Positions 1 to 64,000 of a DNA stretch of 64,000 nucleotides are shown here, one piece after another (positions within the stretch are counted from its first letter, which is position 1; every line of letters starts with the position of its first letter). The translations under genes and the position numbers were made by a program. The stretch covers positions 181,875 to 245,874 of the IMG/VR virus record IMGVR_UViG_3300024520_000047. One strand, given 5' to 3'. Below the pieces are notes generated by a model. The model searched no databases, had not been told where the DNA came from, and worked only from the letters and a program-made list of their open reading frames with translations.

Positions 1-1450
1 AGGGATTTTGTTCTAACAATATATCTGTAAAAGTTTTCTTTTCATAAAATAACACACATCCTGTGGTGGTCCCGCTAGGGATAACCACACGTCCACTATT
101 ATATCTAAATTGATTATCATTAACTATTTCAGTAATAACCGCAAAATCTTCTGGATATAAATCTGTATTAAAATCAGAATTTAAAGAATTAGTTACAGTT
201 ACAATATTACCCACTTCTTGACCGTGATTAGGATAATTAACTAACACAACACCTGATGGTGAAGCGATAGACATTGAGACACCACAAGTAATAAAATGAG
301 TATCACATGCGGTATCACCAGTTCGTATTTTTAATAATGTTTCTACAGTCCATCCACATTCTGGCCTATTGGGTAAAACTTTATAGGGGTAACCATCTAA
401 TTGGTAAAATCCTTGATAAAAACCACCATAAAGTTGTTGGTAATACCCTTCAGTTCCTCCAGTTACACTCACAATACTATAGTTGGTACGGTGTTGAGTA
501 TAACCAGTAATTTGTTTCATTTTAAATCTTCTATCATAATGGAGATGGTCATATTTATATTGGTCAGGCATCTCAACCCATAACTTTAAACTCTCTACTT
601 GACAAGGAACCTTCAAATACCCTACATTAGTTGTAGTATGTGCTGTAAAGATACCCAAATTAACACTACTTCCTGATTGAATTATTTTTGCTTTACTAAG
701 AGTTACTGTGTAAGCGCTACTACCTGTAAAAACACAACATCCAGAATATTGTAAATTATTCTTTATAATTTCAAAATTATTAGTAATTGAAGTCCCTGTT
801 GATGTTAATCCTGATACATTACATGGATATAAGAATTGAAAAGCTGTTTCGGTTGAGACCTCTGTTGGTGTTGTGGGGCTCCATGTAGCACCACTAAAAT
901 AACAAATTCCTGAGGTAGGTGTGGTAGTTCCTGTGACTGTTCCAGTAATGGCAGTTAAGGAAATGAATTCTCTCAGACACCAATCATACTCGGTGGTATT
1001 ACCACTCATATATTTAACAAGGGAGTTATCTATGCCTGTCAGTCCTACATCACAAATAGATTCTACAAAATTAGTATTTGCGGTGTAAACACTATTTTCA
1101 CATTTAGGGCATGAACATTTAGCGTTGCTAATTGTGGGTGTGTGGTTTTCCCAATATGATAAACTTAATAACGTATTATTATCATAATATTGATTACATG
1201 ATAGATTAGGTTGCCAAGTACTATTAGTATCATTTAAGTCAATCCAAAAACCTAAACAGTTAGACGAAAATGTTATTCCACTCAAATAATCATCTAAGTG
1301 GTCCCACACACATATAATGTATGGGGAATAAATTACTTCCTTATTATAGTCTTTTTCATCCGCCGCTAAAAAGAAATCGTAGTAGCTACTATAATCCAAT
1401 CTTGCGTCTAATTTATTGAAATAATAGTTATTTAAATTTTGTGGTCCCAT
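1..1450 (-). CDS. Virion structural protein, Cys/Thr/Gly-rich, truncated by window start (not in ORF track)
   Basis: Manual translation from ATG at 1450 (MGPQNLNNYYFNKLDARLDYSSYYDFFL...GGFYQGFYQLDGYPYKVLPNRPECGWTVE...) stays open to base 1; TATTTAT motif 5 nt upstream. Confidence 0.75.
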   Translation of the reverse strand, partial: MGPQNLNNYYFNKLDARLDYSSYYDFFLAADEKDYNKEVIYSPYIICVWDHLDDYLSGITFSSNCLGFWIDLNDTNSTWQPNLSCNQYYDNNTLLSLSYWENHTPTISNAKCSCPKCENSVYTANTNFVESICDVGLTGIDNSLVKYMSGNTTEYDWCLREFISLTAITGTVTGTTTPTSGICYFSGATWSPTTPTEVSTETAFQFLYPCNVSGLTSTGTSITNNFEIIKNNLQYSGCCVFTGSSAYTVTLSKAKIIQSGSSVNLGIFTAHTTTNVGYLKVPCQVESLKLWVEMPDQYKYDHLHYDRRFKMKQITGYTQHRTNYSIVSVTGGTEGYYQQLYGGFYQGFYQLDGYPYKVLPNRPECGWTVETLLKIRTGDTACDTHFITCGVSMSIASPSGVVLVNYPNHGQEVGNIVTVTNSLNSDFNTDLYPEDFAVITEIVNDNQFRYNSGRVVIPSGTTTGCVLFYEKKTFTDILLEQNP

Positions 1451-1455
1451 TTAAG

Positions 1456-1485
1456 ATAAATATTTACTATCTATTTAATATTTAT
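1456..1485. promoter_or_regulatory. Back-to-back putative late promoters (TATTTAT on each strand)
   Basis: ATAAATA at 1456-1462 serves the minus-strand gene; TATTTAT at 1479-1485 serves the plus-strand gene at 1501. Confidence 0.6.
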
Positions 1486-1500
1486 AGTAAAAACAAATAG

Positions 1501-2175
1501 ATGAAAGAATTAACACATGATGGTACTTGTAATAGGGTTCATCCCGATATTTCTCACGAAAAATGGGAAGAAAAAGAACAAAAAAAAGAAGAAACTAATG
1601 AAGAACAAGAATTAGATGAACTTGTTGATTATGATGGTTCACTATTAAGTTCTAAAATTCCTCTAGGGATTAATAAGACGAATAAAATAAGTAGAAGTAC
1701 TTCAGATGATGTTGTTAAAACCGCACACCAAAAAGGTAATGGTTTGGGGTATTACTATAAGCGTTACTGGGGGGAATCATATCTGGGTGGTGGATTAAGT
1801 GATGTTGAGGATATAGACACCATGTCAGCAGATGAAACAATTGACCATTTTGAAGATGAGTACGGATTAAGTCCATTAAGGGCACACGAAAAAGCGTCAG
1901 AATATGGTAAAATTGTAAATGGTAGTGAAGAAGATTTGCATGATGAGAAACAACGGATTGTAGAATTAGGTAATAATAAAATGAAAGATATGTTAGAAAT
2001 ATTATTAAGTAAGGACGCTAAAAATACAGAACGTGGGTTGGTAGACACGGATAAGCCTATAGAATTACACGATGAGAATAACGATAATCCCATACTAACT
2101 AAAATGGGTACTAAATTTAAACAAGCTTGTGATGCTCACGGAATTAATCCACAAGACATATTAAAAAATATATAA
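1501..2175 (+). CDS. Hypothetical acidic protein, probably late/virion-associated
   Basis: 224-aa ORF, first of a tightly packed plus-strand operon behind TATTTAT. Confidence 0.7.
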   Translation: MKELTHDGTCNRVHPDISHEKWEEKEQKKEETNEEQELDELVDYDGSLLSSKIPLGINKTNKISRSTSDDVVKTAHQKGNGLGYYYKRYWGESYLGGGLSDVEDIDTMSADETIDHFEDEYGLSPLRAHEKASEYGKIVNGSEEDLHDEKQRIVELGNNKMKDMLEILLSKDAKNTERGLVDTDKPIELHDENNDNPILTKMGTKFKQACDAHGINPQDILKNI

Positions 2176-2628
2176 ATGCCAGATAAAAATTTATATGATA
2201 GAACATTTGAGGTTCCTGATAAATGCATTGAACATATAAAAAATGCATTTACAAATTTTAATGGTCCAAAAACAACAGAAGGGTATGAACGTGCAAAAAA
2301 TATTTTAAAAAATCCAAATATTAGTTTACCCCTATTAAAAAAAATAAATAACTTTTTTAGAAATGAAGAAGAAGGGACTGCACCATATAATTTAACTGGT
2401 GGTGATTACGGTAAAAAAATATTTCAAAAAATGGAGGACCAAGTACGTAGAGGTGAGTCTTCTTCACGTAAAAATAAAATGAGAGGTGGTATGATGAATA
2501 CCCACTATAAAGAACATGAAAAGGACCAAAATGCTAACCCTACGGGTGTAAATGTCCCAAAAGTAGATAGCGTCCCCGCATTAATCGAACAAATAAAGAA
2601 AATTAAAAAACTTATAAACTATTTATAA
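2176..2628 (+). CDS. Hypothetical protein with C-terminal LIEQIKKIKKLINYL helix
   Basis: 150-aa ORF abutting upstream gene. Confidence 0.7.
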   Translation: MPDKNLYDRTFEVPDKCIEHIKNAFTNFNGPKTTEGYERAKNILKNPNISLPLLKKINNFFRNEEEGTAPYNLTGGDYGKKIFQKMEDQVRRGESSSRKNKMRGGMMNTHYKEHEKDQNANPTGVNVPKVDSVPALIEQIKKIKKLINYL

Positions 2629-2638
2629 AAAAAAAGTT

Positions 2639-2962
2639 ATGGCACAAGAACAACAAACAAATCCAGGTGAAAAAATGACAGAAGTTGCAAAAGCAGAAAG
2701 AGATAAGCTATTTCCAAAAAACGAGTATAGCCCAAAATCAGAATTTTATAGTCCCCAACACCCCAACGCTTTAGCGGATGGTGACGATAAAGGAAGAGGT
2801 ACTAGCGTATATTTAGGGGTACACGACACTAAAACCGGTACAAAACTAGATATTCTTACGAGAGATGATTTAGTAAAAACTAACGCTTACAACTCTAAAA
2901 ATAACTATTCTGTTCCTGACGATGAGGCTACAACAGGTACTGTTGGATTAACACCTTCTTAA
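2639..2962 (+). CDS. Hypothetical protein
   Basis: 107-aa ORF in operon, A-rich start context. Confidence 0.65.
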   Translation: MAQEQQTNPGEKMTEVAKAERDKLFPKNEYSPKSEFYSPQHPNALADGDDKGRGTSVYLGVHDTKTGTKLDILTRDDLVKTNAYNSKNNYSVPDDEATTGTVGLTPS

Positions 2963-2977
2963 TAAAGTTTTAAGAAA

Positions 2978-3340
2978 ATGAAACTTTACAACACCCTACA
3001 TTCACTTATATTAGAAGTAGCTTCTAGGGAAGACACCAAACAAGCTATTGAAAATAAATTAAGGACACTTATTTATTATGAAGGTGATACCGTTAATAAC
3101 CCAGGGTGGAGAACAATCGAACCAGTTTGTGCTGGGACAACAAAAAGAAATAATCCAGTTCTTAGAGCATGGCAAACAGAGGGGGCTACAGATACCGAAG
3201 TTCCTGGTTGGAAATTTTTTAGATTGGATAGGATTAGAAATTGGCAACCGACACTGGATGAGTTTACTGAAGCCCGTCCTGGTTACAACCCAAACGGCGA
3301 TAAAAGTATGAATCAAGTGTGGTTCAACGCAAAATTTTAA
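2978..3340 (+). CDS. Stand-alone WYL-domain-like protein
   Basis: RTIEP...LRAW...WKFFRLDRI matches the WYL signature (RxVxP...LxAx...RxFRxDRI); no HTH domain. Confidence 0.7.
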   Translation: MKLYNTLHSLILEVASREDTKQAIENKLRTLIYYEGDTVNNPGWRTIEPVCAGTTKRNNPVLRAWQTEGATDTEVPGWKFFRLDRIRNWQPTLDEFTEARPGYNPNGDKSMNQVWFNAKF

Positions 3341-3349
3341 TAAAAAGAA

Positions 3350-3970
3350 ATGGATAAACTACAACAATCTTTATTAAACGCTAAAAGATTTATGGAGCAC
3401 GATGCATTAAAAAGTGCCTCCCGAACAGCATCAACACCACGGACACAAGAACCTGAAATGGGTGAACCAATTATGGCTCACCAAGTACCAAATATGAATA
3501 TAAATGAAAGTAGTATTCCGTCAGCGGCACCAGAAATGACAATGGCACCGAAATCAAAAATGACTAAAGAATCTATTTTAAATTCCAAATTGCCCGACGC
3601 GATAAAACAAGCAATGTTAAGTAATCCAATACCTGACCCTATCCCAGATAACGCCTTATCACCCCAATTCATAAATGAAGTTAGTAAAAAAATGAATTCA
3701 CAAGACTACAGTATAAGTAATATGAGAGCAACGGCTAATTCAAACGTTAAAAAAGAAATCGTTGACCCCATACCGTCATTAATTCCAGACCCACCACCTA
3801 CCCCAGATTCAAGTTCTTTAAAAGAAACAATTAAAGAATGTTTAAAGGAAATTTTAGAAGAAGAAAATTTAATCGTTGAATCTAAAAATCTAAAAGAAAA
3901 TTTACAATTACGAGTAGGAAACAAAGTATTTACAGGAACTATTAAAAATGTAAAAACAATAAAAAAATAA
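3350..3970 (+). CDS. Hypothetical Pro/Met-rich protein
   Basis: 206-aa ORF, last gene before terminator; several LxE motifs near C-terminus. Confidence 0.7.
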   Translation: MDKLQQSLLNAKRFMEHDALKSASRTASTPRTQEPEMGEPIMAHQVPNMNINESSIPSAAPEMTMAPKSKMTKESILNSKLPDAIKQAMLSNPIPDPIPDNALSPQFINEVSKKMNSQDYSISNMRATANSNVKKEIVDPIPSLIPDPPPTPDSSSLKETIKECLKEILEEENLIVESKNLKENLQLRVGNKVFTGTIKNVKTIKK

Positions 3971-3994
3971 AATACGTTTAAATTTTGTGTTTTT

Positions 3995-4019
3995 ATGGGG
4001 ACTATTGGTCCCCATTTTT
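3995..4019 (+). terminator. Rho-independent terminator
   Basis: ATGGGGAC-TATTG-GTCCCCAT hairpin followed by T-run, after the 1501-3970 operon. Confidence 0.8.
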
Positions 4020-4020
4020 G

Positions 4021-4052
4021 TTTGACAATTTCTTTAATTATGGTTATGTTTC
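4021..4052 (+). promoter_or_regulatory. Host-sigma promoter for glycosylation operon
   Basis: TTTG-N20-TATGTTTC (near Bacteroidota TTTG/TAnnTTTG); also reads as TTGACA-N17-TATGTT. Confidence 0.6.
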
Positions 4053-4077
4053 AATGTAACAAAATTAATTTAATAGA

Positions 4078-5301
4078 ATGTCAAAATACAAAATTTTAGT
4101 TCTTCCCAGTGACAGAACAGGTGTATCCAAATTTAGGTCTGTAGACCCACACGTATGTTTACAAAAATTATATCCAGACGAATTTTGGGTCGATATAGAT
4201 TATGAACCTAAACTTAATGACGAAAATTATTTAAAAAAATATGATTTAATACATTACCATAGGTCATTACACGCCGATTATAAATTATCACAAAAAACTA
4301 TACCACTATTAAATAAATTAGGGATACCACATATTATGGATGTGGATGATTACTGGTTACCCAATATTGAACATCCCGCGTATATGTTAGTAAAAGGTAA
4401 TGGTATGGACCAACTTATAATGGATAACCTCAAATTAGCACAATATGTTACTACTACAACCCCTCTTTTTGCTAAGGAAATAAAAAGATTATGCTCTAAT
4501 GTACATGTATTGCCCAACGCTATTGACCCAAAAGAAAAACAATTTACAGCTAACCCTACAAAAAGTGACCGAATTAGGATTGGGTGGTTGGGGGGTTCTT
4601 CACATTTAGCAGACCTTCGTATATTAGAAGGTGTCGTAGATAAATTACTTCATTTTAAAGATAAAATACAGTTTGTTTTATGTGGTTTTGACACTAGGGG
4701 GACTATTACCGAATTTAACCAACAAACCAAACAACAAAAACAAAGACCCATTAAACCCAAAGAGTCGGTATGGTTTGAATATGAAAAAATATTTACAGGA
4801 AATTATAAATTGGTTGGTGATGAACAGAAAAAACAATTAATGCAATTTAAATTTGGTGAAGAGTATAAAAATTCTGACACACCTTACCGTAGAGTGTGGA
4901 CTAAACCCATCACCACATATGCCGAAAACTATAATAAATTTGATATAAGTTTAGCACCATTAAAACACCATAAATTTAATGAGGTCAAATCTCAATTAAA
5001 GGTCATTGAATCTGGATTCCATAAAAAAGCACTTATCGCACAGAATTTTGGCCCATATCAAATAGACTGTATAAACGCTTATGAACGAGGAGGCACATTT
5101 AATAAATCAGGGAACGCTATACTAATTGATGAAACTAAAAATCATAAACATTGGTTCCAACAACTTAAAAGACTTATTGAAAATCCAACATTAATTAAGG
5201 ATTTAGGCGAAAATTTATATGAGACAGTCCAAAAATATCATATAGAAAATGTAACTAAAGAAAGAGCTCAAATTTATAGAGACATAATAAATAAACACTA
5301 A
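4078..5301 (+). CDS. Glycosyltransferase, GT-B (GT4-like)
   Basis: DVDDYW, IGWLGGSSH, DISLAPL...FNEVKSQLKVIESG motifs typical of GT4-like enzymes. Confidence 0.75.
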   Translation: MSKYKILVLPSDRTGVSKFRSVDPHVCLQKLYPDEFWVDIDYEPKLNDENYLKKYDLIHYHRSLHADYKLSQKTIPLLNKLGIPHIMDVDDYWLPNIEHPAYMLVKGNGMDQLIMDNLKLAQYVTTTTPLFAKEIKRLCSNVHVLPNAIDPKEKQFTANPTKSDRIRIGWLGGSSHLADLRILEGVVDKLLHFKDKIQFVLCGFDTRGTITEFNQQTKQQKQRPIKPKESVWFEYEKIFTGNYKLVGDEQKKQLMQFKFGEEYKNSDTPYRRVWTKPITTYAENYNKFDISLAPLKHHKFNEVKSQLKVIESGFHKKALIAQNFGPYQIDCINAYERGGTFNKSGNAILIDETKNHKHWFQQLKRLIENPTLIKDLGENLYETVQKYHIENVTKERAQIYRDIINKH

Positions 5302-5315
5302 AACTAAAATAAAAG

Positions 5316-5552
5316 ATGTATTACATAGCAATTGTCGCATTTGAAACTGGGGTAATAGATAATCAAGGAAACCCAAAAATTAAAAAATTTAAATATATTG
5401 TAGAATCAGAATCAGTATATGAAGCTACTGAAAGATTAAGTCACTACTTAAGTGAAGATACTAGAGATTCCGAAATTGTTTCTTTAGTTAAAGCTCCCTA
5501 TGAAGATATTTTACACCCAACTTTAACACCAAAATATTATAGTAATGTTTAA
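5316..5552 (+). CDS. Small protein resembling Bacteroidota DUF4494
   Basis: KYIVESESVYEATERL...EIVSLVKAPYEDIL pattern recalls DUF4494 (YLVDAxSFTEAEAR...IKxAxYSEL). Confidence 0.45.
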   Translation: MYYIAIVAFETGVIDNQGNPKIKKFKYIVESESVYEATERLSHYLSEDTRDSEIVSLVKAPYEDILHPTLTPKYYSNV

Positions 5553-6231
5553 AAACATCAATAAACTACTTTTTTTAAATATGGAAACTGTTCCATTATC
5601 TAAATGTTATGAAGACTTTAGGGATGATTACCCTCACCATTATAAATTATGGGTAGAAAGTATTGGAAAAATGTCACACACTAAGGACCAATCGAATCAA
5701 AAAAATTTTGACGAGGATACTTCGTGGATACCCGAGTTTAGTAAAATAATCAGTATTAGTATCGGATTCGTAACTCCAGATGGTGAAAGACATATAAAAT
5801 CATTTATTTATCACGACGAAAAAAAATTATTATTAGAATTAAAAGAAACTTTAGAAAAAGTAGAAAAATTAGGTTTTGACATTTGTGGTCATAATATAAA
5901 AAAATTCCATTTACCTTTTATTAATAAACGAATGATTATTAATGGTATAACACCCCCTAAAATATTGCCTAAATATGACGATAAACCTTGGGAAACAAGA
6001 GTAATAGACCTTAAAGAAATGTGGAATGTTGGGTACTATAAATCTTATACAACTTTAGATTTGATAATGTTTTCATTAGATTTAGAGCCTAAAAACATAG
6101 TAAAAGCTAAAGAGACTATCTTTTCCTTATATTGGGAAGAAAAAAATACGAATAAAATAAAAGAGATTAGTGAAGATTATATATCGGCATTAATGGATAT
6201 ATCAGTAAAAATTAATACATTAAATGATTAA
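5545..6231 (+). CDS. DEDD 3'-5' exonuclease-fold protein with degenerate active site
   Basis: LFLNMETVP / GHNIKKFHLPFI / IDLKEMW correspond to LFLDIETVP / GHNxKxFDxPFI of PolB-like exonucleases. Confidence 0.65.
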   Translation: MFKNINKLLFLNMETVPLSKCYEDFRDDYPHHYKLWVESIGKMSHTKDQSNQKNFDEDTSWIPEFSKIISISIGFVTPDGERHIKSFIYHDEKKLLLELKETLEKVEKLGFDICGHNIKKFHLPFINKRMIINGITPPKILPKYDDKPWETRVIDLKEMWNVGYYKSYTTLDLIMFSLDLEPKNIVKAKETIFSLYWEEKNTNKIKEISEDYISALMDISVKINTLND

Positions 6232-6853
6232 AGAATTTAAAGAAATTAAAAACGTTGTTAAAAATCTTAATAAACTTAAAGAGTTAACGACAGATTTAGA
6301 TATTGAAAAAGGTAAATCGCTAGAAGAAGTTTTGGGCTTAGATTTACAGGATATTGAAAATATAACGACACCTTCAGAAAAACCTAAAATAGATATTAAA
6401 TTTATAAATAAAAGTGATAACGATGACCCATCCTATTTTCATGAGGGTGATAGTGGATTCGATTTTCGGGCCCACATTCCTAATTACGACCCACTCGAAA
6501 CCCCCAATATCGTGGTAGAAGTGGGAAAAGTATCTATAATACCTACGGGCCTTTACTTTGGGATTCCTAAGGGTTATGAATTACAAGTAAGGCCACGTAG
6601 TGGATTAGCAGCAAAATTTAATATTACTGTCTTAAATACACCCGGAACAGTAGACAGTAATTATCGAGGAGAAGTTAAAATAATATTAATTAATCTAGGT
6701 GAGACAGATTTTCAAATCGAAAATGGTGATAGGGTAGCTCAAGGGGTGATAACGCCTGTACTCACACCAGAGTGGTCTCAAATGGTAAAAGTAAATAAAC
6801 TAAGTTCAACGGACAGAGGAGAAGGGGGATTTGGAAGCACGGGGAAAATTTAA
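6224..6853 (+). CDS. dut: Trimeric dUTPase with ~55-aa N-terminal extension
   Basis: All five motifs: GDSGFD, RPRSGLA, GTVDSNYRGE, GDRVAQ, RGEGGFGSTG. Confidence 0.95.
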   Translation: MIKEFKEIKNVVKNLNKLKELTTDLDIEKGKSLEEVLGLDLQDIENITTPSEKPKIDIKFINKSDNDDPSYFHEGDSGFDFRAHIPNYDPLETPNIVVEVGKVSIIPTGLYFGIPKGYELQVRPRSGLAAKFNITVLNTPGTVDSNYRGEVKIILINLGETDFQIENGDRVAQGVITPVLTPEWSQMVKVNKLSSTDRGEGGFGSTGKI

Positions 6854-6858
6854 ATTAA

Positions 6859-7824
6859 ATGCAAAAAAGAATAATATTAATTACTGGTGGAGCCGGATTT
6901 ATTGGTTCTCATCTGGTTAAATATATGGTAGATAAGTATCCATCATATGAAATTCATGTGGTGGATAATCTCACATATGCTGGAAATAAAAAAAATTTAG
7001 ATGGTTATTTAGATAAAATAACTTTCCATGAAATAGATATTTCAGATAATCGTTTTATAAATGCTATTTTTAATATAAATAAATTTGACGGGGTTATTAA
7101 TTGTGCTGCTGAAACTCACGTAGATAACTCTATAGAATCACCACAGATATTTTTTACCAGTAATGTTGCTGGAACATTAAATTTAATAGAATCATCAGTT
7201 AAACATTCTGCACGTTTTTTACAAGTATCCACCGATGAAGTATACGGTGGTTTAGAATACAATGATGGTAGGACATTTTATGAATTCACACCATTTGCTC
7301 CATGTTCCCCATATGCCGCATCTAAAGCTGCTGCTGATTTAATGGTTCTTTCATTTGTGAATACCTACGACCTAAATGCTGTAATTACCCATAGTTCCAA
7401 TAATTTTGGGCCTGTACAACATTTGGAGAAATTAATACCAAAAACAATTAATTGTTTGAAGAACGATGAACAAATTCCAATATATGGAGATGGAAAAAAT
7501 ATTAGAAATTGGATTCATGTTAATGACCATGTGACCGCAATAGATAAGGTTTTTCATCTAGGTAAAAAAGGAGAACGGTATAATGTTGGTTCACCAATGG
7601 AATTAACTAATGTAGATTTAGTAAAAAAGATTTGTAATATTTACGACGCATTAAAGGGATTTAAAGCGGGGACATCTCATAGATTAATAACTTTTGTAGA
7701 AGACCGATTAGGTCATGATTTAAGATATTCCATAAATTACGATAAAATTTCCACTAAACTTAGGTGGAAACCAGAGTCTAATTTTATTTTAGCTTTAAAT
7801 GAAACTATAAAATCTTACATATAA
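6859..7824 (+). CDS. rmlB: dTDP-glucose 4,6-dehydratase
   Basis: TGGAGFIG, AAETHVDNSI, STDEVYG, SPYAASKA, DRLGHDLRY. Confidence 0.92.
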   Translation: MQKRIILITGGAGFIGSHLVKYMVDKYPSYEIHVVDNLTYAGNKKNLDGYLDKITFHEIDISDNRFINAIFNINKFDGVINCAAETHVDNSIESPQIFFTSNVAGTLNLIESSVKHSARFLQVSTDEVYGGLEYNDGRTFYEFTPFAPCSPYAASKAAADLMVLSFVNTYDLNAVITHSSNNFGPVQHLEKLIPKTINCLKNDEQIPIYGDGKNIRNWIHVNDHVTAIDKVFHLGKKGERYNVGSPMELTNVDLVKKICNIYDALKGFKAGTSHRLITFVEDRLGHDLRYSINYDKISTKLRWKPESNFILALNETIKSYI

Positions 7825-9353
7825 TGAGTATTAGTATTATATATAGCACTCGTAAAATTGACCCACACTTTAAAGTTCATGCAGAAAAAAGTTGTGGTAT
7901 CCCTAAGGTAGAAATTATTCCCATAGAAAACCCTAATGGAATTTCATTAGCTAAAACATATAATGACGCATTAAAAAAAGCTTCCTACGATATTGTGGTC
8001 TTTACTCATGATGACATAATTTTTGAAACTCGTAATTGGGGACCCAAATTATTAAAGTTATTTAAAAAAAATCCAGAGTTCGGAGTTATCGGAATAGCGG
8101 GTACTACAGACTTAATCGATGGTAGGTGGTGGACTATCAAGGAATCTATGAATGGTATAGTTAGTCACCAGCATGAAGGAAAAAAATGGACAAACACATA
8201 TTCACCCCATCAGGGAAATAAAATAACTGAAATGGTCGTATTAGATGGGTTATTTTTTGCTATAGATAAAACTAAAATTAAACATGTATTTGACGAATCT
8301 TTCGAAGGATTTCATTTTTATGAAATACCATTTTTCTTTAAAAATTATTTAGACGGCGTTAAATTAGGATTAACCACATATTTTAAAATTACACACCTAT
8401 CTATAGGAAGAACCAATGAAGAATGGGAACAAAATAAAATTAAATTTGAAGAAAAATTTAAAGACTCATTACCTGTAAGGTTAACCAATAATAAAACTTT
8501 TGACGAAAAATTAAATTTCGATAGAGATAGTATTGGTTTCGGGATGGTAACCTACAAAGCAGAGCATAGAATAAAACAAAGTGCTTTTACCGTACCTAAA
8601 TGGGTAAAAAATTTTGTTATTGTAAATGACGGAACACCGTATGACAAAGATTCCTATCCCTCTCATGCTCACATAATTCAACATGAAACCAATAAATCTG
8701 TTGGTGCTGCGAAAACAACCGCTATTAATCATCTTTTAAAAACTGACTGTGAACATATTTTCATAATGGAAGACGATATCTTAATAAAAGATGAGGGGGT
8801 GTTTGAAGAATACATAAAGCATTCTTTAATTTCGGGAATAAAGCATTTAAATTTTGCACTGCACGGTCCAGCTAATAAAAAAGGTAGTAAGGGATTTAGT
8901 ACATTAGACGATAGACAAGATGTGGATGGTGAACCAAACCCACGAATGATTATACCCTACCCAGAAAAAGATGTAAAAATAGCCTTATACCCAAACTGTG
9001 TAGGTGCATTTTCATACTATTCCAGACCGGTATTAGAAGACCTAGGTGGGTTTGACCCAGTTTTTAAAAATGCTTGGGAACATGTGGAACACACATATCA
9101 AGCCATTAAAAAAATGTATCACCCAGCATTTTGGTATTTCGCGGATATTGATGGGAGCTGGGAGTATTTAACCGACATACCAAATTCAATAGAAGAAAGT
9201 ACTATTGCTCACACACCAACATGGAATGAAAATTTTAGAAAGGGAACATTGTGGTATAAAAAGAAACACGGAGTATCCCCAACAGAAACCCCTGTTGCAA
9301 CACCAGAAATGGTTAAACAACAATTACAAGTAATATTTCAAAATAGAGGATAA
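7824..9353 (+). CDS. Two-domain GT-A (GT2-like) glycosyltransferase
   Basis: N-domain FTHDDI...LDGLFFA; C-domain VNDG...FIMEDDI; two DxD-type motifs. Confidence 0.8.
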   Translation: MSISIIYSTRKIDPHFKVHAEKSCGIPKVEIIPIENPNGISLAKTYNDALKKASYDIVVFTHDDIIFETRNWGPKLLKLFKKNPEFGVIGIAGTTDLIDGRWWTIKESMNGIVSHQHEGKKWTNTYSPHQGNKITEMVVLDGLFFAIDKTKIKHVFDESFEGFHFYEIPFFFKNYLDGVKLGLTTYFKITHLSIGRTNEEWEQNKIKFEEKFKDSLPVRLTNNKTFDEKLNFDRDSIGFGMVTYKAEHRIKQSAFTVPKWVKNFVIVNDGTPYDKDSYPSHAHIIQHETNKSVGAAKTTAINHLLKTDCEHIFIMEDDILIKDEGVFEEYIKHSLISGIKHLNFALHGPANKKGSKGFSTLDDRQDVDGEPNPRMIIPYPEKDVKIALYPNCVGAFSYYSRPVLEDLGGFDPVFKNAWEHVEHTYQAIKKMYHPAFWYFADIDGSWEYLTDIPNSIEESTIAHTPTWNENFRKGTLWYKKKHGVSPTETPVATPEMVKQQLQVIFQNRG

Positions 9354-10117
9354 TGATTAATTTTAAAGACGTTACATTTATAGTACCCGTAAGATTTGAT
9401 TCAGAAGATAGAAGAAATAATTTCCAAATATCAATGAATTATCTATTAAGGAACTTTGACACAAATATAATTGTATTAGATAGTGATAAAAAATCTAACA
9501 AAGATTTTGTTAAATCTGTTTCAGAAAAGATTAAATACGTTTTTGAAGAAAATAACGAAAAACTATTTCATAGGACAAGATTATTAAATGATATGACTAA
9601 AATGGCAGAAACAGAAATAATTGTTAATTATGATGTTGATGTTATCTTCCCAGTAGAACAATACCTAGATGCTAAGAAAAAAATAGAATCAGGATGTACA
9701 ATGTGTTTTCCGTATGCTGGAAAATTTTACGACATACCTAAAAAATTGTTTAAAAATATTAATGACGATTCATTAGATACAATACCACTAAATAATTGTA
9801 CTCTATTTAATCCAAATTCCGTTGGTGGTGCTATCTTTTTTGATAAAAAAAAATATGGGGACATTGGTTGGGAAAATGAAAATTTTGTATCGTGGGGGCA
9901 TGAAGACTGGGAAAGAATAGTTAGAGCCCAAAAAATGGGACATCAAGTATGTCGAACTAATGGGATTTTATATCATTTAACTCATTATAGAAATTTTAAT
10001 AGTTCTGACCAAAATCCATATTATAACTTTAATGGCCAAGAAATGCAAAAAATTAAAACGATGTCAAAAGAACAATTAAGTGAGCACATTAAAAAATGGA
10101 AATGGATAAAAAAATAA
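9353..10117 (+). CDS. GT-A glycosyltransferase (GT2/GT7-like)
   Basis: NYDVDV; GGAIFF...ENENFVSWGHEDWE matches the GT7-type WGxED motif. Confidence 0.8.
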   Translation: MINFKDVTFIVPVRFDSEDRRNNFQISMNYLLRNFDTNIIVLDSDKKSNKDFVKSVSEKIKYVFEENNEKLFHRTRLLNDMTKMAETEIIVNYDVDVIFPVEQYLDAKKKIESGCTMCFPYAGKFYDIPKKLFKNINDDSLDTIPLNNCTLFNPNSVGGAIFFDKKKYGDIGWENENFVSWGHEDWERIVRAQKMGHQVCRTNGILYHLTHYRNFNSSDQNPYYNFNGQEMQKIKTMSKEQLSEHIKKWKWIKK

Positions 10118-10126
10118 ATAAATAAA

Positions 10127-10906
10127 ATGAAATTAATAGAAGAATCTCTTATAAAAAATGATAAAATTATTAAAGAGTTAAAAAATAAAGCTGCCCAAGA
10201 AGGTGGAAAGAGACACCCTAACACTAAGGATATTTTTAATAGTAATACACAAAAAGGGCATTCCCAATTGGGCCAATATGGGGTAATCAAATCTATTTTT
10301 AAAAAATTGGAGGTAACCAACAAATATTATGTAGAATTTGGTGCAATGAATGGAACCTCACTATCAAATACTGCCGATTTACGAATACATGAAGGTTGGA
10401 GTGGTTTATTATTGGAGGGTACGTCACAGAGTATGCCCAATATTAATTTACATGGTAATACATGGGTTACTAAAGACAATATTAATGAAATTTTTAAAAA
10501 ACATAATGTACCACATATTTTTGATGTGTTAAGTATCGATATAGATGGTAATGATTATTGGGTGTGGGAAGCATTAAATTACGCCCCCCGTTTAGTAGTG
10601 ATAGAAACTAATCCGGGAATATCTAACGAATATCCAGTTGCCATTGAAGAGAATTGCCAAAATACAAATGAGGGTTATTTTGGGGCAAATTTACATGCTT
10701 TTTATGATTTAGCAAAACACAAAGGTTATGAATTAGTTACTACGTTAAGGTGGGATGCTTTCTTTGTAAAAAAAGAAGAATTTCATAAATTAGGGATACC
10801 ATTGATAAGTAAAAAAGAATGCATATCAGAATATTTCCACCCTTCGCCATTTTGGCTTAACTTTAAAAGTAATAAAAAATGGATACATTTAGAAAATAAA
10901 AAATAA
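10127..10906 (+). CDS. FkbM-like SAM methyltransferase
   Basis: YYVEFGAMNG...SNT, GLLLEG, VLSIDIDGNDYWVW. Confidence 0.7.
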   Translation: MKLIEESLIKNDKIIKELKNKAAQEGGKRHPNTKDIFNSNTQKGHSQLGQYGVIKSIFKKLEVTNKYYVEFGAMNGTSLSNTADLRIHEGWSGLLLEGTSQSMPNINLHGNTWVTKDNINEIFKKHNVPHIFDVLSIDIDGNDYWVWEALNYAPRLVVIETNPGISNEYPVAIEENCQNTNEGYFGANLHAFYDLAKHKGYELVTTLRWDAFFVKKEEFHKLGIPLISKKECISEYFHPSPFWLNFKSNKKWIHLENKK

Positions 10907-10940
10907 AATCGATGAAGACTATAAAAAAAATATTTTATAA

Positions 10941-11795
10941 ATGATAGAAATATATTTTGCTCCTGCGTGGGGTTTATCTAATAAAGAAATGACCGATTGG
11001 TATAAAAAGCAGACACCTAGGAATGAGGGGGTATGGGAAGATACTATTTGTGTTTATGATAAAAACGAAGCCAATTATATTATAATGCAAGACACCACAA
11101 CTGAAAACATAGATAAAACTAAAACAATATTTTTTGGAAAAGAGCCTAATCATATAGCCAAACATAGGTGTAATAACTGTATGAAAGAGTTACACCATGA
11201 AAAAGGTAATACTTGGATGCCACAAGTTTGGTGGTTAGACTTTACTTATGATGAGTTAATAAATTTAAAACCATTCAAAAAATCAAAAAATCTAAGTGTT
11301 ATAAATTCAATTAAACAGTCAACAGAAGGCCACAGAAAAAGAATTAATTTAATAAACAATTTAGTTAAAAAATACCCTATAAATGTTGATGTTTGGGGTT
11401 CTATCACTAGTGGTAGGGAAAACACAGGGCCTTATAAAACTAAGTTACCACCAAAAGATAAGAAGAATGGTATATTACCCTACAAATACCACCTAACTAT
11501 TGAGAACGGTTCTTCACCTTATTATTTTTCTGAAAAAATTGTCGACCCTTTACTATGTTGGTCAATGCCTATATACTGGGGTTGTAAAAATATAGATAAA
11601 TTTTTACCTAAAGGCTCATATATTAATATTGATATTAATAAGAAGGGGGTTGAAGATGAAATAATTAGTATTTCTAAAAGTAACATTATGGAAGAGAATA
11701 TAGATAATATTGCTGAGGCAAGAGAGTTAATGTTAAATAAATATAATTTATGGCCTACAATAAAAAAATCTTTCATCGAAGATAATTTTTTTTAA
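10941..11795 (+). CDS. GT10 family alpha-1,3/4-fucosyltransferase-like
   Basis: YKYHLTIENGSSPYYFSEKI...PIYWG is the GT10 fucosyltransferase motif. Confidence 0.8.
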   Translation: MIEIYFAPAWGLSNKEMTDWYKKQTPRNEGVWEDTICVYDKNEANYIIMQDTTTENIDKTKTIFFGKEPNHIAKHRCNNCMKELHHEKGNTWMPQVWWLDFTYDELINLKPFKKSKNLSVINSIKQSTEGHRKRINLINNLVKKYPINVDVWGSITSGRENTGPYKTKLPPKDKKNGILPYKYHLTIENGSSPYYFSEKIVDPLLCWSMPIYWGCKNIDKFLPKGSYINIDINKKGVEDEIISISKSNIMEENIDNIAEARELMLNKYNLWPTIKKSFIEDNFF

Positions 11796-11798
11796 AAA

Positions 11799-12536
11799 AT
11801 GAATAAACTATCAATCCTATCACCACTTAAAATAACGACTAAAAAACAATTTGATATTTTTGTAAGGTGTTTATCTACATATAAAAATATAATACAAAAT
11901 GAAAATACAGAATTTTTAGTGGTTAACGAATCTACCGATAATTTTAGAAATATGGTAGAAGATGAAATAAAATCTATAAAAAAAAATGTTATATTTTTAA
12001 ACGTTAATGGTATGGTAAATTCAGTTAAGGAATTAATAAAAAAATCAAAAAATAAATATATAATGTTTTTTTTAGATGATGTTGAATTATTATTTGAACC
12101 TAATACGTGTATTAATGATTGTATTTCGGTTATGGATGAAGATGATTCCATAGACCAAATAAAAATTGGCGGTGGTAAAGTACATAGCTCTAATGAAAAA
12201 CAAATAGACGTATTTAAAACAACACACCAACCAGTAAAAATTAATAACAACATTGTATGGTTAAATGAATCAAGTAAGGAAGAACCGGCATACCTAATTT
12301 CACAATGGAATAGTATTATGAGGTCTAAGTTACTTAAGAGTTTAGTTAAAAAATTAAACACTAATTTTAATAACTGGGATGCTTTTACTGTTCAATGTTC
12401 TAAAATATATAATAAAAAAAGTAAAGAAACTAAAATTGGTTGGTTAAATTTGAGCCCTGGTTTATATGCTTGGGGAAGGACCCAAGTTTCTTTTGAAAAC
12501 TACAAATTAAATTATGATAAAAACAATAGGGGATAG
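11799..12536 (+). CDS. GT2-like glycosyltransferase (divergent)
   Basis: KYIMFFLDDV DxD-like motif; glycosylation operon context. Confidence 0.5.
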   Translation: MNKLSILSPLKITTKKQFDIFVRCLSTYKNIIQNENTEFLVVNESTDNFRNMVEDEIKSIKKNVIFLNVNGMVNSVKELIKKSKNKYIMFFLDDVELLFEPNTCINDCISVMDEDDSIDQIKIGGGKVHSSNEKQIDVFKTTHQPVKINNNIVWLNESSKEEPAYLISQWNSIMRSKLLKSLVKKLNTNFNNWDAFTVQCSKIYNKKSKETKIGWLNLSPGLYAWGRTQVSFENYKLNYDKNNRG

Positions 12537-13107
12537 TCATTCAGATAGTAAATGGAGTAATTGGGCTTCAGTACCAGGTGTAGAAACCAATTGGTTGAAG
12601 GGTCAGGGTAAACTAGCTTATTCTATCGGTAGAGATGGTATTAATATAACTGATTATAATATAATGGAGGGTGATACTGTTATTTTTTGTTTTGGTGAAA
12701 TAGATTGTAGGTGTCACGTACATAAACATATAACTAAAAATAAATCGTATAAAGACGTTATTGATGGTATTGTTTTTTCTTATGTGAATGCTGTTAAAAA
12801 AAATGTAAATACCATACCTAACACTAGATTTTGTATATACAATGTAATACCACCCGTTAGAAAATTAAAAGTACACCAAAATCCAGAATACCCACATTTA
12901 GGTTCTGATAATGATAGAAAAAATTATCATGAATATTTTAATAAAAAATTAAAAGAACAATGTGTAGAAAATAATTTTGTTTTTTTTGGTGTTTATGAAG
13001 AATATTCAGATGAAGAAGGTTTTTTAAAAAAAGAAATGAGTGATAATAATGTACACCTAAGAGACCCTAAACCAAGGATTAATTTTATTAAGAAATATTT
13101 AATATAA
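12514..13107 (+). CDS. SGNH/GDSL hydrolase-fold protein (possible acetylesterase or acetyltransferase)
   Basis: IGDSH, FGEIDCRCH, C-terminal DNNVH (DxxH). Confidence 0.65.
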   Translation: MIKTIGDSHSDSKWSNWASVPGVETNWLKGQGKLAYSIGRDGINITDYNIMEGDTVIFCFGEIDCRCHVHKHITKNKSYKDVIDGIVFSYVNAVKKNVNTIPNTRFCIYNVIPPVRKLKVHQNPEYPHLGSDNDRKNYHEYFNKKLKEQCVENNFVFFGVYEEYSDEEGFLKKEMSDNNVHLRDPKPRINFIKKYLI

Positions 13108-13113
13108 GTAATT

Positions 13114-13836
13114 ATGGAACCACTAAAAAAATGGCAAGAATTAACACAAAAAGAAAAAGAAAATTTTACTTTAAATAATAAAATTAAAGTAAAACATTGG
13201 TTAATAGATGGTAGGAATAATAAAAGTAAATTAAACGGTTTTTATGATAAAAAACTGGTTAATTCAATGATTGAAAAAATAAGAAATAAGGAAGTTAGTT
13301 ATTACGGACAATCAGATAAAGAATTATATGCCCTCTTAGAAAAAATAAATCTAAAAGATAAAAATGTTGCTATAATAGGTTCTACACAACCTTGGTATGA
13401 ATCTATAGTTATACATTATGGTGGCAAACCCGTAACTATAGAGTATTCAAAATTAAAAACAAATGATGATAGATTAAAATTACTAACAGTAGAAGAATTT
13501 TATAAAAACCCAGTTAAGTTTGATATAATATTTTCAATATCGTCTTTTGAACACGATGGATTAGGTAGGTATGGTGACCCAATAAACCCTTTTGGGGATA
13601 TTGACGCTATGTCAAAAATGAAAGATATTATAAAAGAGGATGGTTTATTATTCCTAGCTGTACCAATAGGTTTAGATACTATTTTTTGGAATGCTCATAG
13701 AATTTATGGTGAACATAGATACCCTAAATTAATAGAAGGCTGGGAAATTGTTGATAAAGTGAGTTTTAATGAAGGTAGATTAAAAAAAGAAAACGGAATG
13801 TACCAACCCGTTGTCGTATTAAAAAAAAAGAAATAA
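13114..13836 (+). CDS. DUF268-like methyltransferase-fold protein
   Basis: IIGSTQPWYE...SISSFEHDGLGRYGDPINPFGD...LAVPIG. Confidence 0.7.
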   Translation: MEPLKKWQELTQKEKENFTLNNKIKVKHWLIDGRNNKSKLNGFYDKKLVNSMIEKIRNKEVSYYGQSDKELYALLEKINLKDKNVAIIGSTQPWYESIVIHYGGKPVTIEYSKLKTNDDRLKLLTVEEFYKNPVKFDIIFSISSFEHDGLGRYGDPINPFGDIDAMSKMKDIIKEDGLLFLAVPIGLDTIFWNAHRIYGEHRYPKLIEGWEIVDKVSFNEGRLKKENGMYQPVVVLKKKK

Positions 13837-13838
13837 AC

Positions 13839-14372
13839 ATGTTAAAATTACATTTAGGTTGTGGTGATAAAATATTACCAAACTTTACAAATATAGATAT
13901 AAGACCAATGAAAGGCGTTGATTTAATTGAAGATATTAGTACGCTAAAGAAGATAGAAGATAATAGTGTTGAATTGATTTATGCTTGTCATGTTTTAGAA
14001 CATTTTGGTAGGTATGAATATGTTAATGTTTTAACTAGATGGTTCAATCTATTAAAGGATGGTGGTAAATTGAGGTTAGCGATTCCAGATTTCGAAAAGG
14101 TCGTAAATTATTATAATGAAACTAAAGATTTAAAAAAAATAATGGGTTTTTTATATGGTGGGCAAACTTATGAACAAAATTACCATTACTGTACTTGGGA
14201 TTTTAATACAATTAGTGAAGACTTAAAGTCTATTGGTTTTAAAGAGGTTTACAAGTATAACTGGAGGGATACTGAACATTCTGAAGTAGATGATTTTTCA
14301 CAAGCATACTTACCACATATGGATAAAGAAAATGGTGAACTAATGAGTTTAAACATTGAAGCAATTAAATAA
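13839..14372 (+). CDS. Class I SAM-dependent methyltransferase
   Basis: LHLGCG, IYACHVLEH, LKDGGKLRLAIPD. Confidence 0.85.
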   Translation: MLKLHLGCGDKILPNFTNIDIRPMKGVDLIEDISTLKKIEDNSVELIYACHVLEHFGRYEYVNVLTRWFNLLKDGGKLRLAIPDFEKVVNYYNETKDLKKIMGFLYGGQTYEQNYHYCTWDFNTISEDLKSIGFKEVYKYNWRDTEHSEVDDFSQAYLPHMDKENGELMSLNIEAIK

Positions 14373-14379
14373 TATTAAT

Positions 14380-14931
14380 ATGGAACTAGAAGTACAACAA
14401 AATTTAAATACGGATAATTGGTTCAATTACCAAGATTTTTATAAAGTAATTTCCGAAAAGGATTTTAATGTTTTTATAGAAGTTGGCACATGGAAAGGCC
14501 ATTCTATTTGTTATTTAGGTAATTTACTTAAAAATAAGAATGTTAAGATTTATGCGGTAGATTTATGGGATGAAACATATAAATACGAAGATAACCCCAG
14601 ACTTAAAAAACAAAAAGTTATTTTACATGATATTTTTAAACAAAACCTAAAAAATAATGGTCTAAGTGATAAGATTGTAGATATTAAGAGTTTATCATGG
14701 GAAGCCGCATCAAATTTTAAAGATGGAGAAGTAGATTTTGTTTTCATAGATGCCGACCACGAATATGAGTCTGTGATTAAAGATATTAAAGCGTGGTTAC
14801 CCAAAATCAAAAAAAACGGTATAATTTCAGGACATGATTACTTTAACCCTTGTGGGGTAAAAAAAGCCGTAGATGAGATTTTCGGTGATGACGTACTGTT
14901 TAACGGCCCTTGTTGGTTTGTAGAATTATAA
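14380..14931 (+). CDS. Class I SAM methyltransferase (Methyltransf_24-like)
   Basis: IEVGTWKGHS, AVDLW, FVFIDADHEYE, GIISGHDY; start moved from 14356 to the ATG after the upstream stop. Confidence 0.85.
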   Translation: MELEVQQNLNTDNWFNYQDFYKVISEKDFNVFIEVGTWKGHSICYLGNLLKNKNVKIYAVDLWDETYKYEDNPRLKKQKVILHDIFKQNLKNNGLSDKIVDIKSLSWEAASNFKDGEVDFVFIDADHEYESVIKDIKAWLPKIKKNGIISGHDYFNPCGVKKAVDEIFGDDVLFNGPCWFVEL

Positions 14932-14934
14932 AAT

Positions 14935-15543
14935 ATGCCTATATCAGATAAATATAAATTAATTTTTGTTCACATACCTAAAAATGCTGGTACTGCGATA
15001 ACAAACACTTTAGAGATGACAGATATTGGTCATCATGGCTGGGGTTATTATAAATATAAGTACCCTAACAAATGGCAAAATTATAAAAAAATAAGTGTTA
15101 TTAGAAACCCTTGGGATAGGATTGTTTCGTGTTATGAATACGCTAAAATGGAGAAAAGTTATTGGCACGCAAAAGAAGGTAAGGCTAGAGCGGGTAAACA
15201 TTTAGATTATGATTTACTAAAAGACAAATCATTTGAACAATGTTTAGATATTTTAAAAAACACACCTCAAAAATTAAAACACCAAGGTTGGAGAAACCAA
15301 TCAGACTACATATATAAAAATAACCAACTAATGGTTGATTACACTCTAGATATGGATGAAATTAATGATAAATTAGGGGACATACTTGGTTTTGAAATTA
15401 ATATACCTAAAATCAACGTTAGTAATAATAAAAACTATAGAGATTATTACGTTAACAATAATTTAATAGATATTGTATCTAAAAATTATAAAATAGATTT
15501 AATAAATTTTAATTATGAAGAATCATTTAATATCTTATCCTAG
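14935..15543 (+). CDS. Sulfotransferase (family 2-like)
   Basis: FVHIPKNAGT (5'-PSB loop) and IRNPWDRIVSCY (3'-PB motif). Confidence 0.85.
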   Translation: MPISDKYKLIFVHIPKNAGTAITNTLEMTDIGHHGWGYYKYKYPNKWQNYKKISVIRNPWDRIVSCYEYAKMEKSYWHAKEGKARAGKHLDYDLLKDKSFEQCLDILKNTPQKLKHQGWRNQSDYIYKNNQLMVDYTLDMDEINDKLGDILGFEINIPKINVSNNKNYRDYYVNNNLIDIVSKNYKIDLINFNYEESFNILS

Positions 15544-16171
15544 GTCGGGTAATCATTGGGTTAGGTTTATTGTGGAGTGGTTTTCTGGTAAACCAACTAA
15601 AGGTATGAGCAAAGACGATAAACCCATATATATTAATTTAGTTAATAAGGATACTCTAAGTCATGTCTCTGGTACTGATTATATACTTTTTAAAAATCAT
15701 TGGTACTCAAACATTAAACCTAATGAAAACTTAATTTTAATAGTTAGAAACCCCAAGGAAGCTATTATGAGACATAAAAATAAATTTACTGATGATGATT
15801 TAAAATGGTTTATGGGTTTAATAAAATCTTTTCATAACCATAAAGGTAATAAAATGTTAATTTATTATGAAGACCTGCTAACTCAACCCGAGAATAACAT
15901 AGAAAAACTTTTAAAATTTTTAAATATTTTAGATAAAAAAAAATTAAGTATTTTTATGAGTAAGTATGAAGAATTATTTAATGAATCTATAAATGTTTAT
16001 GATAATACAGGTAAAAAAGAAATAATTTCAGGTGGTAAAGGTAGGGTTTCTAAGACTAAGGGTAAGAAATTAAATTTCCATAGTAATTCATTAACCAATA
16101 AAGATAATCAAAGATTTATAAATTATTTGAACAAGAGTGGGGTAAAAAAATACATAATTAGATATGAATAA
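15515..16171 (+). CDS. Sulfotransferase (family 1-like)
   Basis: ISYPRSGNHWVR and IVRNPKEA PAPS-binding motifs; IYYEDLL. Confidence 0.75.
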   Translation: MKNHLISYPRSGNHWVRFIVEWFSGKPTKGMSKDDKPIYINLVNKDTLSHVSGTDYILFKNHWYSNIKPNENLILIVRNPKEAIMRHKNKFTDDDLKWFMGLIKSFHNHKGNKMLIYYEDLLTQPENNIEKLLKFLNILDKKKLSIFMSKYEELFNESINVYDNTGKKEIISGGKGRVSKTKGKKLNFHSNSLTNKDNQRFINYLNKSGVKKYIIRYE

Positions 16172-17192
16172 AAAAGTTTTAATCACAGGCATCAATGGTC
16201 AAGATGGTTCATATCTTGCAGAATTATTATTAGAAAAAGAATATGAGGTGTGGGGTATCGTAAAAAGAAATTCGGTTTCTGAAACACAATCAACTAGGAT
16301 TGAACATCTATTAGAAAATACACGTTTTAATACTGAATATGCAGATTTAACTGATATGGCCTCCTTAATTAGGGTATTATCTAAGATACAACCAATAGAA
16401 ATTTATAATTTAGCAGCCCAATCACATGTTAGAATTAGTTTTGACCAACCAATTTATACCGCAAATGCAACAGGATTAGGAACACTTAATTTATTAGAAG
16501 CTTGTAGAATGGTTTCACCTAATTCTAAAATATATCAGGCATCATCTTCTGAAATGTTTGGTAATAATATTGACGAAGATGGTTATCAAAGAGAAACAAC
16601 ACCAATGAACCCCGTATCACCTTATGGTTGTGCAAAAGTATTTTCATATAACATTTGTAGAAATTATAGAAATTCATATGGGATGAAAATATGGAATGGG
16701 ATATTATTTAACCATGAGTCACCAAGACGTGGAACTAATTTTGTAACTAATAAAGTGGTTAAAGCAGCGGTTAGGATAAAATTAGGGTTACAATATAATT
16801 TACAACTCGGTAATATGGATGCAACTAGAGATTGGGGCCATGCAAAAGATTACGTTGAAGCTATGTGGTTAATGTTACAAACAAAAAATCCAGATGATTA
16901 TGTTTGTGCTACTGGTGTTTCCCACTCAGTCAAAGATTTGGTTGAATATACATTTAATTCATTAGGTTTAAATTATCAAGATTACATTCATAAAAATGCA
17001 AAACATTTCAGACCTGAAGAGTTAAAAAATTTAAAAGGTGATTCTAGTAAAATAAGAAATGAGTTGGGCTGGGAGCCTACATATACATTTGAATCTATGT
17101 TGGATGAAATGGTAGAATATTGGATTGATTATTATGGATTTGATTATTTGCGATTAGAAAACGGAAGCTTAAGATTTCAAAAAAGAAATTAA
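16164..17192 (+). CDS. gmd: GDP-mannose 4,6-dehydratase
   Basis: ITGINGQDGSYLAE, NLAAQSHV, SPYGCAK, GILFNHESPRRG, RDWGHAKDY. Confidence 0.97.
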   Translation: MNKKVLITGINGQDGSYLAELLLEKEYEVWGIVKRNSVSETQSTRIEHLLENTRFNTEYADLTDMASLIRVLSKIQPIEIYNLAAQSHVRISFDQPIYTANATGLGTLNLLEACRMVSPNSKIYQASSSEMFGNNIDEDGYQRETTPMNPVSPYGCAKVFSYNICRNYRNSYGMKIWNGILFNHESPRRGTNFVTNKVVKAAVRIKLGLQYNLQLGNMDATRDWGHAKDYVEAMWLMLQTKNPDDYVCATGVSHSVKDLVEYTFNSLGLNYQDYIHKNAKHFRPEELKNLKGDSSKIRNELGWEPTYTFESMLDEMVEYWIDYYGFDYLRLENGSLRFQKRN

Positions 17193-17195
17193 AAC

Positions 17196-18131
17196 ATGAA
17201 AAGAATATTAGTAACTGGAGGTAATGGATTAGTTGGGTCCCAATTCGTGGGTGAAAACTATGCTTATTTCTCATCAAAAGATTGTGATTTAAAAAATACT
17301 GGAGAAACAGAAAATTTATTTAAGGATGGTTGGGACGCTATAATTCATTGTGCCGCTAAAGTAGGTGGATTAGGTGGAAATATGAATTTTAAAGGAGAAT
17401 TTTTTTATGATAATATCATGATAAACACAAATGTTATAGAATCTGCTAGAAAGTTTGGTATTAAAAACTTAGTGGCATTCCTATCTACATGTGTTTTTCC
17501 CAATGATGTGGAGTACCCACTTACCGAAAAAAAGATTCATTTGGGTCCCCCACACTTTTCAAATGATGCATATGCATATGCAAAACGTATGGCAGATGTC
17601 CAAATTAGAGCATATAGAGAACAATATGGATTAAACTATAAATCTGTTATACCAACCAATATTTATGGTCCCAACGATAACTTTGATATAGAAAATGGGC
17701 ATGTTGTACCATCATTAATCCATAAATGTTATATTGCAAAAGAAACAGGAACACCTTTAACAATATGGGGTAGTGGAAAACCATTAAGAGAATTTATATT
17801 TAGTAAAGATATTGCTAAATTAACTGAATGGGTATTAGATAATTATAATGAAGATGAACCAATTATATTATCTACTTCAGAAGAAATATCAATTAAAGAA
17901 GTGGTGGAGATGGTAGTTGAGTTAATGAACTTTAGAGGTAAAATTATATGGGATAAAGATAAGCCTGATGGGCAATTTAGAAAACCTAGCGATAATAGTA
18001 AAATTAAACATTATTTACCAGATTTTAAATTTACTTCATTATATATGGGATTAGCTGAAACTATTTCTCATTTTTTAAATAATTATGATGTCCTTAGAAA
18101 AGGAAACTATACACTTTCAGACCATATATGA
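17196..18131 (+). CDS. fcl: GDP-L-fucose synthase
   Basis: VTGGNGLVG, CAAKVGG, LSTCVFP, YAYAKR, PTNIYGP, WGSGKPLREF, DGQFRKP. Confidence 0.95.
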   Translation: MKRILVTGGNGLVGSQFVGENYAYFSSKDCDLKNTGETENLFKDGWDAIIHCAAKVGGLGGNMNFKGEFFYDNIMINTNVIESARKFGIKNLVAFLSTCVFPNDVEYPLTEKKIHLGPPHFSNDAYAYAKRMADVQIRAYREQYGLNYKSVIPTNIYGPNDNFDIENGHVVPSLIHKCYIAKETGTPLTIWGSGKPLREFIFSKDIAKLTEWVLDNYNEDEPIILSTSEEISIKEVVEMVVELMNFRGKIIWDKDKPDGQFRKPSDNSKIKHYLPDFKFTSLYMGLAETISHFLNNYDVLRKGNYTLSDHI

Positions 18132-18144
18132 TTAAATTAGTTAT

Positions 18145-18723
18145 ATGAGTAAAAAAATCATTTCAATACAGATTGATGGGGTTATTAGAGATACTGTAGA
18201 TAAAATTTTGGAGATATATGAAGCAGAAAATAAAATAACTCTGGAAAGACCCCTACCTTCCTTAGACTTACAAAAAGAATTAAATTTTAATTCCAAAGAA
18301 GAGTTAATAGATTTTATTTATGTGGAATCACCTATGCGGGTATTCGGTTACGCGAAAGAAATAGAAGATGACAGTGTATTATTTTTAAATGAGATATATA
18401 AAAAATTTAGAGATACTTATAAAATTGTTCTTTTTTCTAATGAAGTAGAGAAATCTAAACCCGCAACTCTAATGTTTTTAGCTAGAATAGGTTGTCTTAT
18501 AGACAATGTACAATTTTACCCACTAGAAGATTATAAAACTATATGGACTGAAAGTGATATTATAATTTCAGCTTCAACTGAAATTATAAAAAATAAACCA
18601 AAGGATAAAATTTTTATTAAATATGAAAATTACTACAATGATGATGTAAAATCAGAATTTAATATAAATTCCCTTAAACAATTATTAGAAAATGAATATT
18701 TTGAAAGAAATGAATTCGCTTAA
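18145..18723 (+). CDS. HAD/NT5C-like protein with degenerate catalytic motif
   Basis: ISIQIDGVIRD equivalent to the IDIDGVLRD motif I, nucleophile Asp replaced by Gln. Confidence 0.5.
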   Translation: MSKKIISIQIDGVIRDTVDKILEIYEAENKITLERPLPSLDLQKELNFNSKEELIDFIYVESPMRVFGYAKEIEDDSVLFLNEIYKKFRDTYKIVLFSNEVEKSKPATLMFLARIGCLIDNVQFYPLEDYKTIWTESDIIISASTEIIKNKPKDKIFIKYENYYNDDVKSEFNINSLKQLLENEYFERNEFA

Positions 18724-19009
18724 AGATTTCCAACTCGATATCATGGGAATGAAAATGATTATCGATATGGACGAATTAATAACTCAGGTTATACTTGATA
18801 AAAAAGAAATTGATGGTAAACTTGTTGATGATTTCGCTATTAATGCCCCAAAATATGAGATTTTTAGAATACTGTTAGAAGTAATTCTAACTTCTCAAGA
18901 AGAAATGGATAATAAAATGGGATATAAAAGTCTTGATAATTCAGGATTTCCCTTTAAATTAGCATTTAATACCTTAATCGAACATAAAATTTTAAAAGAA
19001 ATTAATTAA
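18692..19009 (+). CDS. Hypothetical protein
   Basis: 105-aa ORF overlapping upstream gene in operon. Confidence 0.6.
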   Translation: MNILKEMNSLKDFQLDIMGMKMIIDMDELITQVILDKKEIDGKLVDDFAINAPKYEIFRILLEVILTSQEEMDNKMGYKSLDNSGFPFKLAFNTLIEHKILKEIN

Positions 19010-19011
19010 AA

Positions 19012-20103
19012 ATGACAGAACAAACTGAAAATGCGAAAAAAATAGAAGAAGCACTTAATATTGTTAAAAACAAAGAATCTAAAATCTATTTTCTTACACA
19101 AGACACTAAAGGAAGACCAGCCGCGTCTGTAACTTATATTTATGAATTAGTAAGTACACTAAATAATCTGGGATATAATGCTATTATTCTTCATGAAAAA
19201 AATGACTATAAATTAAAGAGTGATGATGAAGGAATGGGCATTGAAGAATGGCTAGGGTCCGAATATACAGAATTACCACACGCTTCAGTGGAAGAAGGAC
19301 AACTCACTGTTGGTCCTTCAGATTTCCTTATAGTTCCAGAATTATTTGCTCATGTTATGGAACAGACAAAAGATATGACATGTACTAAAATAGTTTTATG
19401 TCAAGCTTATGACTATATTTTTGAAATGTTACAACCCGGAATTAATTGGGCACATTATGGTTATCATAAAGCAATAACAACTTCTACTTCCACTAAAGAG
19501 TATATTAATAGTATGTTTCCAAATATTGAAGTGAGTATAATTCCAGTAAGTATCTCAAATAAATTTACACCGATTGAGAAACCTAAACAGCCTCTAATAG
19601 CTATCCACACTAGAGAACCTAGAGATACGATGAAAATTGTAAAAGCTTTTTATGCGAGATTTCCACAATTTAAATGGATTACATTTAGAGATATGAGGGG
19701 GATGACAATAGAACAATTTAGTGAAGCTTTAGAGGATGCGTGTGCGGGTGTATGGGTTGATGACGTTTCTGGTTTTGGAACCTTCCCATTAGAATGTATG
19801 AAGGTAGGAATTCCTGTTATAGGTAAGATACCAAACCTCAGACCTGAATGGTTAAGGGAAGAAAACGGTTTTTGGACGTTTGAACAAAATCAAATGGTGG
19901 ATATTATAAACGCCTTTATTAAAACGTGGTTAGAAGATAGTGTTCCTGAAAAATTATTCACAGAAATGGAAGAAACAATAAAACCATATGATAGTGAAAC
20001 ACAAAAAAAAGAACTTACCACAGTTTTTGGGGGTCTTTTTGGTAGCCTTACCACAGAATTAGAAGGGGCATTAAATAAATTTACAATAAACGAAGAAAAT
20101 TAA
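19012..20103 (+). CDS. Glycosyltransferase, GT-B (GT4-like)
   Basis: DFLIVPE; SGFGTFPLECMKVGIPVIG resembles EGFGLPxLEAMxxGxPV. Confidence 0.7.
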   Translation: MTEQTENAKKIEEALNIVKNKESKIYFLTQDTKGRPAASVTYIYELVSTLNNLGYNAIILHEKNDYKLKSDDEGMGIEEWLGSEYTELPHASVEEGQLTVGPSDFLIVPELFAHVMEQTKDMTCTKIVLCQAYDYIFEMLQPGINWAHYGYHKAITTSTSTKEYINSMFPNIEVSIIPVSISNKFTPIEKPKQPLIAIHTREPRDTMKIVKAFYARFPQFKWITFRDMRGMTIEQFSEALEDACAGVWVDDVSGFGTFPLECMKVGIPVIGKIPNLRPEWLREENGFWTFEQNQMVDIINAFIKTWLEDSVPEKLFTEMEETIKPYDSETQKKELTTVFGGLFGSLTTELEGALNKFTINEEN

Positions 20104-20104
20104 T

Positions 20105-20905
20105 ATGAAAGACATTACAATTTTAATACCAGTACACACTATTAATGATAAATTAGATGAATACTTTACCAACGCTATTACAAGCATTAAAACACAAAAA
20201 AGTATACCGTCAAATATTTTAATAGTTAGCTCAACAGACAATAAATTAACAACTTACCTAGACTCTTTTGACTTTGGGGATTTAAATGTAGAAATTATAA
20301 AAAATGAAGGAGATACTACATTTATGGGCCAAGTAAACTACGGAGTTAATAAAATACAAACAAAATGGTTTTCCATACTAGAATATGATGATGAATATTC
20401 AAATATATGGTTTTCTAATGTGGAAAAGCATTACGACTATTATAATGATGTGGATGTATTTTTACCCTTAGTGGTAGATGTTACGGAAGATGGTCAATTT
20501 GTTAGTTTTACAAATGAAGCTGTATGGGCTATGAATTTCAGTGACAAAATGGGTTATTTAGATAATGCATGTTTGTTAAGATACCCTAATTTCCAAACTA
20601 GTGGTATGGTTATAAATAAAGAAAAATTTGAGGATATTGGTGGGTTTAAACCATCTGTAAAATTAACTTTTGTTTATGAATTTTTATTACGTGCAACATA
20701 TAACGACCTTAAGGTTTTCACTATCCCAAAAGTAGGTTACAAACATACAAACATGCGAGAAGGCTCTTTATTTTGGGATTATCGATATACTGAAGGTACC
20801 AATAAAATAGAACCCCAAGAAGCGTCTTTTTGGATTGAAACGGCAAAAAAAGAATATTTTTTCACTACTGATAGAGGTATAACGTACACCCCAGAAGTAG
20901 TTTAA
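20105..20905 (+). CDS. GT2 family glycosyltransferase
   Basis: ITILIPV, WFSILEYDDE, FEDIGGF, YEFLLRA. Confidence 0.8.
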   Translation: MKDITILIPVHTINDKLDEYFTNAITSIKTQKSIPSNILIVSSTDNKLTTYLDSFDFGDLNVEIIKNEGDTTFMGQVNYGVNKIQTKWFSILEYDDEYSNIWFSNVEKHYDYYNDVDVFLPLVVDVTEDGQFVSFTNEAVWAMNFSDKMGYLDNACLLRYPNFQTSGMVINKEKFEDIGGFKPSVKLTFVYEFLLRATYNDLKVFTIPKVGYKHTNMREGSLFWDYRYTEGTNKIEPQEASFWIETAKKEYFFTTDRGITYTPEVV

Positions 20906-20906
20906 T

Positions 20907-21605
20907 GTGCCTAGACCTAAAAAAAATAAGATGTATTTTGGGGAACCCCAAGAACAGGCAGTACGTATGTTTTTAACTGCTCATACTTTTACTGAAAGAA
21001 ATAAAATTTATGTAGAGTATTTAAAGGACCCATTAAATAAAATGATAGATAGTATCATTAGAAGATACAAACTATATAGAAAAAATGAGGATTTTAGAGA
21101 TATCCACGCTGATGTCCTTTCATTTTTAATGACCAAAGCAGAAAAATTTAAACCAGAAAAAAATAAAAAAGCTTATTCATATTTTGGTACTATTTGTAAA
21201 AATTATTTAATGGGTCAAATAATAAAAGACCAAAAACTTCAAAATAGACATATTTCATATGAGGGGGTGTCCACTTTTTTGGAAAAAAGAGAAGACCTTA
21301 TTTATTATATGAATCAAGAACCGGCGGACCATAATAAAATTTTTGTTTCCCTGATTGATAAGATTGAATCTTTTATGTCAGAAACACTTTTAAATGAAAA
21401 TGAAATAAAAGTAGGAAGTGCTTTGATTGAAGTTTTCACAAATTATGATGAAATATTTATTCATGGTGATGGAAATAAATTTAATAAAAATTTAGTTCTA
21501 CTTAATTTAAGAGAGATGACAAATTTATCTACAAAAGAAATTAGAAATTCTCTTAAAAAATATAAAATGATATATAAGATTATATCTGAAGAACAATTAG
21601 ATTAA
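20907..21605 (+). CDS. Phage late sigma factor (T4 gp55-like), GTG start
   Basis: KFKPEKNKKAYSYFGTICKNYL resembles sigma region 2 of gp55-type factors; lacks region 4; immediately precedes structural genes. Confidence 0.65.
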   Translation: MPRPKKNKMYFGEPQEQAVRMFLTAHTFTERNKIYVEYLKDPLNKMIDSIIRRYKLYRKNEDFRDIHADVLSFLMTKAEKFKPEKNKKAYSYFGTICKNYLMGQIIKDQKLQNRHISYEGVSTFLEKREDLIYYMNQEPADHNKIFVSLIDKIESFMSETLLNENEIKVGSALIEVFTNYDEIFIHGDGNKFNKNLVLLNLREMTNLSTKEIRNSLKKYKMIYKIISEEQLD

Positions 21606-21649
21606 TAATCTTTAGCTACAGGTATTTATGGCTATAAAACTATGTAAAA

Positions 21650-22018
21650 ATGCCTAGACCGAAAAAAAAACAAATTACCCTCCAAAAAGAAAGTGTACTT
21701 GCGTTAATGCAAGAAATTTACAATGAATGTATAGAACAACGTAATACCGCTATTAGAATCCAAAATAAAATGTTAGGGTTTATGCATGGTCCAGAAGATT
21801 TACAACTTTTAGGACCTGTTATAAAAGAACAACAAAAAATTATAGATTCTACAATAGAAAAAAAAATCCAACTAACTAAAATTCAAAGTGCTTTAGCACA
21901 AAAACAACTAGGTGGTGAACTTGAACTCGGCACACTTAGTACTATAGACCGAGAAACAATACAAAATCTTATGTCTAAAGATGATGATAACACCACCCCC
22001 AATGAGTATAAAATTTAA
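21650..22018 (+). CDS. Helical coiled-coil protein, possibly small terminase-like
   Basis: 122 aa, two long predicted helices, TATTTAT at 21623-21629; function is a guess from architecture. Confidence 0.35.
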   Translation: MPRPKKKQITLQKESVLALMQEIYNECIEQRNTAIRIQNKMLGFMHGPEDLQLLGPVIKEQQKIIDSTIEKKIQLTKIQSALAQKQLGGELELGTLSTIDRETIQNLMSKDDDNTTPNEYKI

Positions 22019-23937
22019 TGGCTGTAGATGTTGAAAATAGTAAAACTGAAGGGTTAAAAAAGCTTCAAAATTTAAAAAGTACTAATGATGCTATTGATTC
22101 TCTAAATAAATTAGATGGACTCAACACATTAATGAGTTCTATTGATTCCACCAAAACAGAAGACTCCAACATGCTAGACTATTTCTTGGATTTACTTCAA
22201 ATTGTGGGGGGTCCAGATGTTGTAAAAAAATTAAGAAGTAAAACAGCTAAAGTTACTGATTCATTAGCAGAAGAATGTAAAGAAATTATATTTGAGGAAT
22301 TAATACAATTTATTAATTGTAATTTAGATTTTGTTATACCATCAGCGGATGGCATAATTAATTCAAATGTAACTACAGATGCTAATTTAATGACATTAAA
22401 GGTCAAAAGTTTAGACCCATTTTCAATGTTAAAAACAAATCCTACTAGTACTGTTGGGAAGGCTCTTTATGAAAAATTACAACCAGCCGTAGGTCAATTA
22501 CCATATTCTACAAATCAAGAATTATTTAATAGACTGCAAAACCCATTTTTACCACAAGATTATTTTGGTGCGTCTGGAGAAAGACTATTCACTATAGAGT
22601 TCGATGGGAATGACTCATATAATGTAAGACCTGTAGGGTTAGACAATACATTTGACGATAACTATATTACCACAAGTAATGATAGAAAAATAACTACCTT
22701 TTTAAGAGATTATTTTGATTCTATCAAAATATTTGAGGGACAAAATTTTTTAGCTAACTTATTAAATGCTTTATCTGGATTTTTAGATGTCCAAGTAGAT
22801 TTAAGTGGTGAAGAAGTGGAGTTAAATGGAAAATTTGGGGAAACTATAAAAAAAATATTAGGGTTATGTGGTGATGATGGTGACGGTTCTTCTGGTGCAC
22901 CAATAACCGCGTCGGGAATTGGTCATTTATCAGAAGATGGTATTTCATTAGAACCAGATAGTCCTTTCTGGGATTTTGGTCCACAAGAATTAAGAAATTT
23001 AGAAGAAGAAACAAATTTAAAATTAAAAGGTTTAATTAAATTTATTACATGTGATGACATTGAGGGTGAAATAAACATAGATGGATTAAATGGTCAAATA
23101 CTTTCAATAATAAATGAAAATAATGGTGTGGTAGAAGGTGTTAAAATAAATAACGCTATTGAAAATGTTATTAATGGTATGGGTACCGATGAAAATGATT
23201 TAGGGTTCAAATTACCTCAACTACAGGTCGAATTCGATTTAAACATTTTAAAAAAATTACCACAAATACTAGTAAGTCTCATCTTAACACCAAAAATCTT
23301 ACTGGGTATTGGAATTGCTTTAAAAGCTGTTGGTGAATTTTTCGAAACCAATGATATTATGGAATTAGTTAAGAAATTCTCTCGCCTCATAGTAAAAATA
23401 GTAAAAAGAATATTCAAACTTATAATTGAACTTATCTGGGAAGAAATTAAAAAGATGATAATACAATTAGTTCAAAAAATATTAGCAGAGGTTATAAATG
23501 AAAAACAAGCAAAACAATTAGCTATTATTTCTTCACTTATTCAAACACTATTAGCTGCTACTGATATCATAGATAATTTAAATAATTGTAGAAGTATTTT
23601 AGATACACTATTAAAATACTTAAAAATTCCACCAATACCTAGTGTAGATGTACCCAAAAATTTATTATTCGCATCTGCTTCTAGACCAGGTTTTAGTGAT
23701 GTTAGGGCATTCCAAAATGTATTAGAGAATTTACAAACAGCAGGCATAAATACAGAACCCCACGCTGACGGGTCAACTAATCAAACAGTAGTAATGTTAT
23801 ATAATGCCATAAAGGGAGTAGAAAAAGAAAGAACTGAAAATTCTGTAGTTAAAGTAGCTACATATGCTCAAAATGTACAAACTTCTGGGGGACCCGGTGT
23901 AACAGAAACTGGAACAGGTACAGGTGTAATTGTTTAA
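22018..23937 (+). CDS. Large hypothetical virion (baseplate/tail region) protein
   Basis: 639-aa ORF in late operon upstream of gp5-like gene. Confidence 0.55.
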   Translation: MAVDVENSKTEGLKKLQNLKSTNDAIDSLNKLDGLNTLMSSIDSTKTEDSNMLDYFLDLLQIVGGPDVVKKLRSKTAKVTDSLAEECKEIIFEELIQFINCNLDFVIPSADGIINSNVTTDANLMTLKVKSLDPFSMLKTNPTSTVGKALYEKLQPAVGQLPYSTNQELFNRLQNPFLPQDYFGASGERLFTIEFDGNDSYNVRPVGLDNTFDDNYITTSNDRKITTFLRDYFDSIKIFEGQNFLANLLNALSGFLDVQVDLSGEEVELNGKFGETIKKILGLCGDDGDGSSGAPITASGIGHLSEDGISLEPDSPFWDFGPQELRNLEEETNLKLKGLIKFITCDDIEGEINIDGLNGQILSIINENNGVVEGVKINNAIENVINGMGTDENDLGFKLPQLQVEFDLNILKKLPQILVSLILTPKILLGIGIALKAVGEFFETNDIMELVKKFSRLIVKIVKRIFKLIIELIWEEIKKMIIQLVQKILAEVINEKQAKQLAIISSLIQTLLAATDIIDNLNNCRSILDTLLKYLKIPPIPSVDVPKNLLFASASRPGFSDVRAFQNVLENLQTAGINTEPHADGSTNQTVVMLYNAIKGVEKERTENSVVKVATYAQNVQTSGGPGVTETGTGTGVIV

Positions 23938-23939
23938 AG

Positions 23940-24131
23940 ATGGATTTAAAAGAAACAATAGAAAATTATAAAAAAGCGTCAAATCAAGATTTGTATAATG
24001 TATTAGCTTTTCTTAAAGAGCGCTTTGAAAGTGACAAAAAACGTGTGGTCGAAATAACACATCAAATAGATGCTATAGAAAAAGACTATAATAAATTATA
24101 TGCGGAGTATAAAAAAAGATTAAATGGCTAA
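23940..24131 (+). CDS. Small coiled-coil hypothetical protein
   Basis: 63-aa ORF coupled to both neighbours. Confidence 0.6.
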   Translation: MDLKETIENYKKASNQDLYNVLAFLKERFESDKKRVVEITHQIDAIEKDYNKLYAEYKKRLNG

Positions 24132-25794
24132 TAAGGTTATATATTTTGGTGTTTGTGTGGATAATCAAGACCCAGCATTATCTGGAAGAATTCGTGCTGT
24201 ATTAGATTCTAACTGGGAAGGAAAAACACCAAAAGATTATGATGCCGACCAATTAGAGGCATTACTCTCTACAGAAGCGGGTAATCCTGATTTAATTAAA
24301 AAATATGGGTCTGGAGAGAGTGGTGTACAAAAACTTAAATGGTCTGAAAATGACCCACATTTGTGTTCTCCTTTTCTTCCTGCTTTTATTAATATAATTC
24401 CACAAACAAATGAAAATGTTAAAATAATTCTATATGACCCAGATAATCCTACACAAAATAAGGAATATGTCGGTCCTAGTATTTCTAGTCCTAGTAACTA
24501 CCCATACCAACAATTTGCAGGGGGCAGACAAGGAACATCTAAAGGAAATAGGGTAAAACGAGACCAAAATATAACAGATTCAGATATATCTACAAATACA
24601 TTTGCTTATCCCGATAAAATAGCTTTAGATGGAAGAAATAATTCCGATTTAATATTTGGTGATTCTGAAGTATTATTACGTGCAGGAAAATTTATCTCAA
24701 ATCCCAAAACCCCAGAATTTCCAGTATTTAACCCACAAATGTCTACACTACAAATAACTAACTATCCCAGTAAACTTACTTTAGAAGAAAAAGAAATAAC
24801 TAAAGAAATCGTCGAAGAAGTGGATATAAAATATTTGGTGGAATATGAAATATTTAATTTAGAGTCAGAAACTACATTTGATGGGAAAATCACACTATAT
24901 GAAATTTTAAGTAACCCACCATTAGTTTCATTACCTACTAGTGTTGGGGTAGGACTAACTACAGAAATTTATAATACCAAAGCACGGGTTACACTAAATT
25001 TCCAATCCCAATTTGTAAGTGGTGCTACCTACCTTATAGATAATTTTTTAAATGAGGTTGATGGGAGAGATAACACATCATTAAAAACTGGACCATTTGA
25101 GGGTATTAATTGGACAAAGAGTGCCGGTGATGGTGACGACATAATTAATATTGGTACATCAGCATCCAGTGACGAAGCTCTTAATCTATACCCCTTTTAT
25201 TTTAGACCCTCACTTGAATTTCAAAAAGAATTAGATGTGGTAAACCCTAACGATAGTGGTGTTGTACAGGAAAGGAAAAAATTAAATGCACAACAATTTA
25301 CAAAAGATATTAGATTAATAGGTGTGAATGGAGACAAACACTATGGTTTAAAAATATCCAGAGACCAGTCTACTAATGAGATAAAAAAGGAGACTACTAA
25401 AATCGATGAAGCGAAATTGGATGAGACCACAAGAGAAGGGATTATAAATGCTATTAGTAATAAAATTTTATTATACTCTCATGATAGTAGTATTGCCGAT
25501 AAAGAAAAAAGAAACCCATTAGTAGAAAACACTAATAACGCTCCAAGTGGTGACAATATGGGTGTGGACCAAAAAACTCAGATAACCCTCAATGATAAAG
25601 AAATGGAACCTGTGGTAAGAGGTGACCAATTAGTTAAAGTTTTAACTATGATAGTGGACTATCTGGGAAAACATGAACATGGTTTACCAGGAACAGCACC
25701 ATTTAATGAAACTAAATCTGGACCAACACTAAAAGAAGTGGAAAAAATATTACAAGATAAGAATTTTCTTAATCAGAATATAAGAATCAACTAG
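24124..25794 (+). CDS. Baseplate hub/spike protein (gp5/VgrG-like OB fold plus C-terminal spike)
   Basis: N-terminal GVCVDNQDPALSGRIRA OB-fold motif; C-terminal PVVRGDQL...HEH...GTAP with HxH metal motif. Confidence 0.7.
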   Translation: MANKVIYFGVCVDNQDPALSGRIRAVLDSNWEGKTPKDYDADQLEALLSTEAGNPDLIKKYGSGESGVQKLKWSENDPHLCSPFLPAFINIIPQTNENVKIILYDPDNPTQNKEYVGPSISSPSNYPYQQFAGGRQGTSKGNRVKRDQNITDSDISTNTFAYPDKIALDGRNNSDLIFGDSEVLLRAGKFISNPKTPEFPVFNPQMSTLQITNYPSKLTLEEKEITKEIVEEVDIKYLVEYEIFNLESETTFDGKITLYEILSNPPLVSLPTSVGVGLTTEIYNTKARVTLNFQSQFVSGATYLIDNFLNEVDGRDNTSLKTGPFEGINWTKSAGDGDDIINIGTSASSDEALNLYPFYFRPSLEFQKELDVVNPNDSGVVQERKKLNAQQFTKDIRLIGVNGDKHYGLKISRDQSTNEIKKETTKIDEAKLDETTREGIINAISNKILLYSHDSSIADKEKRNPLVENTNNAPSGDNMGVDQKTQITLNDKEMEPVVRGDQLVKVLTMIVDYLGKHEHGLPGTAPFNETKSGPTLKEVEKILQDKNFLNQNIRIN

Positions 25795-25819
25795 ATATTT
25801 ATAATTAAAGAAAAAAGTA

Positions 25820-27373
25820 ATGAGTAATCATAAGTCCTATTTTAGTAAAAATAACACCCTTATTTGTTTTAGTGAAACCAATACTGCAAAAAATCCAGTC
25901 ACTGAAATTTTTTACGGTGGAAACGCGTCACGTTATATTTGTCAACCTACAGGCATAAGTACAGATATATGTTTAAATGAAAATGGTGTAGCTATTACTG
26001 GACATACAAGAATTAGGATAAATAATTCTTTTAGTCGTTTCATATTTGATTTAGACATCACAGATTTAAAAGAGAAGGTTGGGGATAGGACTATCATTTT
26101 ATCTGGCGGATGTGGTAATTCTGCTACAACACATACATTAAGAATGGTGAATACTTCATTTTTTGATAAGGAACTACTAAATACATTAACATCTAAAAAT
26201 TCCAGAAGAGCGACCTCGTTCCAACTTGTTTTAGTAAAATTAACTGGAACAACAACTGGTGGTGACTGGTCTGAAGGTGTGGGTTATGACTATACAGACC
26301 AATCTAGTGACTTTGAGGGATTAAATGATAAATCTTATTCTGAAAGACCGAGTAACTGGTACGAAGCTACGACATTAGAGTCATGGAATTGTGATGGTGG
26401 ATATACGTGGAATACTTGTTCACCATCTATAATAGACACCCAAACCTTTGATAATGGTAATGAGAATATCGAATTTGATATGACCTCAGAAATTAATTCC
26501 AGATTATCAACAACCGCATCAACAGGATACGCAATTGGTTTTGTGGAAGGATTAGAGAACCTAACAGGGTTAACTGAGAGTTATTCCGTTGGGTTTTTTA
26601 CTAAATACACTCAAACATTTTTTGAACCATATCTTGATACTAACTATCATGATTATATTGACGACTCTCGTTCATTTTTCTATGAAGGGAAAACTAACTG
26701 TTTATACCTATATGTGAATGCTGGTGGATTACCGGTAAATTTAGACTCTCTACCGACCGTTGAAATTAGAGATAATAGTGGAACATTACTTAACACTTTA
26801 ACCGCTTCACAGGTCACCAAAGGAATATATTGTGTATGTTTTTCCATACCTTGTGATACCTACAGTACCCCGTGTTTATTTAATGATGTTTGGTCTAATA
26901 TTGTTATTGCTGGAGTTTGTCAAAGCTCAGTTACAAATAAATTCACATTAAGAGCTAATGAAGAATATTTTAATATTGGTACTAATGCTGGGTTACCACA
27001 AAAGTATGGGTATTCAGTTTCTGGTATTAAAAGAGACGAAAAAATAGTTAATGGTGATATTAGAAAAGTTATTGTGTCTGTAAGAAAAGAATATAGTACT
27101 GATGTCCCAGTAGCTGTTACAAATATAAAATACCGACTCTATGTAAAACAAGGTACTACAGAAGTAGAGACCACTCCATGGACAAATGTTAACAGAGCAT
27201 ATAACCAAAATTATTTTACTGTGGACACTGGCGACATGATACCTAATGAATATTATTTAGACATTCAAGCTGTTTCTAATCTAGAAGTGAACACATATTT
27301 TCAAACCTTAAAATTCCAAGTAGTTAATCAAGCTAATTATTTTGGTAACCCACCAGCAGATTATCGCCAATAA
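25820..27373 (+). CDS. Virion structural protein (beta-rich, Cys-containing)
   Basis: 517-aa ORF; TATTTAT at 25796-25802; Thr/Gly/Cys-rich like other structural genes here. Confidence 0.6.
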   Translation: MSNHKSYFSKNNTLICFSETNTAKNPVTEIFYGGNASRYICQPTGISTDICLNENGVAITGHTRIRINNSFSRFIFDLDITDLKEKVGDRTIILSGGCGNSATTHTLRMVNTSFFDKELLNTLTSKNSRRATSFQLVLVKLTGTTTGGDWSEGVGYDYTDQSSDFEGLNDKSYSERPSNWYEATTLESWNCDGGYTWNTCSPSIIDTQTFDNGNENIEFDMTSEINSRLSTTASTGYAIGFVEGLENLTGLTESYSVGFFTKYTQTFFEPYLDTNYHDYIDDSRSFFYEGKTNCLYLYVNAGGLPVNLDSLPTVEIRDNSGTLLNTLTASQVTKGIYCVCFSIPCDTYSTPCLFNDVWSNIVIAGVCQSSVTNKFTLRANEEYFNIGTNAGLPQKYGYSVSGIKRDEKIVNGDIRKVIVSVRKEYSTDVPVAVTNIKYRLYVKQGTTEVETTPWTNVNRAYNQNYFTVDTGDMIPNEYYLDIQAVSNLEVNTYFQTLKFQVVNQANYFGNPPADYRQ

Positions 27374-27374
27374 A

Positions 27375-27406
27375 TTTGGTAACTAATATTTTTTTTATTA
27401 TCTTTG
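27375..27406 (+). promoter_or_regulatory. Bacteroidota sigma-A type promoter
   Basis: TTTG-N20-TATCTTTG, perfect match to -33/-7 consensus. Confidence 0.8.
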
Positions 27407-27432
27407 TAGTATAAACTTAAAATACTATAACA

Positions 27433-27927
27433 ATGAAAAAAACAATTCTATTATTATTAACGATTTCTTTCAATATCATTTCCTACGCACAAACAGATTT
27501 GGATGTTTTATTATATTATAAAATCTGTGAATATAGAACTGAAAACGACCTTCCGTGTTGGGAATGGGATGAAAAAGCTTGGAAAGTAGCAAAAAGTCAT
27601 TCCGAATATCAAAGTCAAACTGGGTATATGGGGCATGATGGTGGGTCTAAAATTAGACGTTATGCTGGACAACGATTTACATATTATAACTTTGAATGGT
27701 CTTATGTTGGTGAAAATTGTGCTGTAGCTGATAGTAAAGGAATGGAAATGATGGAAATAGCAGATAGAATAATGGTTCTTTGGAAGGCTTCCCCATCCCA
27801 CAATAAATTACTTCTCTCCACCAATGCACGATTTGCGGGTGTAAGTTGTGTTAAAGGTACAGACTATAAATGGTCTAGTAATTATTATTATTGGACATAC
27901 GCCACACTTAATATATATAGGCAATAA
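27433..27927 (+). CDS. Secreted CAP/SCP-domain protein
   Basis: Signal peptide MKKTILLLLTISFNIISYA; HSEY...GH, GENCA, WKASPSHNKLLL. Confidence 0.8.
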   Translation: MKKTILLLLTISFNIISYAQTDLDVLLYYKICEYRTENDLPCWEWDEKAWKVAKSHSEYQSQTGYMGHDGGSKIRRYAGQRFTYYNFEWSYVGENCAVADSKGMEMMEIADRIMVLWKASPSHNKLLLSTNARFAGVSCVKGTDYKWSSNYYYWTYATLNIYRQ

Positions 27928-27955
27928 AAAAACCCCTCTTTAGGAGGGGTTTTTT
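27926..27955. terminator. Bidirectional rho-independent terminator
   Basis: AAAAAAACCCCTC-TTTAG-GAGGGGTTTTTT between convergent CAP and capsid genes. Confidence 0.9.
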
Positions 27956-27973
27956 ATTATAGATAAAGTTAGA

Positions 27974-29770
27974 TTATCTCAACTCTCTGATATCGAAAGT
28001 TCTTACACCATCTACTGTGATTGCTCCGTAGAATCTGTTGTTAACCACTTTCTTCGCGTATCTGGTCATGATACCTTTGATAGGTGCGAAGTTGAATGGA
28101 TTATACATCGTTGGTGTTAACTGAAGTGGTACATATGGTGCGTATACATATCCAGTATCAAGTAGAGATGTTCCTTTGTGTCCGATTAATATCTTATTAG
28201 CCGGGAAGTAAGGGTCTCTATATACTGTGTAACGTCCACTTAATGAACCTACTTTTTCAATACCCATGTTGTATTGGTCTTGTTCTGGTGCTGCGTTTGA
28301 CACGTGGAAGTATTCCAAATCGTCAAATATTGCAGATACCTCTGAAGAACATACAATCCAGTTAGCCCCACCTCTTAGTGTAGACTTGTGGATTTGAGCG
28401 GAAATTTGGTTGATTGCGGTAATCAGGGTTTGGTTCCAATCTTTTTGAGTATATGGAGCCTGACCAGCTGTAAACCTTTTCCAACCATTATAATCCCACC
28501 TTAATGTCCAAGATGCGGCAGCTCTTAGGTCTCTTAAGATTTCCCTGTCAATTTCTGCAGCGATTTCTTCAGATAATAGAGCTGTCAATTCAGCTTCGGC
28601 ATCAATGTTGTGGAATGCACTAACATCTTGTGCTAATTCTGGTGACCATTGTGCTCTTAATTTTCTTTCTGTCACTGAAACAGTTACTGCTTCAAGGTCG
28701 AAAGAAACTTCAGCCAATTCAGTTTCAAATTCAAGGTCTTGGTAGATTCTATAAGTTCCACTGAATACTGGTGCGACACCACCTGGTATATTTATTCCCA
28801 TGTAACCATCAGGTGAATTACAATCTATACAAGCGGGACATGTTAAATCCAGTTCAATAAAGATTACACCGTTTGAGTCACAAATATCGTGGAATGACCC
28901 ACCAGGGAATACAGTTGAGGTAGTTGTACCATATTGTACAATTCCAGAACCATATTTTTGAGTAACTACCCTAAATGGAATATGTGTTGTGTTTGCTACA
29001 ATATGTGTTTTACCTGTAGCGGCACAACAAGCTAAATCCGCACTGGAAGTGTAAATCAATCCAGATAAGAATTCTTCAGTATCCATTTCATTACCATTTG
29101 GTCCAATCAATTTTCCAGCTCCTGCGTTAGAGAAACCTCCCATTGAGAGAATTACACTTCGTAAACCACCATCAGTACAACCTGTAACGCCAGCTGCTTG
29201 TGCAGCAGCAACGATAGTCGAATCGATAAGTGTGTTACCCGTACTCCATGCTTGAACTGTAGTAGTTCTAGTTACAGCAGAAAAAGCTCCTTTTGACCTG
29301 TCGAATAACCCACCACCTGGTTGGTCTTCGTAAAATTGGTCATAAAGGTCAATTGGTGAGAATGTTGTATTATCATTCGCAAAAGCACCACCCACTGGGT
29401 TAGTGTGCTCTTCTAGACCTGCAATGTTTGTTCTTTCAGAAATTTTAGGTACAAAGTAGAACAATTTACCAATTGGTAAGTTCATAGCTTGTACAGAAAC
29501 GATATCGTTTGCCAATAATTTTGAGAATACTCTCCTAATGATTGGAAAAACAACCGTTTCAAATGAACCTGAAGCGTCAGCTGTTGTAGCCTCGTTAATC
29601 AGGTGTGTTGCTTGGTTTTCGTATAACTGGGCAATGTTTTCTCTTTCGTGACCTTTAAGTCCCGCAAGGAATCCAAGCTTGTCCCATTTTCCTATGGTAT
29701 CTTCGCGAATAACTTTCAGGTGTTTTAACCCTATGTTACCGACCATACCAGATTCTAATAATGCTCCCAT
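27974..29770 (-). CDS. gp23: Major capsid protein (T4 gp23-like) with Cys-rich insertion
   Basis: VSVQAMNLPIGKLFY, VTVSVTERKLRAQWSPELAQD, LSEEIAAEIDREI, YAPYVPL, GIMTRYA. Confidence 0.96.
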   Translation of the reverse strand: MGALLESGMVGNIGLKHLKVIREDTIGKWDKLGFLAGLKGHERENIAQLYENQATHLINEATTADASGSFETVVFPIIRRVFSKLLANDIVSVQAMNLPIGKLFYFVPKISERTNIAGLEEHTNPVGGAFANDNTTFSPIDLYDQFYEDQPGGGLFDRSKGAFSAVTRTTTVQAWSTGNTLIDSTIVAAAQAAGVTGCTDGGLRSVILSMGGFSNAGAGKLIGPNGNEMDTEEFLSGLIYTSSADLACCAATGKTHIVANTTHIPFRVVTQKYGSGIVQYGTTTSTVFPGGSFHDICDSNGVIFIELDLTCPACIDCNSPDGYMGINIPGGVAPVFSGTYRIYQDLEFETELAEVSFDLEAVTVSVTERKLRAQWSPELAQDVSAFHNIDAEAELTALLSEEIAAEIDREILRDLRAAASWTLRWDYNGWKRFTAGQAPYTQKDWNQTLITAINQISAQIHKSTLRGGANWIVCSSEVSAIFDDLEYFHVSNAAPEQDQYNMGIEKVGSLSGRYTVYRDPYFPANKILIGHKGTSLLDTGYVYAPYVPLQLTPTMYNPFNFAPIKGIMTRYAKKVVNNRFYGAITVDGVRTFDIRELR

Positions 29771-29810
29771 TTTAATTTTATTTTTTTTTTGTAAGCGTTT
29801 ATTTAATTTA

Positions 29811-31493
29811 TTATAACTTAGACATAATCTCTTTCATCCTAGTAATTTGAGGATTTTCATATGTCTTAGTTTCAATCAAGTTAATTGATGACCCCCGTGA
29901 AGGAGTTTTAGTAATGGTTTTTTGAACCGATTCAGTTAATGATTTTGCCTCAGCACCCAAATCACTTGAGATTTGCCTGTACAAAGATTTACTTTCATTA
30001 AGTGTTTTTACATTGTCAAAACGTCTAAGAATATTGATTTTCTCTTTTTTAGTGGTAGTGTGTTCAGTAAACAGTTTCGTTGAATACGCTAAATTAGCGT
30101 TAAAAACTGCTACTTCATTCAATTTACCTCTAAATATTTTTAAAGCATTTCTATATTCTTTATTTTTTGCTTTGTAATTGCGATTTTCATTTTGAAGTTT
30201 TTTGGATATTTCAACAATTTCGTTGATGGTTTGTTTCTGTTTCCTAGATTCACTAAGGTCTAAGTTTCTATTATTAGTAAAAGCTTTTCTTAAGCCCCTA
30301 CCTTTTTTAGAGCCAAAACCTGTAGTTCTAGAAGCTTCATCAACCTCTTGTTCTTTGGAAGCCACACCCTCTAAAGGATTGTTCTTATCTTGTTTATAAG
30401 CTGTTTCCATTGAGTTGAGGTCAGCACCAACTAATTTGTTTATAAACTGACGTGGACATTTAGGTCCCATTTGTTTACAAGCAAGAAAAGCATTCCATTT
30501 GTAATCGTTTTCGTCACAACCTTCAGAACCTTCTTGTTTACACCAGCTTTGATAATTACGTAAACTGTTATAAATTTTAAAGTCGCCCATAAATTGTTCA
30601 TTTAACGATTGGTCATTTTGATGCCCCCAACCATGTGAATGGTCCTTTTTTCTATTACCCCATTTACCATAGGATAAAGATTGGTCATCATGACCTGCTC
30701 CTAATCGCATGCCCATAGATTCATGTTCACGGTCATAGTCACCTTGACGTTCCTTAAATTCATGTCGAGTTTTTTGACTACGTCCCCTACTTCCAAAATC
30801 AGAACCTCCTTGGTCACCATGTGATGAACCACTATGTCCATCATATCCTGGGTCTGTATCTTTAAAATCAGGGTAGTCTACACCACCTTGGTCTCCTTTA
30901 TACATACCACGTTCATCGAGTTCGATTTCATATAAAGTTTCATCATCATCCCCTTCATTAAGTTCAGGTTCTATGTCAACATCTTGTTCAAACTCAATGT
31001 CTTCTTGTTCCATATTTTCTTCATTTAAATCGCCTATCCCTTCATTTATAAAAGGATAGTTTTTTAGTTTATTCTCGGCCAATTCGATTTTATATGATGT
31101 ACCAGCTTCCTGGTCTTCAATATCGATAACATTATCATCTTGTGTTACCACAATTCCGTCTTCTGCTCCCATTGATTTAAAAACTTTGAGAACTTCATCG
31201 TCTGATGCTGTTGTTAGGTCGAGTGGTTCATCCGAGTCCACTTCCATGGACACCATTGCTTCTTCTTCTTCATCAGGTAGTCCGCCTACCTCTTCTTCTT
31301 GGTCTTCATTTTCTATCTCGTCAAATTCTTCAACGTCCTCGAATTCATCTTGTTCGTTTAAAGATTCTTTAACAAGCTCTTCAATTTCTTGCTTCATTGT
31401 TGAAGCGAGTATTTCTTTTGCGTTAGATTTAACAGCCTCTTCTAATTGTTGTGCCTCTAAAAGAGCCTGTTCTAATACTGATTTTTTTTCCAT
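29811..31493 (-). CDS. Prohead core scaffolding protein with inserted segments
   Basis: Between protease and capsid genes; acidic, coiled-coil ends; many LxE motifs. Confidence 0.8.
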   Translation of the reverse strand: MEKKSVLEQALLEAQQLEEAVKSNAKEILASTMKQEIEELVKESLNEQDEFEDVEEFDEIENEDQEEEVGGLPDEEEEAMVSMEVDSDEPLDLTTASDDEVLKVFKSMGAEDGIVVTQDDNVIDIEDQEAGTSYKIELAENKLKNYPFINEGIGDLNEENMEQEDIEFEQDVDIEPELNEGDDDETLYEIELDERGMYKGDQGGVDYPDFKDTDPGYDGHSGSSHGDQGGSDFGSRGRSQKTRHEFKERQGDYDREHESMGMRLGAGHDDQSLSYGKWGNRKKDHSHGWGHQNDQSLNEQFMGDFKIYNSLRNYQSWCKQEGSEGCDENDYKWNAFLACKQMGPKCPRQFINKLVGADLNSMETAYKQDKNNPLEGVASKEQEVDEASRTTGFGSKKGRGLRKAFTNNRNLDLSESRKQKQTINEIVEISKKLQNENRNYKAKNKEYRNALKIFRGKLNEVAVFNANLAYSTKLFTEHTTTKKEKINILRRFDNVKTLNESKSLYRQISSDLGAEAKSLTESVQKTITKTPSRGSSINLIETKTYENPQITRMKEIMSKL

Positions 31494-31596
31494 AGTGCTT
31501 TACTGTTATCAGTTTTTGCTAAGTTTATTTGTTAATAAATATTATGAAAGCTCTAAAAATTCTATTTTAGAGAGAATTGTCTAATAAAAATTGAAA

Positions 31597-32307
31597 TTAA
31601 TACCCAGAAATAAAATTATCTAGTTTATTCATTAAATTAAGTGACCCAGATAACGCGTTAGATGTTAACTCTTCTTGGTCCTTTTCATGTGTTAATGATT
31701 CATCATAAAGTTCTTTTTCTTCTAAAGTTTTAAACAGATACGCACCAGGAGTAGATGGAGAAGAAACCAAGTCAAAACAAATTAATTCAAAATCATCTTG
31801 AACCACATTTTGATTTCCCTCTCGTTGTAAGGACCCCACTCCTCGAGAGGAAATTCCTAACGTTACGCCATAACGTAATAAGTTTGCTGCAATATCCCCG
31901 ACACAATCTATATTTCCAGTTTTGTGATAAGCGGGAGAAGTTAATATTTCTAACTTACCCATTAACACATTTCCGTCCCAATAAGTTTCTAATACCCTAT
32001 GTGAACTTCTTTCTAAATCTACTAAAGAAGATTCGGGGTGATTAAGTTCGGAAAGCGCACTTCCCATGTCTATCAGTTTTTGATAGTTTTGTACTTCTCT
32101 TTTTAAAATTGCTTCTGGATAAATTCTGCCGTTTCTGTTTTCTACTCCGGCTTTTTGTAAAATGGCATGAAATATTATTGGCCCTTCTTGTATAGACCTG
32201 TCTTTCATTTCTTTAATGACTTTGGTATTGTCTGATGGTGAAATTCTCCCCGCGTCGTACTCAATTAAAATACCCGTTCCTATTTCATTGGGTTTTAATA
32301 TTTTCAT
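31597..32307 (-). CDS. gp21: Prohead protease (T4 gp21-like)
   Basis: NRNGRIYP, LSELNHP, SHRV, GISSRGVGS, DLVSSPSTPGAY. Confidence 0.93.
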   Translation of the reverse strand: MKILKPNEIGTGILIEYDAGRISPSDNTKVIKEMKDRSIQEGPIIFHAILQKAGVENRNGRIYPEAILKREVQNYQKLIDMGSALSELNHPESSLVDLERSSHRVLETYWDGNVLMGKLEILTSPAYHKTGNIDCVGDIAANLLRYGVTLGISSRGVGSLQREGNQNVVQDDFELICFDLVSSPSTPGAYLFKTLEEKELYDESLTHEKDQEELTSNALSGSLNLMNKLDNFISGY

Positions 32308-32354
32308 ATTTTACTTTTAATATAAATAGTAAAATACTAATAAAACTTCTGGGA

Positions 32355-32786
32355 TTATTTTTTGGTGGGATAGAATTTAAAATCTGTAAATTTATTTAAG
32401 GTATCATTAATAATGGTATTTAGTACTTTACCCGCGTTACCTTCTATAATTTTAGATTTTATACTTTCTTCTTTTTTTAAGAATAGAGTTATTTCACAAC
32501 TCATATAGCTTCTTTTATTTTCTCTTATGCCACTAGTTCTAATATCTAGGTCTACTATATGTTTGTTTGATATAAATAAATCTGTACTGGTAGTTTCTAA
32601 AATATTGTATTTTATTTTTCTTTTTAATTTGCCTACCACCCTATCCCAATTTTCCGATTCATGGTTTGGAGAAAACCATGATGATATATTCAAATATATG
32701 GATTTGGGTTTTTTATAGTCTACACTTCCGTAATAGGTTCTGAATTTTGAATTTAGATTTAATTTAAATTGTTTTCCTGTCTTCAT
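32355..32786 (-). CDS. Hypothetical protein
   Basis: 143-aa ORF in head operon. Confidence 0.65.
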   Translation of the reverse strand: MKTGKQFKLNLNSKFRTYYGSVDYKKPKSIYLNISSWFSPNHESENWDRVVGKLKRKIKYNILETTSTDLFISNKHIVDLDIRTSGIRENKRSYMSCEITLFLKKEESIKSKIIEGNAGKVLNTIINDTLNKFTDFKFYPTKK

Positions 32787-32844
32787 AAAAATTTTATTAT
32801 AAATTAAATATAAACCTATTATATCTAATTGTCAAAAATTTCAA

Positions 32845-33117
32845 TTAAACATCTTCATCACCAACATCATACTCTTGTTTAATTGGTGTTTTTGGTGTTT
32901 TATTATCTCCGTTGGGTGAGAATTGTTCTGAAGCGGTAAAACCAAGTCCTACCATTACAATCCACTGCATAGATTCGTAGATGTTTTTAGAAACTTCTAA
33001 ATCAGTAAATAAATCTACGACAAAACCCAACATCATTAAAAGAAAAGCAATAAAAGTAACCACCCTCTTACTAGAGACCTTACCCTCCTTACTTAACATA
33101 TTTTTCCAAAAAGACAT
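32845..33117 (-). CDS. Small two-TM membrane protein (holin-like)
   Basis: Basic N-terminus then two hydrophobic segments (VVTFIAFLLMMLGFVV; MQWIVMVGLGF). Confidence 0.5.
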   Translation of the reverse strand: MSFWKNMLSKEGKVSSKRVVTFIAFLLMMLGFVVDLFTDLEVSKNIYESMQWIVMVGLGFTASEQFSPNGDNKTPKTPIKQEYDVGDEDV

Positions 33118-33848
33118 TAGAGAATAGTTTTATTTAATTCTTTTATTTTTAATAATGAATTTTTAGAAAAATTACCTTCGTTAATTTTATGTTTAGTTTC
33201 TTCTAATTTTAAAGTTAACTTAGAATCTGAAGTTTCTTTAATTAAACTATCTAATTTTGTTATAGCTTCATTAATATTTTCTTGGTATTCTTCATACAAC
33301 TCTTCTTTTCCTTTAGAATATAATTCTTTAAACTTTTTCTTATCACCACTAGAAAGATTATCAAACCGTTCATTAAATTTTCTAGTAGCTACATTTATAA
33401 GTAATGAGTTTGGTACATTAGATTCTTTTAACTGGATAGATGATTTACGTGTTAAATGATTTAGTAATTCTTTCCTGCCTTTAACCATACTATCTATTCG
33501 TTTTACACTTTCGTTAAAAACTAATAAATCTAAATGATTATAAATTTTATTGGTGGTTTCAGTAATATATGGTTTAAATTTACTAATAGTGTTATTTACA
33601 GTATTAGTTTTTAAATTCTTTTTCTTACTTTTTAAAATTTTAATTACTTGTGTGAGATAAGCTTCAGCTAATGATTTATCGTCAAATCTTTTATTTTCAA
33701 CTTGGGAATATAAAATAAAAAATTCTCTACTTTGTTTGTTTTCTTTTAATGCATTCATAAGGGAATGGAATGCGTTCTTAAAAACAGGTTTGTTATTAAA
33801 AGTATTAACTAATACAGTATCTAAATTATTTTTAACTTTACCAAACAT
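33117..33848 (-). CDS. Hypothetical basic helical protein (prohead core region)
   Basis: 243-aa ORF downstream of portal; TATTTAT motif at 33864-33870. Confidence 0.6.
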   Translation of the reverse strand: MFGKVKNNLDTVLVNTFNNKPVFKNAFHSLMNALKENKQSREFFILYSQVENKRFDDKSLAEAYLTQVIKILKSKKKNLKTNTVNNTISKFKPYITETTNKIYNHLDLLVFNESVKRIDSMVKGRKELLNHLTRKSSIQLKESNVPNSLLINVATRKFNERFDNLSSGDKKKFKELYSKGKEELYEEYQENINEAITKLDSLIKETSDSKLTLKLEETKHKINEGNFSKNSLLKIKELNKTIL

Positions 33849-33874
33849 AATAATTGTTTGATAATAAATATCTA

Positions 33875-35683
33875 CTACTTTAATAAATTTTCTAATTCTG
33901 ATGCTACATCCTTCAAATTAGAGTTACCTTTTTCTAAATTAAAATTATTGTTATCTATTTTTTCAAGAATTAATGGTAATTCAGACTCATCTACAGAAGC
34001 TAATTCAAGACCTTCACCACCTAGTCCTTCCCCACCTAGGTCTTCTGGAGGAGTTTCCTCACCACCCATTTCTAAACCAGTGTCAGCTGGTTCTTCTATT
34101 TCACCTTCAGCTTCAGCTCCTTCTTCAGCTCCACCAGCGTCGGGTACCGTTTCCCCATATAATTTATCTATATTTGCAAATAAACCAGTTTTCTTTATAA
34201 TTGTAGCTGTTTGATTAAGTTCTTCACCTACAGCTTTTTCTATTCTTTGTTGTTGTAAATCAAGTTTAATTTCTTCATCTGAAAATCCTAATACATTCTT
34301 TTTAGCCCATGTTGCTGAGGCTGGTAATATACCACTACCTGGGTCTGTAGTCACTTCTCTATAAAGGGCAACTTTCTCTTTCCATTGCTCAATTTTTAAT
34401 AACTCAGATTGGGTTGATGGGTTGGTCAGACCTAAAGTAAAATTACCCAATTCATCTTCAAAACCTAATAAATAAAGATGTATTATTGCAATTTTATTTA
34501 ATTCTTGAATCATTGCTTTTTGTATTCTATTAATGCTTCTAGCAAATCTAATGTCTTGGATGGCTAAATTTTTACCTTCCCCAACGACATCTTCAAACCC
34601 TAAAAATGCTTTAGGTATTCGTAATGCGGCTAATAATTTTTTCTGTATATATTCGATATCTGCTATTTCTGCAAGATTTTGAGCTCCCGGTAACGTATCT
34701 ATTGGGTTGGGTGCATTTAAATCTCTTACTGGGATAAAAAAGTCTTGGTCAACTGCCATTTGATTATAACGTAAATCCACATTTCCAGTATCTTTATCTA
34801 CAATAGGGTCACGCTTAAATTTATTAGCTACTCGTTGGACATACGCTTCAACATCTTTGTCATCCATATTTCCCACATATACTTTAAATACTCGTCTTTC
34901 TGGAGCTCTAGATGTCCTATAAATTAACATAGCATCTTCAGCTAACAATAATTGTTTCCAAATTCTACGTGCTTTTTCCAACATGGAAGTACCATATGGG
35001 AGTCTCCTATCATCAGATAATAATCTAAAATGAGCCATTTCCCATGTGTTAAATTCCATATTTTTATTTTTCCAAATAAATTTTACTTCTCGCTCTTCTT
35101 CTCCAGTATCGTGTTGGTAAAGTTTCATTCCTCTCTCAACCCTTTCAATTTCGATGTTAGGTAATTGGCTGGCTCCCACTATACCTTTTTTGGGGTCTAT
35201 TTTTAAATAAACAAAATCGTCTCCGTACTTTGCAGTATTACGAGTCCACATAGGTAAATTGGTTTCTATATCTAAAACATTGTTGAATAGGTCACCTAAA
35301 ATACTTTTTATTCTTTTAGATTCGGAATATATATTCAACATAAATCCTCTTTCAGATATGGTACAGCATTCTTCCGCCACTATATCTAATGCAGCAGAAA
35401 GTTCTGGAGTAAACTCCATTGACTCGTAATCATAATAAGCCGCTAATCTAGTTGGCTCATAATAAACCGCTTGAGAATATAACTGACTTTCTATTTTTTG
35501 CCATTGATTGGCTAAATATTGTCCTTGTTGTAATTCTAATTTCGACTTATCAAAATCAGCCTTGGACGTAGTCCGTAAAATTTGTTTTTTATCAACAGTA
35601 AAACTACGTTTATCAACAGTTGGACCTTCCGCACCAAACATAGCGGTAAGTCTTTGGAATATTGTCATTTTTGGTTCAGCCAT
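33875..35683 (-). CDS. gp20: Portal protein (T4 gp20-like) with acidic C-terminal tail
   Basis: YRTSRAPERRVFKVYVGN, DFFIPVR, IDTLPG, DIEYIQKKL. Confidence 0.95.
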   Translation of the reverse strand: MAEPKMTIFQRLTAMFGAEGPTVDKRSFTVDKKQILRTTSKADFDKSKLELQQGQYLANQWQKIESQLYSQAVYYEPTRLAAYYDYESMEFTPELSAALDIVAEECCTISERGFMLNIYSESKRIKSILGDLFNNVLDIETNLPMWTRNTAKYGDDFVYLKIDPKKGIVGASQLPNIEIERVERGMKLYQHDTGEEEREVKFIWKNKNMEFNTWEMAHFRLLSDDRRLPYGTSMLEKARRIWKQLLLAEDAMLIYRTSRAPERRVFKVYVGNMDDKDVEAYVQRVANKFKRDPIVDKDTGNVDLRYNQMAVDQDFFIPVRDLNAPNPIDTLPGAQNLAEIADIEYIQKKLLAALRIPKAFLGFEDVVGEGKNLAIQDIRFARSINRIQKAMIQELNKIAIIHLYLLGFEDELGNFTLGLTNPSTQSELLKIEQWKEKVALYREVTTDPGSGILPASATWAKKNVLGFSDEEIKLDLQQQRIEKAVGEELNQTATIIKKTGLFANIDKLYGETVPDAGGAEEGAEAEGEIEEPADTGLEMGGEETPPEDLGGEGLGGEGLELASVDESELPLILEKIDNNNFNLEKGNSNLKDVASELENLLK

Positions 35684-35726
35684 AATTAATTATAAATTTA
35701 CTAATTTTTTTACTCATGTAAATGAA

Positions 35727-35987
35727 TTATTCAACATAGTCACACATAACATAGGCGGCAGTTATGGGAGGGCTACATTTCCCACCATATACGTAAGTAA
35801 CACAATTATCTACGATTTTATCATCACACGTTTCACAACATTCTACAGTAGGTTTTATTTTCTTAGATTTAAGAATAGGTTTATTAAATTCTGGAGGGAA
35901 TGGTTTCCAAGCATAGACATCTTGAAATAAAGCTTGTCTTAATAACTTTCCACTTTTTTTTCTACTACTTCTCCCAAAGCCTGGCAT
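35727..35987 (-). CDS. Small Cys-rich protein
   Basis: 86 aa, six Cys in C-terminal half; between terminase and portal. Confidence 0.6.
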   Translation of the reverse strand: MPGFGRSSRKKSGKLLRQALFQDVYAWKPFPPEFNKPILKSKKIKPTVECCETCDDKIVDNCVTYVYGGKCSPPITAAYVMCDYVE

Positions 35988-36008
35988 ATAACTTAATTTA
36001 ATTATTGT

Positions 36009-37727
36009 TTATTTTAATCCTGTATATAACCATAAATAGTCATTGGGGTCATTTGATTTTGGTGGCAATACATGAGATGTAGCTCTTCCTGGTGTAAAAA
36101 CAGGTTTTCCGTTGTTTTTGGGTAACTTTCTTTCATCCATTGTCCAACTATCAATCATAGCTTTAGCTTGTGCAATATTGTTTTTTAATTGTGTAAAAGA
36201 ATTTTGTGCAACATATAAGGCCATAGACATAGACATAATCAAATCATCATGTTGTCCTCTCATGTGGTCAGGTCTGCCATTAATATATACAAATGTTTTT
36301 AATTCATTAAATAACCTTCTAGAATAAATCTTAAATCCAGTTCTTAATTGTTCCTCTAATGCTTGGACAATTTGAGCTCGTTTACTGTTAAAATTTATGC
36401 CTGGTACTTTGGTATCTGGGTTAAATTTCCACATTTCTGTGGCCTTAATTCCATCGTAATATAAGTCTTTATATCCAAGTTCTATCATTTTACGTGAAGT
36501 GGCTACACCCATTCCTCCAGTAATATCTATCACCACAAAACAACTATATTTGGTGGCCCATTTATGTGCCAAATCAGCGGCAATATCTGGTGGTAATTTT
36601 CCTAAATATTCTACTACTTGTTCTCTCTCATCAAAATCTATTATCTCAAAGCCAGTTGAATCCTCACTATCTCCTCGTGACACATCTATTCCCATTATAT
36701 ACTTATGCCCCACAATGGGTTCTTTCCACACCCACAAACCATTCCCCACCCATTTTTCTATAGGTTCAGTTAATTTTTCTTTTATTTTTTCCGTAGTTTC
36801 TATGGGTATAACGTTATCTCCGGACCCTAAAAACGCACATTCTAATTCCTGTGATATTTTTCTCCTATCAAACTTTAATTTCTTACACATTTCTTCAAAC
36901 CAAAAAGAAAAGGGTTTATATCCGGTTTCTATTAAAGACTCAAAATCCTCTTCTTTTTGATTAGATAATATTTTAATTTCAACATACTCTTCTCTATTTA
37001 AAAGAAAATGAACAATATCTTTAGTTTTTATCCACTGTAAATTTTTACTAAATCTAGGGTCATAATACCAACTCAAAGTACTAATTTGGAAATTATTAAT
37101 TTCTCTAATTGCTTGGTCATACACCTCATAATATATTTGGTCAAATCCGTTTGGTGTAGAGATGACAATAACCTTACCTCCTGTCGCAAGTGAGGCCATA
37201 CAAGCCGCCCATAAATTGGAACCAGCTTCGATATATGCAGCTTCATCAAAAATTAATATGGTTGGTGTATATCCACGTAACGCATCTACCGAGGTGGCAA
37301 CTGCTTTAACCTCTGAACCATTATTTAACTTATAATGTTTTTGTGAATTTTTATCTTTATCAAATCCAGAATTTACCCAATCGGGCCATTGGCGAAGAAA
37401 AGTTTTTATTTTATTTGCCATTTCCGTAGCAGTATCTAATTTATTAGCTAAAATAAGTACTTTTTCTGGACTATCTTCGGATGCAAATTGAAGTTTTTTG
37501 GATATCCAAGCTGAAGTAGCGGTAGAGACACCGGCTTGTCTATATTTGAGAACTATATTATCATCATAATTTTCAAAATCATGAATCATATTTTGTTGTT
37601 CAGGAAATAATTCAAATGGAACGTGTTTATTTTGGGTATTGTCGTATGTTTCTAAATAAGTTTTTAAGGCATAGTAGGTATCCTTATGGCATTTCACATA
37701 TTCTTGTATGAGTTCTTGTCTAGTCAT
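36009..37727 (-). CDS. gp17: Terminase large subunit (T4 gp17-like)
   Basis: LKYRQAGVST (Walker A), LIFDEAA (Walker B), ISTPNG, QELECAF, GIDVSRG, HDDLIMS. Confidence 0.95.
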   Translation of the reverse strand: MTRQELIQEYVKCHKDTYYALKTYLETYDNTQNKHVPFELFPEQQNMIHDFENYDDNIVLKYRQAGVSTATSAWISKKLQFASEDSPEKVLILANKLDTATEMANKIKTFLRQWPDWVNSGFDKDKNSQKHYKLNNGSEVKAVATSVDALRGYTPTILIFDEAAYIEAGSNLWAACMASLATGGKVIVISTPNGFDQIYYEVYDQAIREINNFQISTLSWYYDPRFSKNLQWIKTKDIVHFLLNREEYVEIKILSNQKEEDFESLIETGYKPFSFWFEEMCKKLKFDRRKISQELECAFLGSGDNVIPIETTEKIKEKLTEPIEKWVGNGLWVWKEPIVGHKYIMGIDVSRGDSEDSTGFEIIDFDEREQVVEYLGKLPPDIAADLAHKWATKYSCFVVIDITGGMGVATSRKMIELGYKDLYYDGIKATEMWKFNPDTKVPGINFNSKRAQIVQALEEQLRTGFKIYSRRLFNELKTFVYINGRPDHMRGQHDDLIMSMSMALYVAQNSFTQLKNNIAQAKAMIDSWTMDERKLPKNNGKPVFTPGRATSHVLPPKSNDPNDYLWLYTGLK

Positions 37728-37769
37728 CTCTTTATAATAAATAGTGAAAAGACTTAAATGATTCTAATG

Positions 37770-39158
37770 TTAGGATTGTCTTCTTAGGAAAGCTAATTCT
37801 TCTTGGGTTAGAGACGCCATTCCACTTTTACCTATTTTATCTAGTATAACGTCAACACTCATTTCTTCTTCAGATTCTTCTTGTGGGATGTCTAACGACC
37901 CTAAAACATCACCACCTTCAGGTTCTATAGTAGCAACTCCTTCGTCCCCTCCTTCATCATCATAATCTGTAGGTAAAGATTCTTCATAATCTTCTTTAGA
38001 TATTTGGTTAATAATTTCTTGGGTAATTCTTTGTAATTCTTCCTTACCTTCATCATTACCAGCTAAAATATTTTTAGTAAGTCTAAACATATCTTTCGCA
38101 TCCATATTAGCAAACTCACTAAATAGATAATTTTGTATTTCAGTTTTATCGTCTTGCATTAAATCCATAGGATAAGCCTCCCTGAATTTTTCCCATATAA
38201 TTGGCCCTAACCTTAAATCCCACACCTCAGCTGTTAGAGTATCTTCAGCGTCCATGACCCGTTGTGCTTGGTTGGGGTCATCTGGTAGACCTTGAGTGGC
38301 TAGTATTTCCATAACACCTTTTATTAATTCATGTACCAAAACTGGAAAAGTAATGCCTCGTGCAATGATGGTTGGTGGGTCCGTGTCTGGGTCTATCTCT
38401 TCTTTTCCTGCCATGCTTTCTCCACTTTCCGCCATCATCATGGTAGTTTGGTCTGGCATTATCCAATATACCAAATCATTTATAGACATCATAACACCGT
38501 ATAAATTAATAAGATTTGGGTCTATATTATTTAATTCCTCTTCTACCATATGAAAAAGATAATGCCCTTTTTTGGAAGCTCCTTGAATTAATTGGTTTAA
38601 AAACCTTCTTTTTTGTTTTTCAATATCAAAATCTTCAAATTCTTCCATCGCTTCTTCTTCCCCTTCTTCACTAGGTGGCTCTTGTTGCATTCCCTCCATA
38701 TCTATCTCACCCATCCCAACTATTTTCGCATCAAATTGAAGAGCGTCATCGGGAATGGCCATCTCCTCTTTTACTATTTTAACTGCTAATTCTTCTAATT
38801 CTTCTTTATGGGCAGCTTCAATTCTAAATATTTCTTGGACTGATTGCATTAACATCTGTTGTAATTGCATCATACTTTGGGGGTTTAATTGCTCAATTCC
38901 AGTATAACGTTTTACATTGTCAATTACTTGTTTAAACCTATCGGAAGCAACTAATTCTTCGAATGTGCTTGGTATGCCCTCTTCGGGAACTTTAGGGTAC
39001 GCTTGAGAACCCGCACCAGGAAATTCCCCACTTTCTATTTTTGATTGTATACTGGGATGCATTCTTTCTGGGCCCTCATAACTGATAGGTGCTTCATATA
39101 AGTTAGTCTTAATTTTTTCTATTTGGGATTTACTATACTCTTTTACTTTTTTACGCAT
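37770..39158 (-). CDS. Conserved-looking hypothetical morphogenesis protein
   Basis: 462-aa acidic ORF directly upstream of terminase. Confidence 0.65.
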   Translation of the reverse strand: MRKKVKEYSKSQIEKIKTNLYEAPISYEGPERMHPSIQSKIESGEFPGAGSQAYPKVPEEGIPSTFEELVASDRFKQVIDNVKRYTGIEQLNPQSMMQLQQMLMQSVQEIFRIEAAHKEELEELAVKIVKEEMAIPDDALQFDAKIVGMGEIDMEGMQQEPPSEEGEEEAMEEFEDFDIEKQKRRFLNQLIQGASKKGHYLFHMVEEELNNIDPNLINLYGVMMSINDLVYWIMPDQTTMMMAESGESMAGKEEIDPDTDPPTIIARGITFPVLVHELIKGVMEILATQGLPDDPNQAQRVMDAEDTLTAEVWDLRLGPIIWEKFREAYPMDLMQDDKTEIQNYLFSEFANMDAKDMFRLTKNILAGNDEGKEELQRITQEIINQISKEDYEESLPTDYDDEGGDEGVATIEPEGGDVLGSLDIPQEESEEEMSVDVILDKIGKSGMASLTQEELAFLRRQS

Positions 39159-40560
39159 AATCTTGGTGATTTATAAAAAGTGAATCAAAATCTAACCATG
39201 ACGGTAATTCATGTTTAGCGTCTTCTACATTGTTATCTATAGCTTTGGGTCGTGGGTTTGGTCCAGGTTTGGGTTTATATGGATTTCTTCGTTGTGGTTT
39301 GTGTGGTGTTTTAGTAGGTGTTTTAGTAGGTGTTTTAGTAGGTGCCGGTGAATCCATAACAGCAATTTCATTAATGGTTCTTAAAAGGTGGCCCTTAGAC
39401 ATAAATGGTCTTTCATATTTTTCCACTAATCCCATCAACCAATTTTCCACCATCTCTTTATCAATTGATTCTTTCTGATATCCAGTAGATTTTTTAACAC
39501 CCATTACACAGGCTTCAAAATCCTTTTCTTCTTTATCGGTATAAGTGTCCTTTTTTCTTCCAGTTAATCCTAATTTAGATGTACATATGGCCCATGGATT
39601 ATTACCGTCCTTAGCTTTTTCCATTAATTCTTTTTTGGTTATGGTTTCGAACATGGCCATACCATCATCTGCGTTATCGTCATTATCTGGTCCTTTTTGT
39701 GGTGCGTCTTGGTCAGTATCCATTCCCGCTACGTCTTTTTGTACGTGTACTAATTCATCATCTTCATGTAAACCACTACTATGAACTCTAGGTCCTTCTG
39801 ATTGGTGTCCTCCCTCTTTAGGGTTTGAAAATGAATATCTAGGTTCGGGAGCTCCACCAAGCTCATTTAATTCTCCAGCAAACCCCCCCTCATCGTAGTC
39901 ATTACCAGCATAAGAATCACGAGGACCTTCAGAGTCAAAACCTCGAGCGTCAGGATTATTAAATGATGGTGTGTCTAAATATTTTGCATTTCCACTGTAT
40001 TGCCCTTCATCTTGGTCGGTTCCAGCACCTATTAATGTTCCTTTATTGTTAGTAGAATAGTAAGAATCCATAGGTCCTTGAGATGTTGAAAAACCACCAG
40101 CATCTTTATTATAAAAGGAAGTAGCGTCAAAATCACCAGCCCCACCATACATTATAGTTTCATACATTTCAAATTCATTTACATCACCAGAACCTAATAG
40201 CGTAACCTGCTTACCATCTTTATCATAATCTATAATAGGTTCATTATTAGGTGTTAATTCCTCTTCTTCAGACATACTAGTAGTGACAGTTGCTTTATCG
40301 TTTTCAATACTAAGGTCTTCTGGTTTTAATTCTAATGTGTCGTCTGTAACTTTTTCTGCAAAAGCTTTCTTATCCGACTCCACACCTAAATTATAAACAT
40401 TTTCTTCTTCTTGTTTAGTTACTACCTCATTAAGAATTTTGGTGTGTAATGTGTGTAGCTGTTGGTCTGTAAATTTAAGTAGGGTACTTAATGTAAATCC
40501 CTCTTTAACTAATTTTGAGTATATGGATACTCTATCTAATTTTGTATTCTGTCTCTTCAT
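39151..40560 (-). CDS. Hypothetical low-complexity protein with internal peptide repeats
   Basis: 469 aa; three SFxNxxxxGxxS(E/Q)GP repeats, PTKT repeats, NPWAICT...ACV segment, multiple LxE sites. Confidence 0.7.
   Translation of the reverse strand: MKRQNTKLDRVSIYSKLVKEGFTLSTLLKFTDQQLHTLHTKILNEVVTKQEEENVYNLGVESDKKAFAEKVTDDTLELKPEDLSIENDKATVTTSMSEEEELTPNNEPIIDYDKDGKQVTLLGSGDVNEFEMYETIMYGGAGDFDATSFYNKDAGGFSTSQGPMDSYYSTNNKGTLIGAGTDQDEGQYSGNAKYLDTPSFNNPDARGFDSEGPRDSYAGNDYDEGGFAGELNELGGAPEPRYSFSNPKEGGHQSEGPRVHSSGLHEDDELVHVQKDVAGMDTDQDAPQKGPDNDDNADDGMAMFETITKKELMEKAKDGNNPWAICTSKLGLTGRKKDTYTDKEEKDFEACVMGVKKSTGYQKESIDKEMVENWLMGLVEKYERPFMSKGHLLRTINEIAVMDSPAPTKTPTKTPTKTPHKPQRRNPYKPKPGPNPRPKAIDNNVEDAKHELPSWLDFDSLFINHQDYA
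39305..39344. repeat. 12-bp coding tandem repeat x3.3
   Basis: GGTGTTTTAGTA x3 plus GGTG, encoding PTKTPTKTPTKTP. Confidence 0.9.
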
Positions 40561-40939
40561 TATAATTTAAAATTAAATCTCTACTATATAGTTTATCTTG
40601 GACAGAACTTTTATCTTCCCCAAATCTAAAAACTAAACGGGTTTCGTTTTGGGTCTCTTCTTCACCATATTTTTCCCAAGCTAAAGATATAACATCATCT
40701 ATAGCATCTGTAAATGAAAAATAATCCGAGTTTTGAACTAATTCAAACTCAATACCTTCTCTAGAAAACACCCCTACCTTTTCAATATACTCTAATTCGG
40801 GTGGTTGTGGTTTACCAGCTGCAGGAACACTGTCCCATTCTTCACCCCACAAGTTTTCTAATTTATTAGAAAAAATAAACTCATACACATAATTTCCTTT
40901 AAAATTAGGTCCCAATTCATTAATGTACACTAATTTCAT
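40532..40939 (-). CDS. Hypothetical protein
   Basis: 135-aa ORF in operon. Confidence 0.7.
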   Translation of the reverse strand: MKLVYINELGPNFKGNYVYEFIFSNKLENLWGEEWDSVPAAGKPQPPELEYIEKVGVFSREGIEFELVQNSDYFSFTDAIDDVISLAWEKYGEEETQNETRLVFRFGEDKSSVQDKLYSRDLILNYNEETEYKIR

Positions 40940-40941
40940 TT

Positions 40942-42306
40942 TTACGCTTTTGTTCCGTATTTAGTAATTTCTACTAAGTTTTTTCCTTTTTTAAAAACTA
41001 AACTTCCTCTTGTGTTATTTCCCATAAAATCAAAATCTTTATTTTCATTTAAAAAATTTTTAACTGTAACTTCCTGTTCATAAGTCGAAATAGAATTAAG
41101 AATATCTTTCTTTACTTTAGTTTGAGTAATTGCGTCCGAAAGTAGTTGGTTTTTTTTCTCTTCCATTAACTCTTTATTCAATTCTCTATTTATTTTTATC
41201 TTACTTTTTTCTTGTGAGGAATATTTAAAATATTTGGAAATTGTTTTATGTGTTTTTCCTTCATTAAAAATATCTGCTATAGCTTCTGCCGCGTCTAACG
41301 CTATTGCCTCATCTTCTATATCTGCTTTTAATCCTTCTTCTTCATCAAACGCCTTACGCAACCCGTAATCCATCGCGGCACCTCCCGCTGCCTGTGCGGC
41401 GGCTCTCCCAACAGTAGGCCAAAACTCCTTTAGTTCTTCTTCACTATCTAAATCAATTATGCCTTCACCAAGTTCAATATCTAAATCACTTTCTTCTTCA
41501 CCACCTAAAGCTATTTCTTCTTCTCCACCTAAGTCCATTTCTTCGTCACCACTTAATTCAACATCGAACTCACCCTCTTCAGTGTATTCCATCCCTTCAT
41601 CACCCTCAATTTTGGATATGATATCTTCCACATCTTCTTCGGATAGTTGAGCTAAATCTACTGCTGAAATTACAGAGTTTAAAACATATTTTATAAGGTC
41701 ACCATCTAATTCAGTTTCTGGGATGTCCCTTAATTTTTGACCTAATTTTCCAGTGAGCTTTTGTATCGATTTAGTAAAATTTTCTTCATCGTCTGATGTT
41801 TCTTCTACATCCATAGAAAAGTCCTCTATTTCTTCATCACCGCCTAAATCTATTTCTTCTTCTCCACCTAAATCTATTTCTTCGTCACCACCTAAATCTA
41901 TTTCTTCATCAGCTTCAGGTGTTTTTAAAACATACTTGGTGTCTTCTTCTTGCTCCCCAATAAGATTTAATTGTTTTCCCGAATTATGGTTTTCATTTAA
42001 TGGTTTCATCAATAAATTTAATTTCTTTAATGCTTTGGAAAATGAAGGAAAAATATATTTCTTATTATTTAACATACCGTCTAAATAATTGTAACCACTT
42101 TTACCTTCTTTTAATATACTATATTGTGAATTTTCTCTAATTATACCATAGTTTTTACCATCTGCCGCGGTAACTGAATATTCTAAATTTGCTGTTTTAT
42201 GTGTGGATTTTGTTTCAACCGCACCATAATTAGCTATTTCCATTATTCTTTTTAATTTTTGGTCCAGTGGTAATTTCTCACTTCCAATTGATTTTAAGTC
42301 TGCCAT
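40942..42306 (-). CDS. Acidic hypothetical protein (probable internal head/core protein)
   Basis: 454 aa, very Glu/Asp-rich centre with EEIDLGG(D/E) repeats and LxE sites. Confidence 0.7.
   Translation of the reverse strand: MADLKSIGSEKLPLDQKLKRIMEIANYGAVETKSTHKTANLEYSVTAADGKNYGIIRENSQYSILKEGKSGYNYLDGMLNNKKYIFPSFSKALKKLNLLMKPLNENHNSGKQLNLIGEQEEDTKYVLKTPEADEEIDLGGDEEIDLGGEEEIDLGGDEEIEDFSMDVEETSDDEENFTKSIQKLTGKLGQKLRDIPETELDGDLIKYVLNSVISAVDLAQLSEEDVEDIISKIEGDEGMEYTEEGEFDVELSGDEEMDLGGEEEIALGGEEESDLDIELGEGIIDLDSEEELKEFWPTVGRAAAQAAGGAAMDYGLRKAFDEEEGLKADIEDEAIALDAAEAIADIFNEGKTHKTISKYFKYSSQEKSKIKINRELNKELMEEKKNQLLSDAITQTKVKKDILNSISTYEQEVTVKNFLNENKDFDFMGNNTRGSLVFKKGKNLVEITKYGTKA
41825..41910. repeat. 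24-bp coding tandem repeat x3.5
   Basis: TCTATTTCTTCNTCWCCRCCTAAA units encoding EEIDLGG(D/E). Confidence 0.85.
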
Positions 42307-42328
42307 TTTTAATTATTTTTTACTTATT

Positions 42329-42721
42329 TTAACTATTTAAATATCCCATACCAATCAGGGTGTAGGGACTTATTGGGTTTATTACTGTAGGTTGGGTGTC
42401 GCCAGATAACCAACTTACCGCTCTCTGAGCACTACCATCAGGATTATTACAATCATGGCATGTACACACTATGCAGAGACCTTCAGGTAATGGGGAAATC
42501 CCAGTAAGTGTATTTATAACCACGTCTACAGTTCCTGAAGGTGGAACCTCAATAGTATTTCCATTAACTGTTACTGTAAGAGTTCCTCCGGTTACACTAT
42601 TGTAAACTTGGAAACATTTACCTGTTCCTGTTATGGTACCACTGCCCGTGTCCATAATGGAGTATACGTCTGCCCCACAATAAACCTCATTCCCATATGA
42701 TAATCCTGCATAATTTGCCAT
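42329..42721 (-). CDS. Small Thr/Gly/Cys-rich virion protein
   Basis: 130 aa; TATTTAT motif at 42741-42747. Confidence 0.6.
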   Translation of the reverse strand: MANYAGLSYGNEVYCGADVYSIMDTGSGTITGTGKCFQVYNSVTGGTLTVTVNGNTIEVPPSGTVDVVINTLTGISPLPEGLCIVCTCHDCNNPDGSAQRAVSWLSGDTQPTVINPISPYTLIGMGYLNS

Positions 42722-42773
42722 ACTATAATCTATTTTTTATATAAATATTCGTTCTATGATAAAAAAAACCTAT

Positions 42774-43538
42774 TTAGTCCAGACTTAAACTTAAATCTTT
42801 AACTTTATTTTTTAAATCAAATAATTTCTTAATATACCCAGTTCTTCTTAAAAATTTAAAAGCTAAGTTTTCGTATGAAAACTCACCACCCACTTCGAGA
42901 CCCGATTTACGGAATTTTTTTAATCTTTCTTTTATTTTTTCAATAGTTTCGAGTGTTTCCTCACTGTTCATTTGATAAGCTTTATATTGTATATTGTCAA
43001 TAATTTCCATCCACCCAGTAGCTTTATCAAGTACCTTTTCAATATCAACCCCAGGGTCACCAGCGACAGGTTTTTTTAACCATTTATTAAATAAAACTGA
43101 ATATACCCCACTTGCAAAATGAATTTCTTCGGTATTTTGTACGTATACTTCCACATCATATCCTTTTATAGTGATATCGTGTGACGCATTCCATAAATTT
43201 TTCTTAGTATTAAGAATATTTGTAACTAGATTTTCATTTCCATCGATATCACCAAAATTCACTAAAATATGAAGGTCTATATCGGAAAATCTGGACCAAT
43301 TATAATTACTTATACTTCCAGTTATTACAATATCTTCAATAGTACAGTCTTTAGTTTCAATATCACAATCTAAATTATCTATATCTACAAAATCTAAAAA
43401 ATCATTTGCTATAATTAATAATTTATCTGCTATATCGGGCCGTAAAACATATTCTTTATTGTTATCTAATGTCCAAATATGTGGGTTAAGTGTTTTTTTT
43501 ACTTCAAAACTCTGTAAAATATTTTGTGCAAGATTCAT
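42774..43538 (-). CDS. Pol-beta superfamily nucleotidyltransferase
   Basis: ITGSISNYNWSRFSDIDLHI fits hG[GS]x9-13DhDh; third acidic residue in DVEVYVQ. Confidence 0.75.
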   Translation of the reverse strand: MNLAQNILQSFEVKKTLNPHIWTLDNNKEYVLRPDIADKLLIIANDFLDFVDIDNLDCDIETKDCTIEDIVITGSISNYNWSRFSDIDLHILVNFGDIDGNENLVTNILNTKKNLWNASHDITIKGYDVEVYVQNTEEIHFASGVYSVLFNKWLKKPVAGDPGVDIEKVLDKATGWMEIIDNIQYKAYQMNSEETLETIEKIKERLKKFRKSGLEVGGEFSYENLAFKFLRRTGYIKKLFDLKNKVKDLSLSLD

Positions 43539-43568
43539 AACAATAAATACTTCTTAATGATATTAAGA

Positions 43569-43814
43569 TTAGTTAAGTAATTTATATTTATATTTTCTTG
43601 CAATTTCTTTATTAAAGAAAACACCTTGACTTTTAGCTCTTCGTAAATTAGCTGCTACTACATCTGAAATATCCTCATAAAGATATTTCCGCCCCCCATT
43701 AAATTCTATTATTAATTCTCCAGTTTCTCTATCGTATGTAGAACCTTTAATGTTAGAAGATTTATAAATATTTACTATCTTTTGTCCTTGATAAATTTCT
43801 GATATTACACTCAT
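43569..43814 (-). CDS. KTSC domain protein
   Basis: SSNIKGSTYD...LIIEFNGGRKYLY...AKSQGVFFNKEI; start moved to ATG 43814 because the longer frame runs into the terminator. Confidence 0.85.
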   Translation of the reverse strand: MSVISEIYQGQKIVNIYKSSNIKGSTYDRETGELIIEFNGGRKYLYEDISDVVAANLRRAKSQGVFFNKEIARKYKYKLLN

Positions 43815-43837
43815 TATTTTTATTTTATATATATGTA

Positions 43838-43860
43838 AAAACCCCCACAAGGGGGGTTTT
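43838..43860 (-). terminator. Rho-independent terminator after dnaK
   Basis: AAAACCCCC-ACAAG-GGGGGTTTT hairpin. Confidence 0.8.
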
Positions 43861-43861
43861 A

Positions 43862-45727
43862 TTATTTTACTTCTTCATATTCTACATCTGTAGTTTCAGG
43901 GTCATCTTCAGGTGGTGGTGTTGTGTCACCTTCAGTTTGTTCGTATAACTTACTAGAAATAGTTTGCCATTTGGAATTAAGGTCGTCCATATTAACTTTA
44001 ATTTCATCTAAATCTTCATTTTTGTGAGATTCCCTTAACTTATTAACTGATTCTTGGAGTAACTGTTTATCGTCGTCATTTAATTTTTCATCAAACTCAG
44101 TAATTTGTCTTTCCGTTTGAAAAATCATGGAATCCGCCTCATTTAGTTTATTGATTTTTTCTAACTTTTCTGAATCCTCTTTAGAGTTTTTCTCAGCTTC
44201 CATTTTCATTTTATTAATTTCTTCCTCATTGAGACTATTACCAGATTCGATTCTAATTTTTTGTTCTTTATTAGTTCCTTTATCTTTAGCACTAACACTT
44301 ATAATACCATTTGCGTCAATATCAAAAGTGACCTCAATTTGGGGAATACCTCTTTGTGCAGGTGGAATATCAGTTAATTGAAAATTACCTAATTTTCTAT
44401 TATCCATAGCCATTGGCCTTTCTCCTTGTAGTACATGAATATCTACTGCGGGTTGATTATCTATAGCTGTAGAAAATACTTGGGATTTACTCGTTGGGAT
44501 TGTAGTGTTTGCATCTATAAGTTTAGTCATAACACCCCCCATAGTCTCAATACCTAATGAAAGTGGTGTTACATCTAAAAGTAATACGTCATTAACATCT
44601 CCCGTAAGAACACCCCCTTGTATTGCAGCACCCATAGCTACAACTTCATCTGGATTTACACCTTTAAATGGTTTCTTTTTAAAAAATTTCTCAACAGATT
44701 TTTGTATAGCTGGAATTCTGGTAGACCCACCAACTAAAATAACCTCATCAATGTCTCCAATAGTTAAACCACTATCTTTAAGTGCTTTTTTACATGGGAC
44801 CATTGTTTTCGTCACTAATTTATCAATCATAGATTCGAACTTAGCTGTAGTTAGTTTTTTAACCAAGTGCTGGGGTCCTGTACTATTAGCACTTAAATAT
44901 GGTAAATTGATATCTGTGGAATTTGAAGACGACAATTCTATTTTAGCTTTTTCAGCCGTATCTTTCAATCTTTGTAAAGCGATAGCGTCTTTACTTACAT
45001 CTATTCCAGTATCTGATTTAAATTCATTAATTAACCAATCAATTATAATTTCATCAAAATTATCTCCCCCAAGATGTGTGTCTCCATTAGTAGAGAGTAC
45101 TTCAAATACACCACCACCTATTTCAAGAATAGAAACATCAAATGTTCCACCACCCAAATCGTAAACCACAACTTTTTTGTCTTGATTTTCATCTAAACCA
45201 TAAGCTAATGCCGCTGCGGTAGGTTCGTTTATAATACGTAAAACATTTAACCCAGCAATTTCACCAGCTTCTTTAGTAGCGTTTCTTTGGGAATCATTAA
45301 AATAAGCGGGTACTGTAATAACAGCATCCGTTACCTTAGTTCCTAAATACTCCTCTGCCGTTTTTTTCAAATTTTGTAAAACTATAGCTGAAATTTCTTG
45401 TGGTATATATGACTTTCCATCCACACTAATTTTAATACTATCATTAGTGCTTTTTTCTATTTTATATGGAATTTTACTTATTTCTTTTTTTATTTCACTG
45501 AATTTACTTCCAATGAATCTTTTTACCGAATAAATGGTATTTTCTGGATTAGTTACTGATTGTCTTTTTGCCGAGTCACCAATTACTCGTTCATTGCTTT
45601 TAAAAGCAACAATAGAAGGTGTTGTTCTTTTACCTTCTAAATTTACTATGACTTCAGGTGTACCACCTTCAATTACTGAAACGCATGAATTTGTGGTTCC
45701 TAAGTCAATCCCTATTACTTTTGACAT
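43862..45727 (-). CDS. dnaK: Hsp70 chaperone DnaK
   Basis: [42 protein letters not shown]; C-terminus DVEYEEVK. Confidence 0.98.
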
Positions 45728-45763
45728 ATTTTTATTTTTTTTATTGTCTTTTATTGTTTTATG

Positions 45764-45791
45764 AATATAAATTCGTTAATCTTATTGTCAA
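45764..45791 (-). promoter_or_regulatory. Putative dnaK promoter
   Basis: TTGACA-N16-TATATT on minus strand. Confidence 0.5.
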
Positions 45792-45814
45792 TAAGTATAC
45801 CGTTTAATTATTTA

Positions 45815-45848
45815 TGACATACTGTCACCATATACTGACATATTGTCA
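45815..45848. promoter_or_regulatory. Tandem palindromic operator-like sites between divergent dnaK and clpC
   Basis: TGACA-TAC-TGTCA (45815-45827) and TGACA-TAT-TGTCA (45836-45848), 21 bp apart. Confidence 0.65.
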
Positions 45849-45897
45849 CTACTTGATTTTAAAAGGTATTAATGTATTATTTATAATAAAAAATGTT

Positions 45898-47949
45898 ATG
45901 ATAGAACCGACAGGAAGTTTTGCAGAATTTGAAAAGGGTAAACCCCAAAATTTACCTAAAAAAGAATCACTTTCATCGAAAAGTGGAACACCAGTACTAG
46001 ATAATTTTTCAAGAGATTTGATAAAATATGCGGAAGAAGGAAAATTAGACCCCGTGGTTGGGAGAGAAAAAGAAATTAATAGAATAGCCCAAATTTTATC
46101 ACGAAGAAAAAAAAATAATCCAGTATTAATAGGTGAACCAGGGTGTGGAAAAACCGCACTAGTAGAAGGGTTGGCTATGAAAATAAATGAAGGTAAATGT
46201 CCTCGTAATTTATTAGATAAAAGAATTGTGGGATTAGACCTAACATCCATCGTAGCTGGTACCAAATATAGGGGTCAGTTTGAAGAAAGAATGAAAGCTA
46301 TAATTGATGAATTAGTAGAACATGAAGAAATTATAATTTTTATTGATGAGATTCATACCGTCGTTGGAACCGGAAATGCTTCTGGTTCATTGGACGCCGC
46401 CAACATATTTAAACCCGCATTAGCACGGGGGGAGGTACAATGTATTGGAGCAACCACCATAAATGAATATAGAGAAAATATTGAAAAGGATGGTGCTCTA
46501 GAAAGAAGGTTTCAAAAAATAATAGTCGAACCCACAACTGTAGAAGAAACATTACAAATACTTAAAAATTTAAAAGAACGTTATGAAGAACACCATAAAG
46601 TTAATTATAGTGATGAGTCTTTAGAAGCTTGTGTGTTATTATCTGAAAGATATTTGACTCACAGAGAATTTCCAGATAAAGCTATAGATATTATGGATGA
46701 AGTGGGAGCTAAAGTACAAGTAGAATTAGAATACCCTAAAGAAATTGAGGATTTAAGACGAATACTTAGTGATTTAAAAGAAGAAAAGGTAGAGGTGGTA
46801 AAATCACAAAAATATGAAAAAGCCGCGGAATTAAGAGATAAGGAACGCACAGTTTTAGGTACTCTTGAAGAAAAAAAATTGGCGTGGGAAATGGAATTAG
46901 AAGATAGTCGTAAACCAGTAACGGAAGATGATATATATGATGTAGTTTCCCAAATAACAAAGATACCCATATCTAGATTAGACACTAATGAAACAAAAAC
47001 ATTACTGAGTTTAGAGAGCTCTCTTCAAAAAATTGTAATAGGTCAAAATGAAGCTGTCAAGAAAGTTGCAAGAGCCATCAGGCGTAATAGGGTTGGGATT
47101 AGAGATAATAAAAAACCAATTGGTTCTTTCATGTTTTTAGGTTCCACGGGTGTTGGTAAAACTCACTTAGCTAAAGCGATTGCACGTGAGGTGTTCGGTA
47201 ATGAAGATTCTTTAATACGGTTAGATATGTCAGAATATAAAGAAAAATTCAATTCAACAAGATTGATTGGTTCACCACCTGGATATGTTGGTTATAATGA
47301 AGGGGGTCAACTAACTGAAGCTGTTCGCAAAAAACCCTATTCGGTAATATTGTTAGATGAAATAGAAAAAGCTCATTCCGATATTTATGACCTATTATTA
47401 CAAATATTTGATGAAGGGCATATAACTGATAGTTTAGGGAGAGTCATTAATTTTAAAAATACCCTTATCATTATGACCTCTAATGTGGGAGCTAAACAAA
47501 TGGGTGAATTTTCAAACCCTTTAGGGTTCACAACGAAAGATTCTGAATCAAGAACAGAGGAAGCGGTATCACAAATATTGAAAAAAGCACTAAAAAATAC
47601 CTTTAAGCCAGAATTTCTAAATAGGGTAGAACATAATATAATATTTAAAAGTTTAGAAAAAAAATCTATTAGTAAAATAGTAAGGTTGGAACTGAATCAC
47701 TTACAAGAAAGATTAAAAGAAAAAAAATACCACATGACTTTTGATAAAAAGGTAACTGATTTTATTGTAAAAGAAGGGTATGACGATAAATTCGGTGCAA
47801 GACCAATAAAAAGAGCAATTCAAAATAAGTTAGAAGATTTTATTTCTGAAGAAATATTAAAAGGAAATGTCGTGGAACACAATACCTACACTATGAGAAT
47901 TAATAAAGATAATGAAATTACTATAAACGAAGAAAGTGATAATGAGTAG
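45898..47949 (+). CDS. clpC: ClpC-type AAA+ unfoldase lacking the N-terminal Clp_N domain
   Basis: Two Walker A motifs ([16 protein letters not shown]), UVR coiled coil ([10 protein letters not shown]), ClpP-binding LGF loop; start moved from 45814 to 45898 as the extra 28 codons cover the operator. Confidence 0.88.
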
Positions 47950-47953
47950 TTTA

Positions 47954-50341
47954 TTAGGCAATAACTGCTCCATATGAACCAGTAACTATCCAACCAGCAT
48001 CTGCATCCCAAAGTAAATCAATCGAATCTCCCGCATCTGTTAGTGTAAAACTACTATATGGGCTAGTCCACGTATTAATGGTCATGGAACCAGTAAGTGA
48101 ATCGTCATACACATAAATAGTCAATCTTTGTCCCTGACTACCATTAGGTAAAGACCCCGGAGCCGGGGACGAACCTATTTGTGCTATTCTCCAAATAGAT
48201 TTTTTACTTATAGAGGGTGAAACATCGGCATCTGTAGTTACTATCCCTGTTTTATGTATTTGAGCTTCTGCGATTAAAGTATCACCTATGTAAGTAGTAC
48301 TTAATGTAGTTACCCCTGTGCCCGTTAAATCACCATCAACAACAGCTTCAGGGCCTATTGTAACGGGTGAACAACCAGTTATGGTAGACACGTATAATGT
48401 TCCACCAAACTCACATAAATCTACATTGGGCATATAAACTGTATCGTCGGCATTTCCTGTAATGCCAAACCCACCAAGTACTGCACTTCTATCTCCATTG
48501 ACTATGGAGTTAAAAGAATGTGCAAATGAAGTTAAACCTGAAGCTGTGGAACCACTACCCCCCGCGTGGGAACCTGAACCAGCCGCTACAGTTTTAATAT
48601 TTTGAGCATGAGACGCGTCTCCTGACGCTATGGGCCCAATATCGGTTGGTCCTGGGATGCCTATCTCAATATTTGGTCCTCCTTCTGCATGTGCCCACTT
48701 ACCACTAGCAATTGTATTATGTCCTTGAGCGTGAGAACCATAATTACCACTTGCAATCGTATAACCACCTTCAGCGTGAGAACCTGTACCTGAGGCTAGA
48801 GTATTATATCCTTCAGCGTGACCTACTGCCTCTGTTGTTGCAGAGGTTTGGTATCCCTCAACGTGTGAATAATCAGCGTCTGCTGTAATAATTGTCTGAT
48901 ATCCTTCACCATGTGAATAATTACCTATAACTGTAGTGTAAAATCCTTCCGCGTGAGAATAATCACCATGAGCTTTTGTTCCTCTTCCTTCCGAGTGTGC
49001 TGTAACTCCAGTTGCTTCTGTTTGGAATCCTTGAGCGTGACAATAATATTTTGCTCCACTGCCCGCTAATGTCCCATATCCTTCTGCGTGAGACATATGA
49101 GTCATAGCAGATGTTTGGGCCCCTTCAGCGTGAGACCCAATACCTAAAGCATACCCACCAATATAGAGACTAGCCCCAGGAAGTATATAACCACCTTCAG
49201 CGTGAGAACAAGCTCCTATAGCTAGTGACCCATATCCTTCTGCGTGAGAAACTTGTCCACTAGCTAAGGTAAAACCACCTTCTGCGTGAGCACCCATTGT
49301 AGTTGCTGAAGTAGGTGCTATTGTAGGTAAGTCTCCAGTTTTTATTGAGCCACCTTCAGCGTGTGAAGCAGTACCACTTGCGAGATTCCCCCACCCTTCA
49401 GCGTGAGAATAGTTTTCTATTGCTCTTGTATAAGACCCTTCAGCATGGGACGACAGTCCACTAGAAATTGTAGTGTGTCCTTCAGCGTGTGAAGCTATAC
49501 CATACGCTTTAGTATCTATGCCTTCAGCGTGTGAACCATAACCTATCGCTGTCGTATCTTTACCTTCAGCGTGAGATGTGTCTCCAGTTGCCCACGAACT
49601 GTCTCCCTCCGCATGAGAATAGTTCCCTTCAGCTTGTGTACTTATACCTTCCGCATGTGAACTATTACCATATGCTTGAGTGTCTGTACCTTCAGCGTGT
49701 GAACCCTGTCCTGTTGCTATAACACCAGTTTTCCACCCATAACCTTCCGCGTGAGCACCTCTACCGATAGCTATATTAGTCGCCAACCCACCATCACTGT
49801 ACCCCTCAACGTGTGAACCATAACCTATCGCTGTCGTATCTTTACCTTCAGCATGAGATGAAGTTCCCGTCGCCCAAGTGTTTTCGCCTTTAGCGTGAGA
49901 ATAGTTCCCTTCAGCTAATGTGGTACTTCCCCACGCTATAGAATTAATGCCTGTTGCGGATGAAGTAATATGTTGGATAGGACTATGTTCTGTAACAGCA
50001 TCTAAACACGCGTATCTATTATTTATATATAAATTAGTTATACAACTACCACTTCCACCACTAAATACAGTATCTGCGGGGTCTAATAGACCAAACATTA
50101 TCGTATCTCCCGAAATAAAGGTTGTAATTCCGCTGGTTCCTTGAAGTCGTCTAAAATTTAATGCCCCATCATTAGGGTTAGCTGTCTTACTCACATAGAG
50201 ACCTATACCACCAGAACCTAGATTATTTCCAATGGTATTATCTATTTTTTGACTTAAAATACTAAGATTACCATCTAACTCACCATGAGTTAATGCGTTA
50301 CTTTGGCTTAATCTTAAATAAAATGGAATTGGTAATGGCAT
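47954..50341 (-). CDS. Tail fibre/adhesin with ~30 SHAEG beta-roll repeats
   Basis: 14-aa xxTxAxGxxSHAEG repeats (YadA-head-like); N-terminal LTHGELDGN; TATTTAT at 50359-50365. Confidence 0.75.
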   Translation of the reverse strand: MPLPIPFYLRLSQSNALTHGELDGNLSILSQKIDNTIGNNLGSGGIGLYVSKTANPNDGALNFRRLQGTSGITTFISGDTIMFGLLDPADTVFSGGSGSCITNLYINNRYACLDAVTEHSPIQHITSSATGINSIAWGSTTLAEGNYSHAKGENTWATGTSSHAEGKDTTAIGYGSHVEGYSDGGLATNIAIGRGAHAEGYGWKTGVIATGQGSHAEGTDTQAYGNSSHAEGISTQAEGNYSHAEGDSSWATGDTSHAEGKDTTAIGYGSHAEGIDTKAYGIASHAEGHTTISSGLSSHAEGSYTRAIENYSHAEGWGNLASGTASHAEGGSIKTGDLPTIAPTSATTMGAHAEGGFTLASGQVSHAEGYGSLAIGACSHAEGGYILPGASLYIGGYALGIGSHAEGAQTSAMTHMSHAEGYGTLAGSGAKYYCHAQGFQTEATGVTAHSEGRGTKAHGDYSHAEGFYTTVIGNYSHGEGYQTIITADADYSHVEGYQTSATTEAVGHAEGYNTLASGTGSHAEGGYTIASGNYGSHAQGHNTIASGKWAHAEGGPNIEIGIPGPTDIGPIASGDASHAQNIKTVAAGSGSHAGGSGSTASGLTSFAHSFNSIVNGDRSAVLGGFGITGNADDTVYMPNVDLCEFGGTLYVSTITGCSPVTIGPEAVVDGDLTGTGVTTLSTTYIGDTLIAEAQIHKTGIVTTDADVSPSISKKSIWRIAQIGSSPAPGSLPNGSQGQRLTIYVYDDSLTGSMTINTWTSPYSSFTLTDAGDSIDLLWDADAGWIVTGSYGAVIA

Positions 50342-50388
50342 ATCTACTTATTTACTATATAAATATCGCCAGTATAAAAAAGAGAAGT

Positions 50389-51210
50389 TTAAAAGAGTAA
50401 TTGGGAATAATCTTTTTCTTGGTGTTTAAATGTATGTCTAGTATTCCCCAGCTTTTTAAGAATATTTTTTCCTAGTAAAATTGCATTACTAACATCTTCT
50501 ACTACAACATATTCATTTTTTGTGTGGTATCTATAATAACCAGTTGCAAAATTTAAACATGGAAAATCAAAATTTTTCTTTAACATCATTGTGTCGGTAT
50601 ATGGATGATATAACCATTTAATATACCCGTGATTTAATATAATATCCTTAACTGATTCAAAAAACAAACTTTTTTCTTCATACAGTTGGACACCCATTAA
50701 AGTTTTACTCATTGTATCATTTTCTGTAGAGTCAAATTGTATTGCGTAGCCCACATTTTTAAAAAACTCTGGGTCTGCTTGTTTTGAACCGTGACATCCA
50801 GTTTCTTCTGCAACGGGAAAGAAAACTTTACACGTGTCTACTTCTCGAAGAATTTCCATACATGTAAACACCCCAGCTTTATCGTCTCCACCAATACCTG
50901 TTGGTTCTCCAGTTTCTTTTTCATAAGCTTTTAAAGCAAATTTAGGTTCATTTTGTGCATTTAACCTATATTCCTCCTCTATAACCATATCAACTTTTGG
51001 GTGAACAGTATCTAAGTGAGCAACCAAGCAAGGATAAATCTCACTCTGGCCTTTGGTAATATAAAGACACCCCAAGTCGTCTTGATAAAAGGACACACCA
51101 TTTATTTGTTGTAACTCATTTATCAAAAATTCAATTAGGTCGTCTTCCTCCCAAGTATAGGTCGGAACGGCTAACAAATTTTTTAATCGTTGTAATTGTT
51201 TATTTTCCAT
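50389..51210 (-). CDS. M20/M28/M42-type zinc metallopeptidase
   Basis: VAHLDTVH, GGDDKAG, AEETGCHGS metal-ligand motifs. Confidence 0.8.
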   Translation of the reverse strand: MENKQLQRLKNLLAVPTYTWEEDDLIEFLINELQQINGVSFYQDDLGCLYITKGQSEIYPCLVAHLDTVHPKVDMVIEEEYRLNAQNEPKFALKAYEKETGEPTGIGGDDKAGVFTCMEILREVDTCKVFFPVAEETGCHGSKQADPEFFKNVGYAIQFDSTENDTMSKTLMGVQLYEEKSLFFESVKDIILNHGYIKWLYHPYTDTMMLKKNFDFPCLNFATGYYRYHTKNEYVVVEDVSNAILLGKNILKKLGNTRHTFKHQEKDYSQLLF

Positions 51211-51214
51211 AACA

Positions 51215-51246
51215 CAAAGATAATACTATTTTCTAATAAAACCAAA
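51215..51246 (-). promoter_or_regulatory. Bacteroidota sigma-A type promoter
   Basis: TTTG-N20-TATCTTTG on minus strand just before peptidase ATG. Confidence 0.8.
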
Positions 51247-51251
51247 TAAAT

Positions 51252-51398
51252 TTAATTAATAATTGTTTTAAGTTTAATTAATAATTGTTTTAATCTATTT
51301 TTATACCATTTTTTAGACCACCCATCTAAGTACCCATGCATTACCAATTCTGTTTTAACTTTAAGAATTTCTTCTTTTAATTTTTCTACTTTTTTCAT
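51252..51398 (-). CDS. Small 48-aa protein (below ORF-track cutoff)
   Basis: MKKVEKLKEEILKVKTELVMHGYLDGWSKKWYKNRLKQLLIKLKTIIN; TATTTAT at 51414-51420. Confidence 0.5.
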   Translation of the reverse strand: MKKVEKLKEEILKVKTELVMHGYLDGWSKKWYKNRLKQLLIKLKTIIN

Positions 51399-51442
51399 AA
51401 ACTCTTTTTTTAAATAAATATTTCATTTATATTTGTTTTCAT

Positions 51443-51516
51443 GCTCCCGTAGCTCAACTGGATAGAGCAACAGCCTTCTAAGCTGTAGGTTATAGGTTCG
51501 AGTCCTATTGGGAGTA
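51443..51516 (+). tRNA. trnR: tRNA-Arg (UCU)
   Basis: Full cloverleaf: GCTCCCG/TGGGAGT acceptor, ACAGC-CTTCTAA-GCTGT anticodon arm, ATAGG-TTCGAGT-CCTAT T arm; CCA not encoded. Confidence 0.95.
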
Positions 51517-51599
51517 CGTAAAAAATTTTGTAATATTCTTTGTATTGTCAAGTATTTATATTACATTTATAATTAGTTCTTTGAAAATATTTAAAATAT

Positions 51600-52013
51600 G
51601 GGGGTGACTGGAATTGATTGGCATACACCGATAAAAGTCAGCACGTCGAGGCTAAACTAACCTTGGAAAACTGGTTTAACTTTCTAAAACGGCAACGTAT
51701 TAGATACCATGACAACTCTTGGACTTATCCATGACGAGTCAACTGTGACTGTAGCGTAACTAGGTTACGACTATTTTTAGTCCCGTTCTTACTATAGAAT
51801 TTAAGATTTGTTTCTTTAGTTTGTAGAACGTCATAAGACAAATCGAACTCACCGTAGTCATTTAGGTGATTAAAATATTAAATGACTGGGACTCTGGATG
51901 GTTGTTTATTCTATGAAAGATTAGTCCGAGGATAAAAGAATAAACTAAACGTGTAGGATAGATTTCTATAGTTGATGAGCAAGACGCGGGTTCGAATCCC
52001 GCCACCTCCACCA
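51600..52013 (+). ncRNA. ssrA: tmRNA
   Basis: 5' GGGGGTGACTGGAATTGA; 3' GCGGGTTCGAATCCCGCCACCTCCACCA; G3-U Ala identity pair; internal tag ORF 51691-51759. Confidence 0.93.
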
Positions 52014-52026
52014 TATTAAATTAATT

Positions 52027-52137
52027 AAGTGGGTACCTGAGACGGACGCTTCGTAGCCTGTAATGGATAGAATGGGTAAGACCATTTAGGGTATTAATCT
52101 CCATTGAGACCCGCGTTCTTGGAGAACCCACTTTTTT
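52027..52137 (+). ncRNA. Putative structured RNA downstream of tmRNA
   Basis: Closing helix AAGTGGGT/ACCCACTT plus nested helices AATGGA/TCCATT, AATGG/CCATT, ACGG/CTGT, then T-run. Confidence 0.4.
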
Positions 52138-52981
52138 ATTTTCCTAAATTTTGGGTGAATTTACCCATATATTTTTGTAGTAAGTCACTCATGATGCCTC
52201 CACCATCTGACTTACTCTGTTGGTATGAAGCCGCGGTATCTGTTGGTGGTTCCTCAACCTTTTCACCGTACTTCACTTTTTCTTTTCCCTCTTTTTCTTT
52301 ATCATCAAGTACGCCCTGTACCTCATCTTTCTTTTGTTTTAATTTACCACATAAAACCTCTTTTACTTTTCCTTCTATTTCTTGATATATAGCACTATTG
52401 TCCCCTATATCAGTTAAACTATTACGTAATACCTGTTCAAAAGTACCGTCAAGCCCTATAGTAGATTCACCTAATTTAAAAGCTCCATATTCTATAATTC
52501 CTTTTGTTAGAAATGGTGCTAAAAAGTTACAATCAAGTAATTTGGGGATGTCCCATATTGGTACGTTTCCTAATGCAATCCCTACAAATTTTCCTAACTC
52601 TCCTGTTATTCCAAAAGTCCCTAATAACCACCTCCATAACTTTTCTCTTACGGTACCCCATAAAGAACCCAAAATACCTTGATTCTGGGACATCGTGAAC
52701 TCCTGTTCTGACAAATATTTTTTATTATGTTTTAAAGAATAAGAAATTTCATCTAATGTAAATCCCCTACTTGTAAGACGATGCATATCTCTAACAAAAT
52801 TTTCACATATAACATCAGGTGATTTCCCAATATTTTTACGTTCAAATCGGTCTGCCCAATTAATTAATCTTATGTTTTTGGATTCAGATAACACTGGTTG
52901 TTTGGGTATCGACATTTCAGATTGTGCTACACTCTCAATAAATTCAACTAATTCTGACTCTGTAAATTTAATTTTTGACAT
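52136..52981 (-). CDS. Putative internal head protein with amphipathic/hydrophobic helices
   Basis: N-terminal KIKFTESELVEFI leader, LSE sites, Gly/Trp-rich hydrophobic middle. Confidence 0.65.
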   Translation of the reverse strand: MSKIKFTESELVEFIESVAQSEMSIPKQPVLSESKNIRLINWADRFERKNIGKSPDVICENFVRDMHRLTSRGFTLDEISYSLKHNKKYLSEQEFTMSQNQGILGSLWGTVREKLWRWLLGTFGITGELGKFVGIALGNVPIWDIPKLLDCNFLAPFLTKGIIEYGAFKLGESTIGLDGTFEQVLRNSLTDIGDNSAIYQEIEGKVKEVLCGKLKQKKDEVQGVLDDKEKEGKEKVKYGEKVEEPPTDTAASYQQSKSDGGGIMSDLLQKYMGKFTQNLGK

Positions 52982-52988
52982 TTCTTAA

Positions 52989-55271
52989 TTATTTTTTTCT
53001 ATTTCTTCGTTTATTTTGACGTGCTCTACGTTTTTCTTTTTTGGTTGGTTTTGGGTCTCCTTTTCCCGTCAATCCATATTCAGATTTAACTTTAGAACTT
53101 CCACCCCCAATAAAATTAAAGTCATCATAACAGTGAGATAAGGCTTGATATACATTTTTACCACCTTTTTTAGGTAATAATTCAGCACTATAACTAATTA
53201 AATCCTTACACCCTTCTTTTGTTGGTGCTAATTTAACCTCATCTTCTAATGTCTTCGTAATGTTTTTCATATCTTCTTGGGTCCCTTTAAATTCGGGTAC
53301 TTTAACTTCTTGATTGGAGGAAGCTACGTCCTCTTTAGGTGTGGACATTGCTTTTAACATAAAAGAAGCGGTTTCTGGGCCAATAACTCCGTCAACCTTT
53401 AATCCGTTAGTCGATTGATAATTTTTAACAGCAGTGTGGGTTGAATCATCAAATACGCCGCTTTCATTCATTCTTAAAAATTTCTGTATTCTATTGATTG
53501 ATGTCCCTTTTTGTCCTTTTTTAATTAATCCGTTTCCCGCTGCGGCATCTTCTAATGATGGAGCAGTGGTTGCACTTGGTGTAGATTTTTCTTTCTTTTC
53601 TTTACTACTACTATTGTCATCCCCACTTCTTCTTCTGCTAATTTTATGTCTGTCATCATCAGAGTCATATTTTACAGTATACTTACCTTCACTAACTAAT
53701 TGACTTTCATTTAAAACTTTTCTTAAATCATGAATAGACTCTTCTAATACCTCAAAATCATTAACCCCCATTGCCATAGATATCGCGGCACCTTGTATAA
53801 CACTTGGTTTTCTTTTTGCTGTATTTGGGTTATCCTCCACTAAATCATCTATATATTCATCAGCTGTTCCTTCAGGTCCTTCTATCATATCTAAGGTTTC
53901 ACCTTTTTCATAAACCACACCATTAACCTCTATATCATCACTTAAAGTCATTAAATCACTACCTTCGTCAGCCTTATTAAATATTTTCATTACTTTAGCT
54001 TTATCTTCATCATCTTCTATAACAAATGTTTCACCATCTAAAGTCCTAAAGTATACTTTATCTTCAGAATTTTCAATATATTCAAACATTCCCATATAAT
54101 CTTTACTACCAGCACCAAAAACTATTGCAGTATTAGACGCCCCTGCTGTGTCTACAAAGACATCCACAGTCTGACCACCAAAAAGAGTTTTAAATGTTAT
54201 TCGATAGGCTGGTAATCCTTCTGGTCTTTCAAATAAATCCTTAGACAGGTCTTCCATCTCTTTTTCTAAATCTTCTATAGTATAAATTCTTTTTCCGTTA
54301 ATTATACATAAAGGTTTATCTTGTAATATAGTTAAAATGGGTTGGAAATCTGATTCATTTAATTCGTCACCCAATTCTTCTATTAAAGAACCATATTTTA
54401 AATCATAGATTCCTGTTAAGTGAGAACAATCATATAATGTAGCTACATTTCTAAAGGCATTGTATATACTTTCTTCATCTGTACCCGCACCTTCAGTAGC
54501 ACCAAACGAAATAAAATCCACTAATCCTTTACCGAAATATTTTTCACCACCTTCTGTAGCGTCTTGAATCATGTCAGCTAACCCCGCTAATTGTGCTTCG
54601 CTTTGAAAGGTAAATGGGATTTCTTCAGTTAATCCCTGCTTTTCAGCTTCGTCATATACCGCAGGATTAAAAGCAATTGCTAATATGTCTTCTTGACTTA
54701 GTGTACCACCATTTGCCCATTGTTCCATGGATGCTGCCGCGTCTCCCGGTCCCTTTCCAGACATATTACTAGCTGCCAGATATCCTCCGCCCCCCAATAC
54801 GGTTAAAGCTTTTAACCCTCCTAAAACACGTGCATTTAAAATAGATTTACTTTGGGCGGCAGTTAATGTTTTTGCTCCACCGGGTAATTTTCCTAAACTT
54901 AATCCACCAGAAGCTATTTTACCAACATTCTTGGTCCCTAAACCAGCTTTAGCTAACCCACCTGTTGGTACTTTGGTAATCCCCCGCATAAATTTAGGTA
55001 AAACACGTGCTCCACCTCGTGCAATCCATGGTCCTAATCTTGCTAATCCACCTACAATAGCCCCCCAAAACTCTAGTTGTAATTCCCCATCAATTGGTGG
55101 TGTATCGGTGATAATTTCTTTGTTTTCTTTTATAACTTTAGGTTTTATTCTACTGTCATTGGTATTTCCCAACAATACCTTTTTAGTTTTTGATGGAAAA
55201 TCCTTACTGTAACTCTCCAAATAGACCATTTTTTTTAATTCTTCCTCAAGTGTTTTTTTTGGTTTTTTCAT
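52989..55271 (-). CDS. Multidomain virion protein: Gly-rich membrane helices, annexin repeat, peptidoglycan-binding domain
   Basis: GAGTDEESI...LGDEL annexin repeat; LIKKGQKG...VKNYQSTNGLKVDGVIGPET PG_binding_1 motif. Confidence 0.75.
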   Translation of the reverse strand: MKKPKKTLEEELKKMVYLESYSKDFPSKTKKVLLGNTNDSRIKPKVIKENKEIITDTPPIDGELQLEFWGAIVGGLARLGPWIARGGARVLPKFMRGITKVPTGGLAKAGLGTKNVGKIASGGLSLGKLPGGAKTLTAAQSKSILNARVLGGLKALTVLGGGGYLAASNMSGKGPGDAAASMEQWANGGTLSQEDILAIAFNPAVYDEAEKQGLTEEIPFTFQSEAQLAGLADMIQDATEGGEKYFGKGLVDFISFGATEGAGTDEESIYNAFRNVATLYDCSHLTGIYDLKYGSLIEELGDELNESDFQPILTILQDKPLCIINGKRIYTIEDLEKEMEDLSKDLFERPEGLPAYRITFKTLFGGQTVDVFVDTAGASNTAIVFGAGSKDYMGMFEYIENSEDKVYFRTLDGETFVIEDDEDKAKVMKIFNKADEGSDLMTLSDDIEVNGVVYEKGETLDMIEGPEGTADEYIDDLVEDNPNTAKRKPSVIQGAAISMAMGVNDFEVLEESIHDLRKVLNESQLVSEGKYTVKYDSDDDRHKISRRRSGDDNSSSKEKKEKSTPSATTAPSLEDAAAGNGLIKKGQKGTSINRIQKFLRMNESGVFDDSTHTAVKNYQSTNGLKVDGVIGPETASFMLKAMSTPKEDVASSNQEVKVPEFKGTQEDMKNITKTLEDEVKLAPTKEGCKDLISYSAELLPKKGGKNVYQALSHCYDDFNFIGGGSSKVKSEYGLTGKGDPKPTKKEKRRARQNKRRNRKK

Positions 55272-55314
55272 TATTATTCTTTTTTTTATAAATATATTAT
55301 TTTTTCTTTAAAGT

Positions 55315-56259
55315 TTATTGTCCTTGCATGGCACCAACCATTTCTTCTTGGTCTTTAATATTTAACGAATCAAAAGCTTCCTCACCTTCTTTTGAACCTA
55401 AAAATTCTTTAAATTTACTATTCACATCTCCCTCTGACATGGTGTCTATTGCGGCACTTCCACCCGCAATACCTGTTAACCACCCAATAAATTTAACCCA
55501 TAGTTTAGTTCTATTCAATAATCCCTTACGTTGCATTCTCGTTAAAATACCCCCACTTCTAAATATTCTTATATTTTTTACCCCTTTAGCTGATAATTCC
55601 GCAGCTTCTCTAAAAACTCTACTATACGTTTTTACATCTTTGGAAAATGTCTTTAAAAATGGTACTTTACCTAATTTTGCTGCGGTTTTTGCTAAAAATC
55701 CAGTAACTTTAGAATCTCCCATTGCTCCCAAGACAGCTTTTCCTTCTTTAGTTTTTCCCATATTTTTTGCCACCTTAAGTGCATCACCAGTTTTTAATCC
55801 AGCATTAATTGCTGTTTTATTAACCTTCCCCAATTTCATAATACCAATAAATGGTTTGGCTATTAAATCTCCAACGTAAGGCACAACAGAAATTAAACTT
55901 AACATACCATATAACATATCACCCTGTCTAAAATAAGATACAGCATTAACTGTATCCGCTATTCCGGTTGGGTCTACAATACCAACCACATCTAACATTG
56001 TATTATACCACCTACTTTCTTGTAGTGGGTTTGCCTTTCCTCTACTAATAGAATATGTGTCAGCCCAGTGAGTTACCCCACCAGCGGGATTTGCCGGTCC
56101 TCTTGTTAACCCAGACTCCCATTGTTTAGCTCCTGTTCCACCAGCATCTGAAACACCAGTTTCTACACCAGCACCTTCAGTGCCACCTTCAAGTTCTTGT
56201 TCTTCAAGTGAGGTTCGTATAATAGATATTAGTTCTGTTTCACTGAGAAATACCTTCAT
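55315..56259 (-). CDS. Putative internal head protein with pre-toxin TG-like domain
   Basis: LDVVGIVDPTGIADTVNAVSY...GDMLYGMLSLISVVPYVG; N-terminal KVFLSETELISII leader. Confidence 0.6.
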   Translation of the reverse strand: MKVFLSETELISIIRTSLEEQELEGGTEGAGVETGVSDAGGTGAKQWESGLTRGPANPAGGVTHWADTYSISRGKANPLQESRWYNTMLDVVGIVDPTGIADTVNAVSYFRQGDMLYGMLSLISVVPYVGDLIAKPFIGIMKLGKVNKTAINAGLKTGDALKVAKNMGKTKEGKAVLGAMGDSKVTGFLAKTAAKLGKVPFLKTFSKDVKTYSRVFREAAELSAKGVKNIRIFRSGGILTRMQRKGLLNRTKLWVKFIGWLTGIAGGSAAIDTMSEGDVNSKFKEFLGSKEGEEAFDSLNIKDQEEMVGAMQGQ

Positions 56260-56261
56260 TA

Positions 56262-56561
56262 TTAACCATTCATTTTAACATCAACAGTGACTGTTACACC
56301 GACTTTACCATCATTTGTCTTCCACTTCCATGTTTTCTTTAGCTTATCGTCTTCTAAGGTTTCAGTCATACTTTTATTACGAAGACTAAAAGCTCCTTTA
56401 GTTGCTTCCAAATGACCAACAACATCCTTAAAAGTTTTTTCTGCTGATGGATGTGATTTTGTTGGTGTTGGTTCGTCTTGTTTTTCTTCTTGTTCCTTTA
56501 AAGTCGTTTCTATTACTTTAATTAATTCACTTTCAGTAAGTCTAATTGTTTTATTTTTCAT
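56262..56561 (-). CDS. Small protein with RLTESELIKVI leader
   Basis: 99-aa ORF in operon. Confidence 0.65.
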   Translation of the reverse strand: MKNKTIRLTESELIKVIETTLKEQEEKQDEPTPTKSHPSAEKTFKDVVGHLEATKGAFSLRNKSMTETLEDDKLKKTWKWKTNDGKVGVTVTVDVKMNG

Positions 56562-56878
56562 AATGTTACTTTATCGTTTATCCATTCTTTCAGATATTCC
56601 TTTGATACCTGAGTAATTTTTTTATTTATTGTTGGGGACAAGTAATCTTCCTCATCCGACATCTCACAAACAGCTTCACTTATTAATTCTTTTTGAAATT
56701 TTTCTTTTATAAGACTAATAGAATTATAAACCTTGAAACCGTTATGCTCATATAAAAAATCTAGGTAATTAAAAATTTTTTCACGCAAGGCTTGTTCTGG
56801 TATTGATTCATATCTTTCATTTAAAATATCATTTACAATACTATTTAAATAATAGTTAAGCCTAAATTTTTTACCCAT
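56558..56878 (-). CDS. Hypothetical late protein
   Basis: Start moved from 57052 to 56878 (MGKKFRLNYY): TATTTAT at 56895-56901, and the longer frame overlaps the plus-strand lipoprotein. Confidence 0.6.
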   Translation of the reverse strand: MGKKFRLNYYLNSIVNDILNERYESIPEQALREKIFNYLDFLYEHNGFKVYNSISLIKEKFQKELISEAVCEMSDEEDYLSPTINKKITQVSKEYLKEWINDKVTL

Positions 56879-56901
56879 GACTTTATTTTTATTAATAAAT
56901 A

Positions 56902-56933
56902 TTTGTAAAGGTGCTAATAATTTATTACTTTTG
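56902..56933 (+). promoter_or_regulatory. Bacteroidota sigma-A type promoter
   Basis: TTTG-N20-TACTTTTG. Confidence 0.75.
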
Positions 56934-56960
56934 TAGTATAAACTAAAAAAACCCATAACA

Positions 56961-57866
56961 ATGAAAAATATATTAACTACAGTACTTTTAATTATATGTA
57001 TCTTATCATTTAATAGTTGTAAGAAATATGAATTTGATGAGCCGTTGCCCACTATTGAGAATAATGAATGGATATTACAAAGTGGTAGGGTTTACGTGGA
57101 AAATTTAGATAATGGTGAACTTAAATATTATGACCATTTTGGTCCTAATAGAACTACTAGTAATTTAGACATTTTTGGTGGTTCACAGAGTGATATAGAT
57201 AATATTAACATTTCTCAAACCTCTTGGTATTTTTCAGATGGTAATTTTATTTTAGATAACTCGGTTTATTATGGATATACATCTATGGGTAGTGGTATAA
57301 ATGTGCAATATACAATAATTGGAGTGCCACCATTTGGGTCTTCACGTAATATTGGTGTTTTAGAATTAAACGACAATATTCTTACTATTATTGTATATGA
57401 ATCTAATGAATCCCATAATGGGGTTAACTACCATTATTTTTCTACATTAACATTTAAACGTATAGGTACAACGTGTTCTACATGCACTACAGAATCAATA
57501 AATGGTTATACGTATTCTGGTATCGTGGGTACAGTTATAGAAGAACCCACCACTTTAGATGGTACTTCGTGGATAATTACTCGTTATGATGAAGGAATGG
57601 CACCATATTACCCTAATGATACACTAACATTTATAAGTCAGGTGGTTTATACCTTAAATAATACTGGCGGATATACTTATTCCCTATCTAATATCGCTGG
57701 TAACAACATGCATAGTTTAACATTATATGATTGTACCACTTTTGGTGGTAACTATAGTGGTCAATTATCTCTTTCATTTATTGAAGCTGGAGAAATTAAT
57801 AATGTGACTATGACTGGTGTGTTTGGCACAAACGGTACTATCCAAGTGTGGATGGAGAAATTATAA
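56961..57866 (+). CDS. Lipoprotein with two beta-rich (lipocalin-like) domains
   Basis: Signal peptide II ending FNS-C followed by KKYEFDE (K/D/E-rich Bacteroidota lipoprotein export signal). Confidence 0.75.
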   Translation: MKNILTTVLLIICILSFNSCKKYEFDEPLPTIENNEWILQSGRVYVENLDNGELKYYDHFGPNRTTSNLDIFGGSQSDIDNINISQTSWYFSDGNFILDNSVYYGYTSMGSGINVQYTIIGVPPFGSSRNIGVLELNDNILTIIVYESNESHNGVNYHYFSTLTFKRIGTTCSTCTTESINGYTYSGIVGTVIEEPTTLDGTSWIITRYDEGMAPYYPNDTLTFISQVVYTLNNTGGYTYSLSNIAGNNMHSLTLYDCTTFGGNYSGQLSLSFIEAGEINNVTMTGVFGTNGTIQVWMEKL

Positions 57867-58019
57867 TTAATGTTCTTCTGAGTTAGTAAAATAATTATCT
57901 AGAGACCCGTCATTTAATTCATACGCGTTTTCCATTTTTTTAACACAATCAGACACTAAGCCCCAATCAGTTTCTTCTATTGCTACATTTAAAAGTTCTA
58001 TGATTTCATCTATTTCCAT
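57867..58019 (-). CDS. Small acidic 50-aa protein (below ORF-track cutoff)
   Basis: MEIDEIIELLNVAIEETDWGLVSDCVKKMENAYELNDGSLDNYFTNSEEH; abuts lipoprotein stop. Confidence 0.55.
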   Translation of the reverse strand: MEIDEIIELLNVAIEETDWGLVSDCVKKMENAYELNDGSLDNYFTNSEEH

Positions 58020-58112
58020 AATTTTAAAAAGTTTTTGTGAATAAGTATTATATATTTTTAGAAAAGACTAAAAACCAGTTTCCTTTTTACAAATTTATAA
58101 GTAAATTATTTT

Positions 58113-59126
58113 ATGAAAAAGAAGGAATTAAAAGCTAACCACCCCGAGTTGGACATACATTTAGTTGACGTACTTAATCTTTTAGACCCATCTCAAACTA
58201 ACAAATACACCCAATTTTTAATTAAAGAATTTAAAAAAATTTATTCTAATTTCGAAAAATCAGAAAGGATACATCCAACCCTACACACCCCAACCATAGG
58301 TAAACTTTTTAAAAGTGGTTCAGTTTTAGAACACCACATTCTAGATTTTATTATTGAAATTTTAGGTAAAGAAAATATACACGCTTTAATAGATTTTAAT
58401 ACACATTTAGAAAATAAAAGAACTCAAATTACCGATATATCTAAACTGGAATCTTTTGGTGATGTACATGAACAACTTGTACTAGCAGAATTAAAATATA
58501 GTAATAATAAAATTAAAAAAGAAGTTAGTACGTTATACGACGATGGTGTGTGGTTAATAATAAAACCATTAACTTATGAATCCTCTAAAGTTTATGGTGC
58601 TTCTACCAAATGGTGTACGTCACAACGAGATAACCCACGACCATTTTATGAATACTCTAAAGAAGGCATATTTTTATATATTATTAATAGAGTAACAAAT
58701 AAAAAAATTGCAGTTAACTGGACTATTGATGGTTCACATATAGAGTTATCGTGGTGGGATGAGGTAGATAATCGGTTAGATTCAATGCAAACTCAACTAC
58801 CAAAACACATACTAGAAAAAATAAAAGAATTACTAAAAAGTGAAAACTTACCTAACCATAATTTTTTTAATAAAAAAGAAAAAAATAAATGTGAAGATGT
58901 TTTAAATAAATATAGTTCTGTAATACCGTCACCAGACGCGTGGGCTGTGTATAATCGTAATACTGAAACAAATGACTGGTATTCTATGAGTGATGGTAAT
59001 AATTGGACTATTAGTGATGAATCAGATGTACACTCTATGGGTGTAGATGAAGTTATTAATAAAACTTTAGAATATAATTACACCTATAAATCACTTAAAA
59101 AGTCATTAGAGGATTTAAACGATTAA
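58113..59126 (+). CDS. Hypothetical protein with YGxxTKWC motif (PcfJ-like fold possible)
   Basis: IKPLTYESSKVYGASTKWCTS...FYEY...LYII, a motif frequent in large-phage proteins. Confidence 0.5.
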   Translation: MKKKELKANHPELDIHLVDVLNLLDPSQTNKYTQFLIKEFKKIYSNFEKSERIHPTLHTPTIGKLFKSGSVLEHHILDFIIEILGKENIHALIDFNTHLENKRTQITDISKLESFGDVHEQLVLAELKYSNNKIKKEVSTLYDDGVWLIIKPLTYESSKVYGASTKWCTSQRDNPRPFYEYSKEGIFLYIINRVTNKKIAVNWTIDGSHIELSWWDEVDNRLDSMQTQLPKHILEKIKELLKSENLPNHNFFNKKEKNKCEDVLNKYSSVIPSPDAWAVYNRNTETNDWYSMSDGNNWTISDESDVHSMGVDEVINKTLEYNYTYKSLKKSLEDLND

Positions 59127-61624
59127 CCCCAATAATGTTTATATGTATTCTCGTTTAAGGGTTCTGGGGTATCTATAGGGTTACTTTCAAACCCCACTTC
59201 TTTAGTAGAAAAAGGACTTTGTCCTTCATTTTTAAAAATTAATACCTCACCTTTATTACTAGGCCCAAACACAAAATAATCTACATTAGATGGATTATAA
59301 TACTTTAACCCGGTAGACTTAACAACGTGTTGATTTTTTCTTTTATAAAAACCATATAGGGGTTTGGCTTGGTACGTATGCATCTTACCACTCTCTTTAT
59401 TTTTAACCTCAATATCAACCCCGCTCACCGCATCTCGTCTTAAACCAGGATTTGCCTTCCAAATAACTTCATACCCATCTCCGTACCAGTCTTTTAAATA
59501 GTTCGACGCTCCAGTTTCATTTTTAATTCCGTACCCCCACGTACTATGATTTGCAGCTGTTAATTTTTTAAGAGTATCACTATTAGGGTGAAATAAATCC
59601 TTTTTATTGTAATATATAAAATCCACAAATTCATCTATATTAAAATTAAGGGGTAAATTATTCTGAGTTAAATACGATTCATAACTCTCAAGTAATATAT
59701 TTCTAACTACTGGATTAGTGTTAAAAAAATTCAGTATAGACCACCCATAATCACTTCCTTTGGCTACTTCAAAATTTAGAATTCCTTCCATGTGCTCATC
59801 GGTTGGCTTACCCCAACTATGATTAATATTTAGGTCCTTATCCTTGTATATTTCTTTTAAAGAATTATCAATAACTTCTTTAACTTTCCCCATCCAAGTT
59901 TTAGGTCCTCTATGTTTCCATTGGTAGTCACTTTTTATGGTATCTAATTTAAAATTATCTGGAATAAGGTGTTGGAGTGTTGGTCTTGTTTCTTTATTTA
60001 ATACAACATATAACCCCCCTCTTTTAGAGGTTCTAAAATTTCCTGCTTGTACTTCAGCCCATTTATTTGGGTCATCTTCATTTCTTAATGTAATGAATTG
60101 TGTGTCTGGGTCAGGTAGACCGGAAGTACCATTAAAAAATAAAATATGGTTAAATTTTCCACTCCCTAAAGCAGCCTTTTTGTACGTAATTTCTTTATAT
60201 TCTTCTTCTTTCAATATATTTTCTTTTGTTTCTGTAGGTGGTCCTAGTTTACGGTAAACATCCACATCTGGTAATAAGGGCATATTTTTAAATTGTTCGT
60301 TTTCTGGGTCGATAATCCACCTTACAAGGATTTTTTCACCCAATGCAGGCATACTCTCAAAACCCATAACAACACCCTTAGTTGCAACGGGAATGGGGTT
60401 CCATGGGTCTTCCATGTGAAGTAATTGAATGACATCTCCTATCTCTACTGGGGGGTTAGTACCCTTACTTTCATTAAGTCTTCTACGCTCTTGGGCATCT
60501 TCTAAAAACTTTCCACTTAAAATAAATGTATATAAACGACGAGCAATAGATTTAAAAACAGCATTAACATTTTCCATTGACATGTCACCATCTGAATTTT
60601 CTATTGTACTTAATGCACTCCGTGTCAATGCGTCTCTCACACTTTGGGCATTTTCCCATAAATAAAGTAAATCTTCATTTCCATATTCATGAAAAAATTT
60701 ATCGTAATCTGGGGGAAAGGCATTATTTTCTTCGGCCCATCTTAATATTTCCCCCGCGTATTCTCCCTTTAAATTAGATTCAGCGTCAGTTAAAAATGGA
60801 GATAAATCAGTCATGATTGGATTATAACGGCCCCAACTTCTAAGTCTCTCTACAAAATCGGCCACCAATATTCGGTCATTTCCTCTAAGGGCTTTTAATA
60901 AATCCACATTACCTAATAATCTTTCCATATCATCAGCCATTGCTTCTTTTAATATTCTACTTTCGTCTACTTCCCCTCGTCCCGATGATTTTAAATTATA
61001 CCCATCATCTGGATTATCAGTTAAATTAATTTTTTCTAAATGCCTTGGAGTTAATAATTCTTCTACCGGTATACCTGCACTTTTTAACTCCATCATAAAA
61101 TTATATAATGTGTTATAATCTTTTTTAAGATTTTCGTCGAGACATTTACCCACACAATCTGGGTCTATACCGTAGTCACCACAATAACATCGGAATTCCA
61201 TTACAATATCATAAAAAACGTCGAATAATAAAATTGCAAATACCCAGTCTAGGTGAACACCCTTTAATATTTGTAATTTATTATCTAATGTTGGGTAAAA
61301 TTCGAAAAACTTAGAACTACGTTGGTGGAATCCTTGTGCCTCCCTTGAAGTGGCAGGTGGGATATCACCTAATATTTCTGAAAAGTCAGGAGTTTCAAAA
61401 TCGGGATTAAGTAGCCCTAGCTTGGTCCCTTCTTTTACCGCGTCATCTAGAATGTATAGGGCATCATCAAAATTTGCTGAGGGGTCAGTAAAACTTTCCG
61501 CGTAAGTACTGGGGTGGTAAGTTTTATATAATTGTCTATATAAATTACCCTTATGTGGTTTCCAAAATTTCTTTAAAAAATATTTGAAGGGTTCTATGGG
61601 TGGTAGTGTCTCGTATTCTTCCAT
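59123..61624 (-). CDS. Multidomain protein with DUF4314-like and C-terminal PD-(D/E)XK nuclease-like domains
   Basis: GDVIQLLHMEDPWNPIPVATKGVV (DUF4314-like); E...D...GVD...TYQAK nuclease-like motif; domains separated by ILKE/LNE. Confidence 0.6.
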   Translation of the reverse strand: MEEYETLPPIEPFKYFLKKFWKPHKGNLYRQLYKTYHPSTYAESFTDPSANFDDALYILDDAVKEGTKLGLLNPDFETPDFSEILGDIPPATSREAQGFHQRSSKFFEFYPTLDNKLQILKGVHLDWVFAILLFDVFYDIVMEFRCYCGDYGIDPDCVGKCLDENLKKDYNTLYNFMMELKSAGIPVEELLTPRHLEKINLTDNPDDGYNLKSSGRGEVDESRILKEAMADDMERLLGNVDLLKALRGNDRILVADFVERLRSWGRYNPIMTDLSPFLTDAESNLKGEYAGEILRWAEENNAFPPDYDKFFHEYGNEDLLYLWENAQSVRDALTRSALSTIENSDGDMSMENVNAVFKSIARRLYTFILSGKFLEDAQERRRLNESKGTNPPVEIGDVIQLLHMEDPWNPIPVATKGVVMGFESMPALGEKILVRWIIDPENEQFKNMPLLPDVDVYRKLGPPTETKENILKEEEYKEITYKKAALGSGKFNHILFFNGTSGLPDPDTQFITLRNEDDPNKWAEVQAGNFRTSKRGGLYVVLNKETRPTLQHLIPDNFKLDTIKSDYQWKHRGPKTWMGKVKEVIDNSLKEIYKDKDLNINHSWGKPTDEHMEGILNFEVAKGSDYGWSILNFFNTNPVVRNILLESYESYLTQNNLPLNFNIDEFVDFIYYNKKDLFHPNSDTLKKLTAANHSTWGYGIKNETGASNYLKDWYGDGYEVIWKANPGLRRDAVSGVDIEVKNKESGKMHTYQAKPLYGFYKRKNQHVVKSTGLKYYNPSNVDYFVFGPSNKGEVLIFKNEGQSPFSTKEVGFESNPIDTPEPLNENTYKHYWG

Positions 61625-61675
61625 CTTCTATAAATAGTTATAGACTTATTTAAAAAAATATAGTATCTTATTCAT

Positions 61676-62020
61676 ATGAATAAAGAAATGATTATATGTA
61701 TATTACTTTTTTTGGTTGGGCAATCTATGGTGTGGTTCCAATTAAATGGGCAATTTCTGTGGCCTGTTTTTAAAAAATATGAAGGTTTAATTATTCTATC
61801 TGGGATTCCTATAACTTGGGTGTTTTTAATAGCGACGAGATACGGTTATTCCGCGTTTGGTGGTTTATTATGGCCTCAAAGATTTTTAGCCTTTGTGGGG
61901 GGAATTATTATTTTTAGTGTCTTTACCTGGTTATTTAAGGGTGAGGGCATTTCAGCCAAAACTTTTGTATGTTTAGCGTTAGCAAGTAGTATTTTATTCA
62001 TACAAATTTTATGGAAGTAA
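61676..62020 (+). CDS. Small four-TM membrane protein (SMR/DMT-like)
   Basis: 114 aa, four hydrophobic segments. Confidence 0.55.
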   Translation: MNKEMIICILLFLVGQSMVWFQLNGQFLWPVFKKYEGLIILSGIPITWVFLIATRYGYSAFGGLLWPQRFLAFVGGIIIFSVFTWLFKGEGISAKTFVCLALASSILFIQILWK

Positions 62021-62100
62021 TGAAATTTACACAATTTAAATGATATTTATAATCGTGACTAGTGACATAAATTAAAGTAAAAAAAAGGAGGAAAGTAATT

Positions 62101-62131
62101 AAAAAAAAGGGACCCTAAGGTCCCTTTTTTT
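62101..62131. terminator. Bidirectional rho-independent terminator
   Basis: A8-GGGACC-CTAA-GGTCCC-T7 between convergent genes. Confidence 0.9.
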
Positions 62132-62216
62132 GTGAAGTGGAAAGTAAAAGAAAGTAATTACCGAGTAGGTAATACAAAGATAAATATCACACTAATTACG
62201 ATAAGTTACTTTTTTT

Positions 62217-62534
62217 CTATTTTTTTTCCTTTTTAAGTAGTTCTACCCACTTTTCTGAAACTATTTTATAATAAAATTTGTCATTTGCAAAATATAAGGA
62301 TTCACCAAACCCTTTATTAATTAATTGTCCTATTAGTGGAGCTTTGTCGTCACCCCACCCAATACTGATGGTGGTGTACTTATTAGTTTTTTTATTTGGT
62401 AGGTCCGATTTAATAGGGTTCATTAAGCGATTAATTAGTTGTGGCTTAGTACCAGATACTTTTAATCCTTTTTCTTTACAAAGGGATTTTAATCCTTTTA
62501 CTGTCATTTTTCTATATTTTTTCTCTGTATTCAT
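62217..62534 (-). CDS. SAP-domain DNA-binding protein
   Basis: MTVKGLKSLCKEKGLKVSGTKPQLINRL is a canonical SAP motif. Confidence 0.8.
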   Translation of the reverse strand: MNTEKKYRKMTVKGLKSLCKEKGLKVSGTKPQLINRLMNPIKSDLPNKKTNKYTTISIGWGDDKAPLIGQLINKGFGESLYFANDKFYYKIVSEKWVELLKKEKK

Positions 62535-62538
62535 AATA

Positions 62539-62569
62539 CAAAGATAAACAAAAAAAATTAAACTACAAA
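62539..62569 (-). promoter_or_regulatory. Bacteroidota sigma-A type promoter
   Basis: TTTG-N19-TATCTTTG on minus strand. Confidence 0.8.
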
Positions 62570-62587
62570 ATTAAATGAAAAATATTT

Positions 62588-62893
62588 TTAAAAATCGTCT
62601 TCGTTAAATGGGTTCATTTGACTTTTAAGTTGGACCATTATCTTAGAATAGTCATTCATGGGACCCACGAAATCATTTCTTACCTTACCTAATTCGTGTT
62701 TCAACCTATCTTGTACCAGTATTCCCTCAACTAATGAAGAAAACACATCCATCGAATCTCTAAATTTCATATAATTTTCGAATAGGGTCTTCATCATGGC
62801 TTCCTCATCCTGTGCTCCTATATTTGGGTCGTCATACCCACCCACCTCATTAAGTAGTTTTTGATATTGTGAATTATTTAATTTAACTTTCAT
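62588..62893 (-). CDS. Hypothetical late protein with KVKLNNSQYQKLLNE leader
   Basis: 101 aa; TATTTAT at 62898-62904. Confidence 0.65.
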   Translation of the reverse strand: MKVKLNNSQYQKLLNEVGGYDDPNIGAQDEEAMMKTLFENYMKFRDSMDVFSSLVEGILVQDRLKHELGKVRNDFVGPMNDYSKIMVQLKSQMNPFNEDDF

Positions 62894-62918
62894 AATAATA
62901 AATATATCTTAAAATTGT

Positions 62919-62950
62919 TTTGGTAATTACAATATTTTTATTTATCTTTG
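62919..62950 (+). promoter_or_regulatory. Bacteroidota sigma-A type promoter
   Basis: TTTG-N20-TATCTTTG, 4 nt before ATG 62955. Confidence 0.8.
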
Positions 62951-62954
62951 TATT

Positions 62955-63410
62955 ATGAAAAGATTACCAAAGAAAATACAAAAAATAATTAAAAGAGAAA
63001 GATTTACTCTGGATACCACCACACCCAATGACCGTTACACAAAGGGGGTTAAAGTCACCTATCGTATTAGTGGAATTACAACTGCTGACGCAAAATGGTT
63101 TAAGGAAAGTACACCAATGGATAAAAATTTGTGTCAGGATATTTGGGTGAATATAAAAGTAAGTGGGGTGGCTGAGACTGGTAACTATCAAGACTTAGAA
63201 AAGAAGCTACGGCCTATCGGTGATGTAGCAAAATGTAAAAGAAGTTCTAGATGGGGGTATAATTCTTTATGGGGTTACCAATACCACAAAAAAATTAGAG
63301 TACACCTTCGCCGTCACACTAAATCTGAAATTGAGAATTTTCTAAAACTAGTTGGGATTCAGGCCCAAGGATGGGTTAATTTAAAAATTAAAACTATCGG
63401 GTGGGAATAG
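62955..63410 (+). CDS. Hypothetical basic protein
   Basis: 151-aa ORF with its own host-type promoter. Confidence 0.65.
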   Translation: MKRLPKKIQKIIKRERFTLDTTTPNDRYTKGVKVTYRISGITTADAKWFKESTPMDKNLCQDIWVNIKVSGVAETGNYQDLEKKLRPIGDVAKCKRSSRWGYNSLWGYQYHKKIRVHLRRHTKSEIENFLKLVGIQAQGWVNLKIKTIGWE

Positions 63411-63411
63411 A

Positions 63412-63759
63412 TTAACGATTCTTTTTAATGTAAGACATTCTATCTTCCATTTCATTTACATCTTGAACAAACTTGTGAACCTGCTCTTCATCTATAAACT
63501 TACTAACTTCATTTAAGTGGTCAACCACCAAACCATGTCTATCATCTGATAAGGCGTGGTTTTCTGGTTGCATCTTTAATTGACCTTGTTGTGAACTTAG
63601 AGTACCCTGCATTCTCCACTCATTTAGTGAAGTTTTTTCTTCCTCAGTATGAAGATTTCTAATTCGTTTAGTTTCAGCAGAAGAGTTATTATAATGTCTG
63701 GGGTCTTCTTTCCTTCTATTATATTTGTGCCCTTCCCAACGTGGATGATTTAAGTTCAT
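63412..63759 (-). CDS. Hypothetical late protein
   Basis: 115 aa; TATTTAT at 63771-63777. Confidence 0.6.
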   Translation of the reverse strand: MNLNHPRWEGHKYNRRKEDPRHYNNSSAETKRIRNLHTEEEKTSLNEWRMQGTLSSQQGQLKMQPENHALSDDRHGLVVDHLNEVSKFIDEEQVHKFVQDVNEMEDRMSYIKKNR

Positions 63760-63812
63760 AGTTTTTATATATAAATAGTGACAAAACCGTTAAAATTGTT
63801 TACATTTATTAA

Positions 63813-64000
63813 ATGGCAGAATTTAGAGAAATTTTAGTAAAAGCTTATACAAGACTCGATGGAACATTAGTTTGTTCACATTTACGAACTATAAAGGCTA
63901 TCCCTAAAAAATCCCCTAAAAAAATCCAGACAAAAAAAATAATAGACCCAAATCAATTATCTTTGGATTTAGAAAAACCTTTAAATAAAAATCATATGGA
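63813..64000 (+). CDS. Hypothetical basic protein, truncated by window end
   Basis: MAEFREILVKAYTRLDGTLVCSHLRT... open to the end of the window. Confidence 0.5.
   Translation, partial: MAEFREILVKAYTRLDGTLVCSHLRTIKAIPKKSPKKIQTKKIIDPNQLSLDLEKPLNKNHM

Follow-up and report, generated by a model that had tools for sequence, protein, structure and literature searches.

The window analysed here, a stretch of 64,000 nucleotides (positions 181,875 to 245,874 of the virus record IMGVR_UViG_3300024520_000047), is the last 64 kb of a single 245,874-bp record with 33% GC, classed as linear and with a CheckV completeness of 77%. It encodes a major head protein, a portal and a large terminase, as well as T4-type gp25, gp32 and prohead protease, which identifies it as a T4-like jumbo phage. 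A search for sequencing runs containing this phage returned only seawater DNA metagenomes and no RNA runs. Within the window, a 170-bp gap separates a dnaK gene on the minus strand from a divergent gene for a ClpC-like double AAA+ protein, and two short palindromes lie in this gap. The features of the locus are as follows.

43862-45727, minus strand: phage dnaK (Hsp70; Pfam HSP70, E 3e-257), 58-67% identical to Bacteroidota DnaK, the gene that the predicted promoter module faces.
45788-45802, minus strand: sigma-54-type -24/-12 promoter CGGTATACTTATTGA, predicted from sequence, with GG at 45801/45800 and TTGA at 45791-45788; the predicted dnaK transcription start is about 45776, giving a 5'UTR of about 49 nt.
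45815-45827, no strand assigned: palindrome 1, TGACAtacTGTCA, the putative promoter-proximal enhancer/operator site, centred at about -45 from the predicted dnaK start.
45836-45848, no strand assigned: palindrome 2, TGACAtatTGTCA, a second site 21 bp (two helical turns) further upstream of the dnaK promoter, centred at about -66 and ending 4 nt before the -33 TTG of the clpC-like gene.
45853-45882, plus strand: candidate sigma-A-type promoter of the clpC-like gene, with a -33 TTG (45853-45855) and a -7-like TATTATTT (45875-45882); a consensus match only.
45898-47949, plus strand: ClpC-like double AAA+ unfoldase lacking the N-domain (683 aa; Pfam AAA, AAA_lid_9, UVR, AAA_2 and ClpB_D2-small).

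The first-pass annotation had described two phased 13-bp inverted repeats between divergent dnaK and clpC, and this observation is confirmed. Direct reading of the sequence shows TGACATACTGTCA at 45815-45827 and TGACATATTGTCA at 45836-45848, both perfect 5-N3-5 inverted repeats with starts 21 bp apart. The open reading frame of the clpC-like gene formally opens at ATG 45814, which would place the palindromes in coding sequence beginning MTYCHHILTYCH. However, this reading was rejected, since relatives start at the MIE.../MKLEG... codon and do not conserve that stretch. The real start is ATG 45898 (MIEPTG...), and the palindromes are therefore intergenic.

These are the only exact matches in the window. 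The whole 245,874-bp genome holds four exact matches, where base composition predicts about 0.26, and three of the four lie in the 4.2% of the genome that is intergenic. The third intergenic site lies outside the window, 56 bp upstream of a phage sigma70-family gene (Sigma70_r2 plus r4; genome 79688-80482, minus strand), and the 15-nt core of palindrome 2, ACTGACATATTGTCA, is identical to this site. A second Sigma70_r2 protein is also encoded in the genome. Additionally, three CTCTGACA...-type sites (one exact, two with one mismatch) occur within 180 bp at genome positions 16297, 16397 and 16475, outside the window and inside an ORF at 15818-17125 (minus strand), which may represent a peptide repeat. 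The palindrome resembles neither CIRCE, the TTAGCACTC-N9-GAGTGCTAA inverted repeat seen in other Bacteroidota groES loci, nor the CtsR operator, as reading of 45728-45897 shows no tandem direct heptad (A/G)GTCAAA.

Conservation in orthologous intergenic regions, which had been named beforehand as the point on which the operator reading could fail, was found by a wide margin. At least 597 relatives of the ClpC-like protein exist in viral contigs, and 80 viral loci were fetched by similarity to this protein alone (60-80% identity). The 79 loci with upstream sequence hold 49 exact sites in their 410-bp upstream stretches (1.5 per kb), against 2 in about 705 kb of flanks, and roughly 50 loci have at least one site with up to one mismatch. 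The six closest relatives keep the divergent dnaK and an exact copy of palindrome 1, while the second site, at +21, is degenerate in these 80%-identity relatives. More distant relatives keep pairs spaced 21-22 or 30-32 bp apart, corresponding to two or three helical turns.

The same motif is used in more than one system. A scan of viral contigs for the double palindrome gave 68 loci, and in about 18-21 of them arrays of 2-8 copies of TGACA-N3-TGTCA at 21-22 bp lie inside the linker of an HTH_36/DnaD_N-like initiator gene followed by dnaB. This represents a lambda-O-type origin within its own gene, in which the repeats are translated as SDNLS or VTxCH peptide repeats. In bacterial genomes, at least 120 stretches carry double sites, and among the 120 examined, whose proportions are only indicative, 59 lie next to TetR_N/TetR_C_19 genes with ABC, MFS or HlyD efflux genes and overlap the -35/-10 elements, which looks like a widespread TetR-subfamily operator. 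TGACA-N3-TGTCA is thus a common target of dimeric helix-turn-helix proteins, and context must decide which system applies.

In the phage, this context is provided by the dnaK side. Palindrome 1 is followed after exactly 13 nt by CGGTATACTTATTGA, and the site before the sigma-factor gene is followed after 13 nt by TGGTATGCTAATTGA. These are the only two intergenic matches in the phage genome to a sigma-54-type block ([TC]GG[CT]A[CT]-N5-TTG[ACT], or GG-N10-G(A/C)), and they give exactly two palindrome-13 nt-GGTAT-N5-TTGA modules. The block has the GG and TTG(C/A) spacing of a -24/-12 promoter, although its -12 element reads TTGA rather than the canonical TTGC, as it does in host chaperone promoters, including 30 of 30 host dnaK promoters. 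Reading the dnaK promoter as a sigma-70-like TTGACA-16-TATATT was considered and rejected, because the TTGACA is the -12 part of the conserved sigma-54 block and its spacing to TATATT is not conserved in relatives. A sigma-54 promoter was also looked for on the clpC-like side and not found, as GGTAT at 45865 lacks a -12 element.

The same module is found in Bacteroidota chromosomes. Loci for dnaK were taken from 151 Bacteroidota genomes, and all 30 fetched loci have the block TGGCA(C/T)A-N4-TTGA(C/T) 50-80 bp before the ATG. Seventeen of the 30 have the palindrome (up to 1 mismatch) within about 160 bp upstream, against 7 such sites in the remaining roughly 153 kb. Before htpG, examined in 16 of these genomes, 13 loci show a palindrome about 13 nt before GGTAT-N5-TTTGA, eight being exact to TGNCA-N3-TGNCA and five having C for the first T. 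A pattern scan for the composite (TGNCA-N3-TGNCA, a gap of 11-41, then GGYAY-N5-TTGA) gave 14 hits in 16 genomes and none with the reversed control pattern, and every hit precedes dnaK, htpG, clpB, grpE or groES. One genome uses TGCCA-N3-TGGCA, a symmetric change that keeps the dyad. In contrast, the -24/-12 pattern alone gave a mixed set of lipoprotein genes and coding hits in host genomes, and the sigma-54-like blocks before lipoprotein genes carry no palindrome, so only the composite is specific to chaperone genes.

The 13-nt spacing of palindrome 1 in the phage is also seen in host htpG, dnaK and clpB modules. The spacing between palindrome and promoter follows the helical repeat. In host dnaK loci, the distances from the palindrome to the GG are 13, 23-24, 35, 45, 55-56, 67 and 75-77 nt, that is 13 plus multiples of about 10.5, and in phage relatives distances of 13, 35 and 44 were read by eye. 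Such phasing is characteristic of an upstream activator that must face the promoter complex. Moreover, the module and HrcA exclude each other in this sample: HrcA is found in none of the 16 module genomes, while all 19 genomes with CIRCE before groES have it.

In viral loci, 19 composite modules were found, against 0 in reversed-sequence controls. They stand before dnaK orthologues, before hsp20-family small heat-shock genes, and before genes for 126-154-aa proteins with two UVR motifs that are transcribed divergently from the clpC-like gene (for instance, 3396-3776, minus strand, 3321-3755, minus strand, and 7942-8406, plus strand, of the fetched viral loci L144, L146 and L017, respectively). 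The UVR protein may be an adaptor or a substitute for the missing ClpC N-domain. In the phage studied here, the modules stand before dnaK and the sigma-factor gene, which suggests that a phage sigma factor would be expressed through host sigma-54. An unrelated 116-kb phage contig (IMGVR_UViG_3300028888_000074) carries several palindrome pairs next to canonical sigma-54 promoters (TGGCAC-N5-TTGCA), so use of this putative enhancer by phages may be wider than one family.

The clpC-like gene itself has a Bacteroidota sigma-A-type promoter by consensus. In 30 of 48 distinct orthologous loci, a TTG starts 3-7 nt after the proximal palindrome, and many of these show a (T/C)AnnTTTG-like box about 20 nt further on. 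A sigma-54 activator cannot drive such a promoter, and coupling of the clpC-like gene to the palindromes is therefore plausible but inferred only.

Part of this picture has been described previously. Start-site mapping in Flavobacterium psychrophilum by Guerin et al. 2021 (PMC9723704) found typical sigma-54 -24/-12 ('SM4') promoters before groES-groEL, lon, dnaK, grpE-dnaJ, htpG and clpB, with the activators unknown and three proteins with a sigma-54 interaction domain in the genome. A 2025 survey reports that sigma-54 promoters are enriched before chaperone genes in Bacteroidota (PMC12316311). The -24/-12 block and the gene set are the same as those found here, whereas the upstream palindrome and its 13 + 10.5n spacing were not seen in these papers, and the present case is a phage copy that faces phage genes. 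Literature searches for the motif string and for an enhancer of Bacteroidota heat-shock promoters found no description of the palindrome, although an incomplete literature collection means that this is not proof of novelty.

Searches for a protein that could bind the palindromes gave no candidate in the phage, within the estimated 77% of its genome that the record represents. HTH_36 (by Pfam and by a custom HMM), TetR_N and HTH_8 gave no hit, and PF00158 hit only the ClpC-like D2 domain. Pfam tallies of 174 small ORFs showed no classic transcription factor among the at most 25 families listed in each. Indications of a Bacteroidota host are indirect, consisting of a CHU_C (T9SS) domain protein, -33/-7 promoters with A-rich leaders and no Shine–Dalgarno sequence, and the DnaK identity.

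In the host module genomes, 2-11 enhancer-binding proteins are encoded, and three genomes have only two. One of those two consists of a receiver plus AAA+ with no DNA-binding domain, while the other begins directly with the AAA+ domain, thus lacking a sensor and resembling PspF, and ends in a Fis-type HTH (HTH_8). The latter is encoded in a conserved miaB-activator-lptE-x-secG-groES-groEL neighbourhood and is the orthologue of the F. psychrophilum gene annotated as a probable sigma-54-dependent regulator next to lptE. A full-length ortholog (57-100% identity) is present in all 16 module genomes, while HrcA genomes give only weaker, mostly partial matches. This makes it the leading candidate, but the association is confounded by phylogeny. 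In addition, its recognition helix is identical in the genome that uses TGCCA/TGGCA half-sites, and covariation between the HTH and this variant was looked for and not seen, so that nothing of this kind ties the protein to the site.

Taken together, the element is best read as the upstream half of a host-type sigma-54 heat-shock promoter module that the phage has copied, and this cis-regulatory identity is regarded as very likely. The specific mechanism is only somewhat more likely than not. In this view, a host dimeric helix-turn-helix protein, most likely the sensor-less activator, would bind the palindromes, assemble on the phased sites, which lie on the same face of the DNA, and use ATP to open the sigma-54 holoenzyme complex at dnaK. 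Phage chaperone expression would therefore follow the host's proteotoxic-stress signal, and the clpC-like gene, whose own promoter abuts palindrome 2, may be co-modulated. The analysis itself establishes the sites, their conservation, the composite architecture, its identity with the host chaperone module and the helical phasing, whereas the identity of the binding protein, activation rather than repression, dependence on RpoN and an AAA+ activator, the start site and any effect on the clpC-like gene are inferred from sequence alone. A site centred at -45 is also unusually close for an enhancer-binding protein.

The interpretation in the first-pass annotation, that the site is an operator for an unidentified host or phage regulator coupling both chaperone genes to heat-shock or proteotoxic stress, is thus supported in part. 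Its core holds, including the exclusion of HrcA and CtsR, but three refinements are needed. The regulator is most likely the host's, as no matching DNA-binding protein was found in the 77% of the phage genome that the record represents. The palindromes do not lie between two ordinary promoters, as had been proposed, but form the upstream half of a composite module facing dnaK. Finally, coupling of the clpC-like gene is less certain, since its sigma-A-type promoter merely abuts palindrome 2, which is the site that degenerates in the closest relatives while palindrome 1 is kept.

A broader reading remains tentative, being judged slightly less likely than not. It holds that TGNCA-N3-TGNCA, placed 13 + ~10.5n nt upstream of the -24 GG, is the enhancer of the sigma-54 heat-shock regulon that replaces HrcA/CIRCE in most Bacteroidota, bound by a sensor-less PspF-like activator encoded near groESL. 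A large family of marine and freshwater jumbo phages would then have captured the complete module, wiring their own dnaK, hsp20, a ClpC partner and, in this phage, a sigma-factor gene to the host's proteotoxic-stress signal.

These findings bear on heat-shock control in Bacteroidota, which is poorly understood, with neither the activator of the mapped sigma-54 chaperone promoters nor its DNA site known. The phage element, read together with its host counterparts, defines a precise cis-element (sequence, spacing and helical phase) and nominates one protein family as its binder. For phage biology, it indicates that a jumbo phage imports not only chaperone genes but also the host's predicted stress-responsive sigma-54 promoter and enhancer, and places its own sigma-factor gene under the same control, which would let infection-induced protein stress time part of the phage programme. 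The element also offers a host-prediction marker for uncultured phages and a compact, potentially stress-inducible promoter part for Bacteroidota genetics.

Parallels can be drawn with several systems. PspF of E. coli is likewise a sensor-less AAA+ activator with a C-terminal HTH that binds inverted-repeat upstream sites of a stress regulon, and the candidate could similarly be regulated in trans; however, the psp sites lie further upstream and use IHF, and the regulon here is cytoplasmic chaperones rather than membrane stress. HrcA/CIRCE also ties chaperone genes to protein-folding stress through an inverted repeat before dnaK and groES, but its sequence differs and it acts as a repressor at sigma-A promoters. 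Pho boxes and NtcA sites in cyanophages place phage genes acquired from the host under the matching host stress regulator, whereas here an entire sigma-54 promoter plus enhancer appears to have been copied, the regulon is proteostasis, and a phage sigma-factor gene is also wired in.

Among the alternatives, the one that survives best, though it is considered unlikely, is that the palindromes belong to the same host-type module but serve as an operator for a repressor, a functional analogue of HrcA/CIRCE or HspR/HAIR, possibly an RprY-like regulator, that holds the chaperone promoters down until stress inactivates it. Heat-shock regulons are often under negative control, the module replaces HrcA in these genomes, and palindrome 2 abuts the -33 element of the clpC-like promoter. 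P. gingivalis RprY has been reported to bind the groES, dnaK and clpB promoters and to repress them (PMC3646045). Additionally, in five host groES loci the sigma-54-like promoter TTGGCACGnCCTTTGA is followed about 25 nt downstream by CTGACA-N4-TGTCAG, a position typical of repressors, although the spacer is N4 rather than N3 and the site could be a different operator or a 5'UTR hairpin. On the other hand, the palindromes studied here lie upstream of the -24/-12 core without overlapping it, and their distance to the promoter varies from 13 to 77 nt yet keeps helical phase, which fits looping activators better than steric repressors. Sigma-54 promoters need an activator site in any case, and no other conserved upstream element is visible. 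RprY is a response regulator of the OmpR type, which binds direct rather than inverted repeats, and no motif is reported for it.

A phage-encoded regulator controlling a small phage regulon (dnaK, clpC-like, sigma gene) independently of the host factor is still less likely. Such a protein could lie in the unassembled 23% of the genome or belong to an unrecognised family, as most small phage ORFs have no Pfam match, and the phage sites are perfect and better matched to each other than the host sites are. Nevertheless, the whole composite, including the 13-nt spacing and the sigma-54 promoter, is shared with host chromosomes across many genera, the motif is conserved across phages that share only 60% protein identity, and no HTH_8, PF00158 activator, TetR_N or HTH_36 was found in the phage record.

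Replication-origin iterons, as in the arrays of other phages, are very unlikely: although the sites are phased palindromes about two helical turns apart, as in lambda O-type origins, no HTH_36 initiator was found in the 77%-complete record, only two copies are present, the sites always flank promoters of chaperone genes, the same module precedes chaperone genes in host chromosomes, and no strand switch or skew feature occurs at the site. A TetR-family operator is the least likely, as no TetR_N was found in the 77%-complete phage record, no pump or TetR gene is nearby, and the sites do not overlap -35/-10 elements in the way of the bacterial cases.

The wider genome carries an unusually large proteostasis set, comprising DnaK, DnaJ, ClpC-like, two ClpP, cyclophilin and FKBP, together with an Hc1 histone-like protein, ribosomal protein S21 and two Mom-like proteins. 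Within the window, a 795-aa protein with YadA-head repeats (47954-50341, minus strand) lies in a local GC island (44.7% against about 32%) and is probably a fibre or adhesin of separate origin. The only tRNA in the window is tRNA-Arg(TCT), at 51443-51517 on the plus strand.

What the first reader, a model, noticed from the sequence alone, without database searches (positions are those of the whole stretch)
45898..47949. N-domain-less ClpC retaining the ClpP docking loop, paired head-to-head with DnaK
Seen: the protein starts ~25 aa before [11 protein letters not shown], so the Clp_N repeats are missing, while both ATPase modules, the UVR coiled coil and an LGF loop are intact. No clpP, dnaJ or grpE occurs in the window. 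Known: the N-domain mediates adaptor and substrate selection in ClpC/ClpA. Inference: an adaptor-independent unfoldase that hijacks host ClpP with altered specificity. With DnaK, the metallopeptidase and tmRNA it forms a phage proteostasis module.
Basis: partly seen in the sequence, partly recalled or inferred. Interest (0 to 1): 0.62.

Follow-up and report, generated by a model that had tools for sequence, protein, structure and literature searches.

The report
Phage ClpC unfoldase lacking its N-domain
A marine jumbo phage carries an intact ClpC-type protein-unfolding motor whose regulatory N-domain was deleted in the phage lineage; the phage also has its own ClpP protease, so it probably builds its own protein shredder rather than borrowing the host's.

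Summary
Window 45898-47949 (+) encodes a 683-aa ClpC. It has both AAA+ modules, the short UVR/M-domain and an LGF ClpP-docking loop, but no Clp_N domain. DnaK lies head-to-head with it.

The window is the end of a 245,874-bp IMG/VR virus record. The truncation is not an artefact:
- All 80 best viral relatives stop 67-105 codons upstream of the first Walker A.
- The 79 closest cellular homologues, nearly all Bacteroidota, are 839-878 aa with the N-domain.
- A sister phage contig with the same gene order keeps Clp_N, so the domain was lost inside phages.
- A second huge-phage lineage lost it independently.

The interpretation needs correcting:
- The phage encodes a genuine ClpP, plus a ClpP-like paralogue, and DnaJ outside the window. 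"Hijacks host ClpP" is therefore not the simplest reading.
- "Adaptor-independent" is unproven. The repressive M-domain tip is intact, and S. aureus ΔN-ClpC alone is inactive.
- DnaK is a late insertion found in one subclade.
- The conserved neighbours are a KTSC gene, a lid-less PepT-like peptidase and a phage tmRNA. That tmRNA encodes an unusual 22-aa tag ending in V-A.

Verdict: a new variant of a known kind, moderately interesting.

The parts
45898..47949 (+). ΔN-ClpC coding sequence, 683 aa (class I Hsp100/Clp ATPase without the Clp_N domain)
   Evidence: The start is supported by in-frame stops and start positions in 80 relatives.
46123..46524 (+). D1 AAA+ module (residues 76-209): Walker A GEPGCGKT at 79-86, pore loop [10 protein letters not shown] at 120-129, Walker B IIFIDEIH at 146-153
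   Evidence: Pfam AAA. Motifs are conserved in 78 viral and 79 cellular homologues.
46759..46848 (+). Short M-domain / UVR coiled coil (residues 288-317 by Pfam). The tip motif [11 protein letters not shown] keeps the aromatic and Arg positions equivalent to S. aureus ClpC F436 and R443.
   Evidence: Pfam UVR at 24 bits. Column counts: Y 74 / F 4 and R 78 of 78 viral rows.
47113..47631 (+). D2 AAA+ module (residues 406-578): Walker A GSTGVGKT at 415-422, pore loop GYVG at 462-465, Walker B LLDE at 485-488, sensor-1 TSN
   Evidence: Pfam AAA_2 at 211 bits. Motif conservation.
47521..47529 (+). ClpP-docking tripeptide LGF (residues 542-544)
   Evidence: It aligns with VGF of B. subtilis ClpC. 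The viral clade has VGF 40, IGF 31, LGF 7 of 78.
47653..47889 (+). D2-small C-terminal domain (residues 586-664)
   Evidence: Pfam ClpB_D2-small at 88 bits.
45815..45848 (.). Two exact copies of the palindrome TGACA-N3-TGTCA, 21 nt apart, 50-83 nt upstream of the clpC start. Candidate operator or promoter element in the divergent dnaK/clpC spacer.
   Evidence: These are the only exact copies in the 64-kb window. Copies with at most 1 mismatch lie within 260 nt upstream of clpC in 51 of 83 viral loci.
43862..45727 (-). DnaK (621 aa), divergent from clpC. It is an insertion specific to the window's subclade.
   Evidence: It is adjacent to clpC in 14 of 81 loci only.
43569..43850 (-). Small KTSC-domain protein. 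It is the ancestral head-to-head neighbour of clpC.
   Evidence: Pfam KTSC at 53 bits. It is present in 78 of 80 loci and also sits next to the N-domain-bearing sister ClpCs.
50389..51210 (-). 273-aa MH-clan (PepT / M20-M42-like) dizinc exopeptidase: catalytic domain only, no lid domain
   Evidence: phrog_4191 at 120 bits. H65, D67, D109, E135, E136, D160 and H229 are invariant in 29 homologues. The AF2 model has pLDDT 92 and its best fold match is PepT 3gb0, E 2.7e-13, TMq 0.75. It lies within 6 kb of clpC in 71 of 80 loci.
51600..52013 (+). Phage tmRNA. The tag frame at about 51692-51760 encodes a 22-aa tag ending T-V-A.
   Evidence: Rfam RF00023 at 103 bits. It is conserved downstream of clpC in 8 of 10 loci tested. 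The tag is conserved at peptide level.
51443..51517 (+). tRNA-Arg (TCT) just upstream of the tmRNA

Best explanation
The gene encodes a functional, phage-borne ClpC-type AAA+ unfoldase whose N-terminal Clp_N domain was deleted within the phage lineage. It keeps everything needed to hydrolyse ATP, thread substrates and dock onto ClpP. It has lost the domain through which cellular ClpC/ClpA meet adaptors (MecA, McsB, ClpS) and phospho-arginine degrons. Its most likely partner is the phage's own Bacteroidota-type ClpP, with host ClpP as a possible alternative partner. Together they would form a phage-controlled ClpCP protease that is blind to N-domain-dependent host targeting.

The gene sits in a conserved phage module with a lid-less PepT-like peptidase and a phage tmRNA. 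This suggests degradation of tagged or unwanted proteins to peptides and then to amino acids during infection.

What is shown: domain architecture, motif integrity, clade-wide truncation, its origin next to Bacteroidota ClpC, phage clpP and dnaJ elsewhere in the record, and the conserved gene order.

What is inferred: ClpP binding, which ClpP is used, whether the enzyme is constitutively active or needs an M-domain-binding activator, and the substrates.
For: The truncation is fixed:
- 80 of 80 viral loci have an in-frame stop 67-105 codons before Walker A.
- The top 120 of 8000 hits in 5.8 billion proteins are 590-711 aa with no PF02861.
- The 79 closest cellular homologues are 839-878 aa, with Walker A at 227-258.

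Phylogeny:
- The viral rows form one clade (SH-aLRT 99-100), beside Bacteroidota ClpC.
- The sister P0123 (825 aa) has Clp_N and the same KTSC|ClpC, p135 and p454 gene order.

Evidence for ClpP coupling:
- The φGF loop is present in 78 of 78 relatives.
- The phage ClpP has a Ser-His-Asp triad, aligns over its full length and is 45-50% identical to Flavobacteriales ClpP.
- No other Clp ATPase (AAA_2) is found in the record.
- ClpP is present in 12 of 15 related records.
- An independent N-less phage ClpC (P0240) has clpP 550 nt upstream on the same strand.
- PDB entries 8ycx and 9if4 hold a 657-658-residue ClpC1 together with ClpP1 chains, so an N-less ClpC can sit on ClpP.

Against: - No experiment and no expression data exist. 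No RNA run holds the stretch.
- The complex prediction gave no verdict.
- In S. aureus, ΔN-ClpC with ClpP was inactive on GFP-SsrA unless the M-domain tip was mutated (PMC5699869). The phage protein keeps that tip, so N-loss alone may not activate it.
- One complete relative (G003, 322 kb) has ΔN-ClpC but no ClpP.
- clpP and clpC lie about 198 kb apart in this record.
- Gene-order conservation may reflect a conserved phage core rather than shared function.
Confidence: 0.68

Rival explanations
1. One reading: the N-less ClpC works only with host ClpP, retargeting the host protease.
For: The φGF loop is conserved even in the complete relative G003, which has no clpP. Phage ClpC is 55-60% and phage ClpP 45-50% identical to Flavobacteriales proteins, so cross-docking is plausible.
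Against: This phage and 12 of 15 relatives encode a full-length ClpP with an intact catalytic triad. The record has no other Clp ATPase that could use it.
Confidence: 0.15
2. It is a ClpP-independent unfoldase or disaggregase that works with phage DnaK/DnaJ, like ClpB, to fold or rescue the large load of virion proteins.
For: It shares a divergent spacer with DnaK here. DnaJ is in the record. DnaK co-occurs with ΔN-ClpC in 8 of 15 related records, including three huge phages. A cyclophilin PPIase sits beside clpP.
Against: The M-domain is the short ClpC type. ClpB matches break into two stretches around it. The ClpP loop that ClpB lacks is kept in 78 of 78 relatives. DnaK is adjacent in only 14 of 81 loci, and it is absent from the complete relative G004.
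Confidence: 0.1
3. It is a decoy or poison subunit. It co-assembles with host ClpC, or competes for host ClpP, and so disables host N-domain/adaptor-dependent proteolysis.
For: There is 55-60% identity to the likely host ClpC, and the oligomerisation and M-domain surfaces are kept.
Against: All catalytic motifs of both rings are under purifying selection across 60-100% identity, which a pure decoy would not need. The phage brings its own ClpP.
Confidence: 0.05
4. It is an artefact: a mis-called start, a pseudogene or a mis-binned bacterial fragment.
For: The ORF is open 28 codons further upstream.
Against: Eighty independent viral contigs show the same truncation. The upstream extension is a conserved non-coding palindrome region. 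The window has phage hallmarks. Seawater metagenomes from at least 9 studies hold the stretch.
Confidence: 0.02

Closest known systems
Bacterial ClpC (B. subtilis / S. aureus ClpC, M. tuberculosis ClpC1; closest by sequence is Bacteroidota ClpC)
   Same: Two AAA+ rings, a short UVR/M-domain with a conserved tip, a φGF ClpP loop and a D2-small domain. It is about 50% identical to solved ClpCs and 55-60% identical to Bacteroidota ClpC.
   Different: It lacks the roughly 150-aa Clp_N double repeat that binds MecA, McsB, ClpS, phospho-arginine and the ClpC1-targeting antibiotics. It is encoded by a phage.
Engineered ΔN-ClpC / ΔN-ClpA / ΔN-ClpC1
   Same: The domain boundary is the same: the natural protein starts in the N-D1 linker. 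ΔN-length ClpC1 is solved together with ClpP1 chains in 8ycx and 9if4. S. aureus ΔN-ClpC has raised basal ATPase (PMC5699869).
   Different: Those are laboratory constructs. S. aureus ΔN-ClpC needs an M-domain tip mutation to degrade GFP-SsrA. Whether the phage protein is active alone is unknown.
Phage G (Bacillus megaphage) ClpX-ClpP pair plus tmRNA
   Same: A large phage that encodes its own Clp protease and a tmRNA whose tag also ends in V-A (PMC12484599).
   Different: Phage G uses ClpX, with clpX and clpP adjacent. Here the motor is a double-ring ClpC without an N-domain, and clpP is about 198 kb away.
'Moraphages': large aquatic phages of Bacteroidota (Arch Virol 2025, PMC12619734)
   Same: Genomes of 200-320 kb, predicted Flavobacteriia hosts and DnaK/DnaJ acquired from Flavobacteriales. 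A 'ClpA' VOG and a 'putative peptidase' VOG occur in over 80% of genomes.
   Different: That paper only lists the Clp ATPase in a table. It says nothing about N-domain loss, ClpP or tmRNA. Membership of this marine phage in that lineage was not tested.
PHROG phrog_4871 'ATP-dependent protease'
   Same: It is the best phage-family match, at 801 bits.
   Different: The match covers profile positions 159-755 of 764, so the family profile includes an N-terminal region of about 158 positions that this protein lacks.
Cellular N-less ClpC (P0144, 676 aa)
   Same: It has the same N-less architecture.
   Different: It is bacterial, sitting in a mcsA(UVR)-mcsB-clpC operon beside flagellar export genes, and it falls in a different branch of the tree. 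N-loss is therefore not exclusive to phages.

Membership tests
ClpC subfamily of class I Hsp100/Clp ATPases | Two AAA+ modules with intact Walker A/B, pore loops, Arg fingers and sensors | tested here: met
   Pfam AAA and AAA_2. Motif table.
ClpC subfamily of class I Hsp100/Clp ATPases | Short coiled-coil M-domain (UVR-like) inserted in D1 | tested here: met
   UVR at 24 bits. Gap-free alignment through ClpC 405-475.
ClpC subfamily of class I Hsp100/Clp ATPases | ClpP-docking φGF loop after sensor-1 of D2 | tested here: met
   LGF at 542-544 lies on the ClpC VGF loop. It is present in 78 of 78 viral relatives.
ClpC subfamily of class I Hsp100/Clp ATPases | N-terminal Clp_N double repeat (PF02861) | tested here: not met
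   No hit in the protein, in the record or in 15 related records.
ClpC subfamily of class I Hsp100/Clp ATPases | Physical binding to ClpP and activation of it; ATPase activity | not testable with these tools
   The complex prediction gave no verdict.
NCBIfam equivalogs ClpA / ClpB / ClpV / ClpK / ClpG | Whole-protein score above the curated cut-off | tested here: not met
   ClpB 822 against 1232, ClpA 722 against 993, ClpV 667 against 885.
ClpB disaggregase | Long M-domain that binds DnaK, and no ClpP loop | tested here: not met
   ClpB structures match in two stretches split at the M-domain. The ClpP loop is present.
ClpP (phage partner, G000:C1:30255-30917, outside the window) | Full-length CLP_protease domain with a Ser-His-Asp triad and the N-terminal axial-loop region | tested here: met
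   Pfam at 193 bits over positions 6-181 of 182. NF011091 at 241 bits over positions 2-220 of 221, below its 361 cut-off. The motifs AASMG, LHQ and RD are read. It is 45-50% identical to Flavobacteriales ClpP.
Moraphage lineage (PMC12619734) | Placement in the TerL/MCP/PolB clade of that paper | not tested
   Only shared traits were seen: DnaK, DnaJ, a ClpA-like VOG, a peptidase VOG and Bacteroidota affinities.

The most novel reading that the evidence does not exclude
The phage runs a private tag-and-destroy circuit. Its own tmRNA writes a phage-specific 21-22-aa degron, GNVL..GLI[RH]..V.VA, unlike the 9-aa ..YALAA tags of Flavobacteriales. The N-less ClpC, with its pore no longer capped by the N-domain, reads that tag and feeds the protein to phage ClpP. 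The adjacent lid-less PepT-like peptidase then turns the peptides into amino acids. The same N-domain loss in at least two phage lineages would then be adaptive: it opens the pore and escapes host adaptor control.
Probability: 0.15. Interest if true: 0.8.

Novelty: new variant of a known kind. Interest (0 to 1): 0.57.

Why it matters
Clp unfoldases choose substrates largely through their N-domains and adaptors. This is a natural experiment repeated in hundreds of phage contigs. A ClpC captured from Bacteroidota-like bacteria lost exactly that domain after capture, and it did so at least twice independently, while keeping the motor, the regulatory coiled coil and the ClpP loop.

This gives a ready-made test of what the ClpC N-domain is for, and of how a virus rewires host-type proteolysis. 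It also suggests that large marine phages of Bacteroidota carry a near-complete protein-turnover kit: ClpC, ClpP, a peptidase, tmRNA, DnaK/DnaJ and a PPIase.

It is not a new kind of machine, and no function has been shown.

Tried and rejected
- Plastid origin. This was considered at first because of 31% GC and the clpC/dnaK/tmRNA trio. It was rejected because the window is a virus record with only one tRNA, a T4-type terminase and endolysin-like genes.
- Complex prediction of two phage ClpP copies with ClpC residues 395-590. It gave no verdict (score 0.01) and is not evidence either way.
- Single-sequence AF2 of the peptidase. It failed at pLDDT 33 and was redone with an alignment.
- ARAGORN did not call the tmRNA. 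Rfam did.
- Expression. No RNA run holds the stretch.
- Literature searches for phage N-less ClpC or phage ClpC/ClpP found no description of the truncation.
- Separate N-domain gene. None was found in the record or in relatives.
- ClpS and ClpX in the record. None was found.
- Many INPHARED 'phage' hits, such as the Listeria, Staphylococcus and Enterococcus 'UNVERIFIED_ORG' contigs, carry full-length bacterial-type ClpC. They were used only as a Firmicute outgroup.

Full report
WHAT IS THERE. The window is the last 64 kb (181,875-245,874) of a 245,874-bp IMG/VR virus record that CheckV rates 77% complete. It is AT-rich, about 31% GC. It carries a T4-type large terminase at 36009..37727, an endolysin-like protein and many PHROG-only genes. 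The stretch is held by seawater metagenomes from at least nine studies. An early thought that this could be a red-lineage plastid was dropped on these grounds.

THE GENE. The ORF at 45814/45898..47949 (+) translates to a class I Hsp100/Clp ATPase.
- Pfam finds D1 AAA at 76-209, AAA_lid_9 at 214-315, UVR at 288-317, D2 AAA_2 at 406-578 and D2-small at 586-664. It finds no Clp_N.
- Residues 25-665 align without a break to B. subtilis ClpC 154-793 (E 3.5e-215). LGF (542-544) lies on the VGF ClpP loop.
- ClpB structures match only in two pieces, split at the M-domain.
- No NCBIfam equivalog cut-off is reached.
- Walker A/B, pore loops, Arg fingers and sensor motifs of both rings are intact.
- The best PHROG, phrog_4871, matches from profile position 159 onward, so that family's N-terminal region is missing here.

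THE TRUNCATION IS REAL AND FIXED. At least 597 IMG/VR stretches encode relatives.
- In all 80 best loci (60-80% identity) an in-frame stop lies 67-105 codons upstream of the D1 Walker A. The proteins start 64-89 residues before it, against 78 here.
- The best 120 of 8000 hits in a 5.8-billion-protein collection are 590-711 aa without PF02861. Many sit on 100-290-kb contigs, several from Tara samples.
- The 79 closest cellular homologues are nearly all Bacteroidota (Flavobacteriales, Crocinitomicaceae, Chitinophagales and others), at 55-60% identity. They are 839-878 aa with Walker A at 227-258.
- No Clp_N is encoded anywhere in this record, nor in 15 related large viral records, three of them at least 93% complete.

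The 28-codon upstream extension of the ORF is not coding, as described under regulation below.

ORIGIN. The trees used 97 rows under LG+G4 and 79 rows under LG+C20 PMSF, both with quick searches.
- The 37 sampled viral rows form one clade (SH-aLRT 99-100) next to the Bacteroidota ClpC clade.
- Their sister is a pair of unnamed 824/825-aa proteins. One of them, P0123, has both Clp_N repeats (46.9 bits). It lies on a 6.4-kb contig with the same head-to-head KTSC|ClpC arrangement and with homologues of the window's p135 and p454. The other, P0128, also sits beside a KTSC gene.
- So a full-length ClpC was already phage-borne, and the N-domain was lost afterwards.
- The huge phages LR756502 and LR745206 also carry N-less ClpC (55% identity), but they branch inside the Bacteroidota clade. 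Forcing them together with the main viral clade costs 51.7 log-likelihood units (p-AU 0.0036). This grouping was chosen after seeing the tree, so the p-value is optimistic.
- LR756508 and several short unnamed clusters form further N-less groups on long branches.
- One of these, P0240, is on a phage-like contig with clpP 550 nt upstream on the same strand.
- Another, P0144, is bacterial and sits in a mcsA-mcsB-clpC operon. N-loss is therefore recurrent and not exclusive to phages.

THE PARTNER.
- It scores 193 bits to Pfam over the whole domain, and 241 bits full-length to NF011091.
- It has the AASMG, LHQ and RD triad motifs and is 45-50% identical to Flavobacteriales ClpP.
- A second, divergent 202-aa ClpP-like protein lies nearby. 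Its best match is 'head maturation protease, ClpP-related', below cut-off.
- A cyclophilin PPIase and a glutaredoxin-domain gene lie beside them.
- The ClpC is the only AAA_2 protein in the record, so there is no ClpX. There is no ClpS either.
- ClpP occurs in 12 of 15 related large viral records. One complete relative (G003) lacks it yet keeps IGF.
- The φGF tripeptide is present in 78 of 78 viral relatives.
- PDB entries 8ycx and 9if4 pair a 657-658-residue ClpC1 with ClpP1.

I therefore take a phage ClpC-ClpP protease as the best reading. Host ClpP is an alternative or additional partner. A complex prediction gave no verdict.

IS IT ADAPTOR-INDEPENDENT? This is not shown. In S. aureus, ΔN-ClpC has raised basal ATPase but still forms the M-domain-mediated resting state. 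With ClpP it does not degrade GFP-SsrA. Only tip mutants (F436A, R443A) become constitutively active, and those are toxic (PMC5699869). The phage proteins keep an aromatic residue (Y 74, F 4) and Arg (78 of 78) at those positions, as Bacteroidota ClpCs do. The protein may therefore still need something that engages the M-domain, or Bacteroidota-type ClpC may behave differently. Nothing here decides between these. What N-loss does guarantee, from established knowledge of the family, is blindness to N-domain-dependent adaptors and degrons. The same paper also notes that the N-domain sits over the pore and may hinder SsrA-tag entry.

THE NEIGHBOURHOOD. Comparing 81 loci gives an ancestral order of p135(-) p454(-) p254(-) KTSC(-) | ClpC(+) | peptidase. 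This exact order occurs in 52 loci, and close variants occur in most of the others.
- DnaK lies between KTSC and ClpC in only 14 loci, the window's subclade. A 795-aa YadA-head-repeat gene lies between ClpC and the peptidase in 7.
- DnaK is nevertheless common in these phages, though unlinked: it is in 8 of 15 records, including all three huge phages.
- A full DnaJ lies at G000:C1:69884-70849. No GrpE or SmpB was found in this incomplete record.
- The 273-aa peptidase has invariant H65, D67, D109, E135, E136, D160 and H229. A confident model (pLDDT 92) matches peptidase T best (3gb0, E 2.7e-13). It is the size of an M20 catalytic domain without the lid (profile hits).
- A tmRNA follows 2-5 kb downstream of clpC in 8 of 10 loci tested, across both main subclades.
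- Read in the frame fixed by the Rfam alignment, the tmRNA tag is a conserved 21-22-residue peptide, GNVL[DN][TK]M..[LI]GLI[RH][ED]E..V.VA. Synonymous codon changes between phages point to selection on the peptide.
- Five Flavobacteriales genomes have 9-residue tags: GENNYALAA, GEDNYALAA and DNTSYRLAA.
- Phage G, a cultivated megaphage, likewise combines its own ClpXP with a tmRNA whose tag ends in QVA (PMC12484599).

DnaK is a late addition.

REGULATION. The 170-nt dnaK/clpC spacer holds two exact TGACA-N3-TGTCA palindromes at 45815-45827 and 45836-45848. They are the only exact copies in the window. Copies with at most one mismatch lie within 260 nt upstream of clpC in 51 of 83 viral loci, typically near -66 and -97. 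By comparison, there are 120 matches in 1.05 Mb of all loci together. An exact copy also precedes the phage sigma-70-family gene by 56 nt. This looks like a conserved operator or promoter element. What binds it is unknown.

WHAT IS KNOWN ALREADY. The 'moraphage' paper (PMC12619734) describes large aquatic phages of Bacteroidota with DnaK/DnaJ. In a table it lists a 'ClpA' VOG and a 'putative peptidase' VOG in over 80% of genomes, without further comment. I did not test whether this marine phage belongs to that lineage. I found no description of N-domain loss in phage ClpC.

VERDICT. This is a known machine in a new, naturally minimised and recurrent viral form, and its function is untested.

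Noticed in passing
window 45815-45848; also G000:C1:80538 and a cluster at G000:C1:16297-16487: The palindrome TGACA-N3-TGTCA occurs twice upstream of clpC. It is conserved upstream of clpC in 51 of 83 viral loci. An exact copy lies 56 nt upstream of the phage sigma-70-family gene (G000:C1:79688-80482, minus strand). Three near-copies lie inside a 435-aa ORF of unknown function.
   Followed up: partly
window 51600-52013 (tag frame about 51692-51760): The phage tmRNA encodes a long 22-aa tag ending T-V-A. The tag is conserved at peptide level in relatives and differs from the 9-aa ..LAA tags of five Flavobacteriales genomes. ARAGORN misses the gene. No SmpB is found in the record.
   Followed up: partly
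L015:13053-13459, L036:11315-11722, L056:12447-12840: GOLLD RNA (317-327 bits) lies about 5 kb downstream of clpC in three related phages, next to a tRNA. None is found in this window.
   Followed up: no
window 50389-51210 (-): A lid-less PepT-like dizinc peptidase is conserved beside clpC in 71 of 80 loci. Like the ClpC, it is a domain-minimised version of a cellular enzyme.
   Followed up: yes
G000:C1:27914-31306 (locus L002), outside the window: A second proteostasis cluster holds ClpP (220 aa), an 80-aa ORF, a ClpP-like paralogue (202 aa, triad motifs present), a 153-aa hydrophobic ORF, a cyclophilin PPIase (141 aa) and a glutaredoxin-domain protein (184 aa).
   Followed up: partly
G000:C1:69884-70849 (-), locus L086: A full DnaJ of 321 aa has a J domain, a partial CXXCXGXG region and the C-terminal domain. 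No GrpE is found in the record.
   Followed up: partly
window 47954-50341 (-): A 795-aa YadA-head-repeat protein lies in a 44.7% GC island, against about 31% elsewhere. It is present in only 6-7 of the closest loci and is inserted between clpC and the peptidase.
   Followed up: no
window 43569-43850 (-); L177:3315-3758; L178:1430-1675: A small KTSC-domain gene is the near-universal neighbour of phage clpC (78 of 80 loci). It also accompanies the full-length sister ClpCs. A functional link, such as an adaptor role, is untested.
   Followed up: partly
L173:4474-8031 (GCA_024402405.1): A bacterial N-less ClpC of 676 aa sits in a mcsA(UVR)-mcsB-clpC operon. This is odd, because McsB-made phospho-arginine is read by the N-domain in B. 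subtilis.
   Followed up: no
L175:4782-8022: An independent phage-like contig has clpP directly upstream of an N-less clpC (673 aa) on the same strand.
   Followed up: partly
INPHARED records OR846854, OR844998, OR846612 and similar (L168-L170): 'UNVERIFIED_ORG' Listeria, Staphylococcus and Enterococcus 'phage' contigs carry full-length Firmicute-type ClpC. They look like host DNA filed as phage.
   Followed up: no
window 45814-45897: An ATG at 45814 extends the clpC ORF by 28 codons. One database entry (P0001, 711 aa) uses that start, but comparison with relatives shows it is spurious.
   Followed up: yes

What the first reader, a model, noticed from the sequence alone, without database searches (positions are those of the whole stretch)
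51691..51759. Phage tmRNA with a long non-canonical tag (GNVLDTMTTLGLIHDESTVTVA)
Seen: after TAAAAC the resume codon GGC opens a 22-codon frame ending VTVA-stop. Known: bacterial tags are usually about 10 aa and end in an ALAA-type degron read by ClpXP; Bacteroidota tags start with G and end YALAA. Inference: this tag may evade host ClpXP, or be read by the phage's own ClpC encoded ~4 kb away, so the phage would reroute ribosome rescue and the fate of tagged proteins. No smpB is present in the window, implying use of host SmpB.
Basis: partly seen in the sequence, partly recalled or inferred. Interest (0 to 1): 0.72.

Follow-up and report, generated by a model that had tools for sequence, protein, structure and literature searches.

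The report
Marine jumbo-phage tmRNA, long conserved tag
A giant seawater phage carries its own ribosome-rescue RNA (tmRNA) whose 22-residue protein tag is more than twice the usual length, is conserved in 82 readable related copies, and lies beside phage-encoded chaperone and protease genes, but which protease reads the tag is unknown.

Summary
Window 51600-52013 (+) is a full-length one-piece tmRNA (Rfam RF00023, 103 bits against a cut-off of 47). GGC at 51691 opens a 22-codon frame, GNVLDTMTTLGLIHDESTVTVA, that ends at the stop 51757-51759.

The frame is under coding selection. I collected 103 related copies from marine viral and metagenome contigs, and 82 gave a readable tag of 21-25 aa. 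Among 43 unique 22-codon versions, G1, G11, L12, S17 and V19 never vary. 38% of codon differences are synonymous in this frame, against 6-8% in the other two.

The RNA looks functional. The G3·U70 alanine identity pair is invariant, PK1 and helix 5 covary, and metatranscriptomes hold contigs of about 91-97% identical relatives that cover the tmRNA and not its flanks.

No SmpB is found in the 246 kb phage record or in 22 related records. The phage encodes an N-domain-less ClpC-type unfoldase with a ClpP-docking LGF loop 3.6 kb from the tmRNA, plus DnaK, a PepT-like peptidase and two ClpPs with intact triads.

A -VA end is a good degron in enterobacteria. Long odd tags are already known in phage tmRNAs (Bxz1, 25 aa). 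I rate this a new variant of a known kind, of moderate interest.

The parts
51600..52013 (+). One-piece tmRNA gene, 414 nt
   Evidence: Rfam RF00023 at 103.1 bits (cut-off 47), model positions 1-374 of 374. 20 full-length relatives in viral records. A 403-nt metatranscriptome contig spans 51608-52011.
51600..51606 (+). Acceptor stem, 5' strand (GGGGGUG), with G3 of the G3·U70 alanine identity pair
   Evidence: Pairs with 52003-52009. All 7 pairs are invariant in 18 of 18 aligned copies, and the third is G·U.
51647..51678 (+). Pseudoknot PK1 (two stems), ending 12 nt before the resume codon
   Evidence: All 12 pairs are canonical in 12 of 12 core copies, with both sides changed at 3 pairs (GC/CG, AT/GC, CG/TA) and one side changed at others.
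51691..51693 (+). Resume codon GGC (Gly)
   Evidence: Covariance-model alignment. Gly is invariant with GGC, GGA and GGT codons, and an in-frame TAA lies at codon -2 in the window. Bacteroidota tmRNAs resume at UAACU|GGC, the context of most phage copies; the window reads UAAAAC|GGC.
51691..51759 (+). Tag reading frame: 22 codons (GNVLDTMTTLGLIHDESTVTVA) plus TAA
   Evidence: Sequence. Codon-position and synonymous/non-synonymous tests. Metatranscriptome relatives that differ at 20 or more positions elsewhere show, inside the tag, one synonymous change in one run and none in the other three.
51755..51769 (+). Helix 5 hairpin enclosing the stop codon
   Evidence: 6 pairs with compensatory changes, including the partner of the stop codon's third base where TAA becomes TAG. 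Also picked up by the hairpin scan.
51986..52013 (+). T-arm (GCGGG / UUCGAAU / CCCGC), acceptor 3' strand and ACCA end
   Evidence: The T-stem covaries across copies (GC, UA, AU and CG at one pair) and the 3' end reads CACCUCC-ACCA.
51443..51517 (+). tRNA-Arg (anticodon TCT), 82 nt upstream on the same strand; probably co-transcribed
   Evidence: ARAGORN; Rfam tRNA at 69 bits.
51428..51435 (+). TATATTTG, which matches the Bacteroidota -7 promoter motif TAnnTTTG and ends 7 nt before the tRNA's first base
   Evidence: Pattern search. That it acts as a promoter is inferred.
51545..51573 (+). Sigma-70-like promoter match TTGTCA-17-TATAAT, ending 27 nt before the tmRNA
   Evidence: 11 of 12 consensus matches. 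This is a consensus match only.
45898..47949 (+). ClpC-type double AAA+ unfoldase without an N-domain (the ORF opens at 45814; the likely start is Met29 at 45898)
   Evidence: Pfam AAA, AAA_lid_9, UVR, AAA_2 and ClpB_D2-small. One continuous alignment to B. subtilis ClpC residues 154-793 (E 3.5e-215), with LGF aligned to ClpC's VGF ClpP-docking loop. It is the only AAA_2 protein in the record.
43862..45727 (-). DnaK (Hsp70), divergent from the ClpC-type gene
   Evidence: Pfam HSP70 E 2.9e-257. NCBIfam DnaK at 981 bits, above the cut-off. It is a neighbour of ClpC, on the opposite strand, in 11 related records.
50389..51210 (-). M42/M20 (PepT-like) peptidase homologue next to the tRNA-tmRNA pair
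   Evidence: Weak Pfam and NCBIfam matches, E 1e-4 to 1e-7. It is found in 12 related loci, 10 of which also carry the tmRNA 5' end.
52027..52135 (+). Large hairpin followed by a T-run after the tmRNA; a likely terminator shared with the convergent gene that ends at 52136
   Evidence: dG -38.2 kcal/mol, z -2.96. Not conserved in relatives and matches no Rfam family.

Best explanation
This is a functional phage-encoded one-piece tmRNA. It belongs to a large, previously uncatalogued family carried by marine jumbo phages whose hosts are probably Bacteroidota.

Inferred mechanism from tmRNA biology: host AlaRS charges it with alanine by way of the G3·U70 pair. Host SmpB and EF-Tu deliver it to ribosomes stalled on broken mRNAs. 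Translation resumes at GGC 51691 and adds Ala plus 22 residues before the stop in helix 5.

The tag has three parts: an N-terminal segment with hydrophobic residues about every third position (x-x-Φ-x-x-[L/M]-x-x-L-G-L-V), a polar or acidic linker, and a hydrophobic V-[A/T]-[V/I]-A carboxy terminus. Its strong conservation at the peptide level means a protein reads it. The most likely role is a degradation tag for an AAA+ protease. The C-terminus would engage the unfoldase pore, and the extra N-terminal half would act as a second recognition or adaptor-type site.

The phage brings a matching tool kit: a ClpC-type unfoldase with a ClpP-docking loop, two ClpPs, DnaK and a PepT-like peptidase. 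The module as a whole would therefore free ribosomes and turn truncated proteins into amino acids during infection. Whether the reader of the tag is host ClpXP, phage ClpC-ClpP or both is open.

Shown: the RNA, the frame, the selection on the peptide, presence in RNA libraries, gene content and linkage. Inferred: charging, use of host SmpB, the degron function and the protease partner.
For: - tmRNA identity: RF00023 at 103 bits, full length.
- RNA structure: G3·U70 and the acceptor stem are invariant and the T-arm covaries. PK1 and helix 5 are canonical except for one pair in one copy, with compensatory changes.
- Coding selection: 82 copies carry tags of 21-25 aa. G1, G11, L12, S17 and V19 are invariant in 43 unique versions. 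The synonymous share is 0.38 against 0.08 and 0.06 in the other frames.
- RNA evidence: metatranscriptome contigs of 403, 323, 203 and 151 nt from relatives about 91-97% identical cover the tmRNA. Depth is zero between the tRNA and the tmRNA and beyond about 20 nt past its 3' end. The tag is the least changed part.
- Resume context: most phage copies have the same UAACU|GGC context as Bacteroidota tmRNAs with an identical 5' 18-mer; the window reads UAAAAC|GGC.
- Host clue: Shine-Dalgarno sites are not used, 2 of 159 long ORFs.
- Proteostasis genes: a ClpC-type unfoldase with an LGF loop, two ClpPs with Ser-His-Asp triads and DnaK.
- Linkage: the tmRNA lies within about 4-12 kb of ClpC in 16 records. 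It lies next to DnaK in G002 and next to ClpP in G004 despite a different gene order.
- A -VA terminus works as a degron in model bacteria (PMC11003136).
Against: - No SmpB in the phage or in any of 22 relatives, so activity depends on an unidentified host's SmpB.
- No experiment shows charging, tagging or degradation.
- The host is not identified. Outside the tRNA-like domain the RNA barely aligns with Bacteroidota tmRNAs, and a strong sigma-70-type promoter match upstream does not fit a Bacteroidota host well.
- The covariance-model alignment marks several non-canonical pairs in helix 2 and PK4.
- Codons 2-7 show few synonymous changes, so the first quarter of the tag rests on weaker evidence.
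- Relatives G023 and G024 keep ClpC (G023 also DnaK) with no tmRNA in the DNA held, so the protease genes do not need the tmRNA.
- No known adaptor (SspB, MecA, ClpS) is encoded.
Confidence: 0.7

Rival explanations
1. A private (orthogonal) tag-and-protease pair. The long tag is poorly read by host ClpXP and is read specifically by the phage ClpC-type unfoldase with phage ClpP1/ClpP2. The phage would then control the fate of rescued polypeptides independently of the host.
For: - The tag differs from the host-type GE..YA[L/M]AA in length and in the last four residues.
- The phage has exactly one Clp unfoldase, with a ClpP-docking loop, and two ClpPs with intact triads. It has no ClpX and no Lon.
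- The tmRNA stays beside Clp or DnaK genes in three different gene orders.
- Precedent for a long tag matched to a different protease: Mesoplasma tags read by Lon (own knowledge).
Against: - No binding or degradation data exist.
- A -VA end is compatible with ClpXP in enterobacteria (PMC11003136).
- ClpC and DnaK occur in relatives with no tmRNA in the DNA held.
- Linkage can be explained by common descent.
- The two records with other tag types that lack ClpC (G001, G011) are only 30% and 41% complete.
Confidence: 0.25
2. Ribosome rescue is the selected function and the tag is not a degron. On this view the conserved peptide serves another purpose, for example recruiting DnaK-type chaperones through its Leu-rich core, or simply driving inactivation of the tagged fragments.
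For: - In several bacteria the essential activity of tmRNA is ribosome release, not tagging (established knowledge; review PMC8012679).
- In most copies the core K-L-A-T-L-G-L-V-R resembles the DnaK-binding pattern of a hydrophobic core flanked by basic residues (own knowledge), and DnaK is encoded nearby.
Against: - Strong purifying selection on the last residues (V19, V/I21, A22) and a hydrophobic carboxy terminus are the hallmarks of tmRNA degrons.
- The window's own copy lacks the basic flanks (D-T-M-T-T-L-G-L-I-H-D).
Confidence: 0.12
3. The true tag is shorter because translation resumes at a later in-frame codon. ARAGORN proposes codon 5 (AKL...) in some relatives and codon 15 (VDSKVAVA) in others.
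For: - ARAGORN's calls.
- Codons 2-7 carry few synonymous differences, so their translation is less well proven.
Against: - ARAGORN's starts are inconsistent between near-identical genes, and it misses 7 of 20 relatives and the window copy.
- Codon 5 is Ala, Asp or Ser depending on clade, whereas codon 1 is always Gly with synonymous variation.
- The covariance model and the Bacteroidota resume context both point to GGC.
Confidence: 0.1
4. A non-functional relic: a host tmRNA fragment picked up by imprecise excision, or an integration-site remnant.
For: tmRNA genes are common prophage integration sites, and fragments are found in prophages (PMC9004378).
Against: The gene is full length, shows compensatory base-pair changes and codon-level selection across 82 copies, is present in RNA libraries, and is absent as such from 185,579 bacterial species genomes at the level of its 5' 18-mer plus a long tag.
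Confidence: 0.02

Closest known systems
Chromosomal tmRNA (ssrA) of Bacteroidota, e.g. Dyadobacter and Bacteroidales (tags GESTYAMAA, GENTYALAA)
   Same: One-piece form; identical first 18 nt (acceptor stem and D-arm analogue); G3·U70; Gly resume codon, in the UAACU|GGC context in most phage copies (UAAAAC|GGC in the window); stop codon inside helix 5.
   Different: The tag has 22 codons instead of 9 and ends V-T-V-A (family: V-A-V-A) instead of A-[L/M]-A-A. Outside the tRNA-like domain the sequences hardly align. It is carried by a phage with no smpB.
Known phage tmRNAs: mycobacteriophage Bxz1 group, Bacillus phage G, huge phages from metagenomes (PMC4131195, PMC7162821)
   Same: Phage-encoded tmRNA placed among or beside tRNA genes. 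The tag is unlike the host's and is long in Bxz1 (25 aa, ATDTDATVTDAEIEAFFAEEAAALV). Phage G's tag ends -QVA.
   Different: No detectable sequence similarity to any of 50,697 GenBank phage records. The lineage is different (Bacteroidota-like, marine). Here the tag is documented as conserved across many divergent copies, and the gene is physically linked to phage ClpC, DnaK and ClpP genes. Some huge phages carry their own SmpB (PMC7162821); this family does not.
Marine phage two-piece tmRNAs (OM43 phage Melnitz, pelagimyophages; PMC9004378)
   Same: A marine phage carrying a complete tmRNA. The same proposed roles: keeping the hijacked translation machinery running, or tagging proteins to recycle amino acids.
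   Different: Those are permuted two-piece, alphaproteobacterial-type genes, and in Melnitz under a glutamine riboswitch. This one is a one-piece gene, a form which that survey found to be rarely marine (2.5% of one-piece phage tmRNAs).
Mollicutes tmRNA with long tags read by Lon (Mesoplasma florum; own knowledge, system cited in PMC9097571)
   Same: A tag more than twice the usual length, with a non-LAA hydrophobic end. It shows that tag and protease can change together.
   Different: That is a cellular system in organisms lacking ClpXP. Here the candidate alternative protease is phage-encoded ClpC-ClpP, no Lon is encoded, and no functional data exist.

Membership tests
tmRNA (Rfam RF00023, one-piece form) | Covariance-model score at or above the curated gathering score over the full model | tested here: met
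   103.1 bits against 47, model positions 1-374 of 374, E 3.5e-39.
tmRNA (Rfam RF00023, one-piece form) | tRNA-like domain: 7-bp acceptor stem with G3·U70, T-arm, discriminator A and CCA end | tested here: met
   GGGGGUG pairs with CACCUCC followed by ACCA. The G·U at pair 3 is invariant in 18 of 18 copies and the T-stem covaries.
tmRNA (Rfam RF00023, one-piece form) | Pseudoknot PK1 a short distance upstream of the resume codon | tested here: met
   Two stems of 5 and 7 bp at 51647-51678, 12 nt before GGC. Canonical in 12 of 12 copies, with both sides changed at 3 pairs.
tmRNA (Rfam RF00023, one-piece form) | Internal start-codon-less reading frame under coding constraint, ending at a stop held in helix 5 | tested here: met
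   Synonymous share 0.38 against 0.08 and 0.06 in the other frames; variable columns 16, 10 and 21 by codon position; the stop pairs within helix 5, with compensation when TAA becomes TAG.
tmRNA (Rfam RF00023, one-piece form) | Canonical degron end (…A-[L/M/V]-A-A) on a tag of about 10 residues | tested here: not met
   22 residues ending V-T-V-A. Family endings: VAVA 54, VTVA 12, VAIA 7, and others. This feature is typical of tmRNAs rather than defining; tags of 2 to more than 25 aa are on record (PMC11915505).
tmRNA (Rfam RF00023, one-piece form) | Partner SmpB available, and trans-translation activity | not testable with these tools
   No SmpB in the phage record or in 22 relatives. Host SmpB is presumed. 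Needs biochemistry.
tmRNA (Rfam RF00023, one-piece form) | Expressed as a discrete stable RNA | tested here: inconclusive
   Contigs from four metatranscriptome runs cover the tmRNA of close relatives. The largest is 403 nt, spanning 51608-52011, and flank depth is zero between the tRNA and the tmRNA and beyond about 20 nt past its 3' end. DNA carry-over in RNA libraries cannot be excluded, and the contigs are about 91-97% identical relatives, not this exact copy.
ClpC-type Hsp100 unfoldase (for the neighbouring gene 45898-47949) | Two AAA+ modules with Walker motifs and pore loops, and a short M-domain with a UVR motif | tested here: met
   Pfam AAA, AAA_lid_9, UVR and AAA_2. GEPGCGKT and [12 protein letters not shown] and GYVG are visible in the translation. 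One-stretch alignment to B. subtilis ClpC, whereas ClpB models match in two stretches.
ClpC-type Hsp100 unfoldase (for the neighbouring gene 45898-47949) | ClpP-docking [LIV]-G-[FL] loop in D2 | tested here: met
   NPLGFTT aligns with ClpC KYVGFNV. Actual docking to the phage ClpPs is not shown.
ClpC-type Hsp100 unfoldase (for the neighbouring gene 45898-47949) | N-terminal Clp_N repeat domain (adaptor and phospho-arginine site) | tested here: not met
   The alignment to ClpC begins at its residue 154. Only about 50 residues precede D1, and no Clp_N appears among the 25 Pfam families listed (of 37 matched). So it is a ClpC-like core, not a full ClpC.

The most novel reading that the evidence does not exclude
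The phage runs a private quality-control and recycling circuit. Its tmRNA adds a tag that host ClpXP reads poorly. The phage's own N-domain-less ClpC reads the tag directly, without an adaptor, and feeds the tagged fragments into phage ClpP1/ClpP2 and on to the PepT-like peptidase. During infection the host's truncated proteome would thus be converted into amino acids under phage control. This would be a natural orthogonal degron-protease pair, widespread in ocean jumbo phages.
Probability: 0.22. Interest if true: 0.8.

Novelty: new variant of a known kind. Interest (0 to 1): 0.55.

Why it matters
Phage tmRNAs are usually listed in genome papers and then left alone, and what their odd tags do is unknown. 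This family offers an unusually clean handle on that question. A 22-residue tag is conserved at the peptide level across many divergent ocean phages, so some protein must read it. The obvious candidate readers, a ClpC-type unfoldase and two ClpPs, are encoded by the same phages, so the question can be tested with a handful of recombinant proteins.

If the pair proves specific, it would show phages taking over the fate of rescued proteins as well as ribosome rescue. That would matter for nitrogen-poor oceans, where amino-acid recycling should pay. It would also give synthetic biology a new orthogonal degradation tag.

There is a practical point too. ARAGORN misses or mis-reads many of these genes, so surveys of phage tmRNAs based on it undercount this family.

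Tried and rejected
- Complex prediction: phage ClpP1 + ClpP2 + the D2 module of the ClpC-like protein gave no verdict (score 0.16, mark 0.34). It is not evidence either way.
- blastn of the tmRNA against 50,697 GenBank phage records: no match.
- Related loci through the 281-aa neighbour (52136-52981): none. Through the peptidase neighbour: two relatives, both without a tmRNA.
- The metagenomic huge phages whose ClpC-like proteins are about 55% identical (LR756502, LR745206, 635-642 kb) have no full tmRNA, so the family does not extend to them.
- Searches of the phage record for SmpB, Lon, RF-1/ArfB, ClpS, SspB and MecA were all negative. The record is only about 77% complete.
- Phage proteins ending in the tag's C-terminal motif: none. 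0 of 652 ORFs end in -VA or -AA, but about one would be expected, so this is not informative.
- RNAalifold on the broad MAFFT alignment recovered only the tRNA-like domain and part of helix 2, so I checked the pseudoknots by script instead.
- The downstream hairpin at 52027-52135 is not conserved in relatives and matches no Rfam family.
- Host identity could not be settled. The tmRNA aligns with Bacteroidota tmRNAs only in the tRNA-like domain.
- I did not build a custom covariance model, because the full alignment exceeds the 400-column limit.
Full report
**1. What is there.** The window is the last 64 kb of a 245,874 bp IMG/VR virus record that CheckV estimates to be 77% complete, so this is a jumbo phage of roughly 300 kb. 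The same DNA is found in seawater metagenomes. Rfam's tmRNA model matches window 51600-52013 (+) over its full length at 103.1 bits (cut-off 47). ARAGORN reports only the tRNA-Arg(TCT) at 51443-51517 and misses the tmRNA. The sequence reads TAAAAC, then GGC at 51691, then 21 more sense codons and TAA at 51757-51759. The covariance-model alignment puts the consensus resume codon on this GGC.

A tmRNA model search of the viral records gave 20 full-length relatives. Pooled, 103 copies carry the 5' motif and 82 are long enough to read a tag. Tag lengths are 21 aa (9 copies), 22 (65), 23 (6) and 25 (2).

- Among 43 unique 22-codon versions, G1, G11, L12, S17 and V19 never change.
- L/M7, L/M10, V/I13, V/I21 and A22 are nearly fixed.
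- The carboxy terminus is VAVA (54), VTVA (12), VAIA (7), VAFA (3), LATA (3), VAVS (2) or AVVA (1).
- 38% of codon differences are synonymous in the proposed frame, against 7.8% and 6.4% in the other two.
- 21 of 22 third positions vary, against 10 of 22 second positions.
- Only this frame is open in every copy.

The peptide is therefore under purifying selection, so it is translated and something reads it.

**3. Where does the tag start?** The frame is certain; the first codon is slightly less so. ARAGORN finds 13 of the 20 relatives and starts their tags at three different in-frame codons. Four observations favour GGC:

- The covariance-model alignment.
- Gly at this codon is invariant, with GGC, GGA and GGT all in use.
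- In the window an in-frame TAA lies two codons upstream.
- The only bacterial tmRNAs that share the first 18 nt are from Dyadobacter and one Bacteroidales MAG, out of one genome for each of 185,579 species. They resume at UAACU|GGC, the context of most phage copies (the window reads UAAAAC|GGC), and encode GESTYAMAA or GENTYALAA.

Codons 8-22 carry abundant synonymous change. Codons 2-7 differ mainly between clades. I put about 0.1 on a later start.

**4. Is the RNA functional?**

- The acceptor stem, including the G3·U70 pair that makes tmRNA a substrate of alanyl-tRNA synthetase, is identical in 18 of 18 aligned copies, and the T-stem covaries.
- Both stems of PK1 (51647-51678) are canonical in 12 of 12 core copies, with changes on both sides at three pairs.
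- Helix 5 (51755-51769) holds the stop codon and shows compensation even where TAA becomes TAG.
- Sequence diversity is lowest in the tRNA-like domain and PK1 and highest in PK3-PK4. Within the tag it follows the codon pattern.
- In four marine metatranscriptome runs, contigs of 403, 323, 203 and 151 nt from relatives about 91-97% identical cover the tmRNA. Depth is zero between the tRNA and the tmRNA and beyond about 20 nt past its 3' end.
- Those contigs differ from the window at 20 or more positions downstream of the tag. Inside the tag, one run shows one synonymous change (51699 A>G) and the other three show none.

DNA carry-over in those libraries cannot be excluded, so I treat expression as likely rather than proven. 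Two possible promoters lie upstream. One is a Bacteroidota-type TATATTTG that ends 7 nt before the tRNA. The other is a sigma-70-like TTGTCA-17-TATAAT that ends 27 nt before the tmRNA.

**5. Partners.**

- No SmpB is found in the phage record or in 22 related records, including one that is 93% complete. The RNA must therefore use host SmpB.
- The ORF at 45814-47949 (probable start 45898) is a double AAA+ protein. It aligns in one stretch with B. subtilis ClpC residues 154-793 (E 3.5e-215).
- It has the UVR-containing short middle domain and both Walker A motifs and pore loops. It lacks the N-domain.
- Its LGF tripeptide aligns with ClpC's VGF ClpP-docking loop.
- It is the only Clp-type unfoldase in the record. 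No Lon, ClpS, SspB, MecA or RF-1/ArfB domain was found.
- Two adjacent ClpP genes with intact Ser-His-Asp triads lie elsewhere in the record, outside the window.
- DnaK (43862-45727) is divergent from the ClpC-like gene.
- A PepT/M42-like peptidase (50389-51210) sits beside the tRNA-tmRNA pair and beside the tmRNA in 10 of the held related loci.

**6. Linkage.** The ClpC-like gene lies within about 4-12 kb of the tmRNA in 16 records, many of them short fragments. DnaK is next to ClpC in 11 records. Two records with a different gene order are more telling. In G002 the tmRNA lies directly beside DnaK and 6 kb from a ClpP. In G004 a ClpP lies directly beside the tmRNA, while ClpC (there with a longer ORF) is far away. 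This suggests a functional association. However, relatives G023 and G024 keep ClpC and the peptidase (G023 also DnaK), and at that junction other protein genes stand in place of the tRNA-tmRNA pair. The cassette is therefore accessory, and the protease genes do not depend on it.

**7. Host.** The phage makes no use of Shine-Dalgarno sites: 2 of 159 long ORFs have one, which equals the random expectation. That is typical of Bacteroidota and their phages, though not exclusive to them. The tmRNA's Gly resume codon, its context and its 5' end are also Bacteroidota-like. Beyond the tRNA-like domain, however, it hardly aligns with Bacteroidota tmRNAs, and the sigma-70-type promoter match does not fit well. 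A Bacteroidota host is an inference. As the OM43 phage Melnitz shows, the lineage of a phage's tmRNA need not be that of its host (PMC9004378).

**8. How it most likely works.** By analogy with all studied tmRNAs, the RNA is alanylated, enters stalled ribosomes with SmpB, and adds Ala plus the 22 encoded residues. The tag has three parts:

- a segment with hydrophobic residues at positions 4, 7, 10, 12 and 13;
- a polar or acidic stretch;
- a small hydrophobic carboxy terminus ending in Ala.

This parallels the two-part logic of the E. coli tag, where the adaptor site lies upstream and the protease site at the end. I therefore favour a degradation tag whose extra half provides a second recognition site.

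Which protease reads it is open. A -VA end does not argue for escape from ClpXP, because the -LVA ssrA variant is the fastest of the standard variants in E. coli and Salmonella (PMC11003136). The phage's own ClpC-ClpP set is an attractive alternative reader, but nothing here tests it. The single complex prediction gave no verdict. The amino-acid-recycling idea has been proposed before for marine phage tmRNAs (PMC9004378) and fits the ClpP and peptidase genes.

**9. Comparison with what is known.** Phage tmRNAs have been catalogued in mycobacteriophages, Bacillus phage G and metagenomic huge phages (PMC4131195, PMC7162821). About 2.3% of isolate phage genomes carry one, and few one-piece ones are marine (PMC9004378). 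The commonest tag length is 10 aa (PMC11915505). I re-derived the Bxz1 tag (25 aa, ATDTDATVTDAEIEAFFAEEAAALV) and the phage G tag (13 aa, AKLNITNNELQVA), so a long, non-canonical tag on a phage tmRNA is not new in itself. Four things are new here:

- the family itself, which has no match among 50,697 GenBank phage records;
- its abundance in the ocean;
- the demonstration that the long tag is conserved as a peptide;
- its association with a phage-encoded ClpC, ClpP and DnaK set.

**10. Verdict.** This is a new variant of a known kind, with interest about 0.55. It would rise to about 0.8 if the tag proves to be read specifically by the phage protease.

Noticed in passing
window 51600-52013; loci L028-L047: ARAGORN misses the window's tmRNA and 7 of 20 relatives. 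Where it does call the gene, it starts the tag at three different in-frame codons. Surveys of phage tmRNAs that rely on ARAGORN, such as the huge-phage survey, would undercount or mis-read this family.
   Followed up: yes
L023 (record G018), 1309-1512 minus strand: One relative's tmRNA has the family 5' end and a 20-aa tag (GNVYANMEAAGILATSNVVA) and is followed, inside the gene, by a group I intron (RF00028, 79.1 bits). It is an intron-form phage tmRNA. The same record's ClpC-like gene is also split into two pieces about 1.8 kb apart.
   Followed up: partly
L008 (record G003), 6271-6428 minus strand: Another contig with the same 5' 19-mer matches the permuted two-piece tmRNA model (RF04321, 57.6 bits) and encodes a canonical 10-aa tag, GEQVELAMAA.
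   Followed up: partly
L047 (G001), L038 (G011), L112, L120, L125: Other tmRNAs share the 5' end but carry different tags. L047 has DEMSTMTFDDLVAFVGAEEYAYAA (24 aa). L038 has ANDDFQLAQAA in a short 323-nt gene. Several metagenome copies have even longer frames. G001 and G011 show no ClpC-like gene in the 30-41% of the genome held.
   Followed up: partly
whole record G000 (window = 181875-245874 of it): Shine-Dalgarno motifs are absent upstream of long ORFs: 2 of 159, the same as random. G+C is 33%. Both fit a Bacteroidota-type host.
   Followed up: partly
G000:C1:29414-30788 (outside the window): Two adjacent ClpP genes (220 and 202 aa), both with Ser-His-Asp triads, like the ClpP1/ClpP2 pairs of actinobacteria and cyanobacteria. 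G002 matches ClpP at two places (the second match runs through a stop); G004, G010 and G013 at one.
   Followed up: partly
window 52027-52135: A roughly 105-nt multi-branched hairpin closed by AAGUGGGU/ACCCACUU and followed by a T-run lies between the tmRNA and the convergent 281-aa gene. dG is -38.2 kcal/mol and z is -2.96. It is not conserved in relatives and matches no Rfam family, so it is probably a two-way terminator.
   Followed up: yes
window 47954-50341 (minus strand): A 795-aa protein with YadA-head repeats (Pfam E 3.5e-10), an adhesin or tail-fibre-like protein, sits between the ClpC-like gene and the peptidase.
   Followed up: no
L004 (G023) 1-1400; L005 (G024): Relatives G023 and G024 have the ClpC-like and peptidase genes (G023 also DnaK) but lack the tRNA-Arg + tmRNA cassette at the junction, where other protein genes lie instead. 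The cassette is gained or lost as a unit.
   Followed up: partly
window 45814-45897: The longest ORF of the ClpC-like gene begins with 28 odd residues (MTYCHHILTYCHYL…) that no relative shares. The real start is probably Met29 (MIEPTGS…), which gives a 683-aa protein like those of the relatives.
   Followed up: partly

Follow-up and report, generated by a model that had tools for sequence, protein, structure and literature searches.

A shared N-terminal leader in a gene run of a T4-like jumbo phage and its candidate role as a capsid-loading propeptide

A tightly packed run of five minus-strand genes

The window analyzed here, a 64-kb stretch of DNA, contains genes E, D, C, B, and A as one tightly packed run, all of them on the minus strand. 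The genes and their promoter-like motifs are as follows:

56558..56878, minus strand: gene E, 106 aa; first in the run, with its true start at the ATG at 56878
56262..56561, minus strand: gene D, 99 aa; leader, acidic/polar spacer, and small conserved C-terminal domain
55315..56259, minus strand: gene C, 314 aa; the leader is followed by a disordered, Gly-rich spacer and an all-alpha core
52989..55271, minus strand: gene B, 760 aa; N-terminal motif LxEELxKMxYL, unlike the leader of A, C, and D
52136..52981, minus strand: gene A, 281 aa; leader-bearing
56895..56902, minus strand: promoter-like motif [ACT]TATTTAT[AT], 16 nt upstream of E
55288-55295: second copy of this motif, 16 nt upstream of B

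The motif [ACT]TATTTAT[AT] lies 4-41 nt upstream of 15 starts in the window (1.3 expected), including those of the scaffold, protease, TerL, and tail fibre genes, and upstream of none of the starts in the sugar-metabolism block. The A-E operon and the head and tail genes thus have a promoter-like motif in common, which favors a capsid-loading role of the tagged proteins. Genes for an Hsp70 (43862-45727) and a ClpB-like AAA+ protein (45814-47949), both kept in relatives, are located between the head module and the operon, and no transposase was found near A-E in the window. The contig of ~293 kb, with its gp23-type capsid protein, gp20-type portal, and gp21/S77 protease, points to a T4-like jumbo phage, as proposed in an initial annotation of this DNA.

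Gene D has no match in Pfam, PHROGs, or NCBIfam, and the core of gene C, which has 306 relatives in viral contigs, found no match at E<=0.001 in a Foldseek search of the PDB and has no known fold relative. Gene B, considered as a possible virion-associated peptidoglycan hydrolase or ejection protein, contains (i) a PG_binding_1 domain at aa 602-638 (nt 53358-53468; 8.4e-10), (ii) a Gly-rich hydrophobic region, and (iii) a very basic C-tail, and searches of Pfam, PHROGs, and PDB sequences revealed no catalytic domain in it. Among the cargo classes in the initial annotation, peptidoglycan binding is upheld by this domain, the sole real domain call, whereas the other two are not: the membrane-active class was based on moderately hydrophobic Gly-rich segments, whose Kyte-Doolittle hydropathy, averaged over 19 residues, peaks at 1.61 for C and at ~1.3 for A and B, and the nucleic-acid-binding class only on the basic tail of B. 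Gene E has no conserved N-terminal ΦxE; it is rich in [LI]xE (7 observed vs 2.7 expected).

Genes A, C, and D begin with the same leader

56493..56561, minus strand: leader of D, aa 1-23, MKNKTIRLTESELIKVIETTLKE; profile match iE 1.5e-6; conserved in D orthologues
56200..56259, minus strand: leader of C, aa 1-20, MKVFLSETELISIIRTSLEE
52934..52981, minus strand: leader of A, aa 1-16, MSKIKFTESELVEFIE; profile match iE 5.3e-5
62588..62893, minus strand: 101-aa ORF; possible short leader variant MKVKLNNSQYQKLLNE/VGGYDDP (a slash marks the position after the Glu)

The leader follows the consensus M-K-K-Φ-x-Φ-T-E-S-[DE]-L-x-x-Φ-Φ-x-x-Φ-Φ-x-E and, over ~20 residues in all, combines a strand with a capped amphipathic helix; T-E-S-E-L and its hydrophobic flanks make up a helix capping box and hydrophobic staple of the textbook kind. 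A profile HMM made from orthologues of C alone, without the window's own C, was searched against all six-frame segments (61,631 aa) and retrieved D and A, both at the extreme N terminus; nothing else in the window was significant (next match, iE 0.68), and genes E and B are without a leader of this type. These E-values confirm the common leader that the initial annotation had placed on the ORFs at 52136, 55315, and 56262. Of the two weaker versions it had added, the one at 2978 found no support, and the one at 62588 is not significant with the leader HMM; the latter ORF matches the N-terminal 100 aa of a protein that is ~470 aa long in relatives, and as its orthologues start MKIKLSEEQYKKLMNE/IGGYDDP, its N terminus is plausibly a short leader variant.

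The leader is among the best-conserved parts in each of the three families, and in the A family, M1, K3, E8, E10, L11, I15, and E16 are invariant in 21 homologues. At the DNA level, the leaders of A, C, and D vary at synonymous sites, which indicates conservation of the protein and no recent duplication. The leader has no match in Pfam or NCBIfam, and a literature search for its motif strings found them in no paper.

Conserved ΦxE sites and the prohead protease

31597..32307, minus strand: gp21-type prohead protease (Peptidase_S77); Pfam PF03420, 3.5e-23; PHROG 207, 1.5e-43
29591..29602, minus strand: LINE57-60/ATT, predicted maturation cleavage site in the gp23-type major capsid protein (27974-29770)
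56017..56025, minus strand: invariant [LIV]xE of C (LQE79-81), adjoining the conserved all-helical core (WYNTxLDxVGIVDPTG) on its N-terminal side
52883..52891, minus strand: second ΦxE of A (LSE31-33), nearly invariant, where the confidently folded core starts
37770..39158, minus strand: head-module protein of 462 aa, whose homologues' variable N-termini always end [LIV]xE/ before the conserved APIDYxGPERMxP

The protease matches the T4 gp21 structure 5JBL (E 3.6e-14), and at two motifs it has ELNHP and ISSRG against ELNAP and VASRG in the 5JBL chain; we take the His and the Ser in these motifs to be the catalytic residues, substituted by Ala in the crystallized protein. LINE60/A in the capsid protein aligns with FLTE65/AEIGG of T4 gp23 (E65/A66), its Glu is invariant, and LINE/A is present in at least 71 of 80 related capsid proteins. 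The capsid LINE-ATT site of the initial annotation (residues 57-60) holds up in this alignment, and at the sequence level the capsid protein keeps the T4 cleavage site, where we predict cleavage.

Sites of the (L/I)xE type, which the initial annotation had also seen in most of the leaders, are present in A (FIE16 and LSE33), C (LEE20 and LQE81), and D (VIE18 and LKE23). Among the top database matches, 219 of 227 leader copies end in [LIVMF]xE, and the ending ΦΦ(N/K)E resembles both the capsid LINE/A and T4's own sites FLTE/A, FIAE/A, and TITE/A. The P1' residue after the leader helix is mostly Q, E, D, or N, unlike the Ala of the capsid site, which argues against a propeptide.

Further, a conserved ΦxE stands where a variable N-terminal peptide gives way to the conserved core in several families, namely C, A, B, a DHH-like family, and the 462-aa head-module protein. 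In C, Glu81 is invariant in 25 diverse homologues despite a hypervariable N-terminal region, which in one homologue is no more than MKKHNINE, followed at once by the core (MKKHNINE/AWYNT), and AlphaFold2 models a helix at residues 7-24, a disordered stretch at 23-81, and a confident fold from residue 81. For A, the model has pLDDT <50 at residues 1-6 and 19-26 and averages of ~50 in 10-residue blocks up to residue 30; its well-modelled part (block means ~80) begins at the helix from residue 33. B has a conserved [IL]xE at residue 49 (nt 55125-55133), and the DHH-like family reads M[KR][KR]LΦxE/SG[IL]R, with one member having a full leader before the same Glu. These models predict a leader detached from the core domain; behind it come a variable spacer and then the conserved ΦxE next to the core. 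Internal [LI]xE is depleted in the 462-aa head-module protein (3 observed vs 10 expected; z -2.6); the cargo parts of the leader proteins show no such depletion, which is a point against a propeptide.

The leader is a modular tag in related phages

In related phages, this leader, or tag, heads at least eight unrelated families, in line with the modular address tag of the initial annotation; they include an Fe/Mn superoxide dismutase (SOD), whose Pfam domain starts from residue 21, after MKIRITESQYNLILE, as well as a weak DHH-like family and PG-binding proteins. A global library of 1.84 billion protein clusters at 50% identity has the tag on 5,513 of them. Its placement is strongly N-terminal, in 138 of 143 strict-pattern matches in viral contigs, and all 72 significant matches in 85 related phage loci adjoin a start codon. 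In two relatives (L139 and L143), tag genes sit in the head operon, between the protease and the scaffold/capsid genes; two contigs, 3300044633_000899 (296 kb) and 3300042893_000165, have a window-like capsid gene together with tag genes; and another relative (L174) has at least seven copies within 20 kb. The carriers are for the most part uncultured phages of 130-335 kb, with Bacteroidota as their probable hosts. Within the sensitivity of tblastn, no tag was found in cultured phages among 50,697 GenBank records, nor was one present in the 50-kb structural region of Flavobacterium phage immuto.

Further points against a propeptide are that (i) in freshwater relatives, the tag genes lie among metabolic rather than structural genes, and (ii) 81 of the 227 copies in the top database matches are internal, as repeats. 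ΦxE stands just upstream of 38 of these 81 internal copies, a twofold excess over the 24% background, and tandem arrays of MKYLITESQ... paralogues have no ΦxE after the tag.

IS1595-type elements carry the same module on passenger genes

An identical module, MNKKLIRLTESDLHRIVKESVNRVLNE, is present in Prevotellaceae/Bacteroidales genomes, isolates included (40 matches vs ~6.5 expected). In Prevotellaceae chromosomes, it stands, ΦxE ending included, at the start of passenger genes in IS1595-type elements, and 17 of 31 chromosomal copies adjoin a convergent IS1595-family transposase. Across these loci, only the transposase and a ~100-bp block comprising the upstream region and the leader are conserved, while the cargo is not, and inverted repeats enclose the whole unit, passenger ORF included. 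These copies show that the tag is not confined to phages with a matching protease; as no prohead protease is expected in the IS1595 setting, the terminal Glu of the module may be structural. Together with the internal repeats, they speak against a purely capsid-specific tag, and capsid loading of A, C, and D stays a candidate reading.

The IS1595 copies raise the possibility, which we consider real if somewhat doubtful, that the leader is a general-purpose N-terminal module of Bacteroidota mobile elements, unrelated to capsids. Such a module could be (i) a detachable amphipathic helix through which various small proteins dock to a common cellular partner or oligomerize, or (ii) a portable 5' cassette of promoter, start, and first ~25 codons, whose cargo is swapped by recombination; in either form, the ΦxE ending would be a part of the helix and no protease site. 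The chromosomal matches, the transposase neighbors, and the retention of the ~100-bp block without its cargo favor this explanation, as do the fit of T-E-S-E-L to a capped helix, the internal copies, the MKYLITESQ... paralogues, and the metabolic neighborhoods in freshwater relatives. However, it leaves unexplained the conserved ΦxE at core borders behind N-terminal peptides of variable length, the tag genes inside head operons, and the twofold ΦxE excess before internal copies; moreover, conservation in the phages is at the protein level, with differing codons, and no common partner is known.

A candidate capsid-loading propeptide

Our leading explanation, which we hold tentatively and with somewhat less than even confidence, is that the leaders of A, C, and D are detachable propeptides that work like the capsid-targeting sequence (CTS) of T4; B probably does likewise via its different N-terminal motif. 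The basic strand and capped amphipathic helix (MKKΦxΦ-TES[DE]L-xxΦΦxxΦΦxE) would dock the new protein onto the scaffold or core of the assembling prohead, with a flexible spacer following the docking module. The gp21-type protease, active inside proheads only, would then cut (i) after ΦΦxE at the helix end and/or (ii) at the conserved ΦxE that borders the core domain, and the mature proteins would remain in the head with the DNA and could exit with it at infection. We infer these steps of docking, cleavage, head residence, and ejection, and the "ejectosome" of the initial annotation is likewise only an inference from them.

As an improbable alternative to this propeptide, the leader could recruit a chaperone, its KKΦΦRL start being an Hsp70/DnaK-binding site that keeps the proteins unfolded or assembly-competent and passes them to the phage Hsp70 and ClpB-like ATPase, or to the host DnaK in the IS case. 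DnaK prefers a hydrophobic core with basic flanks, which the KKΦΦRL start fits, and would be a partner present in phage and bacterial settings alike; the phage's own Hsp70 and ClpB-like genes, positioned between the head module and the operon and kept in relatives, are also in keeping with this. The case is nevertheless purely circumstantial, with an Hsp70 link that rests on this phage and its relatives; the acidic TESEL core is not one that DnaK prefers, and the ΦxE sites are left unexplained. Finally, although A, C, and D are adjacent and co-oriented, and short helical MKK N-termini are common in AT-rich genomes, it is extremely improbable that they are diverged duplicates, or chance likenesses, whose similar N-terminus lacks a function of its own, an idea largely refuted by HMM E-values far beyond chance, by the tag being the best-conserved part of each family, by its N-terminal bias, and by its spread over many unrelated families, 5,513 clusters, and the genomes of distant hosts.

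Two extensions of the capsid-loading propeptide can be considered. It is conceivable, albeit questionable, that the tag makes it possible to predict, across uncultured phages, an "ejectome" of injected enzymes (SOD, DHH-like, and PG-binding proteins). Very improbable is a portable capsid address code common to a very large clade of Bacteroidota jumbo phages and their hosts' IS1595-type transposons, by which infecting phages take up tagged chromosomal or IS proteins into their heads; such loading could serve as a "Trojan-horse" defence that poisons progeny particles, or, alternatively, the element's proteins could travel with the phage DNA.

Should capsid loading by the leader as a propeptide hold true, the T-even phages would no longer be the only ones with a recognized CTS family, and this one would be far more widespread than theirs (5,513 clusters). 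The set of head-packaged and possibly injected proteins, among them enzymes with a possible action on the host during the first seconds of infection, would then be readable directly from a metagenomic genome, and the leader would offer an engineering handle for packaging foreign proteins. If it proves to be no capsid signal, it would still be an undescribed and very common N-terminal module that phages and IS1595 elements have in common.

Comparison with known systems

Like phiKZ, 201phi2-1, and SPN3US, the present phage is a jumbo phage with a gp21-related protease, which in those phages cuts after Glu; many of their head proteins, inner-body or ejection proteins among them, bear N-terminal propeptides and are each cut at several sites, and the SPN3US paralogues gp53 and gp54 have identical N-termini (PMC5694885). 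However, their cleavage motif has a small residue at P3 (S/A/G-x-E; PMC5694885), whereas P3 and P4 are hydrophobic here, as in T4; their propeptides mostly exceed 100 residues, compared with 16-81 aa for the candidates here; and the head genes here are of the classical T4 type (scaffold, gp23, and gp20). We therefore rejected a propeptide of the phiKZ/SPN3US type on the grounds of length and of hydrophobic P3 and P4.

By analogy, the leader may be likened to the cargo-loading peptides of encapsulins, which are short detachable helices on diverse cargo that dock inside an HK97-fold shell, although these are usually C-terminal, are not removed by a protease, belong to a bacterial nanocompartment, and are unrelated in sequence. 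The IS1595-family elements of Prevotellaceae have the same N-terminal module on a passenger ORF convergent with the transposase; unlike them, the phage copies are conserved at the protein level only, and there is no transposase near A-E.

In T4, the first 10 residues of IPIII are enough for head loading and are removed by gp21, and the internal proteins of T-even phages are diverse, with the CTS as their only common part (PMC9026906, PMC3012670, PMC5694885). Against the ipI, ipII, and ipIII sequences, read from NC_000866, the leader has no significant or alignable homology with the T-even CTS (MKTYQEFIAE / MKTFKEF...), only a T-x-x-E-Φ-I resemblance. It also differs from the T4 CTS in that it (i) has double the length, with a long variable spacer and then a further conserved site behind it, (ii) is far more numerous per genome (at least seven copies in 20 kb in L174), and (iii) is also found inside proteins and, in bacterial chromosomes, on passenger genes of IS1595 elements. 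Nonetheless, like the CTS of IPI, IPII, IPIII, and Alt, it is a short N-terminal peptide on otherwise unrelated proteins of the same phage; it ends in ΦΦxE, in a phage with a homologous S77 protease and a homologous capsid site; the cargo genes are scattered or hyperplastic and adjoin a tRNA gene in both systems; and the tagged cargo, like T4 Alt, may include enzymes.

The A–E gene run and its phage context

Genes A to E are five closely packed genes on the minus strand, whose synteny is kept in relatives, and they share their strand with a head module of the classical T4 type. Within that module, the acidic protein was read as the scaffold because its gene lies between the protease and capsid genes.

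Genes of the A–E run and of the head module (window positions)
56558-56878, minus strand, gene E (true start, the ATG at 56878)
56262-56561, minus strand, gene D
55315-56259, minus strand, gene C
52989-55271, minus strand, gene B
52136-52981, minus strand, gene A
36009-37727, same strand as A–E, large terminase
33875-35683, same strand as A–E, gp20-type portal
31597-32307, same strand as A–E, gp21/S77 protease
29811-31493, same strand as A–E, acidic protein read as scaffold, without a family match
27974-29770, same strand as A–E, gp23-type capsid protein of the T4-type head module

With capsid, protease, portal, and terminase genes of T4 type, on a contig of up to 293 kb from an uncultured phage (31% G+C in the window), the T4-like jumbo phage context proposed in the initial annotation holds. 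Among deposited sequences, those closest to the window phage are an uncultured "huge phage" and Flavobacterium phage immuto (∼41% capsid identity for these relatives), and IMG/VR contains hundreds of capsid proteins 63 to 69% identical to that of the window, some on contigs of 130 to 320 kb. PMC9723584 describes a comparable group of Bacteroidetes phages, with sizes reaching 331 kb. Two Bacteroidota-style secreted proteins, one encoded divergently from E with a lipoprotein-like N-terminus ending in SFNSC (56961-57866) and one with a signal peptide ending in SYAQ (27433-27927), indicate a host from the Bacteroidota.

Between the head module and the tail fibre lie genes for an Hsp70/DnaK-like protein (43862-45727) and a divergent ClpB-like double AAA+ ATPase (45814-47949), both with 75 to 80% identity in relatives. 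The 795-aa protein taken as the tail fibre (47954-50341) carries dozens of SHAEG/YSHAEG repeats, is encoded by a G+C-rich stretch (44.7% versus ∼31%), and has homologues with a faint YadA_head match; an M42/M20-like peptidase gene (50389-51210; PHROG 4191, 2e-34) and a tRNA-Arg(TCT) (51443-51517) separate it from gene A. A large plus-strand island (4078-21605) of apparent sugar-nucleotide/glycosyltransferase genes, judged from N-terminal sequences only, includes several that open with NAD-binding GxxGxxG motifs and contains no tag genes.

The promoter-like motif [ACT]TATTTAT[AT] occurs 4 to 41 nt upstream of 15 start codons, versus 1.3 expected (for example at 32322-32329, 37737-37744, 50359-50366, 55288-55295, 56895-56902, and 61630-61637). 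These starts include those of scaffold, protease, TerL, tail fibre, E, and B, and none lies in the sugar-metabolism block of the window, a distribution that fits co-regulation of E and B with the structural genes. Read on the coding strand, the enriched form TATTTAT[AT] corresponds to the T4 late box TATAAATA in reverse complement; the T4 late promoter itself showed no enrichment (23 found versus 18 expected).

A conserved leader on genes A, C, and D

The initial annotation had proposed that unrelated late ORFs begin with one leader. An HMM was trained on the first 24 alignment columns of orthologues of C alone, the window's own C being excluded, and run against all six-frame segments of the window. 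C ranked first, followed by D (iE 1.5e-6) and A (5.3e-5), in every case with the match at the extreme N-terminus, and the next match is at iE 0.68; the shared leader is thereby confirmed. The codons differ among the three leader-coding stretches, which places the conservation at the protein level. In gene A orthologues the leader is the best-conserved part (invariant M1, K3, E8, E10, L11, I15, and E16), and it is also retained in orthologues of C and D. Of the two weaker versions suggested earlier, that at 2978 found no support, and that at 62588 is not scored by the HMM, its orthologues (MKIKLSEEQYKKLMNE/IGGYDDP, the slash marking the candidate cut) probably representing a short variant. Gene E was rejected as a carrier, as was gene B, which has its own conserved N-terminus, LxEELxKMxYLxGY. 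By eye, this B terminus resembles FIISEEEKxxIxxLY, a recurrent N-terminal motif of related contigs. Pfam, PHROGs, and NCBIfam returned no match for A, C, or D, and a Foldseek search of the C model against the PDB gave nothing significant.

Tag anatomy and ΦxE sites at domain borders

The alignment yields the consensus M-x-K-K-Φ-x-Φ-T-E-S-[DE]-L-x-x-Φ-Φ-x-x-Φ-Φ-x-E (Φ, hydrophobic), which reads as a short basic strand followed by a capping box, stapled by hydrophobic residues, and then an amphipathic helix, ∼16 residues long, with ΦΦxE at its end. AlphaFold2 models place a lone helix at residues 7 to 24 of C and 8 to 22 of A, followed by a low-confidence spacer, and the confident core starts exactly at a second conserved ΦxE (LQE81 in C, LSE33 in A), as expected from the earlier claim that a distinct domain starts after an (L/I)xE site. 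Glu81 of C is invariant in 25/25 diverse homologues despite the variable sequence before it, and one homologue has only MKKHNINE/AWYNT as its N-terminus. In three further families, too, the N-terminal peptide varies up to an invariant ΦxE that precedes a conserved domain.

Further families whose conserved domain is preceded by an invariant ΦxE
Gene B: I-K-E49
DHH-like family of freshwater relatives: M[KR][KR]LΦxE/SG[IL]R, with a full leader preceding the same E in one member
Head-module protein, 37770-39158: ...[LIV]xE/APIDYxGPERMxP

The last of these proteins is depleted in internal [LI]xE (3 found versus 10 expected). The DHH assignment is weak (Pfam DHH, 22 bits); genes of this family adjoin the C homologue in jumbo phages from freshwater (loci L035 10978-12384, L078 10917-12326, and L059 10956-12518).

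Head protease and its candidate substrates

The window protease is homologous to T4 gp21 (5JBL, E 3.6e-14) and reads ELNHP and ISSRG where the crystallised 5JBL chain has ELNAP and VASRG. We take this His and Ser to be the catalytic residues, presumably replaced by Ala in 5JBL for crystallisation. The LINE-ATT site noted earlier in the capsid protein is present, and in the alignment with T4 gp23 LINE60/ATT falls on FLTE65/AEIGG, the known T4 maturation site, with an invariant Glu; LINE/A is retained in at least 71 of 80 related capsid proteins. The gp21-type motif [LI]xE is in excess in the scaffold (z 3.5), in E (z 3.2), and in the 243-aa product of a gene (33117-33848) that lies between those for portal and protease (z 3.6). 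The strongest enrichment in the window is that of a 206-aa ORF at 3350-3970 (9 found versus 2.7 expected, z 4.4).

In two related phage contigs (L139 and L143), two tag-type genes with the N-termini MKKIKLTEADLAKIIQRIVNE... and MKIIITEEQLKK... lie between the protease and scaffold/capsid genes, and in more distant head modules the gene right after the protease opens with MKKSELKxIIKxxVxE, a weak HMM match. In a distant marine relative, a gene that is bS21-like by eye (L169 12159-12440) lies between protease and scaffold, which recalls the bS21 phages (PMC9723584).

Spread and cargo of the tag

An iterated profile found 72 tag copies in the loci of 85 C homologues, 72/72 adjoining a start codon and spread over at least eight unrelated families, which bears out the proposal of one tag on unrelated proteins. 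Against 1.84 billion representative proteins, a 31-position profile gave 5,513 matches (E<=0.001). A strict degenerate DNA pattern scanned in viral contigs had at least 143 matches in at least 120 contigs, many of them 130 to 335 kb long; among the matches listed, a Met lies 2 to 7 residues upstream in 138/143 and the ΦxE ending is present in 140/143. Tag genes share a contig with a window-like capsid gene in two cases, 3300044633_000899 (296 kb) and 3300042893_000165, and one 130-kb contig has at least seven tag genes within 20 kb. On a 130-kb contig, beside several strong tag genes, a tandem array (L174 10391-13473) encodes nine ∼100-aa paralogues, each opening with MK[YF][LI]ITESQ[LI]DK[VI]IFKYLDNQDF, a motif that continues into the folded domain with no ΦxE after it.

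The cargo, mostly without a known domain, includes Fe/Mn superoxide dismutase (SOD), PG_binding_1 proteins, and the DHH-like family. The SOD extension is a tag-type stretch of 20 residues, MKIRITESQYNLILE/GKEDT (L001 2957-3604; also L008, L010, and L012). The window is without a SOD gene; its ORF at 62588-62893 matches just the first 100 aa of a SOD-neighbouring protein of ∼470 aa. Pfam found no family in the tag-bearing protein P0088 and four families in 6/106 others, and NCBIfam gave nothing for P0109, the only one scanned apart from A, C, and D. The PHROG annotations "virion structural protein" and "DNA ejection protein" were rejected for the tag, since in P0124 they match the C-terminal residues 459-527, off the tag; this segment probably corresponds to the Peptidase_S74-like domain that Pfam sees in three members. 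A tblastn search of 50,697 GenBank phages with C, a leader, and a two-leader protein gave no leader match, at a sensitivity limited by the short query. In Flavobacterium phage immuto, the 50-kb structural region is tag-free, and no paper in the literature searched contains the motif strings.

Internal copies, transposons, and the competing explanation

Among the best database matches, 81/227 copies are internal, often in leader-cargo-leader-cargo proteins; the module is therefore not tied to the N-terminus. A ΦxE ends directly ahead of 38/81 internal copies, versus a 24% background, which would fit polyprotein-like processing. The degenerate DNA pattern, also run over one genome per bacterial species, had 40 matches versus ∼6.5 expected, ∼31 of them true N-terminal tags (MNKKLIRLTESDLHRIVKESVNRVLNE...), mostly in Prevotellaceae/Bacteroidales; Segatella bryantii DSM 11371 and Prevotella sp. 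MA2016 are isolates among the genomes matched. In 17/31 of these loci, a transposase of the IS1595 family is encoded convergently no more than 1 kb away. Across the IS1595-type loci compared, alignment is restricted to the transposase and a ∼100-bp block made up of the leader and the sequence upstream of it; the cargo is not alignable, and the whole unit is flanked by inverted repeats. The tag thus also heads transposon passenger genes in host-type chromosomes. In these Prevotellaceae chromosomes and MAGs, the 3' ends of the tagged passenger ORF and the convergent transposase abut, and the cargo is hypervariable.

Tagged IS1595-type units in Prevotellaceae loci
L262, 733-2126
L265, 422-2988
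L285, 645-3313
L278, 6932-7298
L286, 4808-6823

A prohead protease is not expected in such chromosomes. The main rival explanation, somewhat less likely than the mechanism favoured below, is that the tag is a module of Bacteroidota mobile elements that serves docking or expression in general. Capsid loading is further complicated by tag genes among metabolic genes in freshwater relatives and by cargo parts with no significant depletion of [LI]xE (p 0.43) or ΦΦxE (p 0.24); the rival, for its part, leaves the tag genes in head operons and the domain borders at ΦxE unexplained.

Proposed mechanism and comparison with T4 internal proteins

For the window, the best-supported mechanism, which we favour tentatively and at a little below even confidence, is that the A, C, and D tag is a propeptide akin to the T4 capsid-targeting sequence (CTS), the N-terminal peptide that gp21 removes from internal proteins. 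The helix would dock the protein onto the prohead core, the gp21-type protease would remove it at ΦΦxE and/or the core-proximal ΦxE, and the processed A, C, and D, and probably B as well, would remain in the head. The initial annotation had gone further, to a set of effectors injected into the host; such a set can be envisaged, the peptidoglycan-binding domain of B being the sole pointer to cell-envelope action. The membrane-active cargo also proposed would rest on moderately hydrophobic segments.

Among the T4 internal proteins (NC_000866), IPII and IPIII start with MKTYQEFIAE/A and IPI with MKTFKEF...TITE/A; these termini share the ΦΦxE ending with the tag, and the remainder is not alignable. 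T4 ipI adjoins a tRNA cluster, with ipII and ipIII ∼5 kb off, and gene A is likewise near the tRNA-Arg(TCT). On the best reading, the tag would work like the T4 CTS without belonging to it by sequence, and it differs from the known CTS in being longer, far more numerous, sometimes internal, and also present on IS elements.
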